A DNA stretch of 63,639 bases from an uncultured Planctomycetales bacterium. Lineage in GTDB: Bacteria; Planctomycetota; UBA1135; CAZMYG01. How positions within the stretch are numbered: the first letter of the stretch is position 1; each line of letters starts with the position of its first letter. A program made the position numbers and the translations under genes. Below are positions 1 through 63,639 of this stretch, in pieces. The notes beneath the pieces were generated by a model. The model worked only from the letters and a program-made list of their open reading frames with translations. It had not been told where the DNA came from and did no database searches. The stretch is from assembly GCA_964570465.1 (NCBI GenBank), contig CAZMYG010000002.1, positions 1 to 63,639 on the forward strand. The letters are read 5' to 3'.

Positions 1-1181
1 GGTTTTTCGCATTTTCCACGCCAGTTTGCCGCTCGATCTTGGCTGCTGCCGCGATAAGCAGGCCCTAAAACGAGTTTGATTTCTAAAGCTGCGATGCGCT
101 TATCTTTTTCCTGTTCGAGTGCGTGAAGAATCCAGTCGCTGTAATCCGCAGCATCTGATCCTCCCATACTGATGAGAATCTTTTTGGCTAGAGTAGGAAT
201 TTCTTTCGCCATCTTTTTCGCGAGCGAGAAAGATTCTTCTAATAAGGCAAACTCTTCGCCTAATAAAAAAACCCTCGCGCAATTTTCCGGATAGCCAAGC
301 TGTTTGGCTCCGAAGCTTGTATTGAGTAGTAAATCGACGTTGAAGCTTTCTTTCGCTTCATCGTCAATCGCCGCAACAAGTCCGCCGAGTTTTTTGATTT
401 CTTGATGAAAGCGAAGTCCTTTCCAATAGCGATCGACGAGAACGATGCTGGGAGTTGTTTCCTTCTCTAGAACTTTTTTTGCCAAAATCCCTGGATTAGG
501 AGCGTTTGGAAGAATTCGTACCGGAAAAGAGTGCTTAGAAATTTCATCGCGGATTTCTTCGCTTGCGCGATCGAGGAAAAATTCCACGTTTTCTCCACCT
601 AGAGAACGATAGGCCTTTGCCAAATTGAGACATCGTTTAACGTGGCCTAACCCTATTTCGCGATTCCCTGCGCAGTGAATCTTAAGCGGGGGAGGAAGCG
701 TTGTTTTTTTGCGCCGAATTTTGACTTTCTCCATGTGATAGAAAGCGAATTCCCCTTCCATTTGTATTTTGGTTGTTTGATAGCCAGCTTTTTGAAACAC
801 CTTGTAAGAAATGAGATTCTCTACTCGAACTCTGGCTAGAATTTTTGAAGCGTGAAGTTTTTTCCAGGCGTATTGAGTACCTAATTCGAGTGACTCCAAA
901 CCGAAACCCTTTCCTCGAAGACTCGATTCCAAGCCAATACTGATTTCCCAGCTCTTTTCTCCAATGGGATCAAAGCGCATTTGCCCGAGGGCTTTTCCCT
1001 CGTCTTCAAGGATCAGAAGCCGCGACTTTCCTTCTTTCAGTTTTTTTTCAAACCACTTTTTGTGTGTTTCCCACGGCACAGAGTCGGGATTCGAGGAGTA
1101 CTTTCTTGAAACGGGGTCGTTTACCCATTTGAAAAGTTGTTGGGCGTCTTCGCGTTTTGCACTTCGCAATTCGATCGACAA
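1..1181 (-). CDS. GNAT N-acetyltransferase (PseH-like) fused to a PseG-like UDP-sugar hydrolase; the 3' end runs off the window
   Basis: Absent from the ORF track because there is no stop codon inside the window. My own minus-strand translation starts at TTG 1181-1179. It reads LSIELRSAKREDAQQLFKWVNDP...SLRGKGFGLESLELG (GNAT-type), then KIHCAGNREIGLGHVKRCLNLA...ILISMGGSDAADYS (GT28/PseG-like GGSD motif), and stays open to base 1. The start abuts the stop of the upstream formyltransferase. Confidence 0.6.
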   Translation of the reverse strand, partial: MSIELRSAKREDAQQLFKWVNDPVSRKYSSNPDSVPWETHKKWFEKKLKEGKSRLLILEDEGKALGQMRFDPIGEKSWEISIGLESSLRGKGFGLESLELGTQYAWKKLHASKILARVRVENLISYKVFQKAGYQTTKIQMEGEFAFYHMEKVKIRRKKTTLPPPLKIHCAGNREIGLGHVKRCLNLAKAYRSLGGENVEFFLDRASEEIRDEISKHSFPVRILPNAPNPGILAKKVLEKETTPSIVLVDRYWKGLRFHQEIKKLGGLVAAIDDEAKESFNVDLLLNTSFGAKQLGYPENCARVFLLGEEFALLEESFSLAKKMAKEIPTLAKKILISMGGSDAADYSDWILHALEQEKDKRIAALEIKLVLGPAYRGSSQDRAANWRGKCEK

Positions 1182-1182
1182 T

Positions 1183-2172
1183 TTAGCCCTCGTTTTTGCT
1201 CCCGAAAAAAGCTCGCGTAGAAAGCGCGGACTCTAAATATTTCGAAGGGGTATGGAAACGATCTCCAGCGCGGATTTGTGAAAGTAAATTTTCGCCGTTT
1301 TCGGACAGCACTTGTTCAACAAGCAAAGAGTGCGAGCCTTCTGTGGCGATGACGACCCATTTTTTGTCATGACGCATAACAAGTCCCGACATGAATTCGT
1401 GATTCGGAGTTTCTCCTGCGTGAAGATGAACTCCCTTGAGATGCACCAATTTTCCTCGATAAAAACTCATCGCGCCGGGATAGGGGGCATCAAAGGCGTT
1501 AATAAATCTACATAGAGATGCTGCGGGCAATCTCCAATCGATATATCCGTGCAGAGTGGTTTTTAGGCGCGGGTTGTAACGGCCGAGATATTCAGGCTGT
1601 CGCAGGAGGGGAAACTTTTCTCCGCTGCGAATTTTTTGAATGAAGTTTTCATAAAAGGGGAGCAGCTGAGTTTTCTGATATTCCAAATACTCGATCGGTA
1701 TGTTCAAAGAAGAAGGAAATAGGAAATTTTCGTAGTCGAGTATAGGACCGCTATCGATTCCTTCGTCGACGAGATGTACGAGATTCATTCCAATGCGATC
1801 ACCACGCATGATTTTCCAAGAAATATCCGCGCCACCAGCATCAAGTGGGAGTCGAGTGCCGTGGAAGTTGAGCAAATGTCCACCAAGGACGTTCTCGATG
1901 ATTCGGTTTTTGAAAATCCAGCGGGCTCCAAAGCTCAGAAAAAGAGTTGTATCGAGATCAAAATGTTTTTCGATAAACGATTCAAAGTCGCGATCGAGTT
2001 TTTCAAAGAGCCAGAACTTTTCCTTTTTGGGCAGCTCTGCTTTTTGCGCAGGTGAACTAATCAGACTCGTGCGAATCCCTTTGGAGCGATTGAATTTTGC
2101 AAATTGCGAAAAGAGTGGGGAAGCGCCCAGCAGGACGATTTGCTTTAGCTTTTGGATTTGGAATTCCTTCAT
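1183..2172 (-). CDS. Formyltransferase-family protein (Fmt/ArnA-N-like), probably a sugar N-formyltransferase
   Basis: Motifs NFHGTRLPLDAGGADISWKIM and VHLVDEGIDSGPIL match the formyl_trans_N His/Asp catalytic region. I chose ATG 2172 (MKEFQIQKLKQIVLLG) because it makes an ATGA overlap with the LuxC-like stop; the track start at 2241 looks like an over-extension. Confidence 0.7.
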   Translation of the reverse strand: MKEFQIQKLKQIVLLGASPLFSQFAKFNRSKGIRTSLISSPAQKAELPKKEKFWLFEKLDRDFESFIEKHFDLDTTLFLSFGARWIFKNRIIENVLGGHLLNFHGTRLPLDAGGADISWKIMRGDRIGMNLVHLVDEGIDSGPILDYENFLFPSSLNIPIEYLEYQKTQLLPFYENFIQKIRSGEKFPLLRQPEYLGRYNPRLKTTLHGYIDWRLPAASLCRFINAFDAPYPGAMSFYRGKLVHLKGVHLHAGETPNHEFMSGLVMRHDKKWVVIATEGSHSLLVEQVLSENGENLLSQIRAGDRFHTPSKYLESALSTRAFFGSKNEG

Positions 2173-3422
2173 CGTGCTATCGAGCCTTCTCGTACTACCA
2201 CTCTTCGTAAAAAATCTGCGGTGAGGTTGAATCCATCCCAATTCACTTCAAAGGCTAGAGCTTCTCCAATCGGCACCACGCGATCGACGCCACGCGCTCC
2301 TAATTCTCTCGCTAAACGATGCAGCTCTTCCGAAGAAAATCCAAAATGAGTTACGGTTTGATCCTGTGGCCCAGCGAAATCTGCGATCTGCTGAGTGTCA
2401 TCAACGCGTACGTGACGAATCAATCCGCCGCCGCAAGTTTCTTTGTTAAGCAATTCGCGGTTTTTGTGTTCCGCGCTAATAAACGCCCCGTCATGCAGTC
2501 GTACTTGTGCGTTCGCTTCGGCCGCGAGCTTGAAGGAAAAGGAAAGTCGTTTCATGGCGGCTGAGGCATCGCTGTGATGGTGACGCTTTTGTACTTCACT
2601 CTCGAGTGCTTCTTCGAATTCCTTTACTACGGACTTCCAGTCGGAGGAATCTCCAACCCAAAAAATGATATGCGGTGAAGAGCAAGCCATTTGCCCAAAC
2701 CAAAAAGCATCGTTGAAGAAATTAGCGACTAGCTTGTTTTTCTGCGTTTTGTTCGCGTTGAGCCAAGCCTTAGCAGAAATTGCCGCGTAAGAGAATTTGC
2801 TCGCAAATACTCTCTCGCTCGCATGAGGATTCATCGGAATGGATCGCAGAGCTTTGGCTGTTTCATCTCCACCCCAAACAATGCGATGATCGCACCAGCT
2901 AGAAAATTGTTCTGAAATTTCTCGATCGTGTTCGTAGCTTACAAAGAGATTGGAGTTTTTGAGCGCGGCGTCGCTTTCCATTTGTTGGCGAATCTCGGCT
3001 AGGAGCAAGTCGACGATTTTTGATGGCTTTGTCGAGAGTCGGATCAAATTGGCATTTCCACAGAGATAAGAGAGCGCCCAGGAATAAACAAAAAGCGTAT
3101 CCACATTCGCCGGAGTGATATGAAACACACGCCCAACTGGGACGAATTCTAATTCATTGTCTTGCGCCCGTGCGGCTTCGAATCGTTTTTTCACTTCCTC
3201 AACATTGGATTTCCTTAGCCAATAGCCCAGAGCAACGCAAGAAGGCTCTTTTTTGAGCTCTGGGTGTTTGAGAATTCTCCGAGAGAGTTCAGTGACAGAT
3301 TCGATTCGTGCATTTGTAAAAGGCGTTTCCAACGCATCAGTTTTTGATTCCAGAAATTGAGACAAAGCGTGAACATCGCAATCCGGAGCGAGTATCTGTA
3401 CTTTTTCTAAACTCGTTTTCAT
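2169..3422 (-). CDS. LuxC-like acyl-CoA/acyl-protein reductase family protein
   Basis: 417 aa. The size and the Cys-containing core (FGQMACSSPHIIFWVG) resemble the LuxC family, and it is coupled to a LuxE-like gene upstream by a 4-nt overlap. Confidence 0.65.
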   Translation of the reverse strand: MKTSLEKVQILAPDCDVHALSQFLESKTDALETPFTNARIESVTELSRRILKHPELKKEPSCVALGYWLRKSNVEEVKKRFEAARAQDNELEFVPVGRVFHITPANVDTLFVYSWALSYLCGNANLIRLSTKPSKIVDLLLAEIRQQMESDAALKNSNLFVSYEHDREISEQFSSWCDHRIVWGGDETAKALRSIPMNPHASERVFASKFSYAAISAKAWLNANKTQKNKLVANFFNDAFWFGQMACSSPHIIFWVGDSSDWKSVVKEFEEALESEVQKRHHHSDASAAMKRLSFSFKLAAEANAQVRLHDGAFISAEHKNRELLNKETCGGGLIRHVRVDDTQQIADFAGPQDQTVTHFGFSSEELHRLARELGARGVDRVVPIGEALAFEVNWDGFNLTADFLRRVVVREGSIAR

Positions 3423-4525
3423 GCGTGCTCGCTTGCCGTTGTGGCGTAAACATCACTGCATCCGCGCAATTGCGATTGCGGTACACGACCAAGAATCTCG
3501 AAATACTTTCCTTTCATCTCTAACGAAGCATTGTCCTCGCCGCGAATCACTCCTAAGTCTTCGGTCAAAATCGAATGTCCCGGATAGCTAAGAGGAATCA
3601 TGCTGAGAACTTGAACGAGGCCGACTTCTCCGTGGGGGAGTGGACGCAAGCTGACCGGATCACGAACGATCACGTCGGAAAAAATTGGTGTGTGTAGATA
3701 GTGCAAAGGGTTTTCAAAAAAGATGCTGCCCACCTGTTCCACCATTCCATAGAAATTGATTACCGAGGAAATTCCAGTCACGGCGCTTACGCGTTCTCTA
3801 AAGTCTTTCGCCGACACGGCTAGCTCCGTGAGTTTTTTCCAGCCGCCGCTATGCACAAGTATTCCGTCATGAATCGAGAAGCGAAGTTTCTGTCGTTCCG
3901 CTTCAAGAACGAAATGCTTCCAGGCCATGAAAGTAAAACCAAAGAAGAGAACGCCTTTGCTGGCAAATCGCTGGATGTAGTTGTTAAGTCCATCCACATC
4001 GAGACTCATATCCTCTCGGAGTGCAAAAAATGGTTCGCGACCAAATTGAGACATTCCAAGAATTCCCGTCGCTCTAGCGGAGAACGCATGTCGATTTTCA
4101 ATCGTGCCGCGATGGTCAAGTATGACCATGGGACGTCGCTGCTTGCCAAGAAAGTGTTGGGCAATTTTGACGAGCACCTTGCTTTGCATTTGAGCCGTGT
4201 CTTTATCTAAAAATACCTGGCTTAGGGACTCTCCACTCGTTCCACTCGAACGCAGAGTTTTGAACACTTCTGCTTCCGAGATGCTTTTGAGCTCCATTGA
4301 TTTGAAAAGTGAAACCGGAACAAAAGGTACATCTTCGAGAGATTCAAATTGGCAGGATCGTTCTCCTTCGAAAGCATGATCGAGAAGATTTCGATAAGCG
4401 GTGCAGTGTTGATAATGATGCGTACTCAAATAACGAAGTGATTCGAGCATACGAGCACGTTTTTGCTCTGCTCTGCAGGCAAAAGGCGGCTCGTCAATCC
4501 ACTTCGTAATTGGGTTCGAGTTCAT
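3419..4525 (-). CDS. LuxE-like acyl-protein synthetase (adenylate-forming)
   Basis: 368 aa. The motif LRSSGTSGESLSQVF is a P-loop-like motif of LuxE/PaaK-type adenylating enzymes. It overlaps both neighbouring genes by 4 nt. Confidence 0.65.
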   Translation of the reverse strand: MNSNPITKWIDEPPFACRAEQKRARMLESLRYLSTHHYQHCTAYRNLLDHAFEGERSCQFESLEDVPFVPVSLFKSMELKSISEAEVFKTLRSSGTSGESLSQVFLDKDTAQMQSKVLVKIAQHFLGKQRRPMVILDHRGTIENRHAFSARATGILGMSQFGREPFFALREDMSLDVDGLNNYIQRFASKGVLFFGFTFMAWKHFVLEAERQKLRFSIHDGILVHSGGWKKLTELAVSAKDFRERVSAVTGISSVINFYGMVEQVGSIFFENPLHYLHTPIFSDVIVRDPVSLRPLPHGEVGLVQVLSMIPLSYPGHSILTEDLGVIRGEDNASLEMKGKYFEILGRVPQSQLRGCSDVYATTASEHA

Positions 4526-5946
4526 TGAGTTTGTAGTTTTCGATAATCCTTTTTCCCCGAGGCATTCATAGGTAGCTCGTCGATTTGAGAAATTAAAAAT
4601 GCCTTTTGTGGAAGTAATAACCAGCGCGAGAGTGTTTCTTGAATGCGAGCGATGGGCAGCGATTCAGTTGAAGCGAGAAAAATAGCAATCACATCTCCGC
4701 CATCTACGGCGGCCGCGCGTAACGTAAACTCAGATTCCAATTTATTTTCGATGTCTTCTAGTTGCACTCGCATGCCGAAGAGTTTGGCGAAGCGCTTGAG
4801 TCTTCCTTGTATATAGAAGAACCCTTTCGCATCGCAGTGACCGAGATCTCCCGTGGCGAGTCGTCCCTGACATTCATCCCCGAGCGAAAGAGAATGAAGG
4901 TTTTCCGCGTAGCCCATCATCACATTGGGTCCGTGATAAATGAGTTCTTGTCGGTCGGGTAGCCCAGGAACATCAGTGAGTTCTAGTCTGCCATTAGGAA
5001 TCGGCACACCAATCGAACCGATTTTTTCTTCGAGCAGTTCCGGTGGAACGTAAGAAATTCGCGCGGTGGCTTCAGTTTGCCCATACATCACGTAAAAGGA
5101 AGCGCCCGCAGCTTTGGTTTTTTGAGCGAAGCGGAGTTTGATTTCTTTGCGTAAAGCTCCACCTGCCTGAGTCATCAATCCCAAACTGGGATGATTTTTT
5201 GGATCGAATCGCAACTTGTCGAGAGTTTCATACATAAAGGGAACTCCCGCAAAAGAACTGCAATCGCTGCGGTCGAAATCATTCCAAAACTCCGGTCGAA
5301 AAAAAGAATGAGTGCTCAACACGACAGTCGCTCCGGCAAATAAATGAGAGTGAATGAGTGAGAGCCCGTAGGAATAACTCATTGGTAGGCTTTGAATCGA
5401 ACGTTGGCCTGGTGCGATTTGGAGATAACTAATAATTGACTTCGCGTTTTCGTGCAGATTTTTCCAAGAAAGACGAACTAGCCTGGGATTTCCTGTTGAA
5501 CCTGAAGTCTGCAAAAGCAGGCACAGATCAGGATGAATCAAACTCTGTTCGGGATTTCGATTCGCGCTAACTAGCGAGTAAACAAGCCCGGGAATCTCTT
5601 CTCTATCTAAGTAATAGGAGGGTGTGCTTTGCTCTTTGGGCATCAATAGGTAGGGCCGCCCGTAACTTTGAATCAAATTCTGCGGCAGTTCGTCATCACG
5701 CGATTCCAAAAGACAAACCGGCAGCTTTGCGTAGAGGCAAGCAAGATAAACAACAATCGAATCTGTGGAGTAATTCGTAAATAAAAAAACCAACGAACGA
5801 TCCGGCAATTTTTTGAGATAGTCCGCCGTGCGTTCCACTGCCGCGCAAAGATCGCCATAACTCGTCGTCTTCGACTGAGCCATGTCGACAATTGCAGCAG
5901 AAGAGGCAGAGTGCCCCCGAAGGATTTGTATCAATTCCTCATTCAT
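4522..5946 (-). CDS. AMP-dependent synthetase/ligase (ANL superfamily)
   Basis: LLQTSGSTGNPRLV (AMP-binding core A3), YGQTEA (A5) and TGDLG (A7-like) are all present; 474 aa. Confidence 0.85.
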   Translation of the reverse strand: MNEELIQILRGHSASSAAIVDMAQSKTTSYGDLCAAVERTADYLKKLPDRSLVFLFTNYSTDSIVVYLACLYAKLPVCLLESRDDELPQNLIQSYGRPYLLMPKEQSTPSYYLDREEIPGLVYSLVSANRNPEQSLIHPDLCLLLQTSGSTGNPRLVRLSWKNLHENAKSIISYLQIAPGQRSIQSLPMSYSYGLSLIHSHLFAGATVVLSTHSFFRPEFWNDFDRSDCSSFAGVPFMYETLDKLRFDPKNHPSLGLMTQAGGALRKEIKLRFAQKTKAAGASFYVMYGQTEATARISYVPPELLEEKIGSIGVPIPNGRLELTDVPGLPDRQELIYHGPNVMMGYAENLHSLSLGDECQGRLATGDLGHCDAKGFFYIQGRLKRFAKLFGMRVQLEDIENKLESEFTLRAAAVDGGDVIAIFLASTESLPIARIQETLSRWLLLPQKAFLISQIDELPMNASGKKDYRKLQTQ

Positions 5947-6039
5947 GTGCCGGCATCTTCTATCGAGTCTTCGCGCGAATTAACTGAAGTGGACTCAAGT
6001 ACCAACTAGCACTCAGCCGAAAAAGGCGGGGCACAGGAA

Positions 6040-7070
6040 GTGAAGATGAATCGCTACTTTAGAGGAAAGCGCATCCTCGTCTTAGGAGGAACAGGTTCCA
6101 TCGGCTCTCGCATTGTCGAGCGGCTCTTGTCACAAGAGCCTGCCGTCATTCGAGTCTTCAGCCGTGATGAAGCCAAGCAGCATCGCATGATGCAACAGTT
6201 TGGCGATCGCCACAATCTTCGCTATCTCATTGGGGACATTCGAGAGAAGGATCGTGTTTATCGTGCCATGGAAGGCATCGATATTGTTTTCCACTGCGCT
6301 GCGATGAAACACGTGCATTCTTGTGAATACAATCCTTTCGAAGCCGTCCGCACCAATGTCATTGGAACTCAAAACGCTTTAGAGGCGGCATTAGATCAAG
6401 ACGTTGAGCGATTCATTTTCACCTCTACCGATAAAGCGGTGAATCCCTCCAATGTCATGGGAGCTTCGAAGTTGGTTGCCGAACGATTAGTCACTGCAGC
6501 AAACAATGTGCGCGGCGCGCGACGCGTGGTTTTCTCCAGCGTTCGATTTGGCAATGTCCTTTTCTCTTCCGGTTCTGTCATCCCTGCTTTCCGTCAGCAA
6601 ATTGCTGCCGGTGGGTCGGTGCGTTTGACAGATCGCAAGATGACTCGATTTTTCATGGGGCAGAGACGCGCAGTAGATCTTGTTTTGCTTGCAGCGAATC
6701 TGACTCGTGGCGGAGAAGTTTTCGTTCCAAAGATGCAGGCGCTTCGCATTCTCGACCTCGCGGAGCTATTGATTGAAGAATCTGGACGCAAGGATGTAGC
6801 GATTGAAGAAACAGGCGTTCAGCCAGGCGAAAAACTGCATGAAGATTTAATCACGATCGAAGAACAGACCCGAACGATCGAGTTGGAACACTTATTTGTA
6901 GTCATGCCTGCGATTCGAGAATTTGTGCCGGATGGCTGGCATGAATATCCCGCACGCAGTTTCGATTCAGGAATTTTCAGTTATTCCAGCGTGGATCAAG
7001 CGCTGCTCACAAAAGAAGAGATCAAGAAACTTTTGTTGGAGGAAGAGCCCATGCAAGTGGAGTCCATCAT

Positions 7071-7074
<4 letters not shown>
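6040..7074 (+). CDS. pseB: UDP-GlcNAc 4,6-dehydratase, PseB/CapD/FlaA1 family
   Basis: VLGGTGSIGS Rossmann motif, then FSRDEAKQ, HCAAMKHV, TDKAVNPSNVMGASK (YxxxK-equivalent region), RFGNV..SSGSV and MTRFF. The architecture is co-linear with FlaA1/PseB as I recall it. Inverting versus retaining specificity cannot be decided from motifs. Confidence 0.7.
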
Positions 7075-9061
<1,987 letters not shown>

Positions 9062-9063
9062 AC

Positions 9064-12000
9064 ATGAAGGCCAACTCTTTGATCGCTCCAGAGTTGGTGT
9101 GGGTGGGCCCCGTTGCAGGCCGCAATGGCTACGCATCCGCAGCGCGTAATCTTCTCCTTGGATTGCACTCGCTCCGTTTCCCAGTCAGTTTGCGAGAATG
9201 GACTGTGGAGAATGGCACGCAGGAAATGTCTGGGGATCACGACACTCTAGAGTGGTATCTCGAGATGAGTCGACGTCCCATTACAGAAGGGAGCGTTTGT
9301 GTCTTTAATCATTCACCAACCCGTTATCACCAGGTTGACATCCTTGATGAGATGAGAGCTGTTAATCCTGGCATGGGGCGATACATCGTCTACACGATGT
9401 TTGAGACGGATCGAATTCCTTTGGCCTGGGTGGAAACGCTAGGTCGATTCGATGAAATCTGGGTGCCATCTCAATTCAATCATCGTACATTTTCAAACTC
9501 TGGTCTTGATTCCAAGAAGATTCGAACAATTCCACTAAGTATCGATACCAGGAAATACGATCCTCGTGGCCAGCATCCGCTATGGACTTCAGATCCCGAT
9601 CAATTTCGTTTTTTGTCCGTTTTTGAATGGACTCCACGTAAAGGCTGGGATGTTTTGGTTCGAGCTTATTGCGAAGAGTTTGCTCCTGATGAACCTGTCT
9701 CGCTGACCTTGCGAACGTATCGAGGCATTGGCAGCAACCTGGCGCGGAAAACTTCAATCAAGGAAGAACTTGTCGCTTTCATTGAAACTCGACTTGGAAA
9801 AACACTCAGTGCGATCCCAACTCTCGAAATCGACGAATCAAATCTCTCGAATCAGGCCATGCCCAGGCTCTATCAAGGCTACGATGCCTTTGTTCTGACA
9901 AGTCGCGGAGAAGGGTGGGGAATGCCTTATATGGAAGCCATGGCGATGGAGCTTCCTACTGCTGCACCGAATTGGGGCGGGCATCTCGACTTCATGAATT
10001 CTCAAAACTCTTATTTGATTGATATTGAGAGCGTGACGCCAATTGCTCGCGAGCAGGTCGTCGAAAATCCTCTATATGCAGGGCACTTTTGGGCTGAGCC
10101 TTCTGTAGCCTCAACGCGACGAGTGCTGCGAGAAATGTTTGAATCCCGCGAACAGGGCAGAGAAAAAGGAAAGATCGCAAGACTAGAAATTACAAAAAAA
10201 TACGATGTAGAAGTCGTTTCAAAGAATGTTTCAAATAGAGTTTTGGAGCTTGGCGGCGGTCGTTGCTCTTGGGCAGAGAAGTTGCCGCAATCGATTGAAA
10301 TAAACCAAACTGCCAAGATGGAAGTCACTTCGACAATTCGTGTGGCTCTGCGTTCTGGGCGGGCTCAACACGGCGATTGGCATCGCAGTGAAGATCGATT
10401 CCTGGCTCAATTTTCGCCAGAGAATGGATTTCAACTGGTTGATGAGCGAGACAAAGCACAGATTTTGATTTCGATGGATAGTTCTCCCTCCTTGGAGCCT
10501 CCCCAAGCGGGTTGCAAATGGATTTGGTTTGTTCCGCTTCCTTTTGCGGGGATTCCAGAAGAATGGATGTCGGCTTTGACTCATCGAGTCGACGAAATTT
10601 GGGTGCCTAGTGAGAAATGGCGAGACATCTATCGCAGCGCGGGAATCTCAGATCATCGAATTCATGTCATTCCTTTTGGAGTGGACTCGGAGCTGTTTTC
10701 CCCAGAAGCGAAGGCTTTAGCTTTGCCCTTGGATCAAAAATTTAGATTCCTCTCGATTCTCAAACCCACCGAGTTCGACGGTTTTGACAATCTTTGTCAT
10801 ATGTACTTTCACTGTTTTACGGCACGCGATGATGTGGCACTCGTCGTCAGGTTGCTCGCGACGGAGAACTCTCAAGAGATGGAGCAAATGAAAGCCATTG
10901 TCGAGAGGTATCGAAAGTACTCGGCCTTTCCGCCAGTTCTATTTATTGAAGAAGATTTTGGAGATCAAGAATTGCCAGGGCTTTACAACGCTTGTCAGGC
11001 TTTCTTGGCGCCGTATCGATTTACCTTTCACGAAAAAGAAGCCATTGAAGCCATGTCTTGTGGTCTTCCAGTGATTACTTCATTGGGATGTGGGCTTGAC
11101 GATTTACTGGCAGAAGGAATTTCATTCTCCTATCCAAGTTCTACGGTGCGAATTCATCCGAAAACGGAAAGACCAGATTCAGTCGACCAAAAAAACGCTC
11201 GGGTTGTTTACTCATTCACAGATGTTTCCCGGAGATTGTTGCGCAGATTGGCGAGCGAGAGATTGCTAGTGAAAAAAACCGGAGAACGTGCACGAGAATA
11301 CGTCCTTGCTCATCGATCCTGGAAACGATGCTTAGATAGCGTCATGCATCGGATACATGTTCTTTTAGAAGGAAAAACGGAAGCCCCCATTGCGAAAATT
11401 ACTGCGTTGCTTCCCAAAGGGCAAACGCTCCCTCAATCTTCACACGCTTTGCAGCGTCACAATTTAGAAATCGCAGTCAGCGATACTCGATTTTTGAAAA
11501 CGCTTCATCTGGAGCTTCACAAAGATTTTCCTGGCCCAATCTTGTTGAGCAGCGGTTCATTTCAATCCCCTCCTGAATTTCTCAATCGCTTGATTGAAGA
11601 CTTGCAAACTCATCCAGAAGTTCAGGCAGTCGTGCACCATGGACAATCTGGTTTGCTTGCCTTGTTAAGAAACTCTCGGATCCCTTGGGAAATTCCCGTA
11701 CACGAGTCGTTTTCTAGTGGAGCTAGTTTGTTGGAATGGTTCCGATTGGAACGCGTACGAAAAACAATATTAGATCGAGAGTTTCAAGACCTTAGATTCG
11801 ATGCGGATGCGAATTGGGAAAAAGAAAGTCAGGCAATCCGTGCTTTGGAAATGTCGCAGAAAGAGCGAGAAGTGAATGCGCTCGACGCCGCGGGCGCCTA
11901 TTTGCTTTCTAGCTTGGAATCCAAGCCTAATTATGCGGCCTCCTTAGAGGCACTTATCCAGTTGTATCTTCAATTAGAAAATCAAACAGGCGCTTTACGA

Positions 12001-12249
12001 AGTGCGAAGAATTTGTACGAACTGTGCCGGGGTTGGTGGAAGAGCTATTACTGGCTAGGAAAAACTCTTATTGCGTGCGGAAAAACGGCTGAAGGCGGAG
12101 CGTGGATTTACAACGCACATCAAATCAATTCTTACAACCCTCAATTATTGTTTGAGCTGTCTAAGCTTTATGAAAACCTGGGGGATTCAGAGAAAGCAGA
12201 GCAAAGCTACCGCCTTGCATGTAATACCTTGGAGTGTACAGCGCCATGA
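9064..12249 (+). CDS. Multidomain glycosyltransferase: GT4 domain, a second degenerate GT4-like domain, and C-terminal TPR
   Basis: Domain 1 carries YTMFETDRIP..DEIWVPSQFN and SRGEGWGMPYMEAMAMELP (EX7E). Domain 2 has VDEIWVPSEKW, but at the EX7E position it reads RFTFHEKEAIEAM. The C-terminus has TPR-like helices. 1061 aa. Confidence 0.8.
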   Translation: MKANSLIAPELVWVGPVAGRNGYASAARNLLLGLHSLRFPVSLREWTVENGTQEMSGDHDTLEWYLEMSRRPITEGSVCVFNHSPTRYHQVDILDEMRAVNPGMGRYIVYTMFETDRIPLAWVETLGRFDEIWVPSQFNHRTFSNSGLDSKKIRTIPLSIDTRKYDPRGQHPLWTSDPDQFRFLSVFEWTPRKGWDVLVRAYCEEFAPDEPVSLTLRTYRGIGSNLARKTSIKEELVAFIETRLGKTLSAIPTLEIDESNLSNQAMPRLYQGYDAFVLTSRGEGWGMPYMEAMAMELPTAAPNWGGHLDFMNSQNSYLIDIESVTPIAREQVVENPLYAGHFWAEPSVASTRRVLREMFESREQGREKGKIARLEITKKYDVEVVSKNVSNRVLELGGGRCSWAEKLPQSIEINQTAKMEVTSTIRVALRSGRAQHGDWHRSEDRFLAQFSPENGFQLVDERDKAQILISMDSSPSLEPPQAGCKWIWFVPLPFAGIPEEWMSALTHRVDEIWVPSEKWRDIYRSAGISDHRIHVIPFGVDSELFSPEAKALALPLDQKFRFLSILKPTEFDGFDNLCHMYFHCFTARDDVALVVRLLATENSQEMEQMKAIVERYRKYSAFPPVLFIEEDFGDQELPGLYNACQAFLAPYRFTFHEKEAIEAMSCGLPVITSLGCGLDDLLAEGISFSYPSSTVRIHPKTERPDSVDQKNARVVYSFTDVSRRLLRRLASERLLVKKTGERAREYVLAHRSWKRCLDSVMHRIHVLLEGKTEAPIAKITALLPKGQTLPQSSHALQRHNLEIAVSDTRFLKTLHLELHKDFPGPILLSSGSFQSPPEFLNRLIEDLQTHPEVQAVVHHGQSGLLALLRNSRIPWEIPVHESFSSGASLLEWFRLERVRKTILDREFQDLRFDADANWEKESQAIRALEMSQKEREVNALDAAGAYLLSSLESKPNYAASLEALIQLYLQLENQTGALRSAKNLYELCRGWWKSYYWLGKTLIACGKTAEGGAWIYNAHQINSYNPQLLFELSKLYENLGDSEKAEQSYRLACNTLECTAP

Positions 12250-14999
12250 ACTGGGTTTGGCAATCACGTCTATTTGGCAGAAGCGGCTACGAGATGTTTT
12301 CTCGAGCCCTGATGAAAGAACTCTATCGAAGGAACCGCGAGGTGAGCTATCTACATTTGATTGCTGAAAGGGATAACCGAAACGAATTTACTCCGGAGCC
12401 TTGGTATCAAACTGCTTTGCAGCGGCCGATTCCTCTAGGTTCGACGCACGTTCTTTTCCATACTCCCGCGGGACATTCTGGAAGTAACTTTGCCCGCGAA
12501 GCTCGTTCGATGAATCTAGGTCATAGCAGATATGTCTGCTATACGATGTTTGAAACGGATCGTATCCCGGCGACTTGGGTGCGAGCGTTGGACTCGGTAA
12601 ATGAAGTTTGGGTGCCTACTCAATTCAATGTGGAAACATTTTCATTGTCCGGCATTCCTAGAGAGAAAATACGAGTCATGCCGTTGGGGATTGATGCGAG
12701 CCTGCTTGAAGTGGAAAAAGGTGCAGAAAGTCGCTCTCGCAATCAACCGTTTCGATTCCTTTCGACCTTCGAATGGACTTGGCGCAAAGGTTGGGATGTG
12801 CTTTTGCGCGCTTACTTTGAAGAATTTCAAAGTCATGAGAATGTAGAGCTTGGCTTACTGGCTTACAGAGGTGGTGGAGCAAACGTTCACGACAAGCGCA
12901 GTATTCGCGAGAGGATCGAAACTTTTCTTCGAGAAGAATTAAAAGTAGATCCGACACGAGTCCCGCGACTCACATTGTTTGAGGACAGAGTCCCCGATCA
13001 AGATTATGCAGCGTTTTGCAAAAGCTTCGATGCGTTTGTATTGCCAACTCGCGGAGAAGGTTGGGGATTGCCATTACACGAATCCATGGCGATGGGGATC
13101 CCAGTTGCTGCGACGAATTGGGGTGGGCAGCTTGAATTTCTCAAGCAGGGGCTTTTTTTCCCAATTGAAATCGAAGGTTTACAATTAGCAGGTCTCGATC
13201 AACTCCGGGACAATGTTTTGTTTGCAGGGCAGCGTTGGGCGGAACCTTCGGTTGCTTCGACCAGAGCCGCAATGCGGCAGATCTTCGAAAATCCAGAGCA
13301 AGCGAAACGAATTGGAAAAGAAGGGCAAGCATACGTTCTAGAAAATTTTTCGATTGAAAAAGCCGCAGACCGAATTCTCAAGCGGATTGAAGAAATCACG
13401 CCTTCTTCCTGTGTGTGGACCCTTCCTAACGTCGATCAAGTGAAGCCTGAGAAGTCTATGAAATTTCTATGGGCTGGGGACGATGCCAAAGAGGATGGTT
13501 TAAGCCTGCTATTGCCCTGCTTCATTGCCGTGTTTGGGAAAGAAGACCCTGCAATTTTGAAAATTGCTCCTTTTGATGGACGTGAAAAAGCAGAAATCCA
13601 AAGCTGGACGAGTGCGTACCAGAAACTGGCTCCAGGTCTTTCGATTGAAGATTCTGAGCCCTTAAAAAACATCGAGGATTTTCGAGCGGCTTTGCGCGAT
13701 GTAGACGTGTTTGTATTTCCTGCTTACGCGAGGGACAGGCGCGGACTTTGCCGTGAGGCTGCGCGTTTAGGCAAGGCGGTCATCGCGACAGAGGAACTCT
13801 TACCTGTAGAACTACGGCAAGAAGGCCGGGCTTTTCCCCTTGCTTCATGGATGGCGCGTAGAAAAGGGAAAACCGAGCCAGAGTTAATTTTTAAACCTTT
13901 TCCCAATGTATTAGGAGCGGTTTTACGCTGGGCGCTGTCTCATCCAGGCTCTGTTAGAACGGTGGGCAAAACAGCGAGCGATGTTGATTTTGAGGACGTG
14001 AGTAGTGTCAAAACCATCAGCCTGTATTCCCAGAGCCAATACACATCGTTGAATTCCAGGATTCTTCTTCGGGGACTTCCGTCCTTCAATCACATAGAGG
14101 ATTTCTCAACGGCGTTGAACCGAGCATGTTTTCATCATCCTCAAGAAGAAATCATGGGGGTTGTCATTGGACGCGTTCCTGCAATGACCTTGGAAGCGAG
14201 TGTTGCAGAGCTGGAAAGGAATCCCAGTGCGACTGCAAATTTTTATTGTCTGGATTCTCAGAATGCCGTTCTTTGGCTGAGGAAGCTTCAGTCATTGCAA
14301 TATACTTCTTTTGACGCGAGTTTTTCTGGGGTCGAGTGTTTGAGAGAGTTTGTTCGCAGCATGAGTTCACAAGCTGCGACGGTCTTAGGCGATGGCGCCT
14401 CTCCCTGCGAAAATCCGTCAGATCCTATTTCCTTGCTTAGTTCGGCCGAGTCTTTAGTTCGCAATGGATTGCGTGACCAGGCCATAGAAAAGCTTTATGC
14501 GGTACTTAAAGCAAAACCCGACTATCCCGCTGCAATCGCGCTGCTTGTTGAGTTGCTGTTAAGCACTGGTAATTCCTTCGATGTGCAGGAGATTGAGAGA
14601 CTGTTGAAATCCTATTTGTTTATAAGGCCGTCGGATTCGCTTTGTCGTCACCTTTGGGGTGTGTATCTCTTTACACAATCGCGTTTCAAGGAAGCGAGCG
14701 AACATCTCAGTTTTGCCACGCGAGTGGACAAAGAGAGTTCTCAGATCTGGAATGACTTGGGCGTGGTTCAGGTTTGCGAGGGGCAAGTGAAAGAAGCGTT
14801 GGAATCGCTTCAGAAAGCCTGCTCGCTGGACGAAAAGAATCTCGGCGCTTTGAAAAATCGCATCGATCTTTTGAGTTCCCTAGGAAGACACCAAGAAGCT
14901 TCTGGATACTTGCGTCAAGCGGTGCTTGCAAATCCTCAAGAGAACGATCTGAAAGAGAGACTTGTTCGTTTGGAATTTGCCGGAGCCACTCGTCCATGA
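12246..14999 (+). CDS. Paralogous GT4 glycosyltransferase with C-terminal TPR repeats
   Basis: YTMFETDRIP..NEVWVPTQFN and TRGEGWGLPLHESMAMGIP. The C-terminal TPRs include KAKPDYPAA...LDEKNLGALKNR. ATG 12246 makes an ATGA overlap with the upstream stop. Confidence 0.8.
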   Translation: MNWVWQSRLFGRSGYEMFSRALMKELYRRNREVSYLHLIAERDNRNEFTPEPWYQTALQRPIPLGSTHVLFHTPAGHSGSNFAREARSMNLGHSRYVCYTMFETDRIPATWVRALDSVNEVWVPTQFNVETFSLSGIPREKIRVMPLGIDASLLEVEKGAESRSRNQPFRFLSTFEWTWRKGWDVLLRAYFEEFQSHENVELGLLAYRGGGANVHDKRSIRERIETFLREELKVDPTRVPRLTLFEDRVPDQDYAAFCKSFDAFVLPTRGEGWGLPLHESMAMGIPVAATNWGGQLEFLKQGLFFPIEIEGLQLAGLDQLRDNVLFAGQRWAEPSVASTRAAMRQIFENPEQAKRIGKEGQAYVLENFSIEKAADRILKRIEEITPSSCVWTLPNVDQVKPEKSMKFLWAGDDAKEDGLSLLLPCFIAVFGKEDPAILKIAPFDGREKAEIQSWTSAYQKLAPGLSIEDSEPLKNIEDFRAALRDVDVFVFPAYARDRRGLCREAARLGKAVIATEELLPVELRQEGRAFPLASWMARRKGKTEPELIFKPFPNVLGAVLRWALSHPGSVRTVGKTASDVDFEDVSSVKTISLYSQSQYTSLNSRILLRGLPSFNHIEDFSTALNRACFHHPQEEIMGVVIGRVPAMTLEASVAELERNPSATANFYCLDSQNAVLWLRKLQSLQYTSFDASFSGVECLREFVRSMSSQAATVLGDGASPCENPSDPISLLSSAESLVRNGLRDQAIEKLYAVLKAKPDYPAAIALLVELLLSTGNSFDVQEIERLLKSYLFIRPSDSLCRHLWGVYLFTQSRFKEASEHLSFATRVDKESSQIWNDLGVVQVCEGQVKEALESLQKACSLDEKNLGALKNRIDLLSSLGRHQEASGYLRQAVLANPQENDLKERLVRLEFAGATRP

Positions 15000-17515
15000 A
15001 ATCTGACAACACCAAAACTCGATACTCGATGCTTTGGAGCGCTCCGTTATTCGATCCCAGCGGATATGCGGAAGATGCCCGCAATCTAATTCTCGCGGCA
15101 GATTCGGTTCGAATTCCTGTCCGTGCAAATGAAGTTCGCTGGAGTCAAAGACCTTGTGTATTAGAGCCTACTGCGGCAGCGCGTTTGCGTGAACTTCTGG
15201 GCGCTAGGATTTCTGAATCCATTGTCAATGTCTGCCATATTTTCCCCTCCTATTTTGTGCGCGCCGAAGGTGCAGTCCGAAATGTCGGTCGCACCATGTT
15301 CGAAACGGATCGACTCCCTGAAGTCTGGGCTGCGAAGTGCAATGAAATGGACGAGATTTGGGTACCGTCCAGTTTTAACGTAGAAACTTTCGCGCGCTCC
15401 GGGGTGGATTTAGATCGCTTGCGTGTACTCCCGATGGCTTTGGATGCGAAGTTGTATGCAAAACAAACTGCAGCTTTACCGTTTCGAGATGGATTGGGTT
15501 TTGTATTTCTCTCTTCCTTCGATTGGCAGCTGCGTAAGGGGTGGGATTTGCTTCTCACGGCATACTGTAGAGAATTCAAGAAGGATAAGGATGTCGCATT
15601 AGTATTTAAGGTCTATTCCTCGCGCGGGAGATCTCTCGAAGAACTTCAGAAAATGGCGAGTGATTTTGTGCGAGATCAGATCGGGATGAATCCCCAAGAG
15701 GCTCCACGCATTCTCTTCCTCGACGATTCTATTCCCTCTGCAGATATGCCTAGCCTGTATCGAAGTGCAGATTGTTTTGTGTTGCCGACTCGCGGAGAAG
15801 GTTGGTGCCGTCCTTTCATGGAATCAATGGCTTGTGGAGTGCCAGTGATCGGAACGAGATTTGGCGGGCATTTGGATTATATGCATGAGGGGAATTCCTT
15901 ATTGCTCGATTGCGCGATTGTGCCGGTTTCTGAAGAGGCAGTGAAAGAGGCTCCCGTATTCCACAAACATCGTTGGGCAGAGCCGATTGTGGAACATTTG
16001 CGAGAGTTGATGCGACAAGCGTTTACAGATCGAAAGCAAATGAAGCAAATGGGAGAGCGCGCGCGACAAGAAATACTTTCGAGCTATAGCCAAGAAGCCA
16101 TTGGAAATCGAATTGCTAGCCTAATCTTTGGTGAAGAGCCTGTGAGAAGAATGCAGGTTCAGGAATTGGCGCCGTCTTCTCAATCTGCAAGCATCCAAAA
16201 GGACGCAGAGCCTGCCTCTCAAGCCATACGTGTGCAATGGGAAGGTTCTTGGTTTGTGAATCACTCTCTTTCAAAAATAAATCGCGAGATCGTTTCTCGT
16301 CTGATGGAGAAACCTCAATTGGAGTTTTCTTTAATTCCTTTTGAGCGAGATGAATTCGAGCCTGGAGGAGATGGAGGTCCCCACGCTGGTTTGCGCTCGA
16401 AAATTTCTAAGGGACTCTCTGGCCCCGCTGACTTCGTCGTTCGTCACCGCTGGCCGCCAAAGCTTGAAGCGCCAGAATCTGGGCGATGGATTTGGATACA
16501 GCCCTGGGAATATGGAAGCTTACCTGTGACCTGGGCTAAAACAGTGCGCGAGAACGTCGACGAAGTGTGGGCCCCATCTCAATATGTGCGCCGTCTTTAT
16601 ATCGAAGCAGGGCTGAATCCAGATCGAGTTGTTGTGATTCCTAATGGAGTCGATACCAAAGTATTTCATCCTCAAGCGGCACCCATGACTCTTCCTACAA
16701 CCCGACGGTTTCGATTTCTTTTTGTGGGCGGAACGATGTGGCGCAAAGGGATTGATGTTCTGTTGACTGCATACAGCGCTGCGTTTTCGAATCGTGATGA
16801 TGTCTGTCTCGTGATCAAGGACATGGGGAGAGATACTTTTTATCGAAACATGAATTCGTTAGAGATGATTCAAAGGATCCAGGATTCTCCTGGAGCCCCG
16901 GAAATTGTCTACATTGATCGCACTTTGAGTGAGCAGGAGTTGGCGGGTCTTTACACTTCCTGCCAATTACTCGTACATCCCTATCGCGGAGAAGGGTTTG
17001 GAATGCCCGTTGCTGAAGCCATGTCCTGTGGGTTACCTGTGCTCGTGACTCAGGGCGGAGCCTGCGATGATTTCTGCGATGAAGAAAATTCCTATCAAAT
17101 TCCCGCGCGCCGACGTGTTCTTTCGGATGTTGGGATGGAAACAGTCGGAACGCCTTGGGTGCTCGAACCCGATGCGACGATTTTGGCTCGCAGGATGAGA
17201 GAAATCGTGGCGGATTCTGAAGGGCGGAAACAAAAAGGTGAGCGAGGTCGCGAGCGAGTGGAAAGAAATTTAAGTTGGGAAAGAGTGGCGGCGCTTGTGG
17301 AGTCTCGATTTTCGGAGTTGATCTCCCGTCCAGTTTTCCGTGAGCAAGAGTGGGCGATGCCAGAGGCAAATACTTCTCGAAGCGACCAGGGGATGATTCA
17401 AAAATTGCAAGAAGCCATTGATCTTTTAGAGCTCTATTTGTCTCAACACCCCGAAGACGAAACCATTCGCGCAAAACTCCAAGAGTTGCGCAGCAAGACT
17501 GGTTCAGGTCCCTAG
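14996..17515 (+). CDS. Paralogous double-GT4 glycosyltransferase
   Basis: Domain 1: RTMFETDRLP..DEIWVPSSFN and TRGEGWCRPFMESMACGVP. Domain 2: VDEVWAPSQY and PYRGEGFGMPVAEAMSCGLP, an intact EX7E. ATG 14996 makes an ATGA overlap; the track start at 14774 lies inside the previous gene. Confidence 0.8.
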   Translation: MKSDNTKTRYSMLWSAPLFDPSGYAEDARNLILAADSVRIPVRANEVRWSQRPCVLEPTAAARLRELLGARISESIVNVCHIFPSYFVRAEGAVRNVGRTMFETDRLPEVWAAKCNEMDEIWVPSSFNVETFARSGVDLDRLRVLPMALDAKLYAKQTAALPFRDGLGFVFLSSFDWQLRKGWDLLLTAYCREFKKDKDVALVFKVYSSRGRSLEELQKMASDFVRDQIGMNPQEAPRILFLDDSIPSADMPSLYRSADCFVLPTRGEGWCRPFMESMACGVPVIGTRFGGHLDYMHEGNSLLLDCAIVPVSEEAVKEAPVFHKHRWAEPIVEHLRELMRQAFTDRKQMKQMGERARQEILSSYSQEAIGNRIASLIFGEEPVRRMQVQELAPSSQSASIQKDAEPASQAIRVQWEGSWFVNHSLSKINREIVSRLMEKPQLEFSLIPFERDEFEPGGDGGPHAGLRSKISKGLSGPADFVVRHRWPPKLEAPESGRWIWIQPWEYGSLPVTWAKTVRENVDEVWAPSQYVRRLYIEAGLNPDRVVVIPNGVDTKVFHPQAAPMTLPTTRRFRFLFVGGTMWRKGIDVLLTAYSAAFSNRDDVCLVIKDMGRDTFYRNMNSLEMIQRIQDSPGAPEIVYIDRTLSEQELAGLYTSCQLLVHPYRGEGFGMPVAEAMSCGLPVLVTQGGACDDFCDEENSYQIPARRRVLSDVGMETVGTPWVLEPDATILARRMREIVADSEGRKQKGERGRERVERNLSWERVAALVESRFSELISRPVFREQEWAMPEANTSRSDQGMIQKLQEAIDLLELYLSQHPEDETIRAKLQELRSKTGSGP

Positions 17516-17523
17516 AGATTGTT

Positions 17524-18684
17524 ATGTTTCAGTTAGAAGGAGTGGAGGCCGTTGCTCAAGAGCTTGATTCCCATTCCGGTTGGGATCCGCGATTTGGCGT
17601 TTGGAAACCGAAGCTTCGAAGAGTTTCTAATGAACTGGTTCAGGAAAGTCCCCCATCTTTTGCTGAACTCGATCAATTTTTGGGCCGCTCCATTCCGCCA
17701 ATCAAAGTTCTTTGGAGAGGTTCTTCTTCGATTGGCGATAGTTTGGGAAATTGCTCTACCGAATCGTTAAAAGCGCTGACTCAGCTCGGAGTCGATTTTC
17801 AATTTTCCTCTTTGAATGAAGTGAATGGGCAGACTTCAGGAAAGTTTGATTTAGAAATTCAAATCCCTGGAGCGAAAGAAGCGCAGGAGGATCGTTGCGT
17901 TCGATACCTTTTTCACGAATTTGGGCATTTCTACAATTTCCCAATTCGTGAAAAAGATCTGCTTTGGGCGCCTTCAATGTGGATTCACAAAAAATTGAAA
18001 GCGGGCTTTCCGAAAAATCGTATTTTGCTTGCTCCTCATGGAGTCGATTTACAGTGCTTTCATCCCAAAGTAGATCTTCATCCTGAACTTACAGACGGGA
18101 AATTTCGGTTTTTATATTTAGGAACGACGACTTCGCGCAAAGGCATCGACCTTCTTTTGCAAGCATTTGAAGCAGAGAGTCGTTTTATGCCTCAAGCAGA
18201 GCTCTTGCTCAAAGTTTCCCCAACAAGCTCCGGCTTCATCTGGAAAAAAATCTATGAGCAAGGCAATCAAGTTCGAGTCTGGGATCAAACGATGACGCCT
18301 CCAGAGCTTGCGCGAGTGATTCGTTCTTGCCAAGTTTTGGTGTCTCCATCGCGCGCGGAAGCTTTTTGTTTGCCAGTTCTAGAAGCCATGGCTTGCGGAA
18401 TTCCTGCGATTGTTACTCGTGGCAGTGCCATGGAAGAGTTTTCAAATTCCGAGTCTCGTTTTTCAATTGAAGCTGAGGAAGTGCGAATTCCTATTCCTGG
18501 AAAAGAGATATCTTTTCTGGAGCCAAATCTGGACGCACTGCGTACTTTGTTGCGCAAGAGCTATGAAAGTCGCGAGCTTTTGCAATCGATGGGTAAGAGT
18601 GCTAAAAAATCAGCGGGGCGTTTTTCTTGGGGGGACGTTTCGCGCATGCTACTAGTAAAAGCCTGGGATATTTTTCAGGGATAA
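17524..18684 (+). CDS. GT4-family glycosyltransferase
   Basis: FRFLYLGTTTSRKGIDLLLQAF and SPSRAEAFCLPVLEAMACGIPAIVT. Confidence 0.8.
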   Translation: MFQLEGVEAVAQELDSHSGWDPRFGVWKPKLRRVSNELVQESPPSFAELDQFLGRSIPPIKVLWRGSSSIGDSLGNCSTESLKALTQLGVDFQFSSLNEVNGQTSGKFDLEIQIPGAKEAQEDRCVRYLFHEFGHFYNFPIREKDLLWAPSMWIHKKLKAGFPKNRILLAPHGVDLQCFHPKVDLHPELTDGKFRFLYLGTTTSRKGIDLLLQAFEAESRFMPQAELLLKVSPTSSGFIWKKIYEQGNQVRVWDQTMTPPELARVIRSCQVLVSPSRAEAFCLPVLEAMACGIPAIVTRGSAMEEFSNSESRFSIEAEEVRIPIPGKEISFLEPNLDALRTLLRKSYESRELLQSMGKSAKKSAGRFSWGDVSRMLLVKAWDIFQG

Positions 18685-18685
18685 T

Positions 18686-19702
18686 ATGAAAATAGGGGAA
18701 GCTACGAATCCTGTTGAAGTGATGACGATCGCAGGTCGGCGTGCTTTTGAAGAAGAGGATATTCCAAAAATTAGTGGATTCACTCTTCTAGGACTTGGAA
18801 TTGGTGATGTTCTTTGCATGCTACCAATGGTCGAACAGGCGGTTTCTCTTTTGGGAAAGCGGCTAGTCGTTTTTACACAAAGGCCAGAAGTTTTCCGCTA
18901 TCACCCTAGTGTTGATGCCGTATTTTCAACTACTCAGGCAATTCAGGATCATCTCAATTCTGGAAATTTGCTATTCCTTTGTCCGGTTTGTGGACTTGGG
19001 GATCGTTTCGAAGCCCATCTCATCGAACAGTCTGCTCGAGGCATCGTCGATCTTCCTACTGTTGCAAAACGAATTCGATTTTATTCGGATCTGTCTGCTT
19101 TGAATGTAGTGCAAGACAAACTGGCCGCTTTAAAAACAGATAGGCCGAGAGTTATTGTGCATCCCTCACAGAGTGTTCCTGTTCGCAGCTGGCCACGAGA
19201 AAGTTGGGTGGAATTGGTGCGCGAACTTCTTCGTAGCTACGAGGTGATTGCCATTGGGCAAGAAACGGCCGGACTTTCCTCTCAAGGAGAAAACGTTTCA
19301 AAATTTCCCTTATCCTTAGGGATAGAGGATCCACATTTCCATGATTGGACGGGGAAACTTTCTTTGCATGAGTCCTATGAATTGATTCGCTTGAGCGATT
19401 TAGTCATTACTGTGGACAGTGGAACGTTGCATCTTGCCAACTGTACTCAAACTCCCATCGTTTCTATTTTTACCCATGTTGCGCCAGAGTTTCGAATGCG
19501 ATTTGGCCCAGATGGAAAGATTGGCTATCAAACAATTCCTGTATTTTCTTCCTGCGAATATCAGTTCTGTGCGTCGCGATTTGGTTGTTATGACGACCGC
19601 TGTCGACTGGAAGGCAAAGAGGGTTACATGAAGTGTTTACCCAGCACTCGAGCCGTTCTCGACGCAGCGCAGCAATTTTTAAAGGCAAACAGTAACGGTT
19701 AA
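18686..19702 (+). CDS. GT9-family (heptosyltransferase-like) glycosyltransferase
   Basis: GDVLCMLPMV near the N-terminus and LSLHESYELIRLSDLVITVDSGTLHLANCTQTPIVSIF are typical of GT9. Confidence 0.7.
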   Translation: MKIGEATNPVEVMTIAGRRAFEEEDIPKISGFTLLGLGIGDVLCMLPMVEQAVSLLGKRLVVFTQRPEVFRYHPSVDAVFSTTQAIQDHLNSGNLLFLCPVCGLGDRFEAHLIEQSARGIVDLPTVAKRIRFYSDLSALNVVQDKLAALKTDRPRVIVHPSQSVPVRSWPRESWVELVRELLRSYEVIAIGQETAGLSSQGENVSKFPLSLGIEDPHFHDWTGKLSLHESYELIRLSDLVITVDSGTLHLANCTQTPIVSIFTHVAPEFRMRFGPDGKIGYQTIPVFSSCEYQFCASRFGCYDDRCRLEGKEGYMKCLPSTRAVLDAAQQFLKANSNG

Positions 19703-20088
19703 AGATTCGCCGGGTTTACAGAAGTGATACGGATTCCGTAGCTGTCTCCAATCGTCACCACATCTCCTTTTGCAACAGACTTCCCGTTGAGAATGATGTC
19801 CACAGGATCGGTAGATTGACGATCCAGGGTAATCACGGAACCAGGACCTAATTTCACGATCGTTTCTATAGGCAATTTGGTGTCGCCCAACATGACAGAA
19901 ACGCGGACTTTGACATCAAAGAGATGTTCCAATCCCAAACCGAAGGGTGAGGTAGAGTTTTCAGCACCCTGCAAAGTATTGAGCGTTGGTGCTTCAAGGG
20001 CAACTCCGGTCGCCCCGACAGGTGGAGTTGTGGCATCCGCTGGTTGTGGACTTGCTGCTAGAGTTTCTTCTTTTTTCTCTTCGCTCAT
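19699..20088 (-). CDS. fliN: Flagellar motor switch protein FliN
   Basis: C-terminal SpoA block VRVSVMLGDTKLPIETIVKLGPGSVITLDRQSTDPVDIILNGKSVAKGDVV. Confidence 0.9.
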   Translation of the reverse strand: MSEEKKEETLAASPQPADATTPPVGATGVALEAPTLNTLQGAENSTSPFGLGLEHLFDVKVRVSVMLGDTKLPIETIVKLGPGSVITLDRQSTDPVDIILNGKSVAKGDVVTIGDSYGIRITSVNPANL

Positions 20089-21065
20089 TTGAGTTTTCCT
20101 CGTTCTTCAGTTTGTGCTTTTTGAATGATGGGGGATTCGAGTTCTACACTCCAACGTCCGTCTTGTACTCCGACCCAACCTTGGCAGCGCGGAATTCCTG
20201 CAATCGCAATTTCTGCGCGTTCTCCGACTTTGAGGTTGAGAGGGACGACGTCGCCTGGTTCTAGGGACATCAAATCTGAGAAGACGATATCTCCGTGTCC
20301 TAGAAAAGCGGAGATCTCTACAGGAGTTGATTGGAGAGCGTTTTGAATGATGGGAGCAACGCTCTCGCTTTTTGCTTGTGTAGTTTTTGTTTGCGCGGCG
20401 GCTTTGTTTGAATTCGTCGATAGATTGGCAAAAGGAATCACGCAGTGCATCGTGCCTGCGAGTAGATCTCCGCCGATTCCCAATTGAAGCCAAAGCACCG
20501 CATTTCGATCTTCGATGGTTTGTACTTGGAAGGGAGCGCTAGCAAAAGATGCCAAGCTTGGATTGAACTTCAGTGAAGCCGAGAGCGATTTCGCCAAAGC
20601 TCCCAGTGCTTGATTTGCAAATCTGTCCATCACGGGTTTTTCTAACGTGCGTAACCCACGAGCTTCGAATTTTGCTTTTCCGCTACCACCAAAAAGTCGG
20701 TCGATTACCGCCAAACTCACGCTGGGATCAATGGCCAAAAAACCTGGCTCTGGCAAAGGATCCATTTTGAATCGATAAACACAGCAAATTTCTGGCAGGC
20801 ATTTCATGAAGGAATCGAAATTTGCTTGCTCGATACCAGTGATTTCTACAGAAACATTGAATCGCAGTAATTCTCCGGCAGCCGTTGAAATTGCCTGTAC
20901 TGCACCCGAGAAAGTTTTTTTCCACTGATTGAGTTCTTCGGTAGAGCAAACAAGAGGGCGACGGAAGTCACGGGTTTCTACCGATAGAGCAGCTTTCAAC
21001 CCGCCTTCCGTTTGGAGAGCTTGTGTCAGAGTCTCAATTTCTTCCTGTGTTAAAACAGGGCTCAT
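20085..21065 (-). CDS. fliM: Flagellar motor switch protein FliM
   Basis: N-terminal LTQEEIETL (CheY-P binding-type motif), 326 aa, a C-terminal SpoA-like segment, and position upstream of fliN. Confidence 0.85.
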   Translation of the reverse strand: MSPVLTQEEIETLTQALQTEGGLKAALSVETRDFRRPLVCSTEELNQWKKTFSGAVQAISTAAGELLRFNVSVEITGIEQANFDSFMKCLPEICCVYRFKMDPLPEPGFLAIDPSVSLAVIDRLFGGSGKAKFEARGLRTLEKPVMDRFANQALGALAKSLSASLKFNPSLASFASAPFQVQTIEDRNAVLWLQLGIGGDLLAGTMHCVIPFANLSTNSNKAAAQTKTTQAKSESVAPIIQNALQSTPVEISAFLGHGDIVFSDLMSLEPGDVVPLNLKVGERAEIAIAGIPRCQGWVGVQDGRWSVELESPIIQKAQTEERGKLK

Positions 21066-21098
21066 CTCCTTACCTCTGTATCTTTGTGCCTTCTAAAA

Positions 21099-21854
21099 CT
21101 ACTGAACGATAAATTGTTCCAGGAATACTCCCGTTACTTTTCCTTTGCCGCCTGCGAACAACTCTTGGTTGATAATTTCGCGTACTTCTCGGAGCAATAA
21201 ATTCGTATGTGCATCACCGTCTAAGTCGTCGACGGTTTTGCTTTTCAGCAATCGAATCAATCTGTGTTTTATTGGACCCTTCATACCCTCTTCTGATTGC
21301 AGTTTTGCTGCCAATCCAGAAGCATCCTCACTTTCAAAAGCAAAACCAAATTGAACGAGTAAGAATCGTTTTAATCCGGCTTGATTCGGGTTGATTTTGA
21401 TTTCGTCGAGTTTGATGTAAGCGGTTCCAGGTCCTTTGGGTTCCGCGGCGGCGCCTTCTTTTCCAGCTTCTCCGTGCTCGCCACCACCTTCTCCGCCTTC
21501 TTCACCGTGTCCGCCTTCTTCTTTCTTCTCTTCTTCTTTTTTCTCTTCTTTGCCGTGCTCTGGGTCGATGGGATTTCCATGCTCATCCACAGTTGGAGTT
21601 CCCGTGGGATTTTTCATTTGTTCTTGCAAGGCTTGATGGGCCGCGTCTCCTGTTTGAATCGCTGCTACGGTGAGGAAATAGGCCATTGCAATCACTGCGG
21701 CCGCACCTCCACCAAGTCCAATATGCAAAACCGAAATCTTCGATTTTGCTTTAGGGGCTCCAGCAGCGCCTTCCGCACCTTCCTTTTTGTCGCCCTCTTT
21801 TTTGGCGGCATCTGGAGCCGGTGCAGCTTCTTCTTTTTTCTCTTCGTCAGCCAT
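21099..21854 (-). CDS. fliL: FliL, with an extended low-complexity linker
   Basis: One TM segment (ISVLHIGLGGGAAAVIAMAYFLTVAAI). C-terminal FliL block YIKLDEIKINPN...RFLLVQFGFAFES...KHRLIRLLKSKTVDDL...REVREIINQEL. Position before fliM. Confidence 0.75.
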   Translation of the reverse strand: MADEEKKEEAAPAPDAAKKEGDKKEGAEGAAGAPKAKSKISVLHIGLGGGAAAVIAMAYFLTVAAIQTGDAAHQALQEQMKNPTGTPTVDEHGNPIDPEHGKEEKKEEEKKEEGGHGEEGGEGGGEHGEAGKEGAAAEPKGPGTAYIKLDEIKINPNQAGLKRFLLVQFGFAFESEDASGLAAKLQSEEGMKGPIKHRLIRLLKSKTVDDLDGDAHTNLLLREVREIINQELFAGGKGKVTGVFLEQFIVQ

Positions 21855-21930
21855 GTCTTTGCCTGCTATTGCAATTTCCTGAGTTCAAGCCAGCTTTAGT
21901 ATCGGCAAATTCGCTAGTCTGCCCGTAGGC

Positions 21931-22647
21931 CTAGGGGGCTCGTTTTCGTTTGAGGCTCAAACTCATGAGTTCGGTTGCAAACTCTGGTTTGAGAGCCGCG
22001 AGAATGGCACCAGCCTTTTCTGTGTTTTCCTTGGAAATTTCTTCGAGAATCAAGTTCGCCGTTTCTGCGCCTTGGGCCTGCATGAGCTCAGCAACTTTTG
22101 AGGCGGGTTCTATCGTGTTATACCACGCTGCGATCGTGACGACGCTTTCTTGCTGCCTCGAGGCTAAATCGGCTTGTCCTTGCAAGAGAGCTTTGGATTC
22201 TTCATCCAGTTTTTTGCGCGTTTCTTCAATCTTGGCTGCAAGAGTTGTCAAATCCTCCCAGCGTCGTTCTAAGTCTTTCTCGCGTTTTACTAGATCTTCT
22301 TCCTTTTCACGCAGCTCTGTAAGTTTCACTTCTCTTTTACGACCTTCGTCGATTTCGACAGAGAGTTCGTTGAGGTTCTCCGCTGTGAATGGGGAAGGAA
22401 GAGAGAAATGTGCTAATGGAGGTAGCTCTTCTTCTGGTTCCTTTTTCTTTTCGTCTTTTGCGTCTTCTTTGACGGGTACAGTGATCACGATAGGCACTGG
22501 TTCACCAAAGAATCTCCCGAGAATTGGCATCCTCGTCAACGTTTCGCTGTTGAGCTTCCCTTTTGCTGCCAAAAACAAAAAGACGGACAAGAGAAGAAGG
22601 CCGAGACCTCCAGCCACCAATCCAACAATTAAATAAATTTTCTTCAT
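21931..22647 (-). CDS. Membrane-anchored coiled-coil protein with an MgtE_N-like C-terminus (FlbB/YlxF-like)
   Basis: N-terminal TM, an E/K-rich coiled coil, and a C-terminus VAELMQAQGAETANLILEEISKENTEKAGAILAALKPEFATELM that resembles MgtE_N-type helices found in ylxF/flbB-type genes located after fliJ. Confidence 0.5.
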   Translation of the reverse strand: MKKIYLIVGLVAGGLGLLLLSVFLFLAAKGKLNSETLTRMPILGRFFGEPVPIVITVPVKEDAKDEKKKEPEEELPPLAHFSLPSPFTAENLNELSVEIDEGRKREVKLTELREKEEDLVKREKDLERRWEDLTTLAAKIEETRKKLDEESKALLQGQADLASRQQESVVTIAAWYNTIEPASKVAELMQAQGAETANLILEEISKENTEKAGAILAALKPEFATELMSLSLKRKRAP

Positions 22648-22650
22648 GTG

Positions 22651-22953
22651 TTATCTCCAAGAAGCAGGTTGAATGTTCTTTTCCTGCATTCCCAACAAAC
22701 GATTGTTTTCCCGAAGTTTCACTTCCAATGTGGCCATTTCGACTCGCAGTCTGCAAATTTGCAGTGTGAGATCTTCGATTTGTTCACTGGTAGCAGCCGT
22801 CCCGCTGCCAGAGAAAATTTTTCCAATCAAGGGTAGTCGCGTGAGAGTGGCTTCGTTCAAATGTCCTTGCATGGCAAGAAACGAGAACGTGGAAAGAAAA
22901 AACAAAGCAATGCCACTCGCTAGCACTGCACAGAACACTCCGATGCGTTTCAT
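22651..22953 (-). CDS. Small membrane-anchored coiled-coil protein, an N-terminal paralog of the next gene
   Basis: MKRIGVFCAVLASGIALFFLSTFSFLAMQGHLNEATLTRLPLIGKIF aligns with MKKIYLIVGLVAGGLGLLLLSVFLFLAAKGKLNSETLTRMPILGRFF of the 21931..22647 product. It overlaps the fliJ stop by 4 nt. Confidence 0.5.
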   Translation of the reverse strand: MKRIGVFCAVLASGIALFFLSTFSFLAMQGHLNEATLTRLPLIGKIFSGSGTAATSEQIEDLTLQICRLRVEMATLEVKLRENNRLLGMQEKNIQPASWR

Positions 22954-23408
22954 GACTCCTCCATTTGTCTTTGTGCGCGTATAGAAGCAATTTCATCAAA
23001 GCGTTTCGCTTCTTGTGTACGCCAATCCTTCAAATGAGCTTCTTTTCGAATCGCTCGAATTTTTTCGATGGCCTTACGCCGTGTCGAAGCCACCAGGAAT
23101 TCCTGACGAGCTTTTTCCATCTCGACTCGACGAGTTTCGATGTCTTTGATCCGCCTAGAAATACTCCCCTTCAGATCGTCTAAAAATGATTCTGTCTGTA
23201 GGCATTCTAGAAGTGGTAGGGGAGAACGTTTTCGAAGTGAAGCGAGATCAGTGCAGGCGCTTGCATGTTGTCGTTCGCAAAGTGCTTTGGCATTTTCTGC
23301 TTCGAGTAATCTCATCTGGCTTTGTGCAAAGGCGAGTTTCTGCAAGCGTTCCTCCATCCGTCGGACGGATAACACTCTTTCTAGAGGGAATCGAAATCGC
23401 TTTGCCAT
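22950..23408 (-). CDS. fliJ: Flagellar export chaperone FliJ
   Basis: 152-aa all-helical protein starting FRFPLERVLSVRRMEE, positioned directly after fliI. Confidence 0.7.
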   Translation of the reverse strand: MAKRFRFPLERVLSVRRMEERLQKLAFAQSQMRLLEAENAKALCERQHASACTDLASLRKRSPLPLLECLQTESFLDDLKGSISRRIKDIETRRVEMEKARQEFLVASTRRKAIEKIRAIRKEAHLKDWRTQEAKRFDEIASIRAQRQMEES

Positions 23409-23410
23409 CG

Positions 23411-24724
23411 CTATCCTTCAGTCAGTTTCAAAAGCTGAGCCGTTGTTTCTTGAAACGGAACATTTTTCTCAGGTTCTTGTTTGAGGAAGCCTTCAATGTT
23501 GGCAATTCGAGTGAGGGCTTTGTCGAGCTTGGCGTTCGTGCCGCTGCGATAAGCTCCAATCTGTACGAGATCGCGGTTCTCTTCATAGGTTGCTAATAAA
23601 TCGCGGAATTTTCCTGCCGCCTGATGATGGATGGGGGTTGATACGGTTTTCATCAAACGGGAGAGGCTGGCCAAGGTGTCGATTGCGGGAAAGTGATTTC
23701 GATTGGCTAAGTTTCTCGAAAGGATGATATGTCCGTCGAGCAAGCCGCGCAGAGTGTCGCCAACGGGATCGTCCATGTCGTCTGCGTCGATCAAGACAGT
23801 GTAAATGCCTGTGATACTGCCACGTTTTGTTCTCCCCAAACGTTCGACAAGTTTTGGAGCGGTGGCAAAGAAAGAAGGTGGGTAGCCTTTAAGCGTCGGA
23901 GGCTCTCCCAGAGCCAAGCCAATTTCTCGGCAGGCGGCAGCGAAACGAGTGACCGAGTCCATAACGAAGAGCACATTCTTGCCTTGATCTCGGAAATACT
24001 CAGCAATCGCCGTTGCAACAAATCCTCCTTTGTATCTTTCAATTGGAGGACGATCTGAAGTCGCAGCGACGACTACGGCTTTTTGCAAACCGCTAGGCCC
24101 CAAAGCTTCTTGAATGAAGGCTTGAACTTCTCGACCACGCTCGCCAATCAATGCGATCACGGCGACATCGGCGGAAGATCCCTTTGCAACCTGAGAAAGC
24201 AGAGAACTCTTTCCAACACCACTACCGGAAAAAATTCCAATTCTTTGCCCTCTTCCCAAAGTCAAAAGTCCGTCGATTGCGCGAACTCCGGTTTCGAGAA
24301 CTTCTTTGATTGGCACTCGTTCGAGCGGGTTTGGCGCTTCGCGATGCACGGGGACTTCGCTAGTGCCAGGAATCATGCCCAGTCCATCCATGGGTCGGCC
24401 GAAACCATCGAGAATTCTTCCAAGCAATCGATCGCCGACAGAAATCGTGAAAGATTTTCCAAGGCTGCTCACTGGTGCCCCGACTCCAAGGCCATTCATT
24501 TCTCCGAATGGCATGAGCAGCGCCACTTCGCCGCGAAAACCAACGACTTCGGCAATTAAAGGCTCTCCTCCTTGCGCACGTTCGATTCGACACAGAGACC
24601 CTAAAGTGGCTGGAATACCAGAAGCTTCAACCAAAATGCCTACGAGTTTGGTGACATGTCCGCGAAAGGACGCGGTCGTGATTTGTTGCAGTCGATCGCG
24701 ATATTTGTTGAGTTCCACTTTCAT
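23411..24724 (-). CDS. fliI: Flagellum-specific ATPase FliI
   Basis: Walker A GIFSGSGVGKSSLL, Walker B VLFVMDSVTRFA, and F1-beta-like architecture; 437 aa. Confidence 0.95.
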   Translation of the reverse strand: MKVELNKYRDRLQQITTASFRGHVTKLVGILVEASGIPATLGSLCRIERAQGGEPLIAEVVGFRGEVALLMPFGEMNGLGVGAPVSSLGKSFTISVGDRLLGRILDGFGRPMDGLGMIPGTSEVPVHREAPNPLERVPIKEVLETGVRAIDGLLTLGRGQRIGIFSGSGVGKSSLLSQVAKGSSADVAVIALIGERGREVQAFIQEALGPSGLQKAVVVAATSDRPPIERYKGGFVATAIAEYFRDQGKNVLFVMDSVTRFAAACREIGLALGEPPTLKGYPPSFFATAPKLVERLGRTKRGSITGIYTVLIDADDMDDPVGDTLRGLLDGHIILSRNLANRNHFPAIDTLASLSRLMKTVSTPIHHQAAGKFRDLLATYEENRDLVQIGAYRSGTNAKLDKALTRIANIEGFLKQEPEKNVPFQETTAQLLKLTEG

Positions 24725-25320
24725 GCTTTACCGGTCAATGCTGCGGAAACTTCTTCTAAGAGTGAGTCGACTTCGCGTGTAAGTACTCCAAAGTTGGTTT
24801 TGATGGAGCACGATGCTCGAGCTACATTTGGGTCCGCTACGAATTGAATGGAATCCGTAGATTTTCCTCCCTCAGCTTTTTGCAATGTCGCGAGATCTTC
24901 AGGGTTGAGGTGAATTTCGAGTTTCTCTTCCGAAGGTTGAATTTTCCCTAACACCTCGGTCACGATGGCTTGGATGTCGTAATGCCCGGCATCAATTTCT
25001 TTGTGCAAAATCGATTTGCAAATTGCCAAGGCAAGATCGACCACTTGCGGTTCGATTGCTTTGATTTCCGCATCTCGAGCATCTTTAAGTTTTTTTGCAG
25101 CGGCTTGAAATGCGGACTCTAGGCTTTGTGTTTTAGCCTTGTTTTGTTGATCAGCAGTAGCGCTTCCTTCTTGATAGCCTGCGATCCAATCCACGCTTTT
25201 TCCTACGAACGGACCTTTATTTTTGGTGTTTTGACCGCCTGTTTGAATCAAACGCAGTCTCGCGCCTTTTAGAGGTTTTGAAAATTTGATCTGAAAGGAA
25301 TTCTCACTTGGGCTTGGCAT
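24721..25320 (-). CDS. fliH: Flagellar assembly protein FliH
   Basis: 199 aa located between fliG and fliI. The C-terminus ADPNVARASCSIKTNFGVLTREVDSLLEEV is like the FliH/YscL C-terminal block. Confidence 0.7.
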   Translation of the reverse strand: MPSPSENSFQIKFSKPLKGARLRLIQTGGQNTKNKGPFVGKSVDWIAGYQEGSATADQQNKAKTQSLESAFQAAAKKLKDARDAEIKAIEPQVVDLALAICKSILHKEIDAGHYDIQAIVTEVLGKIQPSEEKLEIHLNPEDLATLQKAEGGKSTDSIQFVADPNVARASCSIKTNFGVLTREVDSLLEEVSAALTGKA

Positions 25321-26371
25321 TCGCCTGTCCCTTTCTTGGAATTTGAACTTCTCCCGAATCGATCATGGCTCGAACCGAGACCATGATTTCCTTTTGCGCT
25401 TGCGTGACTTCTTCCACGGTTACGGCTTCAATCAATTCACGTTCTTCAGCCAACATCTGTTGCACACGTTTTGCCATGTTGGCAATGAAGTTCGCTTCGA
25501 CAGCCGGATCCGCCGCTTTGAGTGCGCGAGCCAATACGCCGATATCGAAACCAGTAAGCAATTTCTGCATGGCCTTCTTGTCGAGAATGGCAAGATCTTC
25601 GAATGTGAACATCAATTCGCGGATTTGTTTGGCCAGTTCTGCATCTTGTTCGTCGAGATTGGCCAAGATTGATTTTTCGACTTCCACATCGACAGTTTTC
25701 AAAATGTCGACGACGGCGCGGAGCTTTTTCTGGGGATCTACAACTTCTTCTTCCGCAGCTGCTTCTCCGCCTTCTGCTGCGGCTGGTTTAAAGGAATTTG
25801 CTTTTGCTTCCAGTGCCGTGACAAGCTCACGAATCAATTCTTCTTTTGGATTGTCCAGCACTGCCATGCGGCGAACGACATCGTTTCTGACGGCATCTTC
25901 CATTCCGCCAAGAACGAGAGCGGTCGAATCCGAACTCATGCGAGAGCAGACCAAGGCAATCACTTGTGGATGCTCTCCTTCGAGAGTTTTTCTCAGTAAA
26001 TCGATTTTGAGTTTCTCGAGTTGAATGAATGGGCGGCTTTTCTTCGAAGTGGATTCAATTTTCGCACGCATTTGCTTCGCGCGATCAGGAGGCAAGGCTT
26101 TTCCCAACAATTCTTCGAGCACTTGAGCCATGGGAGGAGGCGGGGGAGCTTCTGGTCCCGTATCCTCGAGCATGGCTTTGACAAATTCTTTGTGCAGTTC
26201 TCCAAAAGCTTCCTCAGTCATCTCAGCAGGATCTAAAGTCGTCATTGCCGCTCCGACTTCTGCCATCTCGTTTTCGCTCATCTGGGAGAGAATCTCGGAA
26301 GAGAGATCTGGATCTAACGAGTAGAGCAACGCTGCTACTTTTTGAGGGCCTTTCCAAAGAACTGGGCTCAT
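25304..26371 (-). CDS. fliG: Flagellar motor switch protein FliG
   Basis: IRELMFTFEDLAILD (the MFxFE motif), a torque-helix region, and 355 aa. Confidence 0.9.
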   Translation of the reverse strand: MSPVLWKGPQKVAALLYSLDPDLSSEILSQMSENEMAEVGAAMTTLDPAEMTEEAFGELHKEFVKAMLEDTGPEAPPPPPMAQVLEELLGKALPPDRAKQMRAKIESTSKKSRPFIQLEKLKIDLLRKTLEGEHPQVIALVCSRMSSDSTALVLGGMEDAVRNDVVRRMAVLDNPKEELIRELVTALEAKANSFKPAAAEGGEAAAEEEVVDPQKKLRAVVDILKTVDVEVEKSILANLDEQDAELAKQIRELMFTFEDLAILDKKAMQKLLTGFDIGVLARALKAADPAVEANFIANMAKRVQQMLAEERELIEAVTVEEVTQAQKEIMVSVRAMIDSGEVQIPRKGQANAKPK

Positions 26372-26380
26372 GTCTTTCCT

Positions 26381-27901
26381 TTATTTTTTCGCGGTCATCC
26401 AGGATTTAGCGACTCGGCCTGCACCCGCTTGATCTGTAGCGGCGAGAAGCTCGGTTGAACGCCGAGATTGAATCCGCGCAAGAACTTCAGGCGGTACCGT
26501 GACTCCTTCTGGTCCACCAGGAACTCCACCAGCGGCCGCTTTCCCTTTGCCGCCTTTCTTGATCAATCCTTTTAGGAAGAAAAGACCAATGATTGCGACG
26601 AGTCCTTGTACGGAATATTTAATGATTTCTACTAAGTTCCAATTATCGAGCATGCCGCCTTCTTCTACAGGTGCAGCCTCAGCTTTGGGCATCTCTACAA
26701 CGGCAGCGACAATGACTTCATCGCCGCGTTGCTGACTCCAACCTACAGCGCGTTTGACTTGTTCTTCGATTGCAGCCTTCTGTGCTTCGAGGGCCTTGTC
26801 GATCATCAAGCTGACCGAAAGTTTCTCGACATCAAAACCCGTGGCCATATTTCGCGTGATGGTTTTTCCGGGCTCGGAGTACTCCTTATAGGATTCCTTC
26901 GAACTGTCTGAAGTGGAACTGGTTCCACCCGTCGTTGCGTTGCCTGCATTTGCAGTTCGCTCAGCAATTCCCGTAGCGCCTCCACTTCCTGTTGGAGTGC
27001 CGCTTTGGGTATCACGATCGATCTTTTTCTCGCTCTTTAAAGGAGCCTTTTTGTCGTATTCAACTTTTTCGATGATGGGCGGAGGATTTTTGACCGCAAC
27101 GCTGACACCAACGATGGTTTTCCCTGATCCGTAGGCTTTATCGAGCATGTCTTGCGCATAGACACGACGATGTTCTTCTTCCATTTTCTGGTAAGTGAGT
27201 TTATTGGAAGCGAGTTGAGAACTGTTGGCTTCCATGGTTTTTTCTTGAGGCGTATGCAACGGTCTGCCGTTGTGATCCATGACGAAGACGTTTTCCGGTT
27301 TCAATCCAGGGAAGGCTCCGGCAACGAAATAGGTCACGGAAGAAATGGCATCTGGTGTCGCGATTTTTCCAGGACGCAAAGTCAAATAGACTGAAGCTTT
27401 CGCAGGTTTCTCGTCTTTGATGAATAGAGATTTTTCATCGGGAGAAATCATGACTTTGGAGTCCTCGACCCAGCTCATTTTGTTCAAGGTTTTGGAGATT
27501 TCTCCCTGAATCGCTCGAGTGAGATTCATTTTGAGCAAGGAATCGGTGAGGCCTAGATTGCTTTTATCGAGCAATTCGAAACCTTCGACTCCTCCTTTAA
27601 CGAGGCTTCGCTCAATGATGGCCGCTCTCACTTCTGCTGCGCGATCGCGCGGGACTAAAACGGTCGAGCCATTTCCCGGGGCCTGATAGGGAATATTGTT
27701 CGATCCCAAGTAATTGATCACTTTCGCTGAGTCTTCTGGTGCTAAACCACCAAAGAGAAACTCGTATTGCGGGCGATTCGCGTAATAAACGATCCCAGCT
27801 AATGCCGAAGCGCCGATCACAATCGCGAGCAAAATCGAAGCTTTTTGATTGGGACCGAGCTTTTTCCAAAACGCCGAGAATTGATCGAATATTTCTTTCA
27901 T
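26381..27901 (-). CDS. fliF: MS-ring protein FliF
   Basis: 506 aa with N- and C-terminal TM segments, a YscJ/FliF-like periplasmic region (LFGGLAPEDSAKVINYLGSNNIPYQ), and the expected position. Confidence 0.9.
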   Translation of the reverse strand: MKEIFDQFSAFWKKLGPNQKASILLAIVIGASALAGIVYYANRPQYEFLFGGLAPEDSAKVINYLGSNNIPYQAPGNGSTVLVPRDRAAEVRAAIIERSLVKGGVEGFELLDKSNLGLTDSLLKMNLTRAIQGEISKTLNKMSWVEDSKVMISPDEKSLFIKDEKPAKASVYLTLRPGKIATPDAISSVTYFVAGAFPGLKPENVFVMDHNGRPLHTPQEKTMEANSSQLASNKLTYQKMEEEHRRVYAQDMLDKAYGSGKTIVGVSVAVKNPPPIIEKVEYDKKAPLKSEKKIDRDTQSGTPTGSGGATGIAERTANAGNATTGGTSSTSDSSKESYKEYSEPGKTITRNMATGFDVEKLSVSLMIDKALEAQKAAIEEQVKRAVGWSQQRGDEVIVAAVVEMPKAEAAPVEEGGMLDNWNLVEIIKYSVQGLVAIIGLFFLKGLIKKGGKGKAAAGGVPGGPEGVTVPPEVLARIQSRRSTELLAATDQAGAGRVAKSWMTAKK

Positions 27902-27903
27902 GT

Positions 27904-28212
27904 TTACACCGACATCCGCATGACTTCTTGATAGGCATCAATGAGTTTGTTGCGGATTTCCATCGCCATGCGTAAAGACAGATCCGCTTTTTGAACAGCT
28001 AACATCACAGAGTGAATGTCTTGCGCTTCTCCCGTCAGCAATCCTTGCACCGCGCTATCGGCTTGACGATTTGCCGTTTCCACTTGGCTAAGCATCTGAC
28101 CGAGCATGGAACCAAAGTTTTCGCCTACGGCAGGCGTTACTTTCGTTGCTCCGGGAATCGCTCCATTGATTCCCGGAATCGAAAAACCCATTTTTTGAAT
28201 TTCGTCATTCAT
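27904..28212 (-). CDS. fliE: Flagellar hook-basal body protein FliE
   Basis: 102 aa with the C-terminus DIHSVMLAVQKADLSLRMAMEIRNKLIDAYQEVMRMSV, typical of FliE. Confidence 0.85.
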   Translation of the reverse strand: MNDEIQKMGFSIPGINGAIPGATKVTPAVGENFGSMLGQMLSQVETANRQADSAVQGLLTGEAQDIHSVMLAVQKADLSLRMAMEIRNKLIDAYQEVMRMSV

Positions 28213-28221
28213 GTTTTACTC

Positions 28222-28665
28222 CTAGCGACCCAGCTGAATGGCTTTATTTGCCATTTCTTTGAAGCTCCTCGCGGCAGCGAGATTCGCTTCGTAAGCTCGA
28301 AGCGCCGTCATTAAATCGACCATTTCAAAAGTCATGTTGACGTTTGGCATCAGAACATTTCCTTGTGCATCTGCTTCGGGATGACCTGGCCTGTGCACCA
28401 TCGAACCTGGTGTTGGATCTTCGAAGATTCCTGCCACGCGTACTCCAGATGCAGAACGAACGGACGGATCTGCGTTGCGGATCATGTCTTCGAGCATGGG
28501 CGCAAACGAAACGGTTTTGCGTCGGTACGGCCCGCCTTGAGGCGTGCGAGTGACTTCCGAGTTGGCAATGTTGGCGGCGATGACATTCATGCGAACGCGC
28601 TCTGCAGTCATCCCGCTTGAGCTGATTTCCAAACCTCGAAACAATCCATGTGATTTCAAACTCAT
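28222..28665 (-). CDS. flgC: Proximal rod protein FlgC
   Basis: SSSGMTAERVRMNVIAANIANS and the C-terminus MVDLMTALRAYEANL. Confidence 0.9.
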   Translation of the reverse strand: MSLKSHGLFRGLEISSSGMTAERVRMNVIAANIANSEVTRTPQGGPYRRKTVSFAPMLEDMIRNADPSVRSASGVRVAGIFEDPTPGSMVHRPGHPEADAQGNVLMPNVNMTFEMVDLMTALRAYEANLAAARSFKEMANKAIQLGR

Positions 28666-28667
28666 GG

Positions 28668-29042
28668 TTATTTACTCCCGATTACGAATTTCAGTTGTCC
28701 TAGCTTCAGCGAAAGAATTTCCGCGTAAGCGTTGTAGAGAATTTCATTGCGGTTGAGCCTGCCGATTTCTCTTTCGATGGTGATATTGTTTCCATCTGGA
28801 GTCGTTGGCCCTGAGGGATCCGAATAAATTTGAGGACGAATCGCTTTGAGTGCTTCTTCGAGTTTTTTAGGCGAGCTTTCAGAGCCAATTTTCTCGTTGA
28901 GCAATTCTTCAAACTTCACATCGGAACGAATGAATCCCGGTGTGTTGAGATTCGCCAAATTAGCGGAAAGCACGCGGTGTCGAACAACCGAAGCGTCCAT
29001 TCCGCGCGAAAGAGGGTAGAGATCTTGAAAGAGATCTTTCAT
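28668..29042 (-). CDS. flgB: Proximal rod protein FlgB
   Basis: RHRVLSANLANLNTPGF and C-terminal NEILYNAYAEIL; 124 aa. Confidence 0.85.
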   Translation of the reverse strand: MKDLFQDLYPLSRGMDASVVRHRVLSANLANLNTPGFIRSDVKFEELLNEKIGSESSPKKLEEALKAIRPQIYSDPSGPTTPDGNNITIEREIGRLNRNEILYNAYAEILSLKLGQLKFVIGSK

Positions 29043-29043
29043 G

Positions 29044-30429
29044 TCACACTCCTTTTGGCAGAGAGTTCTGCCGGTACAGTTTCAATTTGTTCGAAAGTGT
29101 TCTGGCGGTAACACCGAGTATCTTTGCCGCTTCCGTTTTGTTATCTCCAACGGAAGCGAGTGTGTTGAAAATCACGTCGCGTTCGATTTCTGCCAGAGAA
29201 CGACCCGTAATCTGTTCAAAGAGTTTTTCTTCGCCTGCAGCTTTCCATTCTCCAGATAGAGGACGAGCGATCAGTTCTCCCTCGAGCTCCTCTAGGCCGA
29301 TCACAGTACCGTGATCGCGTACAGCGAGTCTTTGCATCAAGTTCTCCAACTCGCGTACATTTCCTGGCCATGCATAGGCTTGCAGTCTTTGCATCGCTTC
29401 CGGCGCAACGGAATTGACTTTCGATCCGTATTGCGTGGCGAAACGCTGGAGGAAACGAGCGACGAACAAGGGGATGTCCTCCGCGCGTTCTCGCAACGGT
29501 GGGATGTGAATCGGAACAACATGCAAGCGGAAGAAGAGATCTTCCCGGAATCGTCCCTTTTGCACTTCGGTTCGCAGATTACGGTTCGTTGTCGCGATGA
29601 CGCGCACGTCCACTTGAATGGTTTTCGTGCCTCCGACTCTTTCGAATTCTTCTTCTTCGAGTACACGCAGCAATTTGGCTTGCAAAGGCATGGAGATTTC
29701 ACCGATTTCGTCGAGGAGTAAAGTTCCCCCGTCGGCGAGTTCGAATCTGCCTTCTTTCTTCTGTACAGCCCCGGTGAAAGAGCCTTTTTCGTGTCCGAAC
29801 ATTTCCGATTCGAGCAAGTTCTCGGAAAGTGCGGCGCAATTTACTCGGATGAAAGGTTGTTTTGCGCGTGGGCTGCGTTCGTGAATTCTTTGCGCGATGC
29901 GTTCTTTTCCGCAGCCGCTTTCTCCAGTTAAAAGAACCGTGGCTTTCGTGCGCGCTACTTTTTCGACTTCAGACAAAATGGCTCGCGCGGGTCCGCTCTC
30001 GCCGATGAATTCGCAATCCCCTTTATTTTGCGCTCGTAGATAATCGTTTTCTTGACGCAGACGGCGATCTTTTGCGGCGCGTGAGAGCACGAGTTCGAGT
30101 GCATCAGGAGCGATCGGTTTCAACAAGAAGTCCGAGGCGCCCTCTTTCATGGCAGCGACGGCGGATTCAATCGTGCCGTGCGCCGTCAAGAGAATGAACG
30201 GAATCTGCGTATCGAGTCGGCGCAAATCTTTAAGCAAAGCGAGTCCGTCTCTCTTGGGCATTTTGAGATCGGAAAGGACGAGATCTGGTGAAGAATCTTC
30301 AAATCGCCGTAGCCCTTCTTCTCCGTCACGAGCTTCGAAAACTTCATAACGCATCGAACGCAAGGCTTCGGCGAGGAAGTCTCTACTCAACGGGTCATCA
30401 TCAACGAGGAGAATTTTCTCAATTCCCAT
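29044..30429 (-). CDS. Sigma-54-dependent response regulator (NtrC family; FlgR/FlrC/FleR-like)
   Basis: REC domain (LLVDDD, DLVLSDLKMP, FLLKP). AAA+ domain with GESGCGKE, GSFTGA (GAFTGA variant) and ESEMFGHEKG. C-terminal Fis-type HTH AAKILGVTARTLSNKLK. Confidence 0.9.
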   Translation of the reverse strand: MGIEKILLVDDDPLSRDFLAEALRSMRYEVFEARDGEEGLRRFEDSSPDLVLSDLKMPKRDGLALLKDLRRLDTQIPFILLTAHGTIESAVAAMKEGASDFLLKPIAPDALELVLSRAAKDRRLRQENDYLRAQNKGDCEFIGESGPARAILSEVEKVARTKATVLLTGESGCGKERIAQRIHERSPRAKQPFIRVNCAALSENLLESEMFGHEKGSFTGAVQKKEGRFELADGGTLLLDEIGEISMPLQAKLLRVLEEEEFERVGGTKTIQVDVRVIATTNRNLRTEVQKGRFREDLFFRLHVVPIHIPPLRERAEDIPLFVARFLQRFATQYGSKVNSVAPEAMQRLQAYAWPGNVRELENLMQRLAVRDHGTVIGLEELEGELIARPLSGEWKAAGEEKLFEQITGRSLAEIERDVIFNTLASVGDNKTEAAKILGVTARTLSNKLKLYRQNSLPKGV

Positions 30430-31291
30430 GTTCTGCCTCGCTTTCTGATGTGGCGGTTGGCAACTCGATATCGAAACGTGTGCCGGAAGAACTATCCACT
30501 AATTGAATCGACCCTCCATGCAACTCGACAAGATTTCTCACAATGGCGAGCCCAAGACCTGTGCCTTTGGTTTTGGTCGTGAAGAAAGGATCGAAAATTT
30601 TTCCACGGTATTCTGCTGCGATTCCAGGCCCACTATCGCAAACGGAAATCACCACCTTTTCTCCGTGTAATTTTGCGGAAATCGAAATGCTTCCTCCGTG
30701 CGTCATCGCGTCCGCTGCGTTTGCAATCAGATTGCGAAGCACTTGACCGAGTTTGACGGAATCTCCAGAAATTCGAATGCTTGCTGGAACAGAGCTGTAA
30801 TCGATTCGCAGAGAGTTTTTCTGTTCGGGATTGAGATGTTGCTGAACGGATTCGGCTGCATGCTCAATACAAGCTTTGAGTGCGATGGGGCGCGCTACAA
30901 AATTTCCAGGAGAAGCAAAGGCGAGCAGGTCTGCCAGAATGGAATCCACTTCTGCTACGCCACGGACAATTTTCAAAGAATAGTTAACAAATTTTGCATC
31001 GCCGTTTTCGAGCCCTTTCGCGAGCAAATTGGCGAATCCTTGAATCCCGTTGAGAGGATTGCGAATTTCGTGGGCAATGACGGCCGACATTTGTCCCAAA
31101 GCCGCCAGCTTGTCGAGTCGGCGGATACGCTCATTGGCTTGGGCGAGCTCAAGATCGATTCGCTCTGCGCGCTCTCGCAGTTTTTCGTAGGAGCCGCGCA
31201 GTTCTTCTGTTGCCTTGACAAAAGTACCAAACGCCGAAGTCAGCGCTTCGATATCTTCAACAGAAGCAGTTGCTTGAGCTTTTTGGCTCAT
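30419..31291 (-). CDS. Soluble histidine kinase (HisKA + HATPase_c; FlgS/FlrB-like)
   Basis: H-box [16 protein letters not shown]-box [13 protein letters not shown]-boxes DSGPGI and GTGLGLAI. There is no TM segment and only a short coiled-coil N-terminus. Confidence 0.85.
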
Positions 31292-31968
31292 TTCCCAATT
31301 TCTCCAGCCTGAAGTTTTTGAACGTAAAACTCGTAATCCTTAACGGTTCCGAATTTCATTCGCTGTTCGAGAAGCTCACGAACTTTTCCAGCGTGAATTC
31401 CTGCTGAGCTCTGGGGAGAATCCGATGCGAGTTTCCGGTAAGAGCTCAAGGCGCTTTCCCATTTACCTTGCATTTCGAGGCAGTAAGCCGAGTAGAACTT
31501 GCTCCAAGAATCTTCTTGCGAGTCGTAGAGAGCACCCGCTTCTTCCCATTTCCCCAGCTTCATCAGAACCGGTCCCAGTTTTTTGATATTGGGTTTTACG
31601 TGGGGGTTTTTTGCCAAAGGATCTTTTTCCACGGGCTCTTCTTGTTCGACGACCACAACAATGGGCTCGGGATCGAGCTCTACTTGCAGCTCTTCACACT
31701 CTTCTTGAAGAGAGAGAATTTCTTGGCGCAAATCTTGAAGTGATACGGTGACATCAAAGGATTGCTTAGGAACCAGAGTAAGCGTGGGAATTCGCTCTCC
31801 GCTCTTTGCTTTTGTTTGGGCATTCAAGAGTTCTCGGATACGGAGGTCTTGTTGAAGCAAAGATTTTTCTAAATTGATGAGTTCTTCTAAATCCACCAAG
31901 TCTTGATTTTTTTCTTCATCAAGGCCTTGGAATGCGCAAAAGATCATGGATAGGAAAAAAACGTTCAT
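31288..31968 (-). CDS. Secreted coiled-coil / TPR-like protein, function unknown
   Basis: Signal-like N-terminus MNVFFLSMIFCAFQG, an acidic coiled coil, and TPR-like C-terminal helices (GKWEEAGALYDS..YCLEMQGKWESALSSYRKL). ATGA overlaps on both sides. Confidence 0.55.
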   Translation of the reverse strand: MNVFFLSMIFCAFQGLDEEKNQDLVDLEELINLEKSLLQQDLRIRELLNAQTKAKSGERIPTLTLVPKQSFDVTVSLQDLRQEILSLQEECEELQVELDPEPIVVVVEQEEPVEKDPLAKNPHVKPNIKKLGPVLMKLGKWEEAGALYDSQEDSWSKFYSAYCLEMQGKWESALSSYRKLASDSPQSSAGIHAGKVRELLEQRMKFGTVKDYEFYVQKLQAGEIGK

Positions 31969-33530
31969 GACGATCTCCTAAGAATTCCTTGATAGGCTTC
32001 TGCGGCTTGTTCTGTTTTCCCTTGTTGCAGGTAGGCATCACCTAGTAATTGGAAGGCTTGGTCGACCCATTTGGGGTCATTTGCAGTTGGTAGCCATTCC
32101 AATAGCCATTTGATGCATTGATCTGAAGCTTTGTTTTCGAGCAAGTAACGTGCGGCTTCTAGTTTGGCTTCGCCTCCATAACGGCGACTCCCAAAATGTT
32201 CGCGCAACATGGCAATGGCTTCTTCTTTTTTTCCAAGCTGCTGTAAGCTTGCGGCCCTTGAAATAGCTTCGGCGCCTGGATCATCGAGTTCCAAGAATTC
32301 TTCTAGATGGGTAGACCTTCGAACTTGATCTGCAAGTTGATTCCAGGCTTTAGAGTCGATGGATTCTTCGCCCCGGGTTTTTTCCAAGAGAAAAATCGCC
32401 GCAAGATAGTCCCCGTTGTGATAAGCCGCTTCCGCGGCACGGAAATTTGCTCGAGGGGCCTCTTCTCGATTAGAAAACTCTCCAGCAAAGCGGAATAGAG
32501 TAGCCGCGGCTTTTTTGTATTCCTTGAGATCAAAAAGGCAATTGCCGTACACCCACAAAAATTCCTGTCGCGACGCAGCCTTTTTCTTGGCTTCTTCTTC
32601 GTAGGGCAGGACGAGCTCCAGCGCTTCTTTCGCCGAGCCTTGGCGGCGCATGCATTCTGCTAAGTAAAGTTTTGCCATCAGCAGGAAAGGTGAGTTGGGA
32701 TATTGCTCCACCATGAACCCAAAGTATTTTCCCGCTCGATCGACAGAGCCTAGTTGGAGCAAGCTGCGGCCAAAGAGATAGTAGCCTTCATCAAGCTGGT
32801 TAAAGCTGACGAAATCGTTGACTAGGTTAGAGAGATAACCGTAAGCAACTTCGTAATTTCCCGCTTTGATTTGATTGCGTCCTAGCCTGAGCAGGGCTTC
32901 TGGGACATCATCGGAGTTACGGAAATTTTTGATGATGGCTTGATATCTCTGATTTGCTTCTTCGATTCGTCCTTCTTGTTCATCGATAGAAGCGATGAGC
33001 AAAAACAGTTTGGTGGTATCCGGGAAATGGGGGAATTTTCGGCTTGCTTCGTAGCTTGCCTGGATTCCTGCAGTGAAAACCCACTTTTTCCCTTCTTCAG
33101 AGTCGGTCGTTGGGATTGCTGCAAGCGTGACAACGTTTCCGGTTCTCGTATAACGCAATTCTGCAGATCCAAAGGTTGGTTTGAGAATTTCATCAAGTTT
33201 TCGCCGCGTGAAAGAGAGATCAATAGTCGTATTTGCAAAGCCTGGTTCCAAACCTTCAAACTTCAATCCACTTTTCTTGGAAAACTCTTCTAAAAAATCT
33301 CCCAGACGGATGTAGCGGGCCTCGACGGAATATAGAGTTCCAGAGTTTGAGGATTCTACTTCAATTTGTATTGGAGTTGTTTCTTGTGAAGCCTGAGAGC
33401 TTTCATGTTTCTCTTCCTGTGCTGGTGCTGATTCGTGTGCTGGGGCTTGTTCGTGTTCTTGTTTGTGTCCATGGTCTTGAACTACAAGTACAGCAACGAA
33501 AACGGATGTAGTGAAAGAGAGTATGGTCAT
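31965..33530 (-). CDS. Envelope TPR protein with an N-terminal anchor, a His/Glu-rich linker and an STN/secretin-N0-like segment
   Basis: ATG 33530 (MTILSFTTSVFVAVLVV) forms an ATGA overlap with the upstream stop; the track start at 33641 overlaps the upstream gene. Linker: HGHKQEHEQAPAHESAPAQEEKHE. The segment LYSVEARYIRLGDFLEEFSKKSGLKF...LDEILKPTFGSAELRYTRTGNVVTLA resembles STN domains, though this is judged from memory of the pattern only. About 350 aa of TPR-like repeats follow. Confidence 0.6.
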   Translation of the reverse strand: MTILSFTTSVFVAVLVVQDHGHKQEHEQAPAHESAPAQEEKHESSQASQETTPIQIEVESSNSGTLYSVEARYIRLGDFLEEFSKKSGLKFEGLEPGFANTTIDLSFTRRKLDEILKPTFGSAELRYTRTGNVVTLAAIPTTDSEEGKKWVFTAGIQASYEASRKFPHFPDTTKLFLLIASIDEQEGRIEEANQRYQAIIKNFRNSDDVPEALLRLGRNQIKAGNYEVAYGYLSNLVNDFVSFNQLDEGYYLFGRSLLQLGSVDRAGKYFGFMVEQYPNSPFLLMAKLYLAECMRRQGSAKEALELVLPYEEEAKKKAASRQEFLWVYGNCLFDLKEYKKAAATLFRFAGEFSNREEAPRANFRAAEAAYHNGDYLAAIFLLEKTRGEESIDSKAWNQLADQVRRSTHLEEFLELDDPGAEAISRAASLQQLGKKEEAIAMLREHFGSRRYGGEAKLEAARYLLENKASDQCIKWLLEWLPTANDPKWVDQAFQLLGDAYLQQGKTEQAAEAYQGILRRSS

Positions 33531-34108
33531 AGCCCCTCCTCCGCTGGCTTCAGTGTTTCTCGCAGATAGCATTCGGCTATTCGAAACTGAGCTTGTGCAG
33601 CCAGTGATTGTTCCTCGGCAGGGAGAATGTCCGCACCGCAAAGGAAGGAGTAGTACAAGCTGCGCGCCTTTCGGAAATTACCTTTTTCGAATAGAGCGTT
33701 CGCTTCTTCAAAAGAGCGGTGCTGGCCTTTTTTCGCGTGCACGCTGGAATCAAAAGCGCGATTGGCGATTTCATAAATCTCTGCCGCTTTTTCATACTTA
33801 CCAAGTCTTCGATAGCTATCGGCCATCCCCAAGAGAATGTCGATGTGGCGCTCAGGATTTGGTACATCGCGAGGCAGAGGAGGCAAAACCGCATCAGGAT
33901 GAGTAACGGTCGCATTAAATTTTTCGACGATACGCGAAGGTTTCACACTCACAATTCCAAGAAGAATGGCGTTCATCAACATCGCACCAAACAAACCGAT
34001 GGAAAGAATGGTGGACTTTTCCATCTGTCCGAGTTTCGCCAATAGTCCAGGAGCTTTTGGCTTTTTCGCTTTTTCTTCTTCCGGTGGTTTTTTCTCTTCT
34101 TCAGCCAT
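33527..34108 (-). CDS. Single-pass membrane protein with a TPR-like periplasmic domain
   Basis: K/E-rich N-tail, TM segment STILSIGLFGAMLMNAILLGIVSV, and TPR-like helices (MADSYRRLGKYEKAAEIYEIA..., ALFEKGNFRKARSLYYSF). ATG 34108 (MAEEEKK) is preferred; the track uses the alternative start at 34120. Confidence 0.55.
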   Translation of the reverse strand: MAEEEKKPPEEEKAKKPKAPGLLAKLGQMEKSTILSIGLFGAMLMNAILLGIVSVKPSRIVEKFNATVTHPDAVLPPLPRDVPNPERHIDILLGMADSYRRLGKYEKAAEIYEIANRAFDSSVHAKKGQHRSFEEANALFEKGNFRKARSLYYSFLCGADILPAEEQSLAAQAQFRIAECYLRETLKPAEEGL

Positions 34109-34110
34109 GT

Positions 34111-35193
34111 TTATGCCCACAACACTTGTTTCAGTAAATTTTGTTCGCTATTCGCTCGGCTTGAGGAAAGAGAGATGCGAAAGGAGACAGTACTGCCCTT
34201 ACCTTTTTCCGAATGAATACGTAAGTCATCGACGGGACGGTGCATTTTGCGAAGTCCGCAATTTGGAACTGGCTCTGCGCTGAGAATCCGCGAGAGAGTG
34301 CTCGACGCAGAAAAGCCTTTTCCGCGATCTTGAATTCGAACCCAGAGCGAATTGTCTGCGCGGCTCATTTCGATCCAGGCTTTCCCCTGTTGATTCGGAT
34401 AGGCATGTTGCATGGCGTTGAGCAAGGCTTCTTTGCTTGCAAGAAATAAAGCCGCGTAGGCTCGCTTGGGAAGATTTTCTCGCGCCGCAATTTTTCGCAG
34501 CTGCGCTAAGAAATCGTTGATCCGATCGAGATTGAGTTCTATCTGAGTGGAGAACGGAATTTCACTTGGTAGTTCATTTCCAGCTTCGCAATTGTTTGAA
34601 GCGGCTTTTTCGATGGCATTGAGTAGCAACTCCAATTTGAAAGGCTTGCAGAGATAGTCCAAAGCACCCAGGCGCAGCGCGCGCAGAGTTGATTCCGCTG
34701 ACGCGTAGCCGGTCATCACGACGAGTTTCAGATCGGGACGAATTTCTTTGAGTTGTTCAAACAGAGCAATTCCGTCGTCCACAGCAAATCCGTCCAAGCG
34801 CAGATCGGTGACAAGAATTTCAATCGACTTGTTTCTAATTAGCTCAAGAGCTTCTTCTCGATTCGAAGCGCTGAAGGCTTGGTGGCCTTTGAGTTCCAAG
34901 GAGCGAACGATGGCGGAACGAATTCCCTTCTCATCTTCTGTCACGAGAACTCTTCGTGAAATTCCAGTGGCAGGGAAATTTGCGTTCTGTTTCGCAGTAG
35001 TGAAAGGGTTTTCGGACTCACTGAGAGTTGAGAGTGCACGATTCGCGCTCATCGCAATTCTCTCGGTCTCCGCAAGGGCACTCGTGAGAATTTCTGCTCG
35101 TGGGTCGAGAGCATCTGTCTGCTCTTGTACGAGCTCGATTTGCGCTCGAAGTGAAGCGATTTGATTGCGAAGGGTGTCTAGCTCTAGGTTCAT
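34111..35193 (-). CDS. Coiled-coil + receiver (REC) + RsbW/SpoIIAB-like HATPase domain protein, with no HisKA domain
   Basis: REC domain: RVLVTEDE, ILVTDLRL, VVMTGYAS, YLCKPF. C-terminal domain: ALLNAMQHAY (N-box), IQDRGKGF (G1), GKGSTVSFRI. No H-box/dimerisation domain was recognisable. Confidence 0.65.
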   Translation of the reverse strand: MNLELDTLRNQIASLRAQIELVQEQTDALDPRAEILTSALAETERIAMSANRALSTLSESENPFTTAKQNANFPATGISRRVLVTEDEKGIRSAIVRSLELKGHQAFSASNREEALELIRNKSIEILVTDLRLDGFAVDDGIALFEQLKEIRPDLKLVVMTGYASAESTLRALRLGALDYLCKPFKLELLLNAIEKAASNNCEAGNELPSEIPFSTQIELNLDRINDFLAQLRKIAARENLPKRAYAALFLASKEALLNAMQHAYPNQQGKAWIEMSRADNSLWVRIQDRGKGFSASSTLSRILSAEPVPNCGLRKMHRPVDDLRIHSEKGKGSTVSFRISLSSSRANSEQNLLKQVLWA

Positions 35194-36605
35194 GCTTCCA
35201 CCCCGTAAAGTTTCATTTTGTTATAGAGAGTTGTGCGATTAATCCCGAGCAGCGTTGCAGAGCGTGATATATTGCCGCGTGTTTCTCCTAGAACTTGTTG
35301 AATCAAGGCTTTTTCTACTCCGCGCAAAGAGCGCTCAGTTGCTGGCACTCGCAATTCCGAATTGGAATCTTGGAAACTCGTGTTCGAGTGCAGCGACAAG
35401 TCACCTTCTTCGATCCAACTTCCTCTTGCGACGATGGCAGCTCTTTCGATGGCATTTCGAAGTTCACGAACATTTCCAGGCCAGCTATGTCGTGAAAGCG
35501 CTTCCATGGCCTGTGAAGAAAATCCTCGCAGTTCTTTGTTGAGATCCTTGTTGTAGTGTTCGAGGAAATAATGCGAGAGCAGAGGCAGGTCTTCGCGGCG
35601 ATCCCTCAAAGGTGGAAGCTCGATCGACATGACATGCAATCTGAAGAATAAGTCTTGGCGAAATCGGCCTTGTTGAACTTCGGTTTGCAAGTCTCGGTTG
35701 GTTGATGCAATGACTCGGACATTGACCGGTAAATCTCGTTCTCCACCGACTCGTCGGACATTGCGCTCTTGTAAGACTCGCAATAGTTTTGCTTGTAGGC
35801 CGCTCGCCAACTCGCTGATTTCGTCGAGAAAAATCGTTCCTCCGTCTGCTGCGACGAACAATCCTTGTTTGCCGTTGGGGGAGGCACCTGTAAAGGCACC
35901 TTTTTCATAGCCAAAGAGTTCCGCTTCTAGCAAGGACTCGGTGAGAGCGGCACAGTTGATGGCAATAAAAGGTTTCATCCTTCTTTCCGAGTGATCATGG
36001 ATGGCCCGCGCGACGAGTTCCTTGCCAGTTCCCGATTCGCCCTGGAGCAATACCGTCGTATTCGGCGTTACGGCGACGGAAGTAATTTGTCGTAAAACGT
36101 TTCGGATCGCCGGACTGCGCCCAACGATCGGAGAGAATTTCAATTGTTGGATTTCTTCCCTCAAACGCCCCATTTCCTGCTGCATCTGTCGCAAAGAGAG
36201 GGCGTTTTGAAGTCGGGGGAGGAGAGAATCTCGACGTAAAGGCTTTTCGATAAAGTCGTAAGCACCATCTCGGATGGCTTCAACGGCAATCGAAACACTG
36301 CCATAGCCGGTCATCAACAAGACGGGTAGAGAGGAATCGGCCTGAACTAGGCTCCTTAATAAGGAAAGGCCCTCCGCCCCTGGCATACGTACATCAATCA
36401 GAGCCAAATCCGGCTTTTCTTGTTTCGCTATATATAAGGTAGAGTCCGCATCCCTTGCCCAGAGCACTTCGTAGCCTTCAGCACTCAGCATTTTTTTCAA
36501 GGCATCTGCAAAGGCGAGATCATCATCAGCCAAAAGGACAACGGGGGTGTGATGGGCGTAGGCCTTGCTTGAGGACTCCTTCGGCTCCAATAACGTTCCT
36601 TCCAT
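35190..36605 (-). CDS. Sigma-54-dependent response regulator (NtrC family), first gene of the long minus-strand array
   Basis: REC domain with intact acidic pocket (LLADDD, LALIDVRMPG, LMTGYG, FIEKP). GESGTGKE, GAFTGA, ELFGYEKG. HTH SATLLGINRTTLYNKMK. Confidence 0.9.
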   Translation of the reverse strand: MEGTLLEPKESSSKAYAHHTPVVLLADDDLAFADALKKMLSAEGYEVLWARDADSTLYIAKQEKPDLALIDVRMPGAEGLSLLRSLVQADSSLPVLLMTGYGSVSIAVEAIRDGAYDFIEKPLRRDSLLPRLQNALSLRQMQQEMGRLREEIQQLKFSPIVGRSPAIRNVLRQITSVAVTPNTTVLLQGESGTGKELVARAIHDHSERRMKPFIAINCAALTESLLEAELFGYEKGAFTGASPNGKQGLFVAADGGTIFLDEISELASGLQAKLLRVLQERNVRRVGGERDLPVNVRVIASTNRDLQTEVQQGRFRQDLFFRLHVMSIELPPLRDRREDLPLLSHYFLEHYNKDLNKELRGFSSQAMEALSRHSWPGNVRELRNAIERAAIVARGSWIEEGDLSLHSNTSFQDSNSELRVPATERSLRGVEKALIQQVLGETRGNISRSATLLGINRTTLYNKMKLYGVEA

Positions 36606-36751
36606 ATATATGCCTGCTATTCCTTCTGTTGCTTGTCGAGAAAACCGACATTGCCTCCATTTGCGTTGCTTTTCTCTACGGTTTTCTCTCTTGGCGGGGA
36701 AATCTCCCGCAAAGTGCTGTCTTATCGGATTTTTTTGGAATGGCCCTTAAG

Positions 36752-36770
36752 TCGGAATTAAAAATTCCGA
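36752..36770. promoter_or_regulatory. Perfect palindrome TCGGAATT-AAA-AATTCCGA, a candidate dimeric regulator site
   Basis: 8-bp arms with a 3-bp spacer, read directly from the sequence. It lies in the 367-bp divergent intergenic region, about 40 bp upstream of the sigma-54-like element. Confidence 0.3.
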
Positions 36771-36800
36771 AGATTGGACGGCGGGTTTTTGATTCGGGGA

Positions 36801-36817
36801 AGGCACTTCAGATTGCT
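36801..36817 (+). promoter_or_regulatory. Sigma-54-like -24/-12 element (AGGCAC-N6-TTGCT) with spacing one nt too long
   Basis: GG is at 36802-03 and GC at 36815-16, so the GG-to-GC offset is 13 rather than the canonical 12. The element lies about 155 nt upstream of the flagellin ATG. Confidence 0.2.
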
Positions 36818-36840
36818 GCAAAAAAATAAAACACATTTCT

Positions 36841-36866
36841 TAAGTGATTGTTCAGGCTGCCGAGAA
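36841..36866 (+). promoter_or_regulatory. Sigma-28-like promoter candidate for the flagellin gene (TAAG-N14-GCCGAGAA)
   Basis: Compared with the consensus TAAA-N15-GCCGATAA, this has one mismatch in each element and a spacer one nt short. It lies about 105 nt upstream of the ATG at 36973. Confidence 0.35.
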
Positions 36867-36972
36867 TCTACCAGTGTGTGATGTGCGCTAGGACACGTAG
36901 GCTGCCACGCAGGCTACCTGGCGCGGGAAAAAGGTAGTCTAGTTCGATCATTGTTCGTTAAGGAGTAAAAAA

Positions 36973-37809
36973 ATGGGTCTTCGGATAAATACCAACATTG
37001 CGGCAATCGACGCGCAACGCAACCTGTCCGCCGTGACGGGGCGATTGTCGAAGAACTTTGCCCACTTGTCTTCTGGTTTGAGATTGACTGGTGCGGCAGA
37101 CGGTGCTGCTGAACTCGCTCAGGCAGAACGCTTGGGTGCTGACGTACGCGCCTACAACCAAGCACTTCGTAACTCGAACGACGCAGTTTCGCTCGCGCAA
37201 ACTGCGGACGGTGCGGCTGGCGAAGTCGGTGACATTTTGAAACGCTTGAAGGAAATCGTTCTGCAAGCGAAGAACGGTACGGTACAGAACGCGGATAAAG
37301 ATACGTTGAACACAGAGTTCAGCGACTTGATCAACGAAATCGACCGAATCGCTTCGACCACCAAGTTCAATAACATTGCCTTGTTGGACGGAACGAATTC
37401 GTTGATTACCTTCCAAGTCGGTATCTCGAGTTCTTCGAACGATACGATCAGCGTGTCCTTGTCCGATCTCGATAAAACTGCTCTATCTTTGACAAGCTTG
37501 AACACTTCTTCACTCGTCACTGGTGGACAGTTGGATACTGCACTCTCTCGAGTAGATAGTGCAATCGATACGGTCAACAATGCTCGCGGTCGTGCGGGTG
37601 CTGCTTTGAGCCGATTGAATTCGACACAAAGCATCTTGGCGATCACCGCCCAGAACCTCGATGCCGCTCGTTCGCGAATTCGAGACGTGGACGTCGCCTT
37701 CGAAACGTCCGACTTGACCCGTAACTCAATCATCCAGCAATCGGCTATTGCGATCTTGGCTCAGGCCAATATCCGACCGAATGCGGCTCTCTCGCTGCTG
37801 CAAGGTTAA
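36973..37809 (+). CDS. fliC: Flagellin (short, D0/D1-only size)
   Basis: N-terminus MGLRINTNIAAIDAQRNLS...LSSGLRL. C-terminus RSRIRDVDVAFETSDLTRNSIIQQSAIAILAQANIRPNAALSLLQG. 278 aa; SD AAGGAG lies 6 nt upstream. Confidence 0.95.
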   Translation: MGLRINTNIAAIDAQRNLSAVTGRLSKNFAHLSSGLRLTGAADGAAELAQAERLGADVRAYNQALRNSNDAVSLAQTADGAAGEVGDILKRLKEIVLQAKNGTVQNADKDTLNTEFSDLINEIDRIASTTKFNNIALLDGTNSLITFQVGISSSSNDTISVSLSDLDKTALSLTSLNTSSLVTGGQLDTALSRVDSAIDTVNNARGRAGAALSRLNSTQSILAITAQNLDAARSRIRDVDVAFETSDLTRNSIIQQSAIAILAQANIRPNAALSLLQG

Positions 37810-37833
37810 TCCAGTAACGAGAAGTTCCGATAA
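37807..37833 (+). promoter_or_regulatory. Sigma-28-like element TAAT-N15-TCCGATAA overlapping the flagellin stop codon
   Basis: The spacing is canonical and the -10 is identical to the one at 62901-62908. The -35 matches 3 of 4 positions. It would drive flaG-fliD-fliS. Confidence 0.3.
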
Positions 37834-37837
37834 TAGC

Positions 37838-37867
37838 TCAGGGAGGCGGTGGCAACCGCCTCCCTGA
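37838..37867 (+). terminator. Strong GC-rich hairpin downstream of flagellin, with no U-tract
   Basis: CAGGGAGGCGGT-GGCA-ACCGCCTCCCTG forms 12 perfect Watson-Crick pairs, plus a flanking T-A pair, with a 4-nt loop. It is followed by ATTCGCC rather than a T-run. Confidence 0.45.
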
Positions 37868-37938
37868 TTCGCCTTGTAGGCGGGGTTTCATATCCGCCTG
37901 GCATAGGAAGAAGGTAGGTGAAAGGAAAGAGGCCAAAC

Positions 37939-38277
37939 ATGGAAGCAGCAAATCCAGTGTTTGGAGGAGGGGCAAGCCCGGTTCGAAAGGACCAGGCCGT
38001 GAACGGAGCGAAGGCTCAAGTTTCACAAAAGGAAGATCGAAAAGAAGTTCCACAAGACGGAGCTTCGAGCGAGTCTTTAGTGCAAGGTCCGCTGAGCGGA
38101 GAAGGCGATAACTATTCGCTAACTTACTCGGTGGATCGAGATACGAAAGAAGTCATTACGAAAATCGTCGACGCGAAAAGCGGCGAGGTATTGCGAGAAG
38201 TTCCAGCAAAGGAATTGAGGAACGCGAAGAAAGCGTTGGAGGATTATCAGAAGTTGTTGTTCGATCAAGGCGCATAA
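37939..38277 (+). CDS. flaG: FlaG family protein
   Basis: The C-terminal block YSVDRDTKEVITKIVDAKSGEVLREVPAKEL is the typical FlaG signature. ATG 37939 has GGAAAGAGG upstream; the track start at 37918 is GTG. Confidence 0.75.
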   Translation: MEAANPVFGGGASPVRKDQAVNGAKAQVSQKEDRKEVPQDGASSESLVQGPLSGEGDNYSLTYSVDRDTKEVITKIVDAKSGEVLREVPAKELRNAKKALEDYQKLLFDQGA

Positions 38278-38292
38278 CAGAGAGGAGTAGAT

Positions 38293-39759
38293 ATGGCGAT
38301 CAATTCTTTGGGATTGGGTTCCAGCTCTGGAATTAGTATTGCTGGTATCTCCAGTGGGTTGAACACAACAGCGATCATTGATGCGTTACTTGGCGTCGAA
38401 ACTAGAGCCATCAAACAGCCACTTCTGGATCGCAAATCGACACTTCAGTCTAAGCTCAGTGCCCTTTCTTCTTTTGAAACCAGGCTCAACACACTCAAGA
38501 GCAAGGCGGCTGAGTTAGATCGCCTTTCTGAAATTCTCGCTTACAGCGCGACTCCCTCTAATGAGAATGCTTTGACGGCGACCGCCGACGGCACGGCTGT
38601 CGAAGGTACCCATACGATCACGATTACATCGACCGCCAAGGCGGAGTCGGATGCGCAGCAAACAGGGTATGAAGATCCAGATACAACAACGGTGGGAACT
38701 GGAACGTTGACGATTAACTATGCGGGCACGGTTTACAACATCACGATCAATTCCGGCAATAACACCCTCAATGGAGTAGCTAACGCGATCAACAGTACAG
38801 CGACTTTGAATGAGTCTTTAGGGGCAACCGTAGTGAATACAGCCGCCAGTGGACAAACCCCCGTTTATAAATTGATCTTGACCTCGAAGGAAACAGGGAA
38901 GGTCGATGGTTACACCAATGTGATCAATGTCACAGCAGTTCCTAGCGGAGGAACTGGACCAGCCTTGTCTTTTACGAATTTAGTTCCAGCTACAAACGCC
39001 GTGTTGACCGTCGATGGAATTTCTGGAATCGAGCGAACGAGCAATACGATCTCCGGCAGTGTTGACGATGAGAGTGTGATCATTCCTGGCGTGACTTTGA
39101 ATCTGCTTTCGAGTGCGAGCGAATTTACGCTCACGGTAGGCAAAGACACGGAATCAGTGAAGGAGAAGATTCAGGAATTCGTCGACGCCTATAACGATCT
39201 TGCGCGATTTATCAAAACGCAGCAAAAGAAGACCGAAGGGCAAAATGTCAATCCGCTTTTCAATGATATTTCTCTCTCCGTTGCGTCTTCGAGACTTCCT
39301 GCGCTTCTTGCCAGTGTTCAGAACACTTCTCTCGACACGGATAGCCTCGCGCATAATTTGGCGCAAATTGGAATTACCGTTCAAACAGACAAAACACTCA
39401 AGATCGATAGTGATGCTCTGGATGATGCCTTGGATAGCGATTTCGAAGATGTTGGGCGTCTTTTTTCCGAGAGCGAAACGGGCGGCACCGATGGAGTAGC
39501 GAAACAAATCTACGATTTCATTCAGGATTTCATTAGCGGAACAACGGTGGATGGAGTGAGTTCCAAGGGTCTCATTAGCTCGGTTCGCGAGCAGACGGAC
39601 AGTCGAATTTCTACGATCAACGATCAATTAGTTCGGGCGGATACGCGGCTGTCAAAATACCAAGACCGCTTGACGAAACAGTTTTCAATCTTGGAACAGA
39701 CTTTAGGGCGTTTGCAAACACAGGGAAGTTTCTTAGGACAATCCCAATTCCAAACCTAA
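38293..39759 (+). CDS. fliD: Filament cap protein FliD
   Basis: N-terminus ISIAGISSGLNTTAIIDALLGVETRAIKQPL, a C-terminal coiled coil (YQDRLTKQFSILEQTLGRLQTQ), and 488 aa. Confidence 0.9.
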   Translation: MAINSLGLGSSSGISIAGISSGLNTTAIIDALLGVETRAIKQPLLDRKSTLQSKLSALSSFETRLNTLKSKAAELDRLSEILAYSATPSNENALTATADGTAVEGTHTITITSTAKAESDAQQTGYEDPDTTTVGTGTLTINYAGTVYNITINSGNNTLNGVANAINSTATLNESLGATVVNTAASGQTPVYKLILTSKETGKVDGYTNVINVTAVPSGGTGPALSFTNLVPATNAVLTVDGISGIERTSNTISGSVDDESVIIPGVTLNLLSSASEFTLTVGKDTESVKEKIQEFVDAYNDLARFIKTQQKKTEGQNVNPLFNDISLSVASSRLPALLASVQNTSLDTDSLAHNLAQIGITVQTDKTLKIDSDALDDALDSDFEDVGRLFSESETGGTDGVAKQIYDFIQDFISGTTVDGVSSKGLISSVREQTDSRISTINDQLVRADTRLSKYQDRLTKQFSILEQTLGRLQTQGSFLGQSQFQT

Positions 39760-39771
39760 ACGGATAAAAAT

Positions 39772-40170
39772 ATGCCGAGGCCAAATCTTGCGACAAGGGA
39801 GTATCTTAAAAATCTGGTTTTTAATGCGCCTAGACTCAAACTCGTGCAAATGCTCTACGATGAAGCGGTTTCAAGTTTGAATCGTGCGGAGAAACATTTG
39901 GATAGTGGCGACATGATTCGTTTCCGCGCATCGCTTGTAAAGGCACAAGAAATCGTCGGGGAGCTTTTTGCGAGCTTGAATTATGAGCAGGGCGGAGAAA
40001 TCGCAGATAATCTTGCTGCTCTCTATCAATTCAGTATCACTCAATTAATCGACGCAAATTTAAACAAGGCCAAGGCCTCGATTCAGACCGTTCAGCGGAT
40101 TCTCTCTACTCTCGAGGCGGCATGGGACAATATTTCGGATGAAAACCCTTCAGCAGGAAGATTGCAATGA
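39772..40170 (+). CDS. fliS: Flagellin chaperone FliS
   Basis: YLKNLVFNAPRLKLVQMLYDEAVSSL..., IVGELFASLNYEQGGEIADNLAALYQF; 132 aa. Confidence 0.9.
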   Translation: MPRPNLATREYLKNLVFNAPRLKLVQMLYDEAVSSLNRAEKHLDSGDMIRFRASLVKAQEIVGELFASLNYEQGGEIADNLAALYQFSITQLIDANLNKAKASIQTVQRILSTLEAAWDNISDENPSAGRLQ

Positions 40171-40535
40171 ATTCCACAACGGCATATTTGGAGGACCTGA
40201 TTGAGAAAACCACTCGCTGGCTTGCTGCTATTGACGAAGGCGATTTCAAAGCGTTGGAAGTGATGGGGTCGATCTGTGAACAGTCTCTCGCTCGTTTTCA
40301 GCAGGAAGGGACTTCACAATTTTCCGATTCGCTGCAAGACGCAGCAGAACGCGAGAGAGTCAAACTTCTCCTGGAAAAACTTCGGGGATTGACCGCTCTG
40401 TGCATTTCGAGGGCTCAAGAAAAACAACGGGAAGTAGCGGTATCGCTTGAGAAGACTCAGTCTGCAAGGCAAGTATTAGAAGCCTTGAGTGCGACCGAAG
40501 TTGAGCAGGTATCGAGCGTTGACCAAAGCGCGTGA
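40167..40535 (+). CDS. Helical 122-aa protein, possibly a FliT/FlgN-like export chaperone
   Basis: ATGA overlap with the fliS stop. The segment WLAAIDEGDFKALEVMGSICEQSL resembles the FliT A..G.W..L pattern. This is a weak similarity judged by eye. Confidence 0.4.
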   Translation: MNSTTAYLEDLIEKTTRWLAAIDEGDFKALEVMGSICEQSLARFQQEGTSQFSDSLQDAAERERVKLLLEKLRGLTALCISRAQEKQREVAVSLEKTQSARQVLEALSATEVEQVSSVDQSA

Positions 40536-42586
40536 CGCGGCACCGTCCACGCTGTATGGCAAGAAGGAAGGAGACGATGTATCTCGCATTAGTTCTGCCC
40601 CTTATTCAAACCATTGAACTCGCTTCCATAGAGGAACTTCAGTCCTCCCAAATTCAAGCGCAGGCCTCTTTCGGCAGTTCTGTTGCGGTTGTTCCAGATC
40701 TTGATGGCGATGGTGTCGCGGATTTCGCCGTCGGAGCCGACCGAGAAGATTTGGGAGAAGATCTTGAGGATGCGGGAGCGGTCTATGTGTTCTCTTCGGC
40801 AACGAGGAACGTTTTGCATCGCGTCGTCTCGCCAACCCCTACTGCCGCGGGATTTTTCGGCGTATCTGTCGCTGGGATTGAAGATCTCGATGGAGATGGC
40901 GCTGGAGAAATATTGGTCGGCACTTATTCAGAATGGGGAGGCGGTGCCCCGGTGAGCTCTGGGCGCGCGCATCTATTTTCTGGCGCAAGCGGAAATTGGA
41001 TTCGTAGTTTTATCTCTCCAAACCAGCAAGGCTTTGCTTACTTCGGAAAGTCCGTTGCCGCGATTCCCGATGTCAACGGTGATGGCAAGATGGATCTCTT
41101 AATTGGGGCGCATGGAGAAAACTTAGGTCCAGGGCTTCAGGATGCTGGACGTGCGTATGTGTTTTCCGGTGCGACAGGAAATCTCATTCGGACTTTAGTT
41201 TCTCCATTCCCCGAGGCTTTCGGATTATTCGGTTATGCGGTGTGCGGAATCGAGGATCTCGATCAAGACGGTCGCGGCGATGCTTTGATTGGAGCGCGAT
41301 TGGAGAATCCGGGAACAACGCCAATTGACGCTGGACGAGCCTATGTGTTTTCCGCTTGGACGGGAACTGTAATCCGTTCTATAGGTTCTCCCAACGAAGA
41401 GGGAAATGGACAATTTGGATTTTCTACTGCTGTCGTTCCGGATACCGATGGAGATGGTTTAGATGAAATTTTAGTTGGGGCCTATTTAGAAGATTCGAAT
41501 CACATTCCTCAACCTCCTCCGAATCCTCCACCTGCGCCACCAGAAGATGTTGGTCGCGCCTATCTTTTTTCTGGCTCGACGGGAAAACTTTTACGGACAT
41601 TCGAATCTGAAAATGAGGAAAATTCTGGACAATTCGCTTATTCGGTCTGCGGTGTCCCCGATGTCGATGGAGATGGATTTGGAGACATTCTCATCGCGGC
41701 GCATCAAGAGAACCTCTCTGAGGAACTCGAATCTGCAGGTCGCGCCTATCTTTTTTCTGGTTCGACGGGTCTTCTCCTACATGTGCTCACTTCGCCACAT
41801 CGTGAATCCTTCGGGAGTTTTGGATTCGCGCTTGCCTCTGCGCCGGATTTAGATGGAGATGGAGCCGGAGAAATTTTGGTGAGCGCGAGTGGTGAGAAAA
41901 TTTCCCAGACAGAATTGGGAGCAGGACGTGCCTATTTCATCAGTTGTCTTGTCGATTCCGATAACGATGGAGTCGGAGATCCGTGTGATCAATGCCCTGG
42001 ATTTGATGACACTCTCGATGCAGATTTCGATGGAATACCAAACGATTGCGACCCGACACCATTTCCGGAAATCATTGCGAGCAATCCCCCAAATGGAATC
42101 ATCGATGCGCGTCAACCAAGCCCCATTACCGGTGGAGCAGCGATGGGCTTTCAACAGATTCAATTAACGTTTTCTGGAAATGGAGTGGCGACGCATTTGC
42201 TCGCGTCGGATCTTGCCGTTTCGGAAGAAGGAGGCGATGGAGTTGCGCCAAACATCAGCGCGATAGAAGCCCTGGACCCGAATGTGGCGTTGGTTAGTTT
42301 GAGCGCCCCTGTTCAAGCGGGCGCCTGGACGCGGATCCGCTACATTCTCAGTGGGAGCGAAATTCGTTTTGGTTATTTGCCTGCCGATGTCAATGGAGAT
42401 GGTTACAGCGCGCCTATGGATATTTTGTATTTGATCAATTACTTCAACGGAGTAGTTTCGCTCCCAATTTGGTCGGCGGATATCAATCGCAACGGACTTG
42501 CTCATCAGTCCGATATTTTACGAGTGGTCGATTTGCTCAATGGTGCGGATGCTTTTGATCCTTGGATTGGCAGAACACTGCCGTAG
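40532..42586 (+). CDS. Seven-repeat FG-GAP (integrin-alpha-like beta-propeller) protein with a TSP3-like Ca-binding linker and a C-terminal dockerin-like domain
   Basis: Seven copies of FG..VA...D(L/V)DGDG..(D/E)(I/L)L(V/I)GA....AGRAY(V/L)FS. Then DSDNDGVGDPCDQCPGFDDTLDADFDGIPNDCDP. Then ADVNGDGYSAPMDILYLINYFNG...ADINRNGLAHQSDILRVVDLLNG. The start is ambiguous: GTG 40532 (GTGA overlap), ATG 40556 (MARRKETMYLALVLPL, signal-like), or ATG 40577 (good SD GGAAGGAG). Confidence 0.8.
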   Translation: MTRHRPRCMARRKETMYLALVLPLIQTIELASIEELQSSQIQAQASFGSSVAVVPDLDGDGVADFAVGADREDLGEDLEDAGAVYVFSSATRNVLHRVVSPTPTAAGFFGVSVAGIEDLDGDGAGEILVGTYSEWGGGAPVSSGRAHLFSGASGNWIRSFISPNQQGFAYFGKSVAAIPDVNGDGKMDLLIGAHGENLGPGLQDAGRAYVFSGATGNLIRTLVSPFPEAFGLFGYAVCGIEDLDQDGRGDALIGARLENPGTTPIDAGRAYVFSAWTGTVIRSIGSPNEEGNGQFGFSTAVVPDTDGDGLDEILVGAYLEDSNHIPQPPPNPPPAPPEDVGRAYLFSGSTGKLLRTFESENEENSGQFAYSVCGVPDVDGDGFGDILIAAHQENLSEELESAGRAYLFSGSTGLLLHVLTSPHRESFGSFGFALASAPDLDGDGAGEILVSASGEKISQTELGAGRAYFISCLVDSDNDGVGDPCDQCPGFDDTLDADFDGIPNDCDPTPFPEIIASNPPNGIIDARQPSPITGGAAMGFQQIQLTFSGNGVATHLLASDLAVSEEGGDGVAPNISAIEALDPNVALVSLSAPVQAGAWTRIRYILSGSEIRFGYLPADVNGDGYSAPMDILYLINYFNGVVSLPIWSADINRNGLAHQSDILRVVDLLNGADAFDPWIGRTLP

Positions 42587-42638
42587 TGTTAGCATCCCGC
42601 GCATTCGGCGGTCTTGAATTCATTTTTAAGGAGGGACT

Positions 42639-43412
42639 ATGTCATTTCGATTACTGCTGCTGGTTTTCTTGCTGTCATTTTGTTCTGGCTGTGCTTTGGT
42701 TGGATTAGGAGGAAGCGATTACCTGATCCAAGCAGAAGTCGGTATGTTCCAAATTAGCCCGGATGGGAATTTGGCTCTCGAAGACGGGAGTGGTCTCACG
42801 ACGGACAACTCATTAGAGGATCTTGGCCTAGATGACTCGGAGTCCCGACCTTATGCAAAAGCTTCGCTGCGATTGGGCTCGAATGAAATTTCTCTCTCTG
42901 GTTTTCAGATGGATTCCAGTGGTTCCGGTACTGTGACAGCCGCATTCGGTAATATCACCGCAGGAACTCCGGTCCAGTCCTCTCTGGAAATGACCAATGC
43001 AAAATTACTTTATCGTTGGTATCTCGTCGATTTGCCGATGATCAGCGTGGGTCCCGGAATTGGATTCGACTATATCGATATCAACGCCACGGCCACGGCG
43101 AGTTCTCTTTCGCTGACGGAAGAATTTGATGGCAAAGCCCCAATTCCAATGCCTGGAATTTCGGCAGAGTTTCGTCTCGGAGGATTGAGAGCATTCGCGG
43201 ATCTCTACGGGATGAAGGCAGATGTTGCGGATATTGATGGAACATTCTTGGATCTTGAAGGAGGTGTTCGTTATTCACCGATTTCCAAAGTGGAAGCAAC
43301 GCTTGGCTATCGTCTGATCAGTATCGATATCTCTGGCAAGGATGGAACACGTGATTTTGATGTGGATTATTCTTTGCCCGGTTTGTTCTTTAGTGCAGGT
43401 ATTCGTTTCTAA
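42639..43412 (+). CDS. Outer-membrane beta-barrel protein
   Basis: Signal peptide MSFRLLLLVFLLSFCSGCALVG, alternating hydrophobic beta-strand pattern, and a C-terminal aromatic residue (FFSAGIRF). SD AAGGAGG. Confidence 0.6.
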   Translation: MSFRLLLLVFLLSFCSGCALVGLGGSDYLIQAEVGMFQISPDGNLALEDGSGLTTDNSLEDLGLDDSESRPYAKASLRLGSNEISLSGFQMDSSGSGTVTAAFGNITAGTPVQSSLEMTNAKLLYRWYLVDLPMISVGPGIGFDYIDINATATASSLSLTEEFDGKAPIPMPGISAEFRLGGLRAFADLYGMKADVADIDGTFLDLEGGVRYSPISKVEATLGYRLISIDISGKDGTRDFDVDYSLPGLFFSAGIRF

Positions 43413-43420
43413 CCCTTCCT

Positions 43421-44596
43421 TTGAATGACCGTGCCGAGTTCGAGCAAGCACAGCTCATTTTCCAGGAGGCGGTGTCGCATAAAAATGCCGGACGCCTGGA
43501 AAATGCGGAACAACTCTATCGCCAACTCTTAGCGAAATACCCAGAACTTTTTGAAGCTTGGCATAACCTTGCCAATGTTTTGAAAGTGCAGGGGAAATTT
43601 AATCCTGCATTGGAATGCTACCGGAAAGCTCTTTCTCTGCGTCCCGACGATGCCGAGACTCAATTCAATCAAGCAACAACTTATTTACTGTTGGGGGAAT
43701 GGGAAAAGGGTTGGCAGGGATATGAGTCGCGGCTTGCCTTGAAAACGACGAAGCGTGCGAACGCTCTCCCGATCTGGCGTGGCGAAGATATTTCTTCCAA
43801 GGGAATCTTGGTTTATCCAGAGCAAGGTTTTGGAGATGCCATCCAATTTGCTCGCTATCTTCCGCTTCTTCGCGAACGAGCAGAGCGAGTGTATTTTGAA
43901 TCACCAGCTCCATTGCGCCGATTGTTTGAGACTTTGCAAGGAGTCGACGCTTTTGTTGATCCAGGCGAAACAATGCCGCAATGTGCGCTCCAAGTTTCTC
44001 TTTTGAGCCTTCCTAAAATTCTGAATATTCATGTAGATAAAGTTCTTCCTTGCATCCCTTATTTTGCAGTGAAAGAGGAGTGGAAGCGTGCGCAAACTCT
44101 GAATCCCTCTAAAAACGATCTCAAAGTAGGTTTCTGTTGGGCAGGGAATCCGCAATATGGTCAAGATCGTTTTCGATCGACTTCGCTAGACATTTGGAAA
44201 CCGTTATTTCGTATTCCTGGAATTTCTTGGTTTAGCTTGCAAAAGGGAGAGCCCTCTAGAGTTTTAGAAACATTTGAATTCCGGGAAACAATTGTTCCGT
44301 TGGGGGAAAAGCTCCAAGACTTTGCCGATACGGCAGCTGCCATTTCCCAACTCGATCTTATTATCAGCACAGATACGGCTGTTCCTCATCTAGCAGGGGC
44401 ATTGGGCAAGCCAGTTTGGTTGTTGCTTTCCTTGGTGCCTGATTGGCGATGGTTACTTGATCGGCAGGATTCGCCTTGGTACCCCAGTATGAAACTTTTT
44501 CGACAAATTCAACGAGAGGATTGGGGGAGTGTTATCGAGGAGTTGCGCCGCGAGCTGCAAGAACGGATTGGAGTGAATCGACAACTTCTTCCATAA
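43421..44596 (+). CDS. TPR + GT9-like glycosyltransferase (single module)
   Basis: N-terminal TPRs (AEQLYRQLLAKYPELFEAWHNLANVL...). The catalytic part has EQGFGDAIQFARYLPLL, VGFCWAGNPQ, FADTAAAISQLDLIISTDTAVPHLAGALGKPVWLLL and PDWRWLLDRQDSPWYPSMKLFRQ. TTG start as given in the track. Confidence 0.7.
   Translation: MNDRAEFEQAQLIFQEAVSHKNAGRLENAEQLYRQLLAKYPELFEAWHNLANVLKVQGKFNPALECYRKALSLRPDDAETQFNQATTYLLLGEWEKGWQGYESRLALKTTKRANALPIWRGEDISSKGILVYPEQGFGDAIQFARYLPLLRERAERVYFESPAPLRRLFETLQGVDAFVDPGETMPQCALQVSLLSLPKILNIHVDKVLPCIPYFAVKEEWKRAQTLNPSKNDLKVGFCWAGNPQYGQDRFRSTSLDIWKPLFRIPGISWFSLQKGEPSRVLETFEFRETIVPLGEKLQDFADTAAAISQLDLIISTDTAVPHLAGALGKPVWLLLSLVPDWRWLLDRQDSPWYPSMKLFRQIQREDWGSVIEELRRELQERIGVNRQLLP
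44438..44487. repeat. Left arm of a perfect 50-bp inverted repeat
   Basis: The sequence cctgattggcgatggttacttgatcggcaggattcgccttggtaccccag has its exact reverse complement at 44641-44690, checked base by base. Confidence 0.95.
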
Positions 44597-47426
44597 CGCT
44601 CAGCCAGTCGCCTGGCTTCTTTTGGCGGAAGAGTCTCATGCTGGGGTACCAAGGCGAATCCTGCCGATCAAGTAACCATCGCCAATCAGGATTGAAGGGG
44701 AGGAGAGTCCAAGCGGGCTTTCCTAGGGCACCTACAAGATGGGTGACGGAAGTATCAACGGAAATTACCAAATCAAGTTGTTCTATCGCCCAAGCGGTCT
44801 CTGCAAAATCGGTAAGAAATGCAGATAGATCTACAATCGGCATAAACTTTTTGAGTTCCGTGCAAAAATTGCTAGCGGATCCTTTTTGCAAACTAAAAAA
44901 CTGTACGCCAGAAACCTCAGCGAGCGTCTTGAGATAAATTGGAGGCAGGCATCGACGATCGTTATCGACGTGCTTTGGATTCCCTTGCCAGCAAAGTCCA
45001 ATCTTGGGTTGGTTCTGTTGCTCTAAAATTCGGCGAAGTTGCGGCCCTGCTTCGATGTTTGCGCTTAAATACGGTGATTCCTTGGGGATGGTTTTCAGGG
45101 TTGTTTCAAAAATTTTTGGTAGATCGAGCAAGGGTACGTGCAGACAGTCCGGAGGCCTTTTTTGTCCCTTTTCGATGACGAGATCGACGCCTTGCATCGA
45201 TTTAAAAAGTCGTGAGAGACCTGGAGCGCATTCTACTGCGACCATGCCGACTCTGGATTTTACGAGTGCTGCGTAGCGGATGAATTGAATACTGTCTCCA
45301 GCGCCTTGTTCGGTGAGTAGCAAAACCGTTTTCTTTGGAGCCATTTCTCCATTCCAGGTTGGGTTTCTCAATTCATCCGAACTCAGCTCGGCACATTGCC
45401 TCAGTGCGGCGTATTCCTTCCATCCACGATCGAAGTTTCCTTGAGCGAGCAACAGGCAGCCACGATTGAATATGGCTTCCGAAAAATTTGGAACTAACTC
45501 AATGGCGCGATCGAAGTGGGCTAGAGCTTTGGAGTATTCCCCTTGGGATTGGTAATGCAAGGCAAGCATGTTGTGAACATTGGCCATGTCTGGATTGAGT
45601 TCCAGGGCTTTGAAAAAGCAGCGAGTTGCTTTTTCCCTCCAAAAGAATTGGGAATAGCAGATTCCCAAATTGCAGTAGGCAGAGGCCAGAGAATTTTGGA
45701 AATCCTTAGATGGAGTGTATCCTTCTTTGCTTTGCGCCTCGCTAAGTTCAATGCCTTTCTCTAGTTTTTCAATTGCTTGTCCCCAAGCTTTTTCCAAGCT
45801 CAGGATGTTTCCCCATTGTAGGTAGGCGAAAGAATAGTTTGGATTTTCAGTAGCAGCGCGCTCTAGATAAAACAAACTTTCATTTTTTTCTCCGCGCTCA
45901 AAAAGTAGAACGCCTAGATTGCAATGGGCTGTCGAATTTCTGGGATCCACCGAAAGTGCTTCGCGGCAAAGCCGAATTGCTTCTTGCGGGTTGCCTTCCT
46001 GGTTCATTTTTGCAGCACGATTGGCCAAAGAATTAGATTTGCATCGCGCGCTCAAGGGCTGCAGTTCTTTCGACACCTCTTCGAGCACAGATGCCCAATC
46101 TCCAGCACTGGGTTGACGAAACAATTTTGCGGAGGGATACCAAGGACTGTCATCGCGATCGATCATCCATCTCCATTCGGGCGAATGGGGCAGGAGAATC
46201 CAAGTGCGTTTGCCCAAGGCGCCAGCGAGATGTGCGACAGAAGTATCTACGCTGATGACGAGGTCGAGTTCTTCGATCATCGCTGCTGTATCTGCAAAGT
46301 CGGCCCACTGATCTTGATAGTTTTTCATCGGGATTGGCGAGGCGCTCAAATCAGATCCTGGAGTGAGTTTTTGCAGGCTGAACCATTCCACGTTGGGTTG
46401 ACTTGCTAATGGAGTTAGTTCTTGGAGAGGAATGGATCGCATTGAATCCTGGGCATGTCCCGAATTTCCTTGCCAGCAGATTCCGACACGCAAGGCATCG
46501 CTGGCATCTCCTAAGCGTTGTTTCCAATGTTTTTGGTTCGATTTTTCGGCACTGAGATAGGAAAGATACCGAGGCAGAGTTTCTTCGTTGCTGCGGAAAA
46601 TGGAAGGCAAACTGCCGATCGGAATTTGTAAGTCAAAGTGAGGCAGAGCTTCGCCAGCTAGATGTAGTTCGTCGATTCCAGGCACGGTAGCAAACAAACG
46701 TCCGAGAGCTTTTTGACATTGCAACAATACTTTCCCGCCACGGGCTTTCACCATTGGTAAGAAGCGAATCCACTGAATGGCATCGCCATAGCCTTGTTCT
46801 GCATGAACCAAAAGGCTCCGGCCTTGGAAATTTTCTCCCTGCCAAAGCGGTTGCTTGGGAGATCGAGAGATTTCTTCCGGAAATTGCAGACGCCATTCAT
46901 ATTCACGCCAACCCTTTTCAAAATCGCCGTGCAAGAGGTGGAGAATTCCTAAATTGAAGTGAGCTTCGATGGATTTTGGATTGACCAGTAGGGCTTGTTC
47001 GTAGCATTCCAACGATTTTTCGTACTTGCCTAGGAGTCGGTGACAAAACCCTAAGTTCATCCAAGCGGCTTCAAATAGTCTGTCGAGCTCGATAGCCAGT
47101 TGATACTCTTGAACCGCTTCTTCGAGTTTGTTCTCAAGTCGGTAGATATTTCCCCAATAGAAATGAGATTCTGAAAGTTCGGGATTAAGTTGAGTCGCTT
47201 TTTGAACGTGGTGTTGTGCATCTTCAAATTTTCCTAATTTTGCTAAGCACATCCCCAGTCGAGCAAGAGAGGAAGCATCTTGTGGGTTTTGTGTAAGGAC
47301 TTCTTGATAGCAGCGAGCGGCTTCATTCCATTGCTTGCGTTCAAACAAAGAATCGGCCATTTGTTCAAGGCTTTGAGTGGTCGTTGCCACGGTGTTTGAG
47401 GTGTTAGGCCCTGGCTTCGCCGACAT
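44532..47426 (-). CDS. Tandem (TPR + GT9-like) x2 glycosyltransferase
   Basis: Two modules. Module 1 has EQGYGDAIQWIRFLPMV ... DLVISVDTSVAHLAGALGKRTWILLPHSPEWRWMIDRDDSPWYPSAKLFRQ. Module 2 has EQGAGDSIQFIRYAALV ... DLVISVDTSVTHLVGALGKPAWTLLPFNPDWRWLLDRQDSPWYPSMRLFRQ. Each module is preceded by TPRs. The 3' end overlaps the convergent gene by 65 nt. Confidence 0.75.
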   Translation of the reverse strand: MSAKPGPNTSNTVATTTQSLEQMADSLFERKQWNEAARCYQEVLTQNPQDASSLARLGMCLAKLGKFEDAQHHVQKATQLNPELSESHFYWGNIYRLENKLEEAVQEYQLAIELDRLFEAAWMNLGFCHRLLGKYEKSLECYEQALLVNPKSIEAHFNLGILHLLHGDFEKGWREYEWRLQFPEEISRSPKQPLWQGENFQGRSLLVHAEQGYGDAIQWIRFLPMVKARGGKVLLQCQKALGRLFATVPGIDELHLAGEALPHFDLQIPIGSLPSIFRSNEETLPRYLSYLSAEKSNQKHWKQRLGDASDALRVGICWQGNSGHAQDSMRSIPLQELTPLASQPNVEWFSLQKLTPGSDLSASPIPMKNYQDQWADFADTAAMIEELDLVISVDTSVAHLAGALGKRTWILLPHSPEWRWMIDRDDSPWYPSAKLFRQPSAGDWASVLEEVSKELQPLSARCKSNSLANRAAKMNQEGNPQEAIRLCREALSVDPRNSTAHCNLGVLLFERGEKNESLFYLERAATENPNYSFAYLQWGNILSLEKAWGQAIEKLEKGIELSEAQSKEGYTPSKDFQNSLASAYCNLGICYSQFFWREKATRCFFKALELNPDMANVHNMLALHYQSQGEYSKALAHFDRAIELVPNFSEAIFNRGCLLLAQGNFDRGWKEYAALRQCAELSSDELRNPTWNGEMAPKKTVLLLTEQGAGDSIQFIRYAALVKSRVGMVAVECAPGLSRLFKSMQGVDLVIEKGQKRPPDCLHVPLLDLPKIFETTLKTIPKESPYLSANIEAGPQLRRILEQQNQPKIGLCWQGNPKHVDNDRRCLPPIYLKTLAEVSGVQFFSLQKGSASNFCTELKKFMPIVDLSAFLTDFAETAWAIEQLDLVISVDTSVTHLVGALGKPAWTLLPFNPDWRWLLDRQDSPWYPSMRLFRQKKPGDWLSVMEEVVDSLQSVLAARGATPR
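44641..44690. repeat. Right arm of a perfect 50-bp inverted repeat
   Basis: The sequence ctggggtaccaaggcgaatcctgccgatcaagtaaccatcgccaatcagg is the exact reverse complement of 44438-44487. The flanking bases on both sides mismatch. Confidence 0.95.
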
Positions 47427-49806
47427 GTTCTAAGGCCTCCAATGCCTTTTGTGCTTGCTCGTAGTTTGGCCAAATGGAAAGAGCGTCTTTGTAGGCGCGT
47501 TGGGCTTCTTCGATTCGCTGGAGGAATTTCAAAGATTCCCCTCTGCCAAAGTGGGCGATGGGGCCCAAGATTCCAGGCTGCACTGGAACCTGGAAGACCT
47601 TTTCTTGGATCTGCAAAAGTCGATCAAACATTTGCAAACTCAGATGGGCGTTCTTGTTGTGCAAGGCAAGGCAAGCAATCGCGAAAATGAAATTGGGCGT
47701 TTCGACTAGTCGCTGTTTCGCCTGAAGAAGCATTTCTAATGCTTCGCTGCTTTCTCCTCGGTGCATGCGATCGAAAGCATAAAAAGCATAGACCTCGGCA
47801 GCATAAATTTGTTTGCGCGCTTCGGAGGCCGGAAGAGCGTTTAGTAAGGTAAAGGCGCGTTCAATGGCTTGCTTCGATTCTTCGGGGGAAAAAGGGCGAA
47901 GGAAATTCGCGAATTGATACCACGAGTAAGGGTCGTTTGGATTTTGCTGAAGTTGCTTCTCAGTTAGTTTTCGATTTCGTTCGCGTTTCCCTTTCTGCGT
48001 TTCTATTTGATCCTGATGCCCGAAGTGAAGAATTCCAAACTCCGCGCGCAAAATTTCTTGTTTTCGTTCTTGAGCGAGTGCCAGCAACGGTTCCAGGATT
48101 TGTTCATGTACGATATTTTTGAAACGGATGCTTGGGTGATTTCTAAACAACCGAACGACATACAGTTCTTCTTTGACCGTTCCTTGCGAGTCGATGTTTT
48201 TTAAAGGCAGCTCGTAGGCAATTGCTTTCGAATTGTTTAACGCGTTGCGAATCCAACTTGCTGCTTCACCTTCCAGCACTTCATCTGCGTCCAGAAATAG
48301 AATCCATTCTCCACGAGCTGTCTCGATCGAGCGGTTACGTGCACGAGAGAAATCATCTTGCCAGGGATCTTCGATGATTTTTGCTCCGTAGCGTTTTGCA
48401 ATTTCGACGGTTCGGTCAGTTGAGCCGGTATCTACTACGATGAGTTCATCAATGATGCCTTGTACTGAGTGCAGGCATCGTTCCAACGAGTCTTCTTCAT
48501 TGCGAACAATCATGCACAAGGAAAGGAGCGGTGGGGCAGAGGGAGTTGTGTTTGCCCGATTGAGTGCTTGTTTCAGTAGTGGGATTCCAAATTTATTCCA
48601 GTCTGCTGTTGGTTCAGGATTACGTTCAAAATATTTGGTCAGCAATTCCAAAGCATCGAGCTGTTTTTCCTGTGAGAGTAGGAGTTGTGTATAGGAAAGA
48701 GTCGCCGGCAGATAATCCGGAGAAAGGTGTAAGGATTTCTGGTAGGCAGATTCTGCTTTCTCTTTTTGATTTAGCGCGACCCAGCATTGAGCAATTCCAT
48801 ACCAAGAAACAGGACCAGTGATTCCCCATTGCATGGCGATGTTGCTGACGGTATCCGCAAATTTCAAACAGTGCTGATAGTTTTTAATCGCCTCTGCAAA
48901 TGCACTTCGCTGACGCAAAATACATGCCTTGGCAAAGTAAAAGTTTGCAGAAAGTGGGAGTTCGAGTTTTTCTGCGGTATCGAGAGTCTCTGTTGCTTTT
49001 GCCGATTGTCCGGCGGCTTGTAATTCGCTTGCAAGCAACGCGCAAACTTCGGAGGCATAGAGCAAATTCTCACGATGCGCTTTAGGCATTGCCTGAATCA
49101 GGCCCAAGGATTTTTTCAGCGCTTCAATCCCGTGATCGAGATTTTGTTTTCGAAGCCAGTCCCCGTACTTGTACCAGGAGTAGGGATCGTCTGGAAAAAG
49201 TGCTAACTGCTTTTCAAATAATAGCTCGTATCTTTTATCCTTTTGTTTGCGCGACATTTCGTTGCGCAGATATCCGAAGTGTTTGATCTCGGCCTTGCAG
49301 TTTTCTGAGCGCAGACCCATCGGCTCCGCCACGCTTTGTAAATGCCCTAGAATTTGTTCATGTAGAGCGTAGATCCATTTCACGCCGGGAAGATTTCGTA
49401 TCAATCTCGGAAGCAAATAGTGATCTTCCTTGCCATCGTCTAATACATTTGAGAAGTGCAGATAATAGGCATAAACCGTCAAGTCTTTTGCGGCATTACG
49501 TAGAAGCGCTGCGCTGCCTGTTTGCAAAATCTCATCGGCATCAAGCCAAAGAATCCATTCTCCCGTTGCATGAGGGATCGCGGCGTTACGGGCCTCCGCA
49601 AAATCGTCATTCCATTTGTGAGAGAAGACTTTTGCTCCAAAACGTTTTGCGATTTCGATGGAATCATCGGTGGAGCCAGTGTCGACAATGATGATTTCAT
49701 CTACGGCAGGCGCTGCAGCTTCTAAACAACGTGCGAGAATGTGCCCTTCATCACGCACAATCATGCAAAGCGAAATGAGCGATGGCTTTGTGTGTGCCAT
49801 GCTCAT
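47404..49806 (-). CDS. Tandem (GT2 + TPR) x2 glycosyltransferase
   Basis: Two copies of the GT2 core. Copy 1: LCMIVRDEGHILARCLEAAAPAVDEIIIVDTGSTDDSIEIAKRFGAKVFSHKWNDDFAEARN...WILWLDADE. Copy 2: LCMIVRNEEDSLERCLHSVQGIIDELIVVDTGSTDRTVEIAKRYGAKIIEDPWQDDFSRARN...WILFLDADE. Each copy is followed by TPR-like helices. Confidence 0.8.
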   Translation of the reverse strand: MSMAHTKPSLISLCMIVRDEGHILARCLEAAAPAVDEIIIVDTGSTDDSIEIAKRFGAKVFSHKWNDDFAEARNAAIPHATGEWILWLDADEILQTGSAALLRNAAKDLTVYAYYLHFSNVLDDGKEDHYLLPRLIRNLPGVKWIYALHEQILGHLQSVAEPMGLRSENCKAEIKHFGYLRNEMSRKQKDKRYELLFEKQLALFPDDPYSWYKYGDWLRKQNLDHGIEALKKSLGLIQAMPKAHRENLLYASEVCALLASELQAAGQSAKATETLDTAEKLELPLSANFYFAKACILRQRSAFAEAIKNYQHCLKFADTVSNIAMQWGITGPVSWYGIAQCWVALNQKEKAESAYQKSLHLSPDYLPATLSYTQLLLSQEKQLDALELLTKYFERNPEPTADWNKFGIPLLKQALNRANTTPSAPPLLSLCMIVRNEEDSLERCLHSVQGIIDELIVVDTGSTDRTVEIAKRYGAKIIEDPWQDDFSRARNRSIETARGEWILFLDADEVLEGEAASWIRNALNNSKAIAYELPLKNIDSQGTVKEELYVVRLFRNHPSIRFKNIVHEQILEPLLALAQERKQEILRAEFGILHFGHQDQIETQKGKRERNRKLTEKQLQQNPNDPYSWYQFANFLRPFSPEESKQAIERAFTLLNALPASEARKQIYAAEVYAFYAFDRMHRGESSEALEMLLQAKQRLVETPNFIFAIACLALHNKNAHLSLQMFDRLLQIQEKVFQVPVQPGILGPIAHFGRGESLKFLQRIEEAQRAYKDALSIWPNYEQAQKALEALEHVGEARA

Positions 49807-51791
49807 GTGGATTCATTTCCCTTTTGATTTTCTTGGTGGGGATCTATTTGGGGTGTTTCTGCAACGCAAACTCGATTTCTTCCGGCGTGTTTCGCTGCAT
49901 ACAGAGCGCCGTCTGCACGTCCTAGCATTCCTTCGTATTTTTCTTGTTCGCTTGCCATTTCAGCGACGCCGATGCTGACGGTCAGCGTGAGGCCGCGTAG
50001 CCAATCTGCATTTTGTCGCCCCAGATCTTCGATGGAATGACGGATGCGCTCAGCTGCGAGGCGAGCATTTTCGATCTGTGCGCCTGGAAGTACGATCAGA
50101 AACTCTTCACCTCCGTAGCGGCCGACTAAGTCGCCCTGCCTTACCGTATTTCGAAGACGTTCACCGGTTTTTCGAAGCACTTGGTCTCCGGCGAGATGGC
50201 CTAATTTGTCGTTCAATTGTTTGAAGTGATCGATATCTAAAATCAGAATAGAAAGAGGTTGTTTCGTGCGTGCGGCTCGGTCCGCTTCTTCGGAGAGTAC
50301 TTCCATCAAGCGTCGGCGATTGAAAGTTCCTGTCAAAGGGTCCGTTACCGCCATGTTTTGAACGGTTTGGTAGAGACGAAAGTTTTCGAGTAGCAACCCT
50401 GCTTGGGCGGTTAGTCCCGCAAGTGCTTCCTCAGCGTGTGCAGGAATTTCTTGTTTGGAGCTGGCTCGATCTGCCGCCAGGAGATATCGAAGCGTATGCC
50501 CTTCTTGAATCGGAGCGAGGACTAACTCTTGGGAATTTAGATTTGTCAGTAGAGGGTGTTGAACATTTTCAGTCGCCGCCTTGAGTCGGATGCCACCAGC
50601 GGTCTGAAGCGTGTCGTCTGGGCCTAAAGAAATGGTGGTTCCCTCCAGCGCTGAACCAGTTCCATCGTGACTGGTTGCTTTTGCAACGGTGAATTGAGTA
50701 TTTGATTCTACGGCGAGGAGAAATGCTCTGTCGTAGCCCAACGTGCTGACGATTTCGGCAAGAAGCAAGTCAACGGGATCTTCCTCTCCGAGTCTTTGCT
50801 GAGCATTGATAAGCGCGCTGTTCAAAGAGCTCAGTCCTCGATTCGCAAGTTCTAATTGAACGGCAATTCGACCAAGCTCTGCATTAGCGCGTAGTAATGC
50901 TCTCTGCCATCTTTCTTCTTTGTCATCGCCATAACGGAAAATTTCTGCTCCTCGAGTTACTTCCGCGTGAATTTCATCAAAGGCTTTGGGCAGCTCAATA
51001 TTCGCAAGCATTTCGAGAACGCAAACACCAGGAGTCGGTGGAATGACGGTGTCCACTAGCCCATAACCCGCGCTCCACGCGAGGTGATCCGCGGTTGCGG
51101 TGAGTTGAACTAATTTGATGGCGCTTGGGCTTAGTGGCTCTCGTGCTTGTTCTGGGTGAGCGTGATAACGAATCGCTTCGACGAGTGGCTGGGGCAATCG
51201 CCAGCGAACGGCCAGTTTCGCTCCAATTTCGACGTGAGTGGTCTCAAAGATTTCTTGCTCAGCGCTAAGCAATGCGTCGCCTCCCTGTGCTTGTGCGCGG
51301 TGGAGGATTTCGCGATATGTGTCAGGCATAGACGAGTCAAACATCAGGATGCCAATTTTATGCAGCAGACTCGCCACATACGCTTCTTCTGGATTTTCAT
51401 AGTGGCCAGCATTGGAAAGCCATTTTGCCGCTGCAGCGGAAGCTACAGCGTGTTTCCAAAACAACATGCGATCGAGTTTTCCTTGACCACCTATTTTGGA
51501 GAGAGTGTCGAATACGGAGAGGCTTAACACGAGTGTGCGCACGCGACGCATGCCCAGAATTGTTGTCGCATACCGGATGCTTGATACAGAGAAGCGCAGC
51601 CCAAACGCCGCAGAATTGACGACTTTAAGTAGTTTCGCAGACATAGAAGGATCGCGGCTGACAAGTTCGGCAATTGTTTCTGCGGAAGCGCGATCGGAGA
51701 GAGTGAGTTCTAAGAGCTCTGTGGCGATTTCTGGCAGGGTAGGCAGAGTATCGACCTGTGAAAAAATCCGGTCGTTGATTTGCTGTGCCAT
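49803..51791 (-). CDS. HDOD - GAF-like - GGDEF diguanylate cyclase with an RxxD I-site
   Basis: HDOD N-terminus LPTLPEIATELLELT...DPSMSAKLLKVVNSAAFGL. GGDEF region TGTFNRRR...LILDIDHFKQLND..GH.AGD...VRQGDLVGRYGGEEF, with RQGD five residues before GGEEF. 4-nt overlap with the downstream GT2-TPR gene. Confidence 0.85.
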   Translation of the reverse strand: MAQQINDRIFSQVDTLPTLPEIATELLELTLSDRASAETIAELVSRDPSMSAKLLKVVNSAAFGLRFSVSSIRYATTILGMRRVRTLVLSLSVFDTLSKIGGQGKLDRMLFWKHAVASAAAAKWLSNAGHYENPEEAYVASLLHKIGILMFDSSMPDTYREILHRAQAQGGDALLSAEQEIFETTHVEIGAKLAVRWRLPQPLVEAIRYHAHPEQAREPLSPSAIKLVQLTATADHLAWSAGYGLVDTVIPPTPGVCVLEMLANIELPKAFDEIHAEVTRGAEIFRYGDDKEERWQRALLRANAELGRIAVQLELANRGLSSLNSALINAQQRLGEEDPVDLLLAEIVSTLGYDRAFLLAVESNTQFTVAKATSHDGTGSALEGTTISLGPDDTLQTAGGIRLKAATENVQHPLLTNLNSQELVLAPIQEGHTLRYLLAADRASSKQEIPAHAEEALAGLTAQAGLLLENFRLYQTVQNMAVTDPLTGTFNRRRLMEVLSEEADRAARTKQPLSILILDIDHFKQLNDKLGHLAGDQVLRKTGERLRNTVRQGDLVGRYGGEEFLIVLPGAQIENARLAAERIRHSIEDLGRQNADWLRGLTLTVSIGVAEMASEQEKYEGMLGRADGALYAAKHAGRNRVCVAETPQIDPHQENQKGNEST

Positions 51792-51910
51792 CCTCCTCTC
51801 CTCACGATGAAATTAGAAAGCGGATTCAACCGCGCATGAGGACTATTTTCGGAAATGCTCTTTCATAGACTTGAGTGAACTAATTATTAATTATCGACTC
51901 CGACTCAGTT

Positions 51911-52081
51911 TTATTGTTCTGCTTGTGCGCGTTTGCGGCCTTCTTCGCTGATTTCCATTTCGTCTTGGCCAGACTTTTTGACTTTGCTTTGTGCTTCGCT
52001 GGAGTTCCCATTTTCTTGCTGTCTTTGAACGCGCTCCGTGCTCGAAGCTGAACTGGACTGCTGGACTTGTTCTACAGCCAT
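51911..52081 (-). CDS. 56-aa polar ORF with a FlgM-like D-x-x-E-I-S-E-E motif; below the ORF-track length cut-off
   Basis: My translation is MAVEQVQQSSSASSTERVQRQQENGNSSEAQSKVKKSGQDEMEISEEGRKRAQAEQ*. An SD-like GGAAAGGGG lies about 8 nt upstream. It resembles the D.V.(L/I)S.EA core of anti-sigma-28 FlgM but lacks the usual C-terminal helices. Confidence 0.3.
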   Translation of the reverse strand: MAVEQVQQSSSASSTERVQRQQENGNSSEAQSKVKKSGQDEMEISEEGRKRAQAEQ

Positions 52082-52117
52082 GACAATACCCCTTTCCCTA
52101 GTTTTCCTTCACTCGAT

Positions 52118-52372
52118 TCAGTCGCCGAGTGATTCGCGAGACTTTTTCAATTCAACGCTGAGCTTTTCCGATTCAGCGAGCAGATCTTGTATTGCAGCTC
52201 GCAACTCTTCTGCGTTATTGCTGATCAATGCAGTTTCAGCACGAGTCAACATAAACGCCAAAAAGTTATTGCAGCGATGAATCACATGTCTTGCGACTCT
52301 TTTGGAGTCTAGACATACGCTCACTTCCCCATCTGCCTCGTGGTTCTTATGCATGCCGGATATTTCGGACAA
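52118..52372 (-). CDS. Hypothetical helical protein (78-84 aa)
   Basis: ORF with a TTG start at 52372 or ATG at 52354. The helical C-terminus LTRAETALISNNAEELRAAIQDLLAESEKLSVELKK is vaguely FlgN-like. It is divergent from fliO. Confidence 0.35.
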   Translation of the reverse strand: MSEISGMHKNHEADGEVSVCLDSKRVARHVIHRCNNFLAFMLTRAETALISNNAEELRAAIQDLLAESEKLSVELKKSRESLGD

Positions 52373-52470
52373 ATCTCTGACTTACCTTGAGCCTATTTGG
52401 CGATGCGCTTTGCAACACATTGTTGAAAAACGCAACAGCACGAGAGAGGCGCTCCCCTGGGAAAAGGAAT

Positions 52471-52486
52471 TGGCATCTGAGTTGCT
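52471..52486 (+). promoter_or_regulatory. Sigma-54 promoter (TGGCAT-CTGAG-TTGCT) upstream of fliO
   Basis: GG is at 52472-73 and GC at 52484-85, the canonical 12-nt offset. The match to TGGCAC-N5-TTGCW is 10/11. The predicted TSS is near 52497, followed by SD GGAGG at 52502-06 and ATG at 52512. Confidence 0.6.
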
Positions 52487-52511
52487 TTGGAGATTTGGTT
52501 TGGAGGTTGAA

Positions 52512-53087
52512 ATGGCACAAAGAATGAAGAGATGGTTTTGGTTGCCCTGCGCCTTGTTGCTCGGGGTTGTCTTGGTTTCCAGTCACGCATTTGCTCAAGG
52601 AAGTAGCGGAAAGGCGATTCCTGCGATTCTCGAATCGCAGAAAAGCGCGAACGCTGTTGATGGGGCCGGGAATTTTGATGTTCCCACAGATCGACTGATC
52701 ATCGTGTTCTTGGTGATAGGTGGATTGATCTATCTGACCTATTTCGGATTGCGCCGCTACGTTTCTTGGTCTCGAGATACTCGTGCTAAGAAGCGATCAG
52801 TCGGAGTGATCGACTCGATTCCACTCGGAGGAAAACGCTGTGTCACGGTCACTCGTATCTACGATCGTATTTTGGTGCTCGGAGTTGGAGAAGATTCCAT
52901 TACTTTGCTCACAGAAATCAATGAAGAGGGAATCGAGAAGCCCGCAGCTCCAGGTAAGGCAAGTAAAGCCGCTGAACCGTTCTTGAATATGCTCTCGAGT
53001 CTGACTCGAAAACGTCAACCCGTAGAGAAGACAACAACAGCGCCGGTTCCTGCAGTGACTACCGCCAGCGAAGGATCTTTGCTCTAA
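52512..53087 (+). CDS. fliO: Flagellar export protein FliO
   Basis: Signal/TM MKRWFWLPCALLLGVVLVSSHAFA, a second TM LIIVFLVIGGLIYLTYFGL, and the conserved block IDSIPLGGKRCVTVTRIYDRILVLGVGEDSITLLTEI. Located before fliP. The track start at 52302 would run through the promoter and the divergent ORF. Confidence 0.7.
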   Translation: MAQRMKRWFWLPCALLLGVVLVSSHAFAQGSSGKAIPAILESQKSANAVDGAGNFDVPTDRLIIVFLVIGGLIYLTYFGLRRYVSWSRDTRAKKRSVGVIDSIPLGGKRCVTVTRIYDRILVLGVGEDSITLLTEINEEGIEKPAAPGKASKAAEPFLNMLSSLTRKRQPVEKTTTAPVPAVTTASEGSLL

Positions 53088-53093
53088 ACTCTC

Positions 53094-53882
53094 ATGAAGC
53101 TTGCGCTACGAATCTTTTCTCTGATTTCGATCTGGCTTTTGCTGACCCAAACAAGTCAGGCTCAGGGGATCGGCCACGTTTTCTCTGGTTCTTCTTCGGC
53201 GCCGTCGGCTTCTGCTGCGCTAACAGAGATTACAGGAGCTGATTCGCCGGGACGTTTGTCTTCCGCGGTCGAAATTGCAATCGTTCTGACGCTCGTCACG
53301 CTCTTGCCCTCGTTGCTGATGAGTGTCACTTCATTTTTGCGCATCATCATTGTTCTTTCTTTCGTACGTCGCGCGATGGGTGTGCAAGAGCTTCCTCCAA
53401 ATCCCGTACTCGCGGGGCTCGCTCTCTTTCTCACTCTCTTCATCATGTTTCCTGTTGGTTCCAAAATTTACGATGGCGCCGTGCAGCCCTATCTCGATGG
53501 GAAGTTATCGATGATGGCAGCAGGGGACGAAGCTTCGAAGCATCTGAGTGAATTTCTTTTAAAGCAAACTCGAGAGACGGATCTCGCACTGTTTGTAGAG
53601 CTTTCCAAAATGGAAAGACCGGAGTCTGTTGAGGACCTTCCGCTGCGAGTGATCATCCCCTCATTCATTCTGAGTGAGTTGAAAACATCGTTTCAAATGG
53701 GTTTTATCATTTTTTTACCCTTCTTGGTCATCGACTTGGTTGTTTCCAGCATTCTTCTTTCCATGGGCATGTTCATGCTCCCACCAGTTGTTATTTCAAC
53801 ACCTTTTAAGTTGTTGCTGTTCATTTTGGTCGACGGATGGAATCTCGTGATTCGCTCCTTAGTGTCTAGTTTTTCGATGTGA
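53094..53882 (+). CDS. fliP: Flagellar export gate protein FliP
   Basis: LTLVTLLPSLLMSVTSFLRIIIVLSFVRRAMGVQELPPNPVLAGLALFLTLFIM and C-terminus FKLLLFILVDGW. Confidence 0.95.
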   Translation: MKLALRIFSLISIWLLLTQTSQAQGIGHVFSGSSSAPSASAALTEITGADSPGRLSSAVEIAIVLTLVTLLPSLLMSVTSFLRIIIVLSFVRRAMGVQELPPNPVLAGLALFLTLFIMFPVGSKIYDGAVQPYLDGKLSMMAAGDEASKHLSEFLLKQTRETDLALFVELSKMERPESVEDLPLRVIIPSFILSELKTSFQMGFIIFLPFLVIDLVVSSILLSMGMFMLPPVVISTPFKLLLFILVDGWNLVIRSLVSSFSM

Positions 53883-53892
53883 GGAACTCGCA

Positions 53893-54162
53893 ATGAATGA
53901 AGTCATGGTTTTAGAGCTATGCCGATCGATTCTGATCACGGCTTTGACAGTGTCGGCTCCCGTGCTGCTCGTGGGCATGGTGGTCGGAATTATGGTGAGT
54001 CTTTTCCAAGCAGTAACGACGATTCATGAGCAGACCATGGCGTTGATTCCCAAAATGCTCGCCGTCGTTGGCGTCACTCTCTTTCTTTTGCCTTGGATGA
54101 TTCGAGTGTTGATGAATTACACGATCCCTTTACTTCAAAGCATCTCGACTTTTGCACGCTGA
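53893..54162 (+). CDS. fliQ: Flagellar export gate protein FliQ
   Basis: 89 aa with two TM segments and the motif LFQAVTTIHEQTMALIPK. Confidence 0.9.
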   Translation: MNEVMVLELCRSILITALTVSAPVLLVGMVVGIMVSLFQAVTTIHEQTMALIPKMLAVVGVTLFLLPWMIRVLMNYTIPLLQSISTFAR

Positions 54163-54164
54163 AT

Positions 54165-54935
54165 ATGGAAGCATTTTTAGGAAGAGTGGACTACTTCGCG
54201 CTGTTCGTTTTTCGAACAGCGGCGTTTTTTGCCACGGTTCCGATTTTGGGGACTTCGATTCGCAATCGAACTGTGAAAGTAGCGCTTTCGAGTCTTTTGG
54301 CCTTCGCTATTTTCCCTATTTGCGCAGATCCCGCTTGGAGAGCGCCAGAACATCCCTTTGCCTTTCTCATTTTGATTGCACGAGAGACTTTGATTGGGAT
54401 TTATCTTTCCTTTGTGGTTGTGCTTACTTTAAGCGCAGTGCGTATGGCCGGTGAACTGATTGGAATGGAGATGGGGTTGAGTTTAGCGGCTCAGATGGAT
54501 CCGATTACTGGAAGCAGCACACAATTGATTGCCTATCTTTATGAAGTCATCGCAGTTTTGATTTTTTTCGCATTGAATTTGCACCACTTCGTCATTCAAG
54601 CGCTTGTTAGTTCTTATGAATTGCTGCCCGTTGGAGAACGTTCCTTATTCAACATGGCACCAGATTTTTTTATCCAATTATTTCATCAGATGTTTTCTGG
54701 GGGATTGGTGCTCGCTGCTCCAGTGTTTGTCGTCCTTGCTTTGGTTTCGTTGTGCATGGGTTTTTTAGCGCGGGCCGTTCCCAATTTTAATTTGCTAGAT
54801 GCTGGTTACACCTTGCGAGTCATCGCGGCATTTGGAGCCATGATTCTTTTCATGCCTGGATTCGTAGCGGCAGCCGGGAAATTACTAGGGGGCATGCGAG
54901 AGTCCATGTTCGGGCTGATTTACTCATTGAGCTAA
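54165..54935 (+). CDS. fliR: Flagellar export gate protein FliR
   Basis: Polytopic protein with FVFRTAAFFATVPILG and GELIGMEMGLSLAAQMDP. ATG 54165 follows the fliQ stop; the track start at 54093 overlaps fliQ. Confidence 0.85.
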   Translation: MEAFLGRVDYFALFVFRTAAFFATVPILGTSIRNRTVKVALSSLLAFAIFPICADPAWRAPEHPFAFLILIARETLIGIYLSFVVVLTLSAVRMAGELIGMEMGLSLAAQMDPITGSSTQLIAYLYEVIAVLIFFALNLHHFVIQALVSSYELLPVGERSLFNMAPDFFIQLFHQMFSGGLVLAAPVFVVLALVSLCMGFLARAVPNFNLLDAGYTLRVIAAFGAMILFMPGFVAAAGKLLGGMRESMFGLIYSLS

Positions 54936-54944
54936 AGGAAAAAA

Positions 54945-56009
54945 ATGTCAGGGCAAGAACGCGATCAACGAACCGAACCAGCGACGCCAAAACGTCGCAA
55001 CGAAGTTCGTCAAAAGGGCCAAGTAGCCATGAGCCCGGATCTTAACGCAGCAATTTTGCTCACAGCCTCACTGGCTTTGATCTCTATTCTCGGCTCGGAA
55101 ATTGTCCAGGTTCTGACAGGTGTGCTCCGTGACATGCTCGTGTTGAAAACACCAAGTCAATTGCAAGTCGAATCTGTAATGACAATTACCTATGCCGCAG
55201 CGGAAAGAACCATTCCGACAATTGCTTTATTTACCTTGAGTCTCGCGGCAATCGGAGCGCTGTCCTCTTACGGACAAGTGGGCTTTCAACTGACACTTTC
55301 CTCCATTCGATGGGATCTTTCTCGCTTGAATCCCATCAAGTCACTGTCCAATTTTTTCAATCTTCGCGCCTTGGTGAGATTGGGCCTTGCTTTGGTCAAG
55401 GCGGCGATCATCGTGACGGTGATCTATCTCACGGTGAAAGGGGAGTTGCCACAGATTGCACTTCTCGATCGAACAGATTTGCCTGGGATGATTTCGTTTA
55501 TGGGTTCTTTGCTCTCTCGTGCAGCACTCTCGGCATGTCTAGCTTTGATCGGTGTGGGAATTGCCGATTTTTTCTACCAACGGTGGCAATTTGAGCGCGA
55601 TTTACGCATGACTAAGCAAGAAGTGAAAGACGAAGCGAAGCAGGTAGAAGGTGATCCTGCAGTCAAAGGCCAAATCAAAAAGAAGCAACGAGAAGTGGCT
55701 ATGCGCCGAATGATGGCCGCGGTTCCTAAGGCGACTGTCGTTGTGACGAACCCGACTCACTATTCCATCGCTCTCAAATATAAGACTGGAGAAGACAAGG
55801 CACCCAAGGTTGTTGCAAAGGGGAAAGACAGAATCGCTTTGCGCATTCGAGAAATTGCCAAGGAGCATAACGTTCCCATTATTGAGAACCCTCCTTTGGC
55901 CCAAAGTTTGTATCGAACGGTGGAAGTCGATCAGGAAATTCCGCACAACTTGTATCGCGCGGTTGCTGAGTTGCTTTCGCATGTTTTCCGGCTTCGAGGG
56001 AAATTGTAG
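54945..56009 (+). CDS. flhB: Flagellar export switch protein FlhB
   Basis: N-terminus QERDQRTEPATPKRRNEVRQKGQVAMS, the autocleavage site VVVTNPTHYSIAL, and PIIENPPLAQSLY. Confidence 0.95.
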   Translation: MSGQERDQRTEPATPKRRNEVRQKGQVAMSPDLNAAILLTASLALISILGSEIVQVLTGVLRDMLVLKTPSQLQVESVMTITYAAAERTIPTIALFTLSLAAIGALSSYGQVGFQLTLSSIRWDLSRLNPIKSLSNFFNLRALVRLGLALVKAAIIVTVIYLTVKGELPQIALLDRTDLPGMISFMGSLLSRAALSACLALIGVGIADFFYQRWQFERDLRMTKQEVKDEAKQVEGDPAVKGQIKKKQREVAMRRMMAAVPKATVVVTNPTHYSIALKYKTGEDKAPKVVAKGKDRIALRIREIAKEHNVPIIENPPLAQSLYRTVEVDQEIPHNLYRAVAELLSHVFRLRGKL

Positions 56010-56021
56010 GAGTCATTCAAG

Positions 56022-58109
56022 ATGGAAGAGAACAAAGTAAAACCCGGACTGCAAAACCTGCTGAAGTATGGCGATTGGATTCTCGGCTTTGGAGTGGTTG
56101 GCTTGCTCTTGGTATTGGTAGCGCCTCTGCCCAATGTCCTCATCGACCTCTTGATTGTTTGTAATCTCGCCGCCGCGATGTTGATCTTGCTGATTACGAT
56201 CAACACATCCACTCCTCTTGAACTTTCCACATTTCCTTCAATTTTACTTTTTACAACACTCATGCGCTTGGCGGTCAATGTCGCGACGACACGCGCAATC
56301 CTTTTGCATGGAGACGGTGGAGCGGTTGTTCGTGCCTTTGGAGATTTCGTGCTTGGGGGCAATTTAACGGTCGGGGTTGTCGTCTTTGCAATCATCGTGA
56401 CGATCAACTTCATCGTTATCACCAAAGGTTCGAATCGTATTTCAGAAGTCGCCGCGAGATTTACTTTGGATGCAATGCCCGGGCGACAAATGGCCATCGA
56501 TGCCGATCTCAACGCTGGAACGATTTCCACGGAAGAGGCAAATAAGCGACGAGGACAGATTCAAAAAGAAGCCGAATTTTTTGGAGCCATGGACGGTGCT
56601 GGAAAATTTGTCCGCGGAGATGCGATCGCTGGGCTCATCATTATTTTTGTGAACGCTATCGGCGGAGTCATCTTGGGCTGGACTCGCGGCATGCCGATCG
56701 CAGAAGCGCTACAGCACTTTGTGATTTTGACTGTTGGTGACGGTTTGGTTTCTCAAATTCCAACCCTGTTGATTTCTGTGGCATCTGGTGTGTTGGTTAC
56801 GAAAACCAATTCTAATAATAAACTTGCGAACGAAGTTGGATTGCAATTGCTCACCAAGCCTCGCGCGATGCTCATCGGTTCAGGCATCATGTTTATCATC
56901 GGCTTGATTCCTGGCTTGCCGATTCTTCCCTTTTTAGTTTTCTCTGGGATTTTCTTTTTCATTTACACACAAACTCGAGATCAAGATGCAGAGTCAGGAG
57001 CCAGCTCAACTGCAGATGTGAAAAAAGCTGGAGCTAAAGGAGCGGAAGCCGGCAAGGAAGAAGGTGGCGGGAAAAATGTCGACGAACTGTTAACGGCGGA
57101 TCGTATGGCAGTAGAGATTGGCTATCGTTTGATTCCTCTCGTTGACCCTGAAACAGGAACCGGCCTTTTAGATCATATTTCCGTGATGCGACGTCAATTT
57201 GCGCTCAACGAAGGTTTGCTCGTTCCTCCGATTCGGATTAAGGACAATATTCGCTTGGATGCGAATGGATATCGGATTTTGGTTGGAGGGGAAGAAGTCG
57301 CAAGCGGAAAACTACTTCCTGGGCATCTCTTGGCGATGGATGGAGGTTCTGCAGAACGCACCATTCAAGGGATCGACACGGTCGATCCGTCTTTTGGCTT
57401 GCCGGCGAAATGGATTCCTGCCGACGCAAAAGAGGAAGCCGATTTGTTTGGTTACACTGTAGTCGATCCTGTTTCGGTGCTCGTCACTCATATCAGCGAG
57501 ATCATTAAGTCGAATGCTTTCGAGGTTCTCTCTCGCGACGATGTCAAACATTTGCTCGACAATGTGAAGAAGAAGTATCCCGCTGTTGTTGAGGAGCTCG
57601 TTCCAGGGCTACTTTCGGTGGGAGATGTGCAAAAAGTGTTGCGTAACCTTCTTCGCGAACGCGTTTCGATTCGCAATCTTCCGTCGATCCTTGAAGCGAT
57701 GGCCGATCATGCAGGCCAAACTAAGGACACGGAAATTTTGACCGAGTTTGTGCGACAGCGAATCGCGCGTTCACTATGCGAGAGCTATTCCGATGAGAAG
57801 GGAAAACTCTACGCCGTCACTCTCGATCCCAATTTGGAAAACAAACTCGCCGCCGCTTCTTCGCGAACTTCTCCAGATGCGGATGCCGTCAACCCAGCCT
57901 ATTTGCGACGAGTCGTCGATGCGGTGGGTGAAACGATTCGTGGCGCGTCTTCTAGAGGTAAAGAGCCCGTGTTGTTAGCAAAGGGACAAGTGCGCCGATT
58001 CGTGCGCGATTTAATTGGGACTTCTTTTCCGCGTGTTCCGGTACTTTCCTACAGTGAAATCACCCCCGCGCGAAGTGTTGAATCGCTGGGTGTCGTGAAG
58101 GTGGAGTAA
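56022..58109 (+). CDS. flhA: Flagellar export gate protein FlhA
   Basis: 695 aa with an N-terminal 8-TM region, FVRGDAIAGLIIIFVNAIGG, LTVGDGLVSQIP, and a large cytoplasmic C-domain. Confidence 0.95.
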   Translation: MEENKVKPGLQNLLKYGDWILGFGVVGLLLVLVAPLPNVLIDLLIVCNLAAAMLILLITINTSTPLELSTFPSILLFTTLMRLAVNVATTRAILLHGDGGAVVRAFGDFVLGGNLTVGVVVFAIIVTINFIVITKGSNRISEVAARFTLDAMPGRQMAIDADLNAGTISTEEANKRRGQIQKEAEFFGAMDGAGKFVRGDAIAGLIIIFVNAIGGVILGWTRGMPIAEALQHFVILTVGDGLVSQIPTLLISVASGVLVTKTNSNNKLANEVGLQLLTKPRAMLIGSGIMFIIGLIPGLPILPFLVFSGIFFFIYTQTRDQDAESGASSTADVKKAGAKGAEAGKEEGGGKNVDELLTADRMAVEIGYRLIPLVDPETGTGLLDHISVMRRQFALNEGLLVPPIRIKDNIRLDANGYRILVGGEEVASGKLLPGHLLAMDGGSAERTIQGIDTVDPSFGLPAKWIPADAKEEADLFGYTVVDPVSVLVTHISEIIKSNAFEVLSRDDVKHLLDNVKKKYPAVVEELVPGLLSVGDVQKVLRNLLRERVSIRNLPSILEAMADHAGQTKDTEILTEFVRQRIARSLCESYSDEKGKLYAVTLDPNLENKLAAASSRTSPDADAVNPAYLRRVVDAVGETIRGASSRGKEPVLLAKGQVRRFVRDLIGTSFPRVPVLSYSEITPARSVESLGVVKVE

Positions 58110-58112
58110 GAG

Positions 58113-59174
58113 ATGAAAATTCAAGAATTCCAAGCAGAGACTACGAGCGCAGCTCTGAAGAAAGTTCAAGAGCAGTTGGGATCGGGCGCGTTAATCCTTT
58201 CCACAAAATCTGCGGTAGGTGGTGTTGTTGTTACGGCCGCATTGGCTGAGCCCAACGAGATTCCTCAAAAACGTCCAAAGAACACAGCGGCGCTTTCAGA
58301 TTCTTTGGAGGATTTGAAATCGGAGATTGCGGATTTGAGGGAAGCCCTCTCGTCCGGTGTGCCGGACTCTTTGCAACGTATTCCTTCTTTGGCAGAGCTT
58401 GATCGACGTTTGCGTGAGAATGGATTTTCCCCTCGACTTCGGAGACGTTTAATTGAAGCGAGCGCGAAAGATGGTGGGGGACCTGAGGTTTTTGCGCGAG
58501 CGGAGTCAGTATTAGCAGAGTGGCTTCCGATTTGGCCTTCGAAAGGATTTGAGAAAAAACCGCGCATTGTTTCCTTTGTCGGGCCTACCGGAGCGGGAAA
58601 GACTACAACTCTCGCGAAATTAGCGGGACGTCTTGTTCACGAAGCCAAGAAAAAAGTGGCCCTGATTACTTTGGACACCTATCGCGTGGCGGCCGTTGAG
58701 CAAATTCGCGCCTATGCAGACATGATCGGAGTGCCATTACAGGTTGTGTTCACTCCTGCAGATGCCACGCGAGCAATTGCCGATTTTCGAGAGCAAGATG
58801 TCGTTTTGATTGATACCGCTGGGCGCAGTCCTTTTGATTCAGATCGCTTGCGTGAGCTCGCGGGTTTTGTGCAAAGCGGCAATATGGATGTGTTGCTCGC
58901 ATTGGCTGCAAATACTTCTCCCGACGTTGCAGAAGAAGTGTTGGATCGTTTTGCAACGATTGGACCTTCTGCGCTTGTGCTTACCAAGATGGATGAAACG
59001 AAAAAACCTGCTGCATTGTTGGATGTGATTTTAGCTCGCGACTTGCCTTTAGCTTATGTCACTGACGGACAAGAAGTGCCTGCAGATTTAGAAAGAGCAA
59101 GTGCGGAGAAATTGTCAGCTCGCATGTTGGAAAATTCTCAATCGGTTCTTCTAGAGAGTGAACTCGCACTATGA
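58113..59174 (+). CDS. flhF: SRP-type GTPase FlhF
   Basis: N-terminus MKIQEFQAETTSAALKKVQEQLG, G1 FVGPTGAGKTTTLAKLA, G3 DTAGRS, and LTKMDET. Confidence 0.9.
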   Translation: MKIQEFQAETTSAALKKVQEQLGSGALILSTKSAVGGVVVTAALAEPNEIPQKRPKNTAALSDSLEDLKSEIADLREALSSGVPDSLQRIPSLAELDRRLRENGFSPRLRRRLIEASAKDGGGPEVFARAESVLAEWLPIWPSKGFEKKPRIVSFVGPTGAGKTTTLAKLAGRLVHEAKKKVALITLDTYRVAAVEQIRAYADMIGVPLQVVFTPADATRAIADFREQDVVLIDTAGRSPFDSDRLRELAGFVQSGNMDVLLALAANTSPDVAEEVLDRFATIGPSALVLTKMDETKKPAALLDVILARDLPLAYVTDGQEVPADLERASAEKLSARMLENSQSVLLESELAL

Positions 59175-60004
59175 ATGATCAGGCCGCTGGATTAAGAGCG
59201 CTCCAAACTCCAGGGCGTTCGGACTCTGTAGCGATTGCTGCGGAGCGATTTCCCAATCTCTATCGCTTTTCTTGTCCTTTTCTTGTGGTGACTGGAGGAA
59301 AAGGCGGGGTCGGGAAGAGTTCTGTCGCCGCGAATTTAGCTTTTGCGATTTCAAATCTGAAAAAACGGGTGCTGCTTGTCGATTTAGATCTGGGTCTTGC
59401 CAATCTCGACATTCTTTTCCGTTTGTTCCCTGAGAAAAATCTGGAATGGGTAGCAAAAGAAAAAGCCACAGCCGCAGATTGCATTGTTGCGGTAAAGAAA
59501 GGCCTAGATCTTTTGCCAGCTTCCAGTGGAATTGCGGAAATGGCAGCTACTCAAAGCGCTGAACGCGAGCGAATGTTGGCTCAGTTAGCAAAGTTGTCCA
59601 CAAAGTACGATTATGTGATTGCCGATACAGCCGCTGGGATTGCTCCAGATGTTTTGCATTTCGCTCAGGCCGCAAGCCAGGTTTTGATTGTTTCTCATCC
59701 TGAGCCTGCTGCGCTGACCGATGCCTACGCTCTTTTGAAGTTGCTTTTTCAAAGACGTCGTGATTTACGAGCTTCGGTTGTGCTCAATTACGTTGCCAGC
59801 TCCGAGCAGGCGAGCGAATCTTTTAAGAAGCTTCAATTTGCCGTTCGACGTTTTTGCTCGGGCGAATTAGAAGACTTGGGTTGGCTACCTAGAGATTCCG
59901 CCGTCATGCGTGCTCATCAAGAACAAAGCCCGTTCGTTCATTCTTTTCCGGACTCTCTTGCGGCTGGCGCAATTCGGCAGCTCGCCCAACGCATCATTTC
60001 TTAG
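59171..60004 (+). CDS. flhG: MinD-type ATPase FlhG (FleN/YlxH)
   Basis: N-terminal DQAAGLRAL (FlhF-activating DQAxxLR-type motif), deviant Walker A GGKGGVGKSS, and 4-nt overlap with flhF. Confidence 0.85.
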   Translation: MNDQAAGLRALQTPGRSDSVAIAAERFPNLYRFSCPFLVVTGGKGGVGKSSVAANLAFAISNLKKRVLLVDLDLGLANLDILFRLFPEKNLEWVAKEKATAADCIVAVKKGLDLLPASSGIAEMAATQSAERERMLAQLAKLSTKYDYVIADTAAGIAPDVLHFAQAASQVLIVSHPEPAALTDAYALLKLLFQRRRDLRASVVLNYVASSEQASESFKKLQFAVRRFCSGELEDLGWLPRDSAVMRAHQEQSPFVHSFPDSLAAGAIRQLAQRIIS

Positions 60005-60076
60005 AAGCAGATTTCAGTAATTCCTCAAGCTTCAACCCTTTAATCGTCGATAAAGCCGAGCGAGGAATGCAACCCG

Positions 60077-60280
60077 ATGAATTACACGAAGGAAGAGATC
60101 GGCGCTACCGCAGGCAGCGCGATCTACGCCCTAGTTCTGGTGATTGGATGGTTTCAGGACGTTTCCCCGATGGAATCCTGTTTTCGGGGAGTCGTTTGCG
60201 CGATACCAACCCTGTTGCTTGGGCAATTTCTTGGAGGCATGTGGGTGAAGGCGTCGCAGCAACAGCAGGGGGACGGATAG
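60077..60280 (+). CDS. Possible 67-aa two-TM membrane protein between flhG and fliA
   Basis: Two hydrophobic stretches, ATAGSAIYALVLVIGWF and VVCAIPTLLLGQFLGGMWV. The SD is weak. The alternative frame (60067..60288) is Arg-rich and looks non-coding. Confidence 0.35.
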   Translation: MNYTKEEIGATAGSAIYALVLVIGWFQDVSPMESCFRGVVCAIPTLLLGQFLGGMWVKASQQQQGDG

Positions 60281-60291
60281 AAGATTAAGCC

Positions 60292-61017
60292 ATGGATTCC
60301 GAAGAGAAAAAAAGCACGGTTTCCAATGAAGAGCGCGATCGACGGGTCGTGGAATATTTACCACTCGTCCGTTATGTCGTGGGTCGGCTTTGTATAGACC
60401 TTCCTCCCTCCATCGATCGAGATGACTTGTGCAGTTATGGGGTCATCGGACTTCTTCACGCAGCAGTCACCTTCGACCCCTCACGAGGAGTATCTTTCAA
60501 GACCTTCGCATTCATTCATATCCGCGGGGCCATACTTGATGAGCTAAGAAAGCATGATTTCTTGCCGCGCACTCGTAGAGACAAGCTCAAGCAATTGGAA
60601 AGCGCTGTCGCAGAGTTGCAACAACATTTAGGTCGCGCCCCCATGCCTGAAGAGTTAGCTAAAGCTTTAGGATGCGAAGAAAGGGAAATCGACGAATTGT
60701 TGCTCGTTGCGCGCACGGCGAATTTGCTTTCGATTGACGATTTAGGCAAGCAGGTTCCGATTGGGATCGCTTGCTCAAAAACAGAAGATCCACTCGACAC
60801 CGTCGAGAAAAGTGAGTCGAAGAAAGTGCTCGCCGAAGCGATTGCTGGATTACCAGAAATGGAACGCCGAGTGTTGGTGCTTTACTACAGCGAAGGACTT
60901 CTCCTTCGAGAAATTGGTGAGGTCTTAGGAGTGACCGAATCACGAGTTTCTCAGGTACACACGCGAGCGCTTTTCCGCTTGCAGAGAGCGATGGCTCCCG
61001 CATTCGGAGGTTTATAG
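60292..61017 (+). CDS. fliA: Flagellar sigma factor FliA (sigma-28)
   Basis: Region 2: YLPLVRYVVGRL, SYGVIGLLHAAVTFD, FIHIRGAILDELRKHD. Region 4: LVLYYSEGLLLREIGEVLGVTESRVSQVHTRAL. 241 aa. Confidence 0.9.
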   Translation: MDSEEKKSTVSNEERDRRVVEYLPLVRYVVGRLCIDLPPSIDRDDLCSYGVIGLLHAAVTFDPSRGVSFKTFAFIHIRGAILDELRKHDFLPRTRRDKLKQLESAVAELQQHLGRAPMPEELAKALGCEEREIDELLLVARTANLLSIDDLGKQVPIGIACSKTEDPLDTVEKSESKKVLAEAIAGLPEMERRVLVLYYSEGLLLREIGEVLGVTESRVSQVHTRALFRLQRAMAPAFGGL

Positions 61018-61032
61018 AAAGGAGGCACAGAG

Positions 61033-61287
61033 ATGGCAGCGGAGAACCCCATTTCAAGAATTCCTCCTGTGACGAATCCGAGCTATGCAATCGAAAGACC
61101 GAATTCTCAGCAGAAACGTGGTCAACAACAGCCACCGTTTACGCTGAAAGAAGAAGGAAAGAAGGAACAAGAAGCGAATCAGGCGAGTATGGGCGCTGAT
61201 GCGCAAGAAGCTACAGCCGAATTAGAGCTCGAGGTTGCTCCACCGAAAGAGGATGAATCGGGAAGCCATCTCGACTTCACGGCATAG
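61033..61287 (+). CDS. Hypothetical 84-aa protein, predicted disordered, Q/E/K-rich
   Basis: A strong SD AAAGGAGG lies 7 nt upstream. No recognisable domain. Confidence 0.45.
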   Translation: MAAENPISRIPPVTNPSYAIERPNSQQKRGQQQPPFTLKEEGKKEQEANQASMGADAQEATAELELEVAPPKEDESGSHLDFTA

Positions 61288-61315
61288 AAGAACAGGCGTT
61301 TGAAGAGGAGAAATC

Positions 61316-61549
61316 GTGGACTCAGGATTTAGAGATTCATCGCGAGTCATCAAAAAGTCTCAAGTTCTGCCTGCGGGCAGCGTCCCTCCTCCCGAGAAAT
61401 CTGTAGAAGCCAGTTTGCCCGGAGTTCGATTACGAGAGGAAAATTCGGAAATTAAAGCGATCGAAGTGCACTGCAACTGTGGATCCAAAATTGTGATCGA
61501 TTGTGATTATTCAGGTGCAAAGGCACAAGGAGAAGGCCATGAGAAGTAG
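61316..61549 (+). CDS. Hypothetical 77-aa protein with a Cys-containing C-terminus
   Basis: GTG start preceded by GAGGAG. C-terminus IKAIEVHCNCGSKIVIDCDY. No family recognised. Confidence 0.4.
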   Translation: MDSGFRDSSRVIKKSQVLPAGSVPPPEKSVEASLPGVRLREENSEIKAIEVHCNCGSKIVIDCDYSGAKAQGEGHEK

Positions 61550-62189
61550 ATCTGGAATTTTGTTGGCGGTTTTAATGGTTGCAGTTTCTAGCTCCTGCGC
61601 GACGCCCTCGCTCATCTCGACAATCGGGGGCAACGGCTCTCCGGTGGTAGCGCAAAATGCGATGCTGCCTGGAGAAAAAGGAGTTGCGGTAAAAGGCGAT
61701 TCGCCTTCGCGAGAGCTGGATTTGGCTGATACGAAAACGGGGAGACAAACACTCGTTGAGATGTATCGCCAAAGATTGCGCGAGATGGATGAACTCAAAT
61801 CAAATTTGCGGGCGTTGGAGCAACAGCAAGGTTCTTTGCATATCAACAATCAAGAACTCTCTAGTCAACTTGAAGAGTTAAGAACCGAACTCAAAACAGA
61901 AAAACAAGAACGCGAGAGATTGCAGCAAGAGAATCAAGAATTGACGGCGCGGCTTCTGGAGGGAGCGGTAAAGCAAGCCGAAGTGGAAAAGCAACTTTTG
62001 CAATTCAAAATCACAGCGCTCAAAGACAAACGACTCGCGATGAGTGCGTCACCTTCTAGTTCGTCCTCCAAGTCAAGCAAGAAGGAGAATTCCTCCATTA
62101 CAAAACCGAAAGAAACAGAGGGCGAGCGCAAAGAGGAGAAGCCTTCAGAAGAAAATTCTGGTGAAAAGCATAAAAGCGGAGAGCACTAG
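61539..62189 (+). CDS. Coiled-coil lipoprotein
   Basis: ATG 61539 with SD AAGGAGAAGG. Signal plus lipobox-like MRSRSGILLAVLMVAVSSSC. A long heptad-like region (LRALEQQQGSLHINNQELSSQLEELRTELKTEKQERERLQQENQELTARL) and a K/E/S-rich tail. Confidence 0.6.
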   Translation: MRSRSGILLAVLMVAVSSSCATPSLISTIGGNGSPVVAQNAMLPGEKGVAVKGDSPSRELDLADTKTGRQTLVEMYRQRLREMDELKSNLRALEQQQGSLHINNQELSSQLEELRTELKTEKQERERLQQENQELTARLLEGAVKQAEVEKQLLQFKITALKDKRLAMSASPSSSSSKSSKKENSSITKPKETEGERKEEKPSEENSGEKHKSGEH

Positions 62190-62191
62190 AC

Positions 62192-62863
62192 ATGAAGCTT
62201 CAAACAATACCAAAGAGCTATGGTTTGTTAGCGCTTTTGGCGTTAGGGCTGCTTTCTTGTGCGGTCGGCCCGATTCGCAAAGTTCGTAGTTATAAAACGG
62301 CGGATCTTGCCAGCTACGACCTGCGCAGAATTGTCGTGATGCCGTTTCGAAACGAAACGGCGGCGGATTCTTCACAGGTTTCAAAGCCCGTGACCGGAGC
62401 GTTCTTGGAGGAAATGCGCAAAGACACGCCGTTTGAGATTTTGGAATTGCCCGAAGAAACCGCACGCGAGATCAATCCAGGAGATCCAACACGACGCGGC
62501 GAATATCGGCTCGATGGCATTATCGCAGCTGCAAAACAGTATCGTGCCGACGCGATCATTTTTGGGACCGTAACTGCCTATAAGCCTTACTATCCCCAAG
62601 TTCTCGGCGTACGGGCCGAGATGGTTTCTACCGAAACGGGTTCGGTTCTCTGGTCGGTCGATGCCTACTTTGATGCCAAAGATGTGAGCGTGGAGAATGC
62701 TGCCCGCATCTATTACGAAGACGAATCTTCGCATTACAGCGACACGGAAGACTGGAATGTGATCTTTAACGCCCCATCCCGATTTACCAATTTCGTTGCT
62801 GCGCGTTGTGTGGATGCTTTCTGGCAGAAGGAGAAACCCCCGAAACGTCGCCCTTGGTATTAA
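62192..62863 (+). CDS. Lipoprotein with a TolB-N/LpoB/CsgG-like VVMPF...DAIIFG pattern
   Basis: Lipobox LLALGLLSC. The pattern RIVVMPFRNET...LDGIIAAAKQYRADAIIFGTVTAY...VRAEMVSTETGSVLWS recalls the small alpha/beta lipoprotein folds seen in FlgO/FlgT-N/LpoB-type proteins. This is judged by eye only. Confidence 0.55.
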   Translation: MKLQTIPKSYGLLALLALGLLSCAVGPIRKVRSYKTADLASYDLRRIVVMPFRNETAADSSQVSKPVTGAFLEEMRKDTPFEILELPEETAREINPGDPTRRGEYRLDGIIAAAKQYRADAIIFGTVTAYKPYYPQVLGVRAEMVSTETGSVLWSVDAYFDAKDVSVENAARIYYEDESSHYSDTEDWNVIFNAPSRFTNFVAARCVDAFWQKEKPPKRRPWY

Positions 62864-62880
62864 TTGCAACTTCGTATGTT

Positions 62881-62908
62881 TAAAGTTATTTAGGCCTTTT
62901 TCCGATAA
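62881..62908 (+). promoter_or_regulatory. Near-consensus sigma-28 promoter TAAAGTTA-N12-TCCGATAA
   Basis: Compared with the consensus TAAAGTTT-N11-GCCGATAA, the -35 matches 7/8, the -10 matches 7/8, and the spacer is 1 nt longer. It lies 32 nt upstream of the TTG start at 62940. Confidence 0.55.
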
Positions 62909-62939
62909 ATCCAAAGCCTCCTGGGCGAAGGGAGTAGTC

Positions 62940-63639
62940 TTGGAAACTTTGGAAAAAACATCATCAGGGCGTGAATTGGACATTACGAAGATCGGCCATT
63001 TGCCGACCATCCCGCGAATTTTCGAACGCGTGTGTCTCGTAACCAATAACGCCAATTCTTCGATTGCCGACATGACTAAGGCCATCGAAATCGATCAAGC
63101 CATTGCGGCAAAGGCGTTGCAGATCGCGAACTCCGCCGCGTTTGGACTCTACTCGCGAGTTAGCAGTTTGCATCATGCCTGCGCCTTATTGGGCATGCGA
63201 ATGGTGAAGAATATCGTTCTTCACACAAGCTTGATCTCTCATTACGAGAAGCTGCGACGTTTACCCGAATTCGATCTCGATCATTTTTGGCGGCATACCA
63301 TGTTGGTGGCGGCTCTTTCTAGGGCTCTGGCCAAGCGAGCAACATTAATCCCTGGGTTTACAAACGAAGATGCTTATACCGCGGGATTGCTGCATGACAT
63401 TGGAGTTTTGGTTTTAGTTGATAATCGAACCAAGCAATACATCGAGGCATTGCATCGTGCGCAAGAGAAGGGAATTAGTAATTGGGAGGCGGAGTTGGAA
63501 GTGTTTGGTTTTGATCACACTCATGTAGGCTCTTTGCTTGCAGAGTATTGGAAATTTCCTGAGGAAATTTGTGCGGGTATTCGAGGGCATCACGCCCCAC
63601 CTGCAGGAGATCCAAAAGAGTCCGTTGCGTTGTTGGTAT
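62940..63639 (+). CDS. HDOD domain protein (5' part; continues past the window)
   Basis: Not in the track because there is no stop codon. My translation from TTG 62940 (SD GGGAG 6 nt upstream) reads LETLEKTSSGRELDITKIGHLPTIPRIFERVCLVTNNANSSIADMTKAIEIDQAIAAKALQIANSAAFGL...GLLHDIGVLVL...FGFDHTHVGSLLAEYWKFPEEICAGIRGHH. These are canonical HDOD blocks. Confidence 0.8.
   Translation, partial: METLEKTSSGRELDITKIGHLPTIPRIFERVCLVTNNANSSIADMTKAIEIDQAIAAKALQIANSAAFGLYSRVSSLHHACALLGMRMVKNIVLHTSLISHYEKLRRLPEFDLDHFWRHTMLVAALSRALAKRATLIPGFTNEDAYTAGLLHDIGVLVLVDNRTKQYIEALHRAQEKGISNWEAELEVFGFDHTHVGSLLAEYWKFPEEICAGIRGHHAPPAGDPKESVALLV

Follow-up and report, generated by a model that had tools for sequence, protein, structure and literature searches.

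Three co-encoded envelope TPR proteins among the regulators of a flagellar operon: a possible periplasmic motor scaffold

The window analyzed here, a 63,639-nucleotide stretch of DNA, contains three consecutive genes, which we label A, B, and C, encoding exported or membrane-anchored TPR proteins, as judged by predicted topology. By analogy with PflA and PflB, we propose that the products may form an inner-membrane-anchored periplasmic accessory complex, a motor scaffold, seated on an E-ring of the FlbB/FlgY type. We assign this reading a probability of about 45%. The first-pass annotation had offered a motor scaffold or an assembly checkpoint as interpretations; its descriptive claims were borne out, its interpretation is partly supported, and of its two suggestions the scaffold is favored.

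Translation of the window gave the three minus-strand open reading frames as first described (Table 1). The ATGA start/stop overlaps could be read directly at A/B (33527-33530), B/C (31965-31968), and C/histidine kinase (31288-31291), and a further ATGA overlap joins the first sigma-54 activator gene to the REC-HATPase gene. Overlaps of this kind between A, B, and C suit a stoichiometric complex. Strong Shine-Dalgarno sequences precede B and C (GGAGGAGGGG and TAGGAG). Gene A probably starts at the ATG at 34108, because its orthologues also begin MAEE; an alternative GTG start is present at 34120.

Table 1. Coordinates of the genes and protein segments discussed in the text
Feature	Position	Strand	Description
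Gene A	33527..34108	-	193 aa; ORF and translation
A TM helix	33941-34012	-	residues 33-56, Kyte-Doolittle 2.2
Gene B	31965..33530	-	521 aa; ORF
B His/Glu/Gln-rich low-complexity linker	33402..33473	-	residues 20-43, HGHKQEHEQAPAHESAPAQEEKHE; read in translation
B N0/STN-fold domain (predicted)	33117..33371	-	residues 54-138, 85 aa; AF2 and Foldseek
B TPR superhelix (predicted)	31992..33098	-	residues 145-513, 24 helices, about 12 repeat pairs; AF2
Gene C	31288..31968	-	226 aa; ORF
First sigma-54 activator	35190..36605	-	REC, Sigma54_activat (AAA+, GAFTGA), HTH_8; Pfam
REC + RsbW/SpoIIAB-type HATPase_c_2 gene	34111..35193	-	360 aa, N-terminal helical segment; upstream of A
Soluble histidine kinase	30419..31291	-	290 aa, HisKA and HATPase_c; downstream of C
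Second sigma-54 activator	29044..30429	-	REC, Sigma54_activat (AAA+, GSFTGA), HTH_8; Pfam
Candidate FlbB/FlgY-like E-ring/collar-base protein	21931..22647	-	238 aa; two genes past fliJ

The trio lies, as originally noted, between two pairs of regulators: the first sigma-54 activator with the REC/RsbW-like kinase on one side, and the soluble histidine kinase with the second sigma-54 activator on the other. The first activator gene opens the unit and is divergent from a flagellin gene at 36973. The product of the gene upstream of A matched Response_reg with 76 bits and HATPase_c_2 with 50.7 bits (cut-off 27.4), and no TM segment was found in the histidine kinase. The stop codon of the second activator gene falls 1 nucleotide ahead of the start of flgB, which is followed by flgC, fliE, fliF, fliG, fliH, fliI, fliJ, fliL, fliM, and fliN. 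The trio and the earliest basal-body genes are carried on one translationally coupled transcript.

Comparison with 87-91% identical orthologues (dS of ∼0.9-1.0) gave dN/dS values of 0.050, 0.069, and 0.063 for A, B, and C, respectively, which indicates strong purifying selection (0.05-0.07) and argues that the trio are not chance open reading frames. The envelope location first proposed agrees with the predicted TM helix in A and signal-peptide-like N termini in B and C, and Pfam detected TPR repeats in all three proteins. As had also been stated, none of them belongs to a core flagellar family, with zero matches in Pfam and NCBIfam. Membership of the YbgF/CpoB and BamD families was rejected, the generic TPR matches falling under every curated cut-off; the NCBIfam scores for B were 73.1 for tol_pal_ybgF (cut-off 90.1), 43.9 for BamD (cut-off 81.4), and 66.6 for PorW (cut-off 250). 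Sequence membership of PflA or PflB was likewise rejected, a profile search of the PDB returning neither at E ≤ 0.01.

The sub-threshold matches of B would be expected if the trio were ordinary TPR proteins of envelope housekeeping (CpoB/YbgF of the Tol-Pal system, BamD, or the like) lying by chance in a flagellar operon. We regard this as highly improbable: the curated cut-offs are never reached, no tol, pal, or bam genes were found near the trio, the family is very rare, unlike housekeeping families, which are found everywhere, and the locus organization is conserved elsewhere. Specifically, the A-B-C order is kept with its flagellar or regulatory neighbors in six other contigs, across which B has diverged to ∼25% identity, and a seventh (L010) retains the A-B pair with regulatory neighbors and B at ∼20% identity. 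The carriers are metagenomic contigs from five lineages, with B identities from 87% to ∼20%. The module is rare; 1.84 billion representatives contained five clusters of full-length B orthologues. C has orthologues in six loci. The window comes from a Planctomycetota-like bacterium that has been little sampled.

The module and flagellar genes occur together. Among the seven other contigs, all that reach far enough downstream continue into flgB-fliF or the preceding regulator: the window, like L001 and L002, has flgB-flgC-fliE-fliF downstream of the module, and in L009 the module is followed by the sigma-54 regulator gene that stands ahead of flgB. Two outcomes that the first-pass annotation had named as refuting its reading, membership of families such as YbgF or BamD and a lack of co-occurrence with flagellar genes, were not observed. 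This co-occurrence and the envelope TPR architecture of all three proteins count in favor of a scaffold. Against it, the genes sit among regulators and not among structural genes, a placement kept down to ∼20-25% identity, and in L010, a 5-kb contig in which no flagellar gene is visible, A-B follow a complete partner-switch pair (REC-PP2C-RsbW and STAS).

The most constant neighbor of A-B across the loci is the REC + HATPase_c_2 gene, whose orthologues align at identities of 87, 38, 29, and 23%. In L001, L009, and L005, as in the window, it immediately precedes A; in L010 its place is taken by a REC-PP2C-HATPase_c_2 fusion followed by the STAS gene, and other neighbors change. A histidine kinase follows C in every locus, the orthologues elsewhere being 397 aa long with a PAS domain. 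The persistence of the RsbW-type partner-switch adjacency, even in the remodeled L010, keeps alive the idea of an envelope sensor or assembly checkpoint that gates later flagellar gene classes. A-B(-C) would then report the state of the periplasm or outer membrane (rod or ring completion, envelope stress) via A to the adjacent cytoplasmic REC/RsbW-like switch and the soluble kinase/sigma-54 regulator pair. There is a precedent in Pseudomonas, where the REC-PP2C-RsbW and STAS modules HsbR/HsbA control flagellar sigma-28 through FlgM (PMC5085249). We consider a sensor unlikely, though it is the main rival to the scaffold; the case for it draws on the neighborhood and the fold of a domain in B (below). 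The two kinases and the RsbW-like protein are all soluble, leaving A as the sole membrane-spanning component, and no anti-sigma, HAMP, PAS, or other transmitter domain was found in A, B, or C with Pfam and NCBIfam. Loci for envelope machines often include partner-switch regulators that make no contact with the structural proteins, as with btrUVW in the Bordetella T3SS locus, and in long flagellar operons genes can stay in order through descent even if their products do not interact directly.

A is predicted to be bitopic: a Lys/Glu-rich tail in the cytoplasm (residues 1-32) precedes a TM helix (residues 33-56), beyond which a periplasmic domain of ∼135 aa contains about three TPR-like repeats (in Pfam, TPR_6 scored 30 bits and TPR_14 scored 24.9 bits, each over cut-off). 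The orthologues of A (L001, L003/L009, L004, and L005) have the TM helix and C-terminal TPR motif in common. Their cytoplasmic tails range from 30 to 110 aa and are not conserved in sequence, and the tail in the window is short and of low complexity. A variable tail beside a conserved periplasmic motif fits an anchor better than a signaling interface, which favors the scaffold over the sensor.

B consists of a signal-peptide-like N terminus (hydrophobic residues 1-18), a disordered linker, a small domain, and a TPR superhelix, and several Pfam TPR families match it over cut-off. The AF2 model has a mean pLDDT of 83.8, with residues 1-51 disordered. The His/Glu/Gln-rich linker reported earlier is present (pLDDT of ∼30). 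Only the window and its 87% identical relative (P0002) have it; in the four more distant orthologues, P0009, P0010, P0059, and P0153, it is deleted (alignment A1). The superhelix, with pLDDT mostly >90, matched generic TPR superhelices in Foldseek (OGT and designed CTPR proteins), and the Campylobacter jejuni scaffold chain 9hmf_K appeared at rank 15 with a TM score of 0.26.

The small domain of B is predicted to have the secretin-N0/TonB-receptor STN/FecR-C fold, with the order β-hairpin, α, β, short α, β, α, β-hairpin; modeled alone, residues 54-138 gave a pLDDT of 87.9 and a pTM of 0.78. The STN call made at first pass was thus right as to fold, on the strength of AF2 and Foldseek, but the segment is 85 aa long and not about 70. 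Almost all of the top 50 Foldseek matches were secretin N0, TonB-receptor signaling, or FecR-type C-terminal domains. The best structural match in the PDB was the PilQ N0 domain (4ar0; E = 2e-3, rmsd 2.4), and others included the N0 domains of InvG, MxiD, XcpQ, GspD, and EscC and the signaling domains of FpvA, PupA, PupB, and HasR. At the sequence level the matches were all sub-threshold; profile comparison with PDB sequences gave E values of 0.022 for PilQ N0 and 0.14 for PupA STN.

This fold bears on both readings. Scaffold parts in Campylobacterota were recruited from proteins of the type IV pilus, PilQ domains among them, and given that recruitment we count the PilQ match for the scaffold. 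N0/STN/FecR-C domains are also typical of trans-envelope signaling, which counts against it. The best superposition was on the C-terminal cell-surface-signaling domain of PupR (TM 0.64, rmsd 2.0), whose family relays signals between receptors of the outer membrane and regulators of the inner membrane, and the domain of B is closest in Pfam to FecR_C (3/6 members, best 7.5e-4) ahead of STN (2/6, best 0.069), all under the gathering score.

C comprises a short hydrophobic N terminus, an amphipathic helix, an acidic Pro/Glu linker, and about two to three TPRs (residues 125-190; TPR_6 at 24.6 bits, slightly under cut-off). In the window this stretch is only weakly hydrophobic (Kyte-Doolittle 0.89); the orthologues have classic signal peptides. 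The conserved amphipathic helix covers approximately residues 72-100 (SLQDLRQEILSLQEECEEL), and the heptad signal is weak (p of ∼0.03-0.15) but lies at the same segment in the window, L009, and L004. NCBIfam gave no match to C.

A signal peptide, a helical oligomerization segment, and TPRs in that order resemble CpoB, and the best natural matches of the B profile among PDB sequences were CpoB/YbgF-type TPRs (4e-9 and 3e-8), with BamD and LapB also among the nearest. These likenesses would suit a transient assembly factor absent from the finished motor: a pilotin- or chaperone-like periplasmic TPR complex, comparable with PilF/PilW (for secretins), BamD, and LapB, that helps to insert or polymerize flagellar rings or to remodel peptidoglycan where the rod penetrates. 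The N0-like domain could then mimic secretin N0 in engaging ring-forming partners, and the trio shares its transcript with the earliest basal-body genes. The family matches are, however, all under curated cut-offs (YbgF, BamD, and PorW), no lipobox was found in B or C, and C matched TolA_bind_tri in neither Pfam nor NCBIfam; we think such a role rather improbable.

The scaffold is favored additionally by a candidate E-ring protein encoded near fliJ. The product comprises a TM helix, a charged helical region, and a helical C terminus. It has no Pfam match; its best NCBIfam match is collar_FlbB (NF047368, E = 1.6e-6), although at 28 bits this is far under the curated cut-off of 110, a point against the scaffold. 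In position and size the candidate matches the FlgY homologues that Feng et al. list for the PVC superphylum (204-280 aa).

PrgH/PrgK, the FliF homologues of injectisomes, serve as the docking site of the secretin N0 domain. In the proposed scaffold, the N0 domain of B would use β-strand augmentation to dock onto a ring on the periplasmic side of the inner membrane, either the FliF MS-ring or the FlbB/FlgY-like protein. The TPR superhelix of B would form a spoke reaching outward, and the TM helix of A would anchor the assembly while its small TPR domain binds B. C may oligomerize via its amphipathic helix and bridge units to one another, to peptidoglycan, or to stators. The assembly would position or stabilize stator units around the rotor.

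Such a complex would resemble in function the PflA spoke and PflB rim scaffold of the Campylobacterota. PflA has a PilQ-AMIN-like β-sandwich followed by 17 TPRs, and PflB has a TM helix and TPRs (PMC11870540); B likewise places an N-terminal β-containing domain before a long TPR superhelix. There are differences: neither sequence similarity nor specific structural similarity to PflA/PflB is detectable (the TM score above), the N-terminal domain of B has a predicted N0/STN fold instead of AMIN, and A has only a quarter of the size of PflB. Parallels also exist with the E-ring TPR partners of other phyla, MotC/MotK, FlcB, and CC_2058. E-ring TPR partners are widespread in flagellar clusters (PMC11870540, PMC13023049), a further reason to favor the scaffold, and every characterized E-ring protein has one (PMC13023049). 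B has the features that define a "potential PflA" in Feng et al., namely at least three TPRs, no enzyme domain, and a position no more than five genes from flagellar genes. The description of the trio as lineage-specific holds for its sequence family but not for the kind of component, which is already known: the table of Feng et al. lists as potential PflA homologues three TPR proteins near flagellar genes of Phycisphaera mikurensis, whose lengths of 493, 196, and 254 aa match those of B, A, and C.

On the minus strand of the window, a single tightly packed string of flagellar genes runs from 36605 to 19699. Its members, including the envelope TPR genes A, B and C, are collected in the table with the related loci used for comparison. 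The window also carries fliC, flaG, fliD and fliS on the strand opposite to the string, and fliOPQR-flhBA-flhF-flhG-fliA together with large glycosyltransferase/TPR genes. ATGA overlaps at the A/B, B/C and C/kinase junctions, claimed in the first-pass annotation, were observed, and a further one couples the first activator to the REC-HATPase_c_2 gene. A, B and C are real genes. Compared with L001, the closest relative (87-91% amino acid identity), they have a dS of ~0.9-1.0 and a dN/dS of 0.05-0.07, and the dN/dS of the neighbouring kinase lies in the same range. Consensus scans within the string detected promoter-like and terminator-like signals at levels not above chance: the sigma-54 promoter pattern gave 38 matches against 30 expected, and sigma-70 and terminator scans of 28.5-37.5 kb gave no excess.

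Features of the window and of the loci compared with it
Locus	Position	Strand	Feature	Remark
Window	35190-36605	minus	sigma-54 activator with REC domain	heads the string
Window	34111-35193	minus	REC + HATPase_c_2 protein (REC-RsbW-like)	second in the string
Window	33527-34108	minus	gene A	193 aa
Window	31965-33530	minus	gene B	521 aa
Window	31288-31968	minus	gene C	226 aa
Window	30419-31291	minus	soluble HisKA/HATPase_c kinase	290 aa
Window	29044-30429	minus	second REC/sigma-54 activator	
Window		minus	flgB, flgC, fliE, fliF, fliG, fliH, fliI, fliJ, two small membrane-protein genes, fliL, fliM, fliN	3' of second activator
Window	22651-22953	minus	100-aa product	directly after fliJ
Window	21931-22647	minus	TM protein, 238 aa	two genes past fliJ
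Window	1183-19702		probable glycosylation island	abuts fliN
Window	40532-43412		FG-GAP and beta-barrel genes	after fliS
Window	43421-51791		TPR, glycosyltransferase and GGDEF genes	
Window	60004-62863		two ORFs	downstream of flhG and fliA
L001			gene order same as window	
L009 / L003			sigma-54 activator, short HK, REC-HATPase_c_2, A, B, C, PAS-HK, sigma-54 activator	
L009	735-1418		short kinase	
L009	5293-6486		PAS-HK	397 aa
L002			B, C, PAS-HK, sigma-54 activator, flgB, flgC, fliE, fliF	
L002	2255-3448		PAS-HK	397 aa
L005			short HK, REC-HATPase_c_2, A, B, C, PAS-HK, contig end	GC 69%
L004			HK-like, A, B, C, PAS-HK	
L010			REC-PP2C-HATPase_c_2 fusion, STAS protein, A-like TM-TPR protein, 611-aa B-like protein, ~270 nt non-coding, contig end	GC 42%
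L010	129-2052		REC-PP2C-HATPase_c_2 fusion, then STAS gene	
L010	2974-4809		distant B homologue (P0134)	
L007	14047-16770		small genes after fliA	
L008	14113-17173		small genes after fliA	

FleQ-FleS-FleR and FlrA-FlrB-FlrC of Pseudomonas and Vibrio and FlgS-FlgR of Campylobacter are flagellar regulators, and the FleQ/FlrA type lies upstream of fliE-fliF. The head of the string shares with these systems the order sigma-54 master activator, soluble or PAS histidine kinase, sigma-54 response regulator and early basal-body genes. It differs in having four additional genes (REC-RsbW-like, A, B and C) between the first activator and the kinase.

Other genes lie around the flagellar clusters. The region abutting fliN encodes an acyl-CoA reductase (LuxC-like) and an acyl-protein synthetase (LuxE-like) together with an AMP-binding enzyme and a formyltransferase-C protein. 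Then come a PseB-like dehydratase (Polysacc_synt_2) and a pair of enzymes of the GDP-mannose-dehydratase family, followed by three very large GT4 glycosyltransferases (~910-1060 aa), of which one carries C-terminal TPRs, as well as a GT4 of 386 aa and a GT9. The region is a probable island for glycosylation of flagellin or the surface. After fliS lie genes for an FG-GAP repeat protein (684 aa) and for a predicted outer-membrane beta-barrel of 257 aa (TIGR04219 family, E 4.7e-11, under the cut-off). A gene for a 391-aa TPR protein is followed by two very large TPR-glycosyltransferase fusions of 964 aa (with a GT9 segment) and 800 aa (with two GT2 domains). The same region holds the gene of a 662-aa HDOD-GGDEF protein, which is divergent from the fliO-fliP-fliR-flhB-flhA operon; this arrangement hints at a connection between c-di-GMP and motility. 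The ORFs downstream of flhG and fliA (228 and 223 aa) are unannotated and without family matches. L007 and L008 also have small genes of this kind after fliA (78-94, then 199-262 and 209-215 aa), and all of these, likened by position and size, are possibly conserved unnamed flagellar genes of the Planctomycetota-like group.

The FlhA protein of the window shares no more than 53-57% identity with the named proteins it matches, almost all of them from Planctomycetota MAGs, indicating a poorly sampled, Planctomycetota-like (PVC) lineage. B was searched exhaustively with phmmer against 1.84 billion cluster representatives. Among the best 150 matches, which were those listed, there were at least five full-length relatives (87, 44, 40, 26 and 25% identity) and a 611-aa variant; the remaining matches listed were generic TPR proteins. 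A profile of the B-family alignment found zero additional members in a set of 5.8 billion proteins. Scans of GTDB species genomes with FliF and a four-sequence B alignment gave no relatives (an alignment of six sequences contained no conserved stretch suitable for scanning), and scans of JGI metagenomes gave nothing with the B alignment and a single 1.2-kb contig with the FliF alignment. The sequence family of A, B and C is uncharacterised and rare.

The most constant neighbour of the module at the related loci is the REC-RsbW-type protein, whose identities drop in parallel with those of B. Co-occurrence with flagellar genes, which the first-pass annotation had proposed as a check, was found: flagellar basal-body genes lie 3' of the module wherever the contig is long enough, the exception being the short L010. 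The Planctomycetota-like FlhA neighbourhoods L007 and L008 end short of the fliF operon head. The B-like protein of L010 aligned with the B family over 458 columns, including the N0/STN domain described below (hhalign probability 99.1%). An additional N-terminal helical segment (NEILNAEKRNLEKLRTQLQILETQEE) precedes this domain, and no C gene follows the B-like gene. The extra segment may be a fusion or replacement of the helical part of C. The conserved core of the module is A-B, with C as a frequent third member.

The kinases at these loci vary. That of the window is without a PAS domain, which its orthologues in L002 and L009 possess, and neither the window nor L001 has the short kinase (227-244 aa) that L009 and L005 encode 5' of the REC-HATPase gene. 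These differences indicate that the regulatory head is being remodelled between close lineages.

Protein A has a Lys/Glu-rich N-terminal tail followed by one strong TM helix (residues 33-56) and a periplasmic part of ~135 residues with ~3 repeats, whose TPR_6/TPR_14 matches exceed the Pfam cut-off. The orthologues retain the TM helix along with the final TPR motif (..ARxxYxxxL....A.FxIAxCY..E), and their tails range from ~30 to ~110 low-complexity residues. As judged from sequence, a variable cytoplasmic tail would fit an anchor better than a signalling interface. Protein C has a short hydrophobic N-terminus in the window and classic signal peptides in its orthologues. There follows a conserved amphipathic helix (~72-100), and then an acidic Pro/Glu linker leads to two or three TPRs. 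A crude heptad test supported a coiled coil in C weakly, and so the segment is described here as a conserved amphipathic helix. Alignment profiles of A and of C matched generic or designed TPRs alone among PDB sequences, and C had no match in NCBIfam.

Protein B begins with 18 hydrophobic residues and a His/Glu/Gln-rich stretch (residues 20-43). This stretch is modelled as disordered by AlphaFold2 and is missing from the more distant four of the five orthologue clusters, showing it to be a recent low-complexity insertion and ruling it out as a functional, conserved or defining feature of the protein. Beyond it are a compact alpha/beta domain (residues 54-138) and a TPR superhelix of 24 helices or ~12 TPR pairs (residues 145-513, pLDDT mostly >90). 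The alpha/beta domain modelled by itself had a pLDDT of 87.9. Nearly all of its top 50 Foldseek matches in the PDB were N0, STN or FecR-C domains, with probabilities of 0.9-1.0, TM scores of 0.5-0.64 and rmsd values of 2.0-2.8 Å over ~72 residues. They comprised secretin N0 domains (PilQ, InvG, MxiD, XcpQ, GspD, EscC, LspD and BfpB), signalling domains of TonB-dependent transducers (FpvA, PupA, PupB and HasR) and FecR-type C-terminal domains (PupR and BDI_1681); injectisome complexes of secretin N0 with PrgH/PrgK were among them (6pem and 6rwk). The top PDB sequences for a profile of the domain were PilQ N0 (E 0.022), followed by the STN domain of PupA (E 0.14). In Pfam, FecR_C matched three of six B members (best E 7.5e-4) and STN two of six (best E 0.069), all under the gathering score; B of the window scored 12.3 bits against the FecR_C cut-off of 24.4. 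The structural matches, with which the sub-threshold HMM matches agree, bear out at the level of fold the STN-like segment read in the first-pass annotation, and the characteristic two beta-alpha-beta units are present in the model. Foldseek of full-length B was dominated by generic TPR proteins, with nothing specific.

B shares the fold of the N0/STN/FecR_C superfamily (PF07660, PF16344; TM 0.55-0.64) but carries an additional N-terminal beta-hairpin. Superfamily domains sit on a secretin, a TonB-dependent barrel or a FecR anti-sigma factor; that of B sits on none of these and is instead fused N-terminally to a TPR superhelix. B was rejected as a FecR-type anti-sigma factor. Such proteins consist of a cytoplasmic anti-sigma domain, a TM segment, a periplasmic FecR domain and then a C-terminal STN-like domain, whereas the STN-like domain of B is N-terminal, directly after the signal peptide, and B has no FecR (PF04773) or anti-sigma match.

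A housekeeping role of the Tol-Pal or BamD kind is highly implausible. CpoB (YbgF) is the best natural PDB sequence match for the TPR region of B (4e-9), has TPR_6-type periplasmic repeats like the trio, and has a signal peptide, helical segment and C-terminal TPR in the same order as C. However, CpoB is a cell-division coordinator associated with Tol-Pal, and tol-pal context is absent around the trio. Membership of the YbgF/CpoB or BamD families, which the first-pass annotation had named as evidence against a flagellar role, was not found, the curated scores not being reached: B scored 73.1 bits against a cut-off of 90.1 for YbgF (TIGR02795), from three separate generic TPR stretches, 16.5 against 383 for CpoB (PRK10803) and 43.9 against 81.4 for BamD (TIGR03302). 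PorW (NF052312) was rejected likewise (66.6 against 250), and all of these scores stem from recurring stretches of generic TPR sequence. A gave 19.8 bits with the YbgF family, TolA_bind_tri matched none of A, B and C, and the N-terminus of B contains no lipobox cysteine.

The leading alternative to a motor role is that the trio is an envelope sensor or checkpoint tied to the adjacent regulators, which we consider rather unlikely. The persistent adjacency of the module to the REC/RsbW-type protein points to a functional connection with regulation. This protein combines a REC domain with an RsbW/SpoIIAB-type HATPase_c_2 domain (50.7 bits against a cut-off of 27.4) and a helical N-terminal extension of ~75 aa, and it possibly acts on flagellar regulation as an anti-sigma or partner-switch element under phosphorylation control. 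No gene for a STAS partner was seen in the window. In L010 the neighbour is a complete partner-switch pair with the HsbR/HsbA or SypE/SypA layout, and the Pseudomonas HsbR/HsbA pair controls FlgM and sigma-28 (PMC5085249). The resemblance of the B domain to the FecR-C and PupR signalling domains also favors a sensor. On the other hand, every kinase is soluble, the tail of A is variable and the trio lacks a transmitter domain. One specific form of this proposal, which is unlikely, is a new trans-envelope flagellar checkpoint in which the N0/STN-TPR protein would detect when a periplasmic or outer-membrane flagellar substructure is complete and, via bitopic A, would control the REC/RsbW partner switch and the FlgS/FlgR-like sigma-54 pair, thereby linking assembly in the periplasm to the switch between gene classes. 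FlgM was not seen in the flagellar region of the window.

In Campylobacter, the motor scaffold contains PflA, a PilQ-AMIN-like beta-sandwich with a loop and 17 TPRs that makes the spokes, and PflB, a TM helix with TPRs that makes the rim; it has also taken up PilQ-N1, PilP, PilMNO and PilF-like parts (PMC11870540, PMC13023049). More widely, an E-ring of FlgY/FlbB/MotE-type proteins is widespread and usually encoded beside fliJ/fliK, its partners (PflA, MotC/MotK, FlcB and CC_2058) are TPR-rich, and about half of flagellated species have non-enzymatic TPR proteins in or near flagellar clusters (PMC11870540, PMC13023049). The 238-aa TM protein encoded past fliJ in the window is a candidate FlgY/FlbB-type E-ring protein. 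Its best NCBIfam match was collar_FlbB, named for the collar protein FlbB of Borrelia (E 1.6e-6), with 28 bits where the cut-off is 110; it had no Pfam match, including MgtE_N, and its size agrees with that of the PVC FlgY homologues of Feng et al. The 238-aa and 100-aa products share near-identical N-terminal TM segments (MKKIYLIVGLVAGG.../MKRIGVFCAVLASG..., then ...LTRxPxxGxxF), and the shorter looks like a truncated paralogue of the longer.

On the basis of the scaffold and E-ring literature, the FlbB-like candidate and the match to the criteria and sizes of Feng et al., A, B and C most likely form a periplasmic complex that is anchored in the inner membrane and accessory to the basal body (probability roughly 0.45). 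In such a complex the N0 domain of B would bind, by strand augmentation, a ring on the periplasmic face of the membrane, formed by either FliF or the FlbB-like protein. Secretin N0 domains bind the FliF homologues PrgH/PrgK of injectisomes by strand augmentation. The TPR superhelix of B would project as a spoke, A would anchor the assembly and C would bridge its units. That the trio is a transient assembly factor is quite improbable.

It is established that flagellar motors have periplasmic TPR accessory proteins derived partly from type IV pilus parts. We found no description, as a flagellar component, of an N0/STN-TPR superhelix protein with a small TM-TPR and a helix-TPR protein in a flgB-fliF regulatory head. 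Full-text literature searches found no paper on a TPR-containing flagellar motor protein with a secretin N0 domain, and none assigning proteins to Planctomycetota motor structures. If A-B-C is a basal-body accessory complex, a secretin-type domain (N0, not AMIN or N1) fused to a TPR superhelix would have been recruited to the motor independently, motor scaffolds built from type IV pilus parts would extend from Campylobacterota to the PVC superphylum, and the proposed ancient E-ring would have a concrete candidate TPR partner in the PVC group. If the module signals, it would represent a new coupling of periplasmic assembly to sigma-54 and partner-switch control.

PflA and B are alike in being exported, with a beta-containing N-terminal domain followed by a long TPR superhelix, and each has an N-terminal domain similar to one of the periplasmic domains of PilQ, the type IV pilus secretin (PMC11870540). 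PflB and A are both N-in bitopic membrane proteins with periplasmic TPRs, and PflA/PflB of C. jejuni and H. pylori, like A/B, are encoded together with flagellar genes. Nevertheless, the N-terminal domain of PflA is an AMIN beta-sandwich and that of B has the N0/STN alpha/beta fold; PflA has 17 TPRs preceded by a flexible loop and B has ~12 directly after its N0/STN domain; and PflB (~820 aa) has a long TPR array with an antiparallel beta-pair, compared with ~3 repeats in A. C has no counterpart in the PflA/B system, and A, B and C, unlike PflA/PflB, are placed between regulators. Neither PflA nor PflB appeared at E <= 0.01 in a search of all PDB sequences with the B-family profile. The C. jejuni scaffold chain 9hmf_K ranked 15th in Foldseek of full-length B (TM 0.26/0.19, rmsd 21.9), a match no better than those to unrelated TPR proteins, so that the similarity is a generic TPR one.

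By the criteria of Feng et al., B qualifies as a potential PflA. For Phycisphaera mikurensis their table includes three TPR proteins, WP_014435528.1 (493 aa), WP_014435530.1 (196 aa) and WP_014437356.1 (254 aa), which are similar in size to B, A and C, respectively, and the module is probably present in this culturable species. Being small and sharply defined as well, it is experimentally approachable whether it acts as an accessory complex or in signalling. For none of the E-ring TPR partners (alpha-proteobacterial MotC/MotK, Borrelia FlcB/FlcA, Caulobacter CC_2058 and those in the catalogue of Feng et al.) does the description mention an N0/STN domain or a translationally coupled three-gene unit in a regulatory head. 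These partners are, like A-B-C, periplasmic, TPR-rich and encoded in or beside flagellar clusters, and they occur in species with a FlgY/FlbB/MotE protein, as which the window has the FlbB-like candidate after fliJ.

Follow-up and report, generated by a model that had tools for sequence, protein, structure and literature searches.

The question raised by this locus is why a gene for an FG-GAP beta-propeller with a dockerin-like C-terminus lies among flagellar genes, and whether its product takes part in the flagellum. The window, which is the whole stretch of 63,639 nucleotides that was analysed, consists of flagellar and glycosylation genes. Most likely, a late flagellar operon (flaG-fliD-fliS-...) ends in this region, within a large flagellar/glycosylation island. 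The host, a diderm bacterium, is uncultured and comes from metagenomes of biofilters and biofilms. The features of the array are as follows.

37939..38277, + strand: flaG, 112 aa from ATG 37939 (Pfam FlaG 1.2e-11)
38293..39759, + strand: fliD, filament cap (Pfam FliD_N 4.6e-19, FliD_C 3.6e-40)
39772..40170, + strand: fliS, flagellin export chaperone (Pfam FliS 8.9e-33)
40167..40535, + strand: orf122, a three-helix protein at the fliT position that shares ATGA with the end of fliS
40566..40573, + strand: Shine-Dalgarno GGAAGGAG for ATG 40577, read from the sequence
40577..42586, + strand: FG-GAP/dockerin protein, 669 aa, also open in frame from GTG 40532 and ATG 40556
42628..42635, + strand: Shine-Dalgarno AAGGAGGG of the barrel gene, from the sequence
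42639..43412, + strand: outer-membrane (OM) beta-barrel, 257 aa, carrying a lipoprotein-type signal peptide (...SGC|A) and ending in IRF (AlphaFold2, Foldseek)
43421..44596, + strand: TPR and GT9-like (GT-B) protein, 391 aa, the last gene of the array (Pfam TPR and Glyco_transf_9)
44602..44617, + strand: terminator-like hairpin followed by a T-run, after the 391-aa gene

The placement of orf122, the FG-GAP/dockerin gene and the barrel gene at the tail of flaG-fliD-fliS, proposed in the first-pass annotation, was borne out. The ATGA overlap of fliS and orf122 was read at 40167-40170, and the barrel gene starts at ATG 42639 behind a strong Shine-Dalgarno, 52 nt past the end of the FG-GAP frame at 42586. 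A terminator or promoter between orf122 and the FG-GAP gene was looked for, and signal calls gave no recognisable one in the 41-nt gap. The hairpin at 44602..44617 would be the probable end of the transcription unit. For flaG, GTG 37918 upstream of the ATG is also open; the 112-aa form agrees with the related loci L001 and L002. Identical gene order was found on independent contigs from other runs (L001, L002, L003 and strain X7); therefore, the layout does not stem from an assembly error.

The array resembles the fliDST and flaG-fliD-fliS late operons of Salmonella/E. coli, Helicobacter and Pseudomonas. Here too a helical protein of about 120 aa comes after flaG, fliD and fliS, neighbouring genes lie close together or overlap, and the locus carries fliA, flhFG and sigma-54 regulators. 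Unlike in those operons, the protein after fliS matches Pfam FliT only at E 0.021 (16 bits, below the 29.5 cut-off). The array is also extended by the OM barrel, which is conserved in the clade, and by the FG-GAP/dockerin and TPR-glycosyltransferase genes in this lineage.

All three possible starts of the FG-GAP/dockerin gene are present in the sequence: GTG 40532 (overlapping the orf122 stop by GTGA), ATG 40556 and ATG 40577. The ambiguity among them, raised earlier, was largely resolved by the closest relative, L001, whose core proteins are about 80-95% identical to those of the window. The L001 orthologue P0002 is 70% identical and begins at the ATG equivalent to 40577, which is preceded by GGAGGAG. 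The frame is closed by a TAA 39 nt before this ATG, and there is no start codon between the two. Therefore, ATG 40577 alone is common to both orthologues, and the protein is taken as 669 aa. Its domains are given below.

40670..41941, + strand: seven-bladed FG-GAP beta-propeller, aa 32-455 (Pfam FG-GAP 3.6e-52), with a DxDGDG Ca2+ loop per blade
41504..41557, + strand: 18-aa Pro-rich insert IPQPPPNPPPAPPEDVGR in blade 5, lacking in the L001 orthologue (pairwise alignment)
41942..42067, + strand: Asp/Cys-rich TSP3-like linker, aa 456-497, with Cys 457, 470, 473 and 491 and two DxDxDG loops
42068..42373, + strand: middle domain of about 100 aa, without a family match
42374..42586, + strand: dockerin-like module of two segments (DVNGDG..., DINRNG...) and the stop codon (Pfam Dockerin_1)

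The seven FG-GAP repeats noted at first were confirmed as exactly seven FG...DxDGDG units by regular expression and DNA-repeat count, with a period of 62 aa (186 nt). The TSP3-like assignment of the linker stood in part: the two DxDxDG loops, the four Cys within aa 457-491 and an NCBIfam MtsC thrombospondin-3 match at 7e-4, below the family cut-off, are consistent with it, whereas Pfam TSP_3 was not matched. The middle domain gave no Pfam or PDB sequence match. The two-segment dockerin-like C-terminus held, with Dockerin_1 above the Pfam cut-off of 22.9 bits both in the full protein (23.9 bits) and in the isolated C-terminus (26.3 bits, 8.7e-6), together with weak PDB dockerin matches. In total, 11 Dx[DN]x[DN]G loops were counted in the protein. 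Compared with L001, the identity is 66% for the propeller, 89% for the linker, 73% for the middle domain and 90% for the dockerin-like module, so the linker and the dockerin are the best-conserved parts.

Similarly to cellulosomal type I dockerins (PF00404), the module contains two EF-hand-like segments, which bear Dx[DN]x[DN]G loops and a following helix, and its score is just above the Pfam cut-off. In contrast to the cellulosomal case, no cohesin or glycoside hydrolase is found near the window gene, and the host is a flagellated diderm. Since Dx[DN]xDG loops are common to EF-hands, dockerins, TSP3 and FG-GAP repeats (PMC3123361), the dockerin likeness is partly generic. Bacterial FG-GAP ('integrin alpha-like') propellers (PF01839), such as P0041, P0071 and P0080 of Planctomycetota/Phycisphaerae, have at least seven blades with DxDGDG loops and 40-50% identity over the propeller, and several of them join the propeller to TSP3-type and dockerin-like Ca2+ loops. 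However, these proteins bear ordinary basic signal peptides and have non-flagellar neighbours, and the unit of linker, middle domain and dockerin was found only in the window protein and its own orthologues (L001-L003).

Selection on the gene was then read from substitution rates. The pN is 0.19 versus a pS of 0.75, and the dN/dS of the C-terminal part is 0.05. These values indicate a functional gene under purifying selection, yet a fast-evolving one. The codon usage agrees with that of the neighbouring genes. Between the window and L001 the synonymous sites of the gene are saturated. Its position has been kept until this saturation, which argues that its place in the operon is useful and not accidental.

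One explanation of this place is that in this lineage the protein truly belongs to the flagellar surface, as a decoration or adhesin of the filament, sheath or basal disc, and that its dockerin holds it at the outer membrane, perhaps through the neighbouring barrel or some other partner. The location inside a late flagellar operon with short gaps only, its persistence at saturating synonymous divergence, the conserved dockerin and linker (89-90%), a propeller that evolves fast as in exposed proteins, and the adjoining conserved OM barrel are all consistent with it. However, the synteny of fliS-orf-FG-GAP fails beyond the closest relative. The window order with the FG-GAP gene recurs in L001 and one strain of about 95% identity, while three more distant lineages (L004/L005, L008 and L009) keep flaG-fliD-fliS-orfX-barrel, with orfX in the orf122 position, and have no FG-GAP gene. 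Neither fliS, fliD, flagellin nor the barrel gene lies nearby in any of 82 other FG-GAP loci. The barrel is bare in its model, without a cohesin-like domain, and is 95% conserved against 70-72% for the FG-GAP protein (window versus L001). The 3' part of the dockerin DNA also matches other, unrelated contigs of the same metagenomes. Since the barrel is kept in lineages that lack the FG-GAP gene, it is not a dedicated dockerin anchor, as had been suggested. The flagellar role read from co-location is therefore unsupported, and a true flagellar surface component is considered decidedly unlikely.

The N-terminus and orf122 bear on the export route. From ATG 40577 the N-terminus is hydrophobic and free of K or R. 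Its 12-residue hydrophobic core (KD 2.5) resembles the signal peptides of homologues; a basic n-region is missing, and AQA|S is the only site and a distant one. This N-terminus reads as an atypical Sec signal. The orf122 AlphaFold2 model has three helices (pLDDT 78). Positional homologues of 111-121 aa with 19-58% identity occur in L001, L004, L008 and L009, and the L001 orthologue is the only match among 1.84 billion representatives. orf122 is a small, fast-evolving orphan, and is probably a cytoplasmic FliT-like export chaperone or regulator.

Non-flagellar proteins without a hydrophobic signal, such as FlaC/Cia/FspA of Campylobacter and YplA of Yersinia, are exported by the flagellar type III apparatus. 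The first-pass annotation had raised the same route for the FG-GAP protein, with orf122 as its chaperone. The window protein would likewise be a non-flagellar protein within a flagellar regulon, its gene adjoins a putative chaperone gene as in fliS/flagellin or fliT/fliD, and the basic n-region that marks a classical Sec signal is missing from its N-terminus. However, orfX is kept at the same position in the relatives without the FG-GAP gene; therefore, orf122 is not a dedicated FG-GAP chaperone. Unlike the hydrophilic, disordered signals of flagellar type III substrates, the window N-terminus has a hydrophobic core, and homologues bear ordinary signal peptides. Its 669 aa include 11 Ca2+ loops and, in the linker, four Cys, which suits folding in an oxidising, Ca2+-rich compartment; the Cys pairs and the many Ca2+ sites also set it apart from the Campylobacter and Yersinia cargoes. 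Sec export thus agrees better than the flagellar channel with the hydrophobic N-terminus, the Ca2+ loops and the four Cys of the linker, and the type III reading is highly improbable.

The barrel gene, in contrast to the FG-GAP gene, is retained throughout. The AlphaFold2 model (pLDDT 84) matches Pla/OmpT in Foldseek (TM 0.63, E 8e-8), and the profile matches were TIGR04219 at 4.7e-11 (below cut-off), YfaZ and a generic OMP barrel, and none else. The lipobox and the terminal Phe are conserved. The identity is 95% to L001 and 55-60% to L004, L008 and L009; the conservation equals that of FliS and is above that of FliD. The following element lies upstream of it.

42590..42603, + strand: conserved motif TAGCATCCCGCGCA, of family pattern TAVCATCCSSSNMA, in the intergenic stretch from the FG-GAP stop to the barrel start

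In alignments the motif is located 33-50 nt before the barrel ATG in every flagellar locus. It matches once in the window versus 0.03 expected, and once per barrel-bearing flagellar locus, each time upstream of the barrel gene. The motif (TAVCATCC) may be the promoter of an independent transcription unit beside the flagellar operon, with a barrel of no flagellar function. Its conserved position in all lineages, the window site reading TTGGCA-17-TAGCAT with a TG upstream, and the distant family members L006/L007 in non-flagellar loci would agree with this. However, the -35 part is not conserved, and a promoter was called in none of L001, L004 and L008. The barrel, conserved like FliS and more than FliD, also stays directly after fliS-orfX across a GC of 48-66% and FliS identities of only 56-60%. 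An independent unit is thus a tentative possibility, on the unlikely side. OM or periplasmic accessory proteins encoded in flagellar loci include FlgO/FlgP/FlgT of Vibrio and FlgP/FlgQ of Campylobacter. The barrel is like these in its OM or lipoprotein nature, in its restriction to a clade and in being encoded alongside flagellar genes; however, it shares no sequence similarity with them and sits after fliS, where theirs lie elsewhere. This rare lipoprotein-type barrel with its own cis-element after fliS-orfX is the conserved and more interesting part of the locus.

The explanation that we favour, with moderate confidence, is that the FG-GAP/dockerin protein is an accessory, lineage-specific insertion in the late flagellar operon, co-opted into the flagellar regulon. 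Most likely it is neither a structural flagellar part, nor an orf122 client, nor an obligate partner of the barrel. The ancestral, conserved arrangement would be orf122 and the 257-aa barrel with its cis-element, and in one lineage (the window, L001 and near-identical strains) the FG-GAP gene would have come to lie between orf122 and this element. The gene has its own Shine-Dalgarno and no recognisable promoter or terminator; transcription from fliS-orf122 would most likely run on into it, so that it would be expressed together with the late flagellar genes. Judged from its N-terminus, the protein would most likely leave the cytoplasm via Sec, fold outside with the aid of Ca2+ and disulfides, and probably serve in binding, either secreted or attached to the surface. 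Other genes of the same community may share its dockerin-like module.

Insertion is the most likely way of arrival, and the alternative is an FG-GAP gene ancestral to the fliS-orfX-[FG-GAP]-barrel module that disappeared in a single event from the sister clade (L004, L008, L009). In the barrel tree, with non-flagellar family members as outgroups, the window and L001 are sister to the three FG-GAP-less lineages. Gain and loss are nearly equally parsimonious on this tree, a single loss explaining the pattern as well as a single gain, and the codon usage is fully native. However, only a very short internal branch joins the lineages that lack the FG-GAP gene, so that two or three separate losses may have to be assumed, and the outgroups L006/L007 have no adjacent FG-GAP gene. 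The last gene of the array, a local paralogue of a 964-aa gene, also points to gene gain in the lineage. Ancestry with loss is therefore held to be unlikely.

This 391-aa TPR-GT protein is 40-42% identical to each half of its convergent 964-aa neighbour. Among the compared loci, its gene is confined to the window/L001 lineage: it is absent from L004/L005, L008 and L009, and was not found after the barrel gene in L004 and L008. FlmG-type flagellin O-glycosyltransferases consist of a TPR N-terminal domain and a GT-B C-terminal domain (PMC7591256). The 391-aa protein and both halves of the 964-aa neighbour similarly show TPR followed by a GT9-like (GT-B) domain, a likeness at the level of architecture only, and both genes lie in the flagellar/sugar-biosynthesis island.

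The whole 64-kb window reads as a flagellar and glycosylation island in the annotation of its proteins, and the genes upstream of the long ORF studied here were assigned by Pfam to flagellin, FlaG, FliD and FliS. The coordinates given for this locus in the first-pass annotation were all reproduced with an ORF map and in the raw sequence.

Gene layout of the window
1-20 kb, sugar-nucleotide enzymes, LuxC/LuxE-type acyl enzymes and large GT4 proteins
20-28 kb, minus strand, fliM, fliL, fliJ, fliI, fliH, fliG and fliF
after the 20-28 kb block, sigma-54 activators and kinases, then flagellin and flaG-fliD-fliS
39772-40170, plus strand, fliS (Pfam FliS, 8.9e-33)
40167-40535, plus strand, orf122, with an ATGA overlap with fliS
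40577-42586, FG-GAP gene, 669 aa
42639-43412, outer-membrane beta-barrel (OMP) gene, 257 aa
downstream of the studied region, a 391-aa TPR and GT9-like gene, convergent TPR-GT genes and an HDOD-GGDEF gene
52-61 kb, fliOPQR-flhBA-flhFG-fliA

The ATGA overlap between fliS and orf122, the gene of a 122-aa helical protein, is seen in the raw sequence, and so is the GTGA overlap with the orf122 stop that was described for a long ORF opening at GTG 40532. This ORF holds two more in-frame ATGs, at 40556 (leading to MARRKETMYLAL...) and at 40577 (immediately after GGAAGGAG). The 257-aa ORF begins at 42639, 52 nt past the 42586 stop, and is preceded by the SD AAGGAGGG, as had been noted.

The product of the long ORF belongs to the FG-GAP family, with a PF01839 score of 174 bits against a cut-off of 22.1 (E 3.6e-52). 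Exactly seven FG/FA...DxDGDG units with a period of 62 aa, or 186 nt, were returned by a regular expression and a DNA repeat finder, in agreement with the seven repeats counted earlier, and the Ca2+ loop D[LVT][DN][GQ]DG is found in 7/7 blades. Over the whole protein, 11 Dx[DN]x[DN]G loops were counted, and four Cys lie in the linker (aa 457-491). FG-GAP, TSP3, dockerin and EF-hand modules all share loops of the form Dx[DN]xDG (PMC3123361). As to the description of the linker as TSP3-like, the motif DSDNDGVGDPCDQCP...DADFDGIPNDCD is present, Pfam TSP_3 (PF02412) gave no match at E <= 0.01, and the NCBIfam MtsC (TSP3) model matched at 7e-4, far under its cut-off. The C-terminus is dockerin-like as proposed, by a small margin, with Dockerin_1 (PF00404) scores of 23.9 bits for the full-length protein and 26.3 bits for the isolated C-terminus against a cut-off of 22.9; its segment is duplicated, with the loops DVNGDG (aa 604) and DINRNG (aa 635). 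No cohesin match was found among the window proteins. For the 3' part of the dockerin-coding segment (42473-42570), several longer contigs from the metagenomes with this locus gave matches at ~80-85% identity, and word depth is doubled there. Judged from sequence, this indicates that further genes of this organism or its community also have the dockerin module, and that it is not a device specific to the neighbouring barrel. In blade 5, an 18-aa proline-rich insert (IPQPPPNPPPAPPEDVGR, 41504-41557) is present in the window and absent from the orthologue on L001, the closest relative contig with the FG-GAP gene.

The search of a large database with the FG-GAP protein returned one true orthologue, P0002 of L001, which is 70% identical over 98% of the query. 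The other FG-GAP matches, in the thousands, were to the propeller only and covered at most 72% of the query. The L001 gene order is flaG-fliD-fliS-orf121-FG-GAP-OMP-TPR/GT, as in the window. Two further contigs from other runs carry an identical FG-GAP protein in the same gene order, and a ~95%-identical strain in biofilm metagenomes spans the same junctions. Misassembly is therefore excluded. The unit of linker, middle domain and dockerin was found only in L001-L003. A scan of JGI data with the pair of FG-GAP orthologues returned only distant propeller paralogues, 25-35% identical, and no further orthologue. Variants with the FG-GAP gene deleted were not found in the metagenomes containing the locus. 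A literature search on FG-GAP with fliS, on dockerin in Planctomycetes and on an OMP downstream of fliS gave nothing relevant.

The search with the barrel returned only seven clusters among 5.8 billion. Among them, the relatives L004/L005, L008 and L009 are 55-60% identical to the window in the barrel and 56-60% in FliS, with a GC content of 56-66% vs 48%. All of these have the order flaG-fliD-fliS-orfX-OMP, where orfX is the positional homologue of orf122 (111-121 aa), and the FG-GAP gene is present in none of them. The 391-aa TPR-GT gene is missing in L004 and L008, and the L009 contig stops at the OMP gene. A more distant barrel homologue, 35% identical (L006/L007), lies outside any flagellar locus. 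In a neighbor-joining (NJ) tree of the barrel, the window and L001 are sister to the lineages without the FG-GAP gene, and one gain of this gene is the simplest reading. One loss of an ancestral FG-GAP gene in the FG-GAP-less sister clade, on a very short branch of the tree, is the less likely reading. The flanks of other FG-GAP genes were used as background: flagellin, flaG, fliD, fliS and barrel genes were absent from 82/82 loci with other FG-GAP propeller genes, including the paralogues of the JGI scan. The conservation pattern and this background indicate that the FG-GAP gene is a lineage-specific passenger of the operon, and that orf122 and the barrel are independent of it. The fliS-orf-FG-GAP synteny looked for in relatives was thus found in L001-L003 and is missing in L004/L005, L008 and L009. 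The earlier view that these genes are appended to the operon stands, and the comparative data speak against the dedicated pairings it proposed: orf122 as the dedicated chaperone of an FG-GAP cargo is argued against by the orfX kept in FG-GAP-less relatives, and the barrel as the dedicated anchor for the FG-GAP dockerin by the barrel kept in the same relatives. The FG-GAP family is very large, and the window protein adds one ordinary member to it, in a position that is unusual and restricted to this lineage. The part that deserves follow-up is the conserved fliS-orfX-barrel module with its cis-element.

The protein following fliS is small and all-helical, was modelled as three helices (pLDDT 78), and its position is held in five lineages. 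The orfX proteins of L004/L005, L008 and L009 align with orf122 over the whole length at 19-26% identity. Orf122 scores below the gathering cut-off of FliT (PF05400), with 16.1 bits against 29.5 (E 0.021), and this is its only family signal; the sub-threshold Pfam alignment is nearly full length, and the FliT model matches only 1/5 positional homologues. With Foldseek nothing significant was found for the fold (best E 0.78; FliT-FliD entry 6ch2, E 1.3), and the orf122 profile had no significant match in the PDB. A FliT assignment thus relies on gene position and the sub-threshold Pfam match. A word-indexed search returned the query itself only, and an exhaustive search of 1.84 billion representatives returned the L001 orthologue only. 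A rapidly evolving orphan at the fliT position is the most apt description of orf122. The orf122 and barrel families are both extremely rare, and neither was found by a pattern scan of 185,579 GTDB species genomes.

The 257-aa protein was predicted by AlphaFold2 as a closed barrel (pLDDT 84), and Foldseek gave a probability of 1.00 to Pla, OmpT and other outer-membrane barrels (TM 0.63, 10-11% identity). The family alignment shows a conserved L-[SG]-G-C lipobox in the signal peptide and an invariant C-terminal Phe. Closed barrel, terminal aromatic residue and signal peptide, the marks of an outer-membrane beta-barrel, are therefore all present. An omptin protease would be expected to resemble the solved omptins and to conserve an Asp/Asp/Asp/His active site; this identity was rejected, since only the fold is alike and the family alignment has no invariant His. 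Membership in TIGR04219 was also rejected, at 42.4 bits against a cut-off of 105; the match has an E-value of 4.7e-11 and aligns almost over the full length. On these alignment scores the barrel is a distant relative of TIGR04219 rather than a member. The barrel family profile matched no PDB sequence, no Pfam family claims the barrel, and scans of the GTDB species representatives with the barrel alignment and of JGI metagenomes returned no relative. The conserved lipoprotein barrel after fliS-orfX is the more useful finding for the field; it could represent a flagellar outer-membrane protein specific to this clade.

When the DNA upstream of the barrel genes was aligned, the motif TA[GAC]CATCC-SSS-N-[AC]A (TAVCATCCSSSNMA) was identified 33-50 nt before the barrel ATG in all lineages.

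Positions of the conserved motif
window, 42590-42603
L001, 4739-4752
L004, 4501-4514
L008, 818-831
L009, 7612-7625

The motif has one match in the window vs 0.03 expected by chance, occurs exactly once per flagellar OMP locus at a constant place, and persists across GC contents of 48-66%. No conserved RNA fold was found upstream of the OMP gene or at the motif. In the window the motif begins 3 nt past the FG-GAP stop, so the FG-GAP gene lies upstream of it. The window copy reads as the -10 of a sigma-70-like TTGGCA-17-TAGCAT site; its -35 part is not shared by the relatives, and in L001, L004 and L008 promoter calling gave no site. A promoter -10, an operator and a translational element are the candidate roles. 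In the 41-nt gap ahead of the FG-GAP gene no promoter or terminator was called, and the 391-aa gene has a terminator-like hairpin downstream of it, at 44602-44617. Scans for the sigma-54 and sigma-28 consensus gave no convincing site ahead of the FG-GAP gene or the OMP gene, Rfam had no match in the window, and no RNA-seq run holding the sequence was found.

Identity between the window and L001 is 92% for flaG, 92% for FliS, 95% for the barrel, 79.5% for FliD, 72% for the FG-GAP protein and 58% for orf122. For the FG-GAP gene, pN is 0.19 vs a pS of 0.75, and dN/dS in the C-terminal third is ~0.05, which indicates that the gene is under purifying selection. By part, the propeller is 66% identical and the linker and dockerin 89-90%. 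Nucleotide identity to L001 is a mosaic, with a baseline of 0.82-0.88 and hyper-divergent islands of 0.55-0.72 in mid-fliD (38430-39630), in orf122 and the FG-GAP propeller (40230-42330) and in part of the 964-aa TPR-GT gene (44430-46530); synonymous sites are saturated in these islands. Allelic exchange may have produced this mosaic, or diversifying evolution acting on parts that are exposed or that interact. Recent horizontal acquisition of the FG-GAP gene was rejected because its codon usage and GC are the same as those of its neighbours. No direct or inverted repeats that could be the scar of a mobile element flank the gene.

The FG-GAP ATG of L001 is preceded at a distance of 39 nt by an in-frame TAA, with no start codon in between, so the only start common to both orthologues is the equivalent of 40577, giving 669 aa. 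From this start the two N-termini read MYLALVLPLIQTI... and MSALAFLLAFLQF..., and residues 2-13 form a hydrophobic core in both orthologues (KD 2.5) that equals in strength those of the signal peptides in homologues. A Sec signal was judged by a basic n-region, a hydrophobic h-region and an AxA cleavage site. The conserved start places zero Lys/Arg ahead of the core, and ATG 40556 would place three; the window starts 40556 or 40532 would supply a basic n-region, in an extension that is not conserved. The nearest AxA site is AQA|S, 30 residues in. Export by the flagellar type III pathway, which was taken to need a hydrophilic, disordered N-terminal signal without a Sec-type hydrophobic core, is very unlikely given the core at residues 2-13.

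Around the observed domain content, conservation pattern and selection of the FG-GAP protein, a mechanism can be placed, whose functional statements are all drawn from the gene context of uncultured organisms. Transcription from fliS-orf122 would run on into the FG-GAP gene, which would be translated with the help of its own SD. Its product may cross the inner membrane via Sec with a signal that is uncharged but hydrophobic, would fold with Ca2+ and disulfides outside the cytoplasm, and would act as a binding protein, either secreted or attached to the surface, that is produced alongside late flagellar proteins. If this is right, it would be a small, clean case of a late flagellar operon gaining accessory surface genes, with an adhesin-like protein made only while the cell builds its filament. 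A wider scheme is offered as a long shot: fliS-orfX-barrel would be a new outer-membrane flagellar component (a sheath, disc or bushing accessory), orfX the fast-evolving chaperone of the barrel or of FliD, and the FG-GAP/dockerin protein recruited in the window's lineage as a flagellum-linked, Ca2+-dependent surface adhesin of motile cells only.

Other features of the island were also recorded. The 391-aa TPR and GT9-like protein (43421-44596) is paralogous to the 964-aa protein, with 40-42% identity to each half of it; the convergent gene of the 964-aa protein (44532-47426, minus strand) is a tandem duplication of the TPR and GT9-like unit, and the 3' ends of the two genes overlap by ~65 nt. 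The 391-aa protein shares its architecture (TPR and GT-B) with the flagellin glycosyltransferase FlmG (PMC7591256), and its gene is more in keeping with the glycosylation genes of the island than with a link to FG-GAP. Within positions 1-20000 there are a formyltransferase-like gene, a LuxC/LuxE-type acyl-CoA reductase and acyl-protein synthetase, an AMP-binding enzyme, three dehydratase/epimerase genes and three multi-GT4 proteins of 900-1060 aa, one with TPR repeats. This large sugar-modification block next to the flagellar genes probably serves to make a glycan of flagellin or of the cell surface. Right after the flagellin stop (37826-37890) there is a TCCGATAA box similar to the sigma-28 -10 element, with a strong GC hairpin GGGAGGCGG...CCGCCTCCC at 37840-37867 and then a second stem-loop ahead of flaG; flaG-fliD-fliS may be either read through from flagellin or started at 37826-37890. 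A GTDB scan with FlhA matched only Acidobacteriota MAGs, at 43% identity. The HDOD-GGDEF gene (49803-51791), between the glycosyltransferase genes and fliO, is kept in L001, L004 and L008, which suggests that c-di-GMP signalling is integrated in the flagellar island.

Follow-up and report, generated by a model that had tools for sequence, protein, structure and literature searches.

Non-reciprocal copying between paralogs of one bacterial chromosome is exemplified by tufA and tufB of Salmonella, which are ~99% identical, lie 762 kb apart in inverse orientation and homogenise synonymous sites over bounded tracts of hundreds of nucleotides, with an average walk of ~500 nt (PMC5485169). Inverted repeats can also be reshaped by quasipalindrome template-switch mutation, in which an imperfect repeat is perfected in one step (Ripley, 1982; Dutra and Lovett, 2006; PMC7202029) and long homology is not needed (PMC7202029). 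Template switching is likewise described as homogenising inverted-repeat arms within coding genes of yeast (PMC8604942), and both settings yield clustered changes of several nucleotides or residues that bring one arm into agreement with the other. Classical quasipalindrome hotspots have stems of ~10-30 nt and short loops.

The locus analysed here shares features with each of these systems. Within the window (the whole stretch of DNA under study, 63.6 kb) the sole exact inverted repeat of at least 20 nt lies across the ends of two convergent paralogous genes (Table 1). A script check reproduced what the initial annotation had described, arms that are reverse complements at 50/50 positions with mismatched bases flanking both sides. 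As in tuf, the proposed copying is non-reciprocal, joins inversely oriented genes of the same chromosome and leaves a bounded tract of homogenised synonymous sites; unlike tuf, the paralogs are ~47% identical in DNA, lie 153 nt apart in a tail-to-tail overlap and share a tract of ~50-57 nt. As in quasipalindrome mutation, an imperfect repeat would have been perfected in one step by clustered changes matching the other arm, with no need for long homology; here, however, arms of 50 nt enclose a spacer of 153 nt, and it is two homologous protein-coding tails that give rise to the quasi-palindrome. With a probability of about 0.85, we consider that the perfect repeat records a recent non-reciprocal copying event, broadly speaking a short-tract gene conversion, which took place in the window lineage after its split from the sole syntenic ortholog locus found (L081, Logan ERR13655531). 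This value covers the copying event and not its molecular route.

Table 1. Features of the convergent gene pair and its inverted repeat (window positions).
Feature	Position	Strand	Remarks
Gene 1, TPR + GT9-like glycosyltransferase, one module, 391 aa	43421..44596	+	ORF; inferred tract donor
Gene 2, tandem fusion of two TPR + GT9-like modules, 964 aa	44532..47426	-	ORF; C-terminal module is the inferred recipient
Arm 1 of perfect inverted repeat	44438..44487	+	Gene 1 codons 340-356, PDWRWLLDRQDSPWYPS
Arm 2 of perfect inverted repeat	44641..44690	-	Gene 2 codons 913-929
Inter-arm spacer, 153 nt	44488..44640	.	Holds C-terminal tails of both genes; collinear with L081
Probable 3′ extension of copied tract in gene 2	44634..44640	-	Last base of AGC + ATG AGA (S-M-R); codon alignment columns 483-485
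Tail-to-tail overlap, 65 nt	44532..44596	.	Both strands coding; same-length overlap in L081
Gene 2 stop TAA	44532..44534	-	Antisense of gene 1 GTT ATC junction (Val-Ile, conserved SVIEE motif); L081 arranged alike
Gene 1 stop TAA	44594..44596	+	Antisense of gene 2 codons GTT ATG (Val-Met of SVMEE)
Weak terminator-like hairpin, 6 pairs, then TCTTTT	44602..44617	+	6 nt past gene 1 stop, inside gene 2 CDS
Third-module motif (gene 2 N-module), PEWRWMIDRDDSPWYPS	46131..46181	-	Unconverted; polarity outgroup

The identity of the arms is local and lineage-specific, and spans all synonymous sites. Elsewhere the paralogs have synonymous sites near saturation, and gene 1 shares 38% protein identity with the C-module of gene 2 and 43% with its N-module, values that replace an earlier overall estimate of ~45%. 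The first 7 codons past the arm already carry 5 differences, of which 4 are synonymous. Where the two proteins have the same amino acid, the same codon is used in 35% of cases elsewhere in the paralogs and in 14/14 within the arm (chance 0.35^14, ~4e-7). Permuting matched and mismatched sites gave longest runs of at most 20 nt, and five other paralog comparisons from two genomes reached 8-15 nt compared with 50 nt here. At the arm, identity between gene 1 and the C-module of gene 2 rises to 0.90-1.0, whereas the L081 counterparts stand at 0.61-0.65; over the rest of its length the window profile follows that of the L081 paralogs (0.3-0.65). The motif of the third module is ~69% identical to the arm, with a longest exact run of 8 nt. 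These results confirm what the initial annotation described: the mostly synonymous divergence of the adjoining codons, a synonymous identity in the arm beyond neutral expectation and the diverged segment of the third module.

At L081, gene order and the 65-nt overlap are as in the window, but the arms are only ~35/50 complementary (70%) and contain no perfect block longer than 8 nt, so the perfect repeat is specific to the lineage of the window. A lack of arm identity at orthologous loci is an outcome that the initial annotation had itself named as refuting, and here it speaks against a conserved nucleic-acid element. Arm 1 matches the L081 gene 1 arm at 41/50 positions, which equals the background divergence of gene 1. 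Sites with the pattern expected of orthology (gene 1 like L081 gene 1, C-module like L081 C-module) number 36 in the 60 codons upstream and 0 in the arm, and the two window arms have 6 derived states in common. Localised gene conversion between inverted copies, one of two readings initially offered, accordingly holds up: the identity spike is ~50-57 nt long, the orthology signal is erased within it, and it is missing in L081.

If one arm was copied onto the other, which was the source? The pattern of sites gives modest support to a direction from gene 1 to gene 2. It comprises few sites: 8 group both window arms with L081 gene 1 to the exclusion of the L081 C-module, 3 show the opposite pattern, and five residues may be added to these. 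Arm 2 has the gene-1-type D, L, L and Q where E, M, R/I and S/D/N stand in the gene 2 ortholog and in both N-modules; in the probable 3′ extension the Met is again of gene 1 type, L081 gene 2 and both N-modules having Ala (GCT/GCA). Site polarity, with the N-modules as outgroup and one ortholog locus, likewise suggests that the repeat arose in the window lineage, as opposed to having disappeared from L081. In the event envisaged, ~50-57 nt of gene 1, coding for its best conserved motif, would have overwritten the homologous segment in the C-terminal module of gene 2 and changed five residues at once (E>D, M>L, R>L, S>Q, A>M), a set of changes that the strong conservation of the motif would make tolerable. 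As the paralogs are convergent and their motifs 153 nt apart, such a copy reads automatically as a perfect inverted repeat. Just outside the arm, gene 2 has the gene-1-type AGC ATG AGA and present gene 1 has AGT ATG AAA. The perfect arm stops at a single AGT/AGC mismatch, which looks to have arisen afterwards by a point change in gene 1. As a whole, the pattern is less readily explained by a single clean event than by two nested ones or by patchy mismatch repair. Once formed, the patch may now be held by selection. The event is of an ordinary kind, yet a clean example, and requires no function of the repeat.

The symmetry of the locus has a simple origin. After the 17-codon motif PDWRWLLDRQDSPWYPS each gene runs for 35 codons and a TAA stop, consistent with the 36 codons previously counted, and the ORFs confirm that the last 65 nt are coding on both strands. 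The initial annotation was right in noting that arms and stops share one centre, but nothing out of the ordinary is required to account for this, as it follows from indel-free homology and from each stop being antisense to conserved GT(T/C) AT(C/G) (Val-Ile/Met) codons of the other gene. In L081 the counterpart of the gene 1 stop pairs a Val codon GTC with a TGA stop. The spacer is collinear with L081 and was therefore not inverted. Between window and L081 the overlap is 74% identical, above the flanking tails, while the single-coding parts of the spacer are 55-59% identical.

By which route was the tract copied? We slightly favour template switching during replication, across the quasi-palindrome already present, over RecA-mediated conversion, and would put it at about even odds overall. 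The nascent strand would fold back or cross the fork, copy the other arm and return, as in the Ripley/Lovett model. RecA pairing has a minimal efficient processing segment of ~20-30 bp. The precursor, as seen in L081, would offer a 70% quasi-palindrome whose 8-nt block is far below this need, and the tract is far shorter than in tuf conversion, which together favour the switch. Against it, the stems and loops of classical hotspots are far shorter than 50 nt and 153 nt. RecA-dependent recombinational repair, that is, ectopic gene conversion between the inverted paralogs, would produce the same copying event and is a serious if less probable route. It would have had to contend with poor prior homology, given a gene-wide background of 47%, and mismatch repair is expected to abort so poorly matched a heteroduplex; tuf conversion also runs to hundreds of nucleotides (PMC5485169). 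Conversion between inversely oriented bacterial paralogs is nevertheless well documented (PMC5485169), and the hints of more than one event at the site suggest ongoing exchange.

Other genomes contain comparable patches of local identity, 35-206 nt long, shared by neighbouring paralogs of this family in direct orientation: runs of 206 nt and 41 nt at L005, 67 nt at L070 and 35 nt at L016, and 96% identity in the motif window at L008. Most of these patches cover the same motif, against background identities of 59-82%. Among ~6,900 between-genome family pairs with <75% overall identity, the motif is less than 94% identical in every case, and runs of at least 30 nt occur in just 2 (maximum 31). 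Patches are enriched within loci over between-genome pairs (Fisher p = 5e-9; 3e-7 without the window pair). Hairpin-type switching cannot yield patches in direct repeats, which argues that ordinary recombinational conversion operates in the family.

Might the 50-bp stem instead be a selected nucleic-acid element, such as a bidirectional terminator, an RNase III site, a 3′-end stabiliser or a DNA element? The 321-nt region folds at -201 and -164 kcal/mol (z-scores -17 and -15), the genes leave no intergenic space for a conventional terminator, and a newly arisen patch could be co-opted. This explanation is nonetheless improbable. The ortholog locus keeps the gene arrangement without the perfect stem, its fold z-score being -5.9 compared with -16.9 in the window; pairing beyond the arms is the normal yield of inverted homologous coding sequence, and convergent overlap gives sense/antisense pairing even without the arms. 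The identity patches found elsewhere also lie in direct orientation, where hairpins cannot form. The structure resembles bidirectional intrinsic terminators in being a symmetric hairpin, placed between convergent genes, that the transcript of either gene could form; unlike them, it lacks a short GC-rich stem with flanking U/A tracts, and its arms are intragenic and unconserved in the ortholog. No U-tract follows either arm, and an Rfam search gave no family match. Selection on the nucleic acid, the second reading of the initial annotation, and the terminator, RNase III and stabiliser roles proposed with it are therefore disfavoured, and a readthrough of ~45 nt would not suffice for the full stem, since 94 nt past the gene 1 stop are needed to include the whole second arm. 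The statement that no terminator is visible requires qualification: a weak hairpin with a T-run does follow gene 1 (Table 1), although terminator-like sites in the region (9) are within the expectation from shuffles (5.9 +/- 2.6). This hairpin is not recognisably conserved in L081 and is probably fortuitous. With the sole known sister genome lacking the perfect repeat, comparison of the two loci makes it look like a mutational footprint rather than a conserved regulatory element.

The identity or the tail-to-tail arrangement could in principle have been produced by faulty assembly or polishing or by chimeric joining, and the proteins of the window have no other record. This is very unlikely: the independent assembly carrying L081 shows the same convergent arrangement and 65-nt overlap, both reading frames remain intact, the flanking sequence is that of diverged paralogs and not a fold-back palindrome, and reads from ~70% identical arms would not be expected to cross-map in polishing. 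That the identity is a residue of a recent inverted duplication, or the product of purifying selection with codon bias on the family's best conserved segment (35-41/50 matches to the arm in unrelated members), has a negligible probability and is effectively refuted, as the flanks are synonymously saturated where dS near zero throughout had been proposed as the mark of simple recent duplication, the duplication and overlap are older than the split from L081, and no between-genome pair comes near 50/50 (chance 0.8^50 = 1e-5, 0.7^50 = 2e-8).

Both genes sit in a flagellar cluster beside flagellin, FliD and FliS. Gene 1 matches TPR families in Pfam and, below threshold, Glyco_transf_9, while gene 2 matches TPR and Glyco_transf_9 families in two stretches. 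Their L081 orthologs are 81% (aa) and 82% (nt) identical for gene 1 (P0002) and 73% identical, aa and nt alike, for gene 2. FlmG-type flagellin O-glycosyltransferases combine an N-terminal TPR flagellin-binding domain with a C-terminal GT-B domain (PMC7591256), and by architecture and genomic context genes 1 and 2, with TPR and GT-B-like regions in a flagellar cluster, may be likened to them; unlike FlmG, their GT domain matches Pfam GT9 weakly and gene 2 is a two-module fusion.

The repeat lies near the ends of two convergent genes; in Pfam, their products give TPR matches and, after these, a weak match to GT9 (heptosyltransferase-like). In gene 2 two such modules are fused in tandem, hereafter the N-module and the C-module. 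As the initial annotation recognized, each arm is the exact reverse complement of the other (50/50), with mismatches at the flanking bases on both sides. Past its arm each gene runs on for 35 codons to a TAA stop. Each arm encodes PDWRWLLDRQDSPWYPS in its own gene, and a k-mer scan of the entire 63,639-nt window revealed no second exact inverted repeat of at least 20 nt.

Positions of the repeat, its host genes and other features in the window, in the syntenic contig L081 and in further loci of the glycosyltransferase family
Feature	Locus	Position	Strand	Details
Arm in gene 1	window	44438-44487		50 nt
Arm in gene 2	window	44641-44690		50 nt
Gene 1	window	43421-44596	+	ORF, 391 aa
Gene 2	window	44532-47426	-	ORF, 964 aa
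Shared gene ends	window	44532-44596		terminal 65 nt of both genes, coding on both strands
Gene 2 stop	window	44532-44534	-	TTA on + strand; within gene 1 GTT ATC, Val-Ile of conserved SVIEE
Gene 1 stop	window	44594-44596	+	antisense of gene 2 GTT ATG, Val-Met of SVMEE
Terminator-like hairpin	window	44602-44617	+	weak, with TCTTTT; 6 nt past gene 1 stop
Gene 1 and gene 2 region	L081	5571-9570		compared with window 43421-47426
Shared gene ends	L081	6682-6746		65 nt
Flagellin	window	36973-37809		followed by FliD, FliS
FG-GAP repeat protein gene	window	40532-42586		
Direct repeat	window	41552-41574, 41738-41760		23 nt
Gene next to gene 2	window	47404-49806	-	GT2-TPR-GT2-TPR, 800 aa
Its overlap with gene 2 start	window	47404-47426		23 nt
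Long ORF	window	12234-14999	+	921 aa
Long ORF	window	14774-17515	+	913 aa
Identity patches	L005	1072/2350, 6931/8449		
Identity patch	L070	5740/6988		
Identity patches	L008	3061/7402, 5767/7402		
Identity patch	L016	5823/8748		

The three modules in the window share 38-43% protein identity and 46-51% DNA identity, and where the amino acid matches, the codon is shared in only 34-43% of cases; synonymous sites are therefore near saturation. In the arm, by contrast with a background of 35%, all 14 informative codons are identical (probability ~4e-7), and the identity extends to synonymous sites, above the level of protein conservation. The longest exact run between gene 1 and the C-module is 50 nt, the five other available paralog comparisons gave runs of 8-15 nt, and permutation of match and mismatch sites never produced a run longer than 20 nt. 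Unrelated family members are identical to the arm at 35-41/50 positions, which is the level expected of motif conservation alone.

For gene 1, a protein search returned a single close relative (P0002, 81% identity), from the independent Logan assembly ERR13655531. Its contig, L081, is syntenic with the window: FlaG, FliD, FliS, a small ORF, an FG-GAP protein, a 257-aa ORF and gene 1 are followed by the convergent gene 2, a double GT2 protein, HDOD-GGDEF and FliOPQR, and the tail-to-tail overlap is also exactly 65 nt. The paralog identity profiles of the two genomes match along the entire alignment except at the arm, where 17-codon windows give a nucleotide identity of 0.90-1.0 between gene 1 and the C-module of the window and 0.61-0.65 between their L081 counterparts. 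L081 thus shares the arrangement without perfect arms: the arrangement is old, and the perfect identity arose recently and only in the window lineage. A look-up of both window proteins yielded no exact-product records, a scan of genome-representative contigs gave 80 family members (the best 44% identical) and no ortholog, and a DNA scan of JGI metagenomes for the conserved overlap pattern gave 0 matches. A 21-mer from the arm hit 11 metagenome loci, all distant family members, at the same 35-41/50 identity, and a C-terminal 141-aa query of the protein collection found no orthologous fragment above 61% identity. From these searches of genome representatives, JGI metagenomes and the protein collection, L081 is therefore the sole ortholog. 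Between the two genomes, gene 1 is far better conserved (82% nt, 81% aa) than the adjacent gene 2 (73% nt, 73% aa).

The perfect repeat is most probably the product of a short, non-reciprocal copying event of the gene-conversion type in the window lineage (probability about 0.85). Localized gene conversion between the inverted copies had been one of the initial proposals, and it is supported by the local identity, the erased orthology signal and the lack of perfect arms in L081. Such copying is of an already known kind, and this is an unusually clean natural example. Polarity and boundaries were taken from a codon alignment of six modules with the N-modules as outgroup. Sites at which gene 1 and the C-module each agree with their own ortholog number 0 in the arm versus 36 in the 60 upstream codons. 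Inside a bounded tract, the window paralogs are closer to each other (50/50 in the arm) than to their orthologs (41/50 for gene 1; 36/50 for the C-module), while the flanks follow orthology.

Eight sites join both window arms to L081 gene 1 and three join them to L081 gene 2, and six derived states are common to both window arms. The gene 2 arm differs from its ortholog at 14/50 positions and four residues: D, L, L and Q in window gene 2 are of gene 1 type, and L081 gene 2 and both N-modules have E and M in common, then R/I and S/D/N. Because of these site groupings and gene-1-type residues, the alignment lends modest support to gene 1 as the donor and the gene 2 C-module as the recipient. The 5′ boundary falls between the orthology-following codons GTG/AAT and CCT, and a single AGT/AGC mismatch ends the perfect arm on the 3′ side. 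Beyond this mismatch, in the codon immediately outside the arm, gene 2 has a further gene-1-type residue, ATG (Met), where L081 gene 2 and the two N-modules read Ala (GCT/GCA); the AGC ATG AGA of window gene 2 resembles the inferred ancestral state of gene 1 (AGC ATG CGA in L081). The gene-1-type ATG past the arm end therefore points to a tract of ~54-57 nt, after which gene 1 acquired point changes; two nested events, or mismatch repair acting in patches, would be an alternative. Inversion of the spacer was rejected, as the gene 1 tail is the ortholog of the gene 1 tail in L081, and likewise for gene 2.

How was the segment copied? Before the event the locus would have held an imperfect inverted repeat, for which the L081 arms, of the same geometry, are a proxy, and a replication template switch across this quasi-palindrome would have made the arms perfect. 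We give this route roughly even odds. Classical template-switch hotspots have stems and loops smaller than the 50-nt arms and 153-nt spacer here; a comparative genomics study includes short-range template switches spanning hundreds of bp (PMC7954356). In favor of the switch, the L081-type precursor is 70% complementary with perfect blocks of at most 8 nt, the quasi-palindrome is now perfect at 50/50 positions, and a quasi-palindrome turning perfect is the textbook outcome (PMC7202029). The tract is also very short compared with tuf conversion, which walks roughly 500 nt (PMC5485169). In yeast genes, homogenization of arms has been accompanied by several amino-acid replacements (PMC8604942). 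RecA-mediated conversion is a somewhat less probable route to the same copying event, and is favored by analogous patches between direct paralogs elsewhere in the family and by a hint in the codon alignment of repeated exchange at the arm site.

These patches emerged when 119 GT-domain copies from the fetched loci were codon-aligned and pairs with an overall nucleotide identity below 0.75 were compared. Between genomes (n ~6,900), no pair reached a motif identity of at least 94% and two had an exact run of at least 30 nt (longest 31 nt); within one locus (n=85), five pairs reached the former and five the latter (206, 67, 50, 41, and 35 nt). The within-locus enrichment is significant with the window pair (Fisher p = 5e-9) and without it (3e-7). 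In pairwise alignments, patches over the C-terminal motif stand out from 60-71% backgrounds in L005 (two pairs), L070 and L008, all in direct orientation. Together with that in L016, they lie in unrelated genomes between neighboring direct paralogs, with exact runs of 35-206 nt mostly over the same motif. Among the converted pairs, only that of the window is inverted, and its background identity (0.47) is the lowest. The within-locus patches thus suggest, from sequence comparison, recurrent interparalog conversion in this TPR-GT9-like family, in which neighboring paralogs repeatedly swap short segments, usually near the most conserved one; the identity can be explained without any hairpin potential. 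A further locus, L043, has two copies (3085 and 1360, both on the - strand) whose aligned GT domains show 99.7% identity and share an uninterrupted match of 800 nt or more; either one copy arose by tandem duplication very recently or the repeat comes from the assembly.

Could the newly perfect 50-bp repeat itself be functional? RecA might flip the 153-bp spacer, or the repeat might form a dsRNA stem for RNase III, but we consider this very improbable. Because both arms are in frame, inverting the spacer would exchange the last 36 residues of the two glycosyltransferases and yield two in-frame isoform pairs, while a long stem in read-through transcripts would couple the decay of both convergent mRNAs via RNase III. 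Arm identity would then be kept by selection or continual re-homogenization, which the hinted two nested copying events would fit. Nor does the locus fit a site-specific invertible segment: the spacer has one and the same orientation in the two genomes available, the window and L081, and no recombinase was found among the annotated neighboring genes.

A conserved RNA or DNA element, which the initial annotation had also entertained, is not supported. The predicted fold is strong in the window (-201 kcal/mol, z = -16.9), but the ortholog comparison that the annotation itself proposed shows L081 arms only ~35/50 complementary, with a much weaker fold (-127 kcal/mol, z = -5.9), an outcome that the annotation had listed as a refutation. 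The suggestion of a bidirectional terminator or other structural element is likewise unsupported: it is not present in the ortholog, Rfam 15 gave 0 matches at the gathering threshold over the whole window, and there is no U-tract after the arms. Arms of 50 bp with a 153-nt loop inside coding sequence, flanked by ATTGAAGGGG and ...CCTTGGTG without T/A runs, do not have the form of an intrinsic or bidirectional terminator. The repeat reveals no new regulatory element. The weak hairpin past the gene 1 stop is probably fortuitous; its T-run is the antisense of gene 2 Lys-Lys codons, and the count of terminator-like sites in the region is within shuffled expectation. Other related loci (L012, L029, L008, and more) also contain long inverted repeats, but these are unrelated to the genes discussed here; L012 was checked. 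A recent duplication is not supported, as the flanks are saturated and the arrangement is older than the species split. An assembly chimera is not supported, as the independent assembly has the same arrangement.

The shared symmetry centre of arms and stops had been noted initially, and the geometry is correct, but no special mechanism is required. Tail lengths are equal and the centre is common because the stretch from the motif to the Val-Ile/Met codons, whose antisense supplies the homologous stops (in L081, GTT ATC and GTC ATG give TAA and TGA), is free of indels. A palindromic inverted duplication was dropped as an unnecessary origin of the symmetry; gene 1 is marginally nearer to the gene 2 N-module than to the C-module. 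Post-motif tails in other family members are 29-32 residues, so 35 residues is only slightly long. The antisense overlap has kept its length in both genomes. In all four overlapping modules its Val codon ends in T or C, giving TAA or TGA, whereas the non-overlapping N-modules have GTG or GTA, which would give no stop. Overlap identity between the genomes is 74%, compared with 55-59% in the adjacent single-coding tails.

A bacterial gene would here have been changed at many nucleotides and residues in one step, by copying from a ~47%-identical paralog, with a sister genome preserving the pre-event state. Copying of this sort can be mistaken for positive selection, for parallel evolution or for a conserved RNA structure, and one ortholog comparison with a family-wide within- versus between-genome control distinguishes such readings. 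The apparent repeated exchange of the most conserved C-terminal segment among clustered paralogs bears on phylogenies and specificity predictions in this family.

Both genes sit in a flagellar cluster, probably for flagellin glycosylation, that also holds a double GT2 protein with a SunS-like match, FliOPQR and FlhA. The flagellin glycosyltransferase FlmG has a TPR and GT-B architecture (PMC7591256). The likeness of genes 1 and 2 to FlmG (N-terminal TPR, C-terminal GT-B-like domain with a weak GT9 match, flagellar gene neighbors) is an architectural analogy only, and matches in a PDB sequence search cover the TPR part only. The next gene, a two-module fusion overlapping the start of gene 2, matches a SunS-like peptide glycosyltransferase at a score under the curated cut-off, and its L081 ortholog is built in the same way. 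The window contains a single exact direct repeat of at least 20 nt, which falls within the FG-GAP repeat protein gene and presumably reflects repeats in the protein itself. In a mechanical ORF list, two long same-strand ORFs overlap by 226 nt, perhaps owing to a start-codon artefact or a frameshift.
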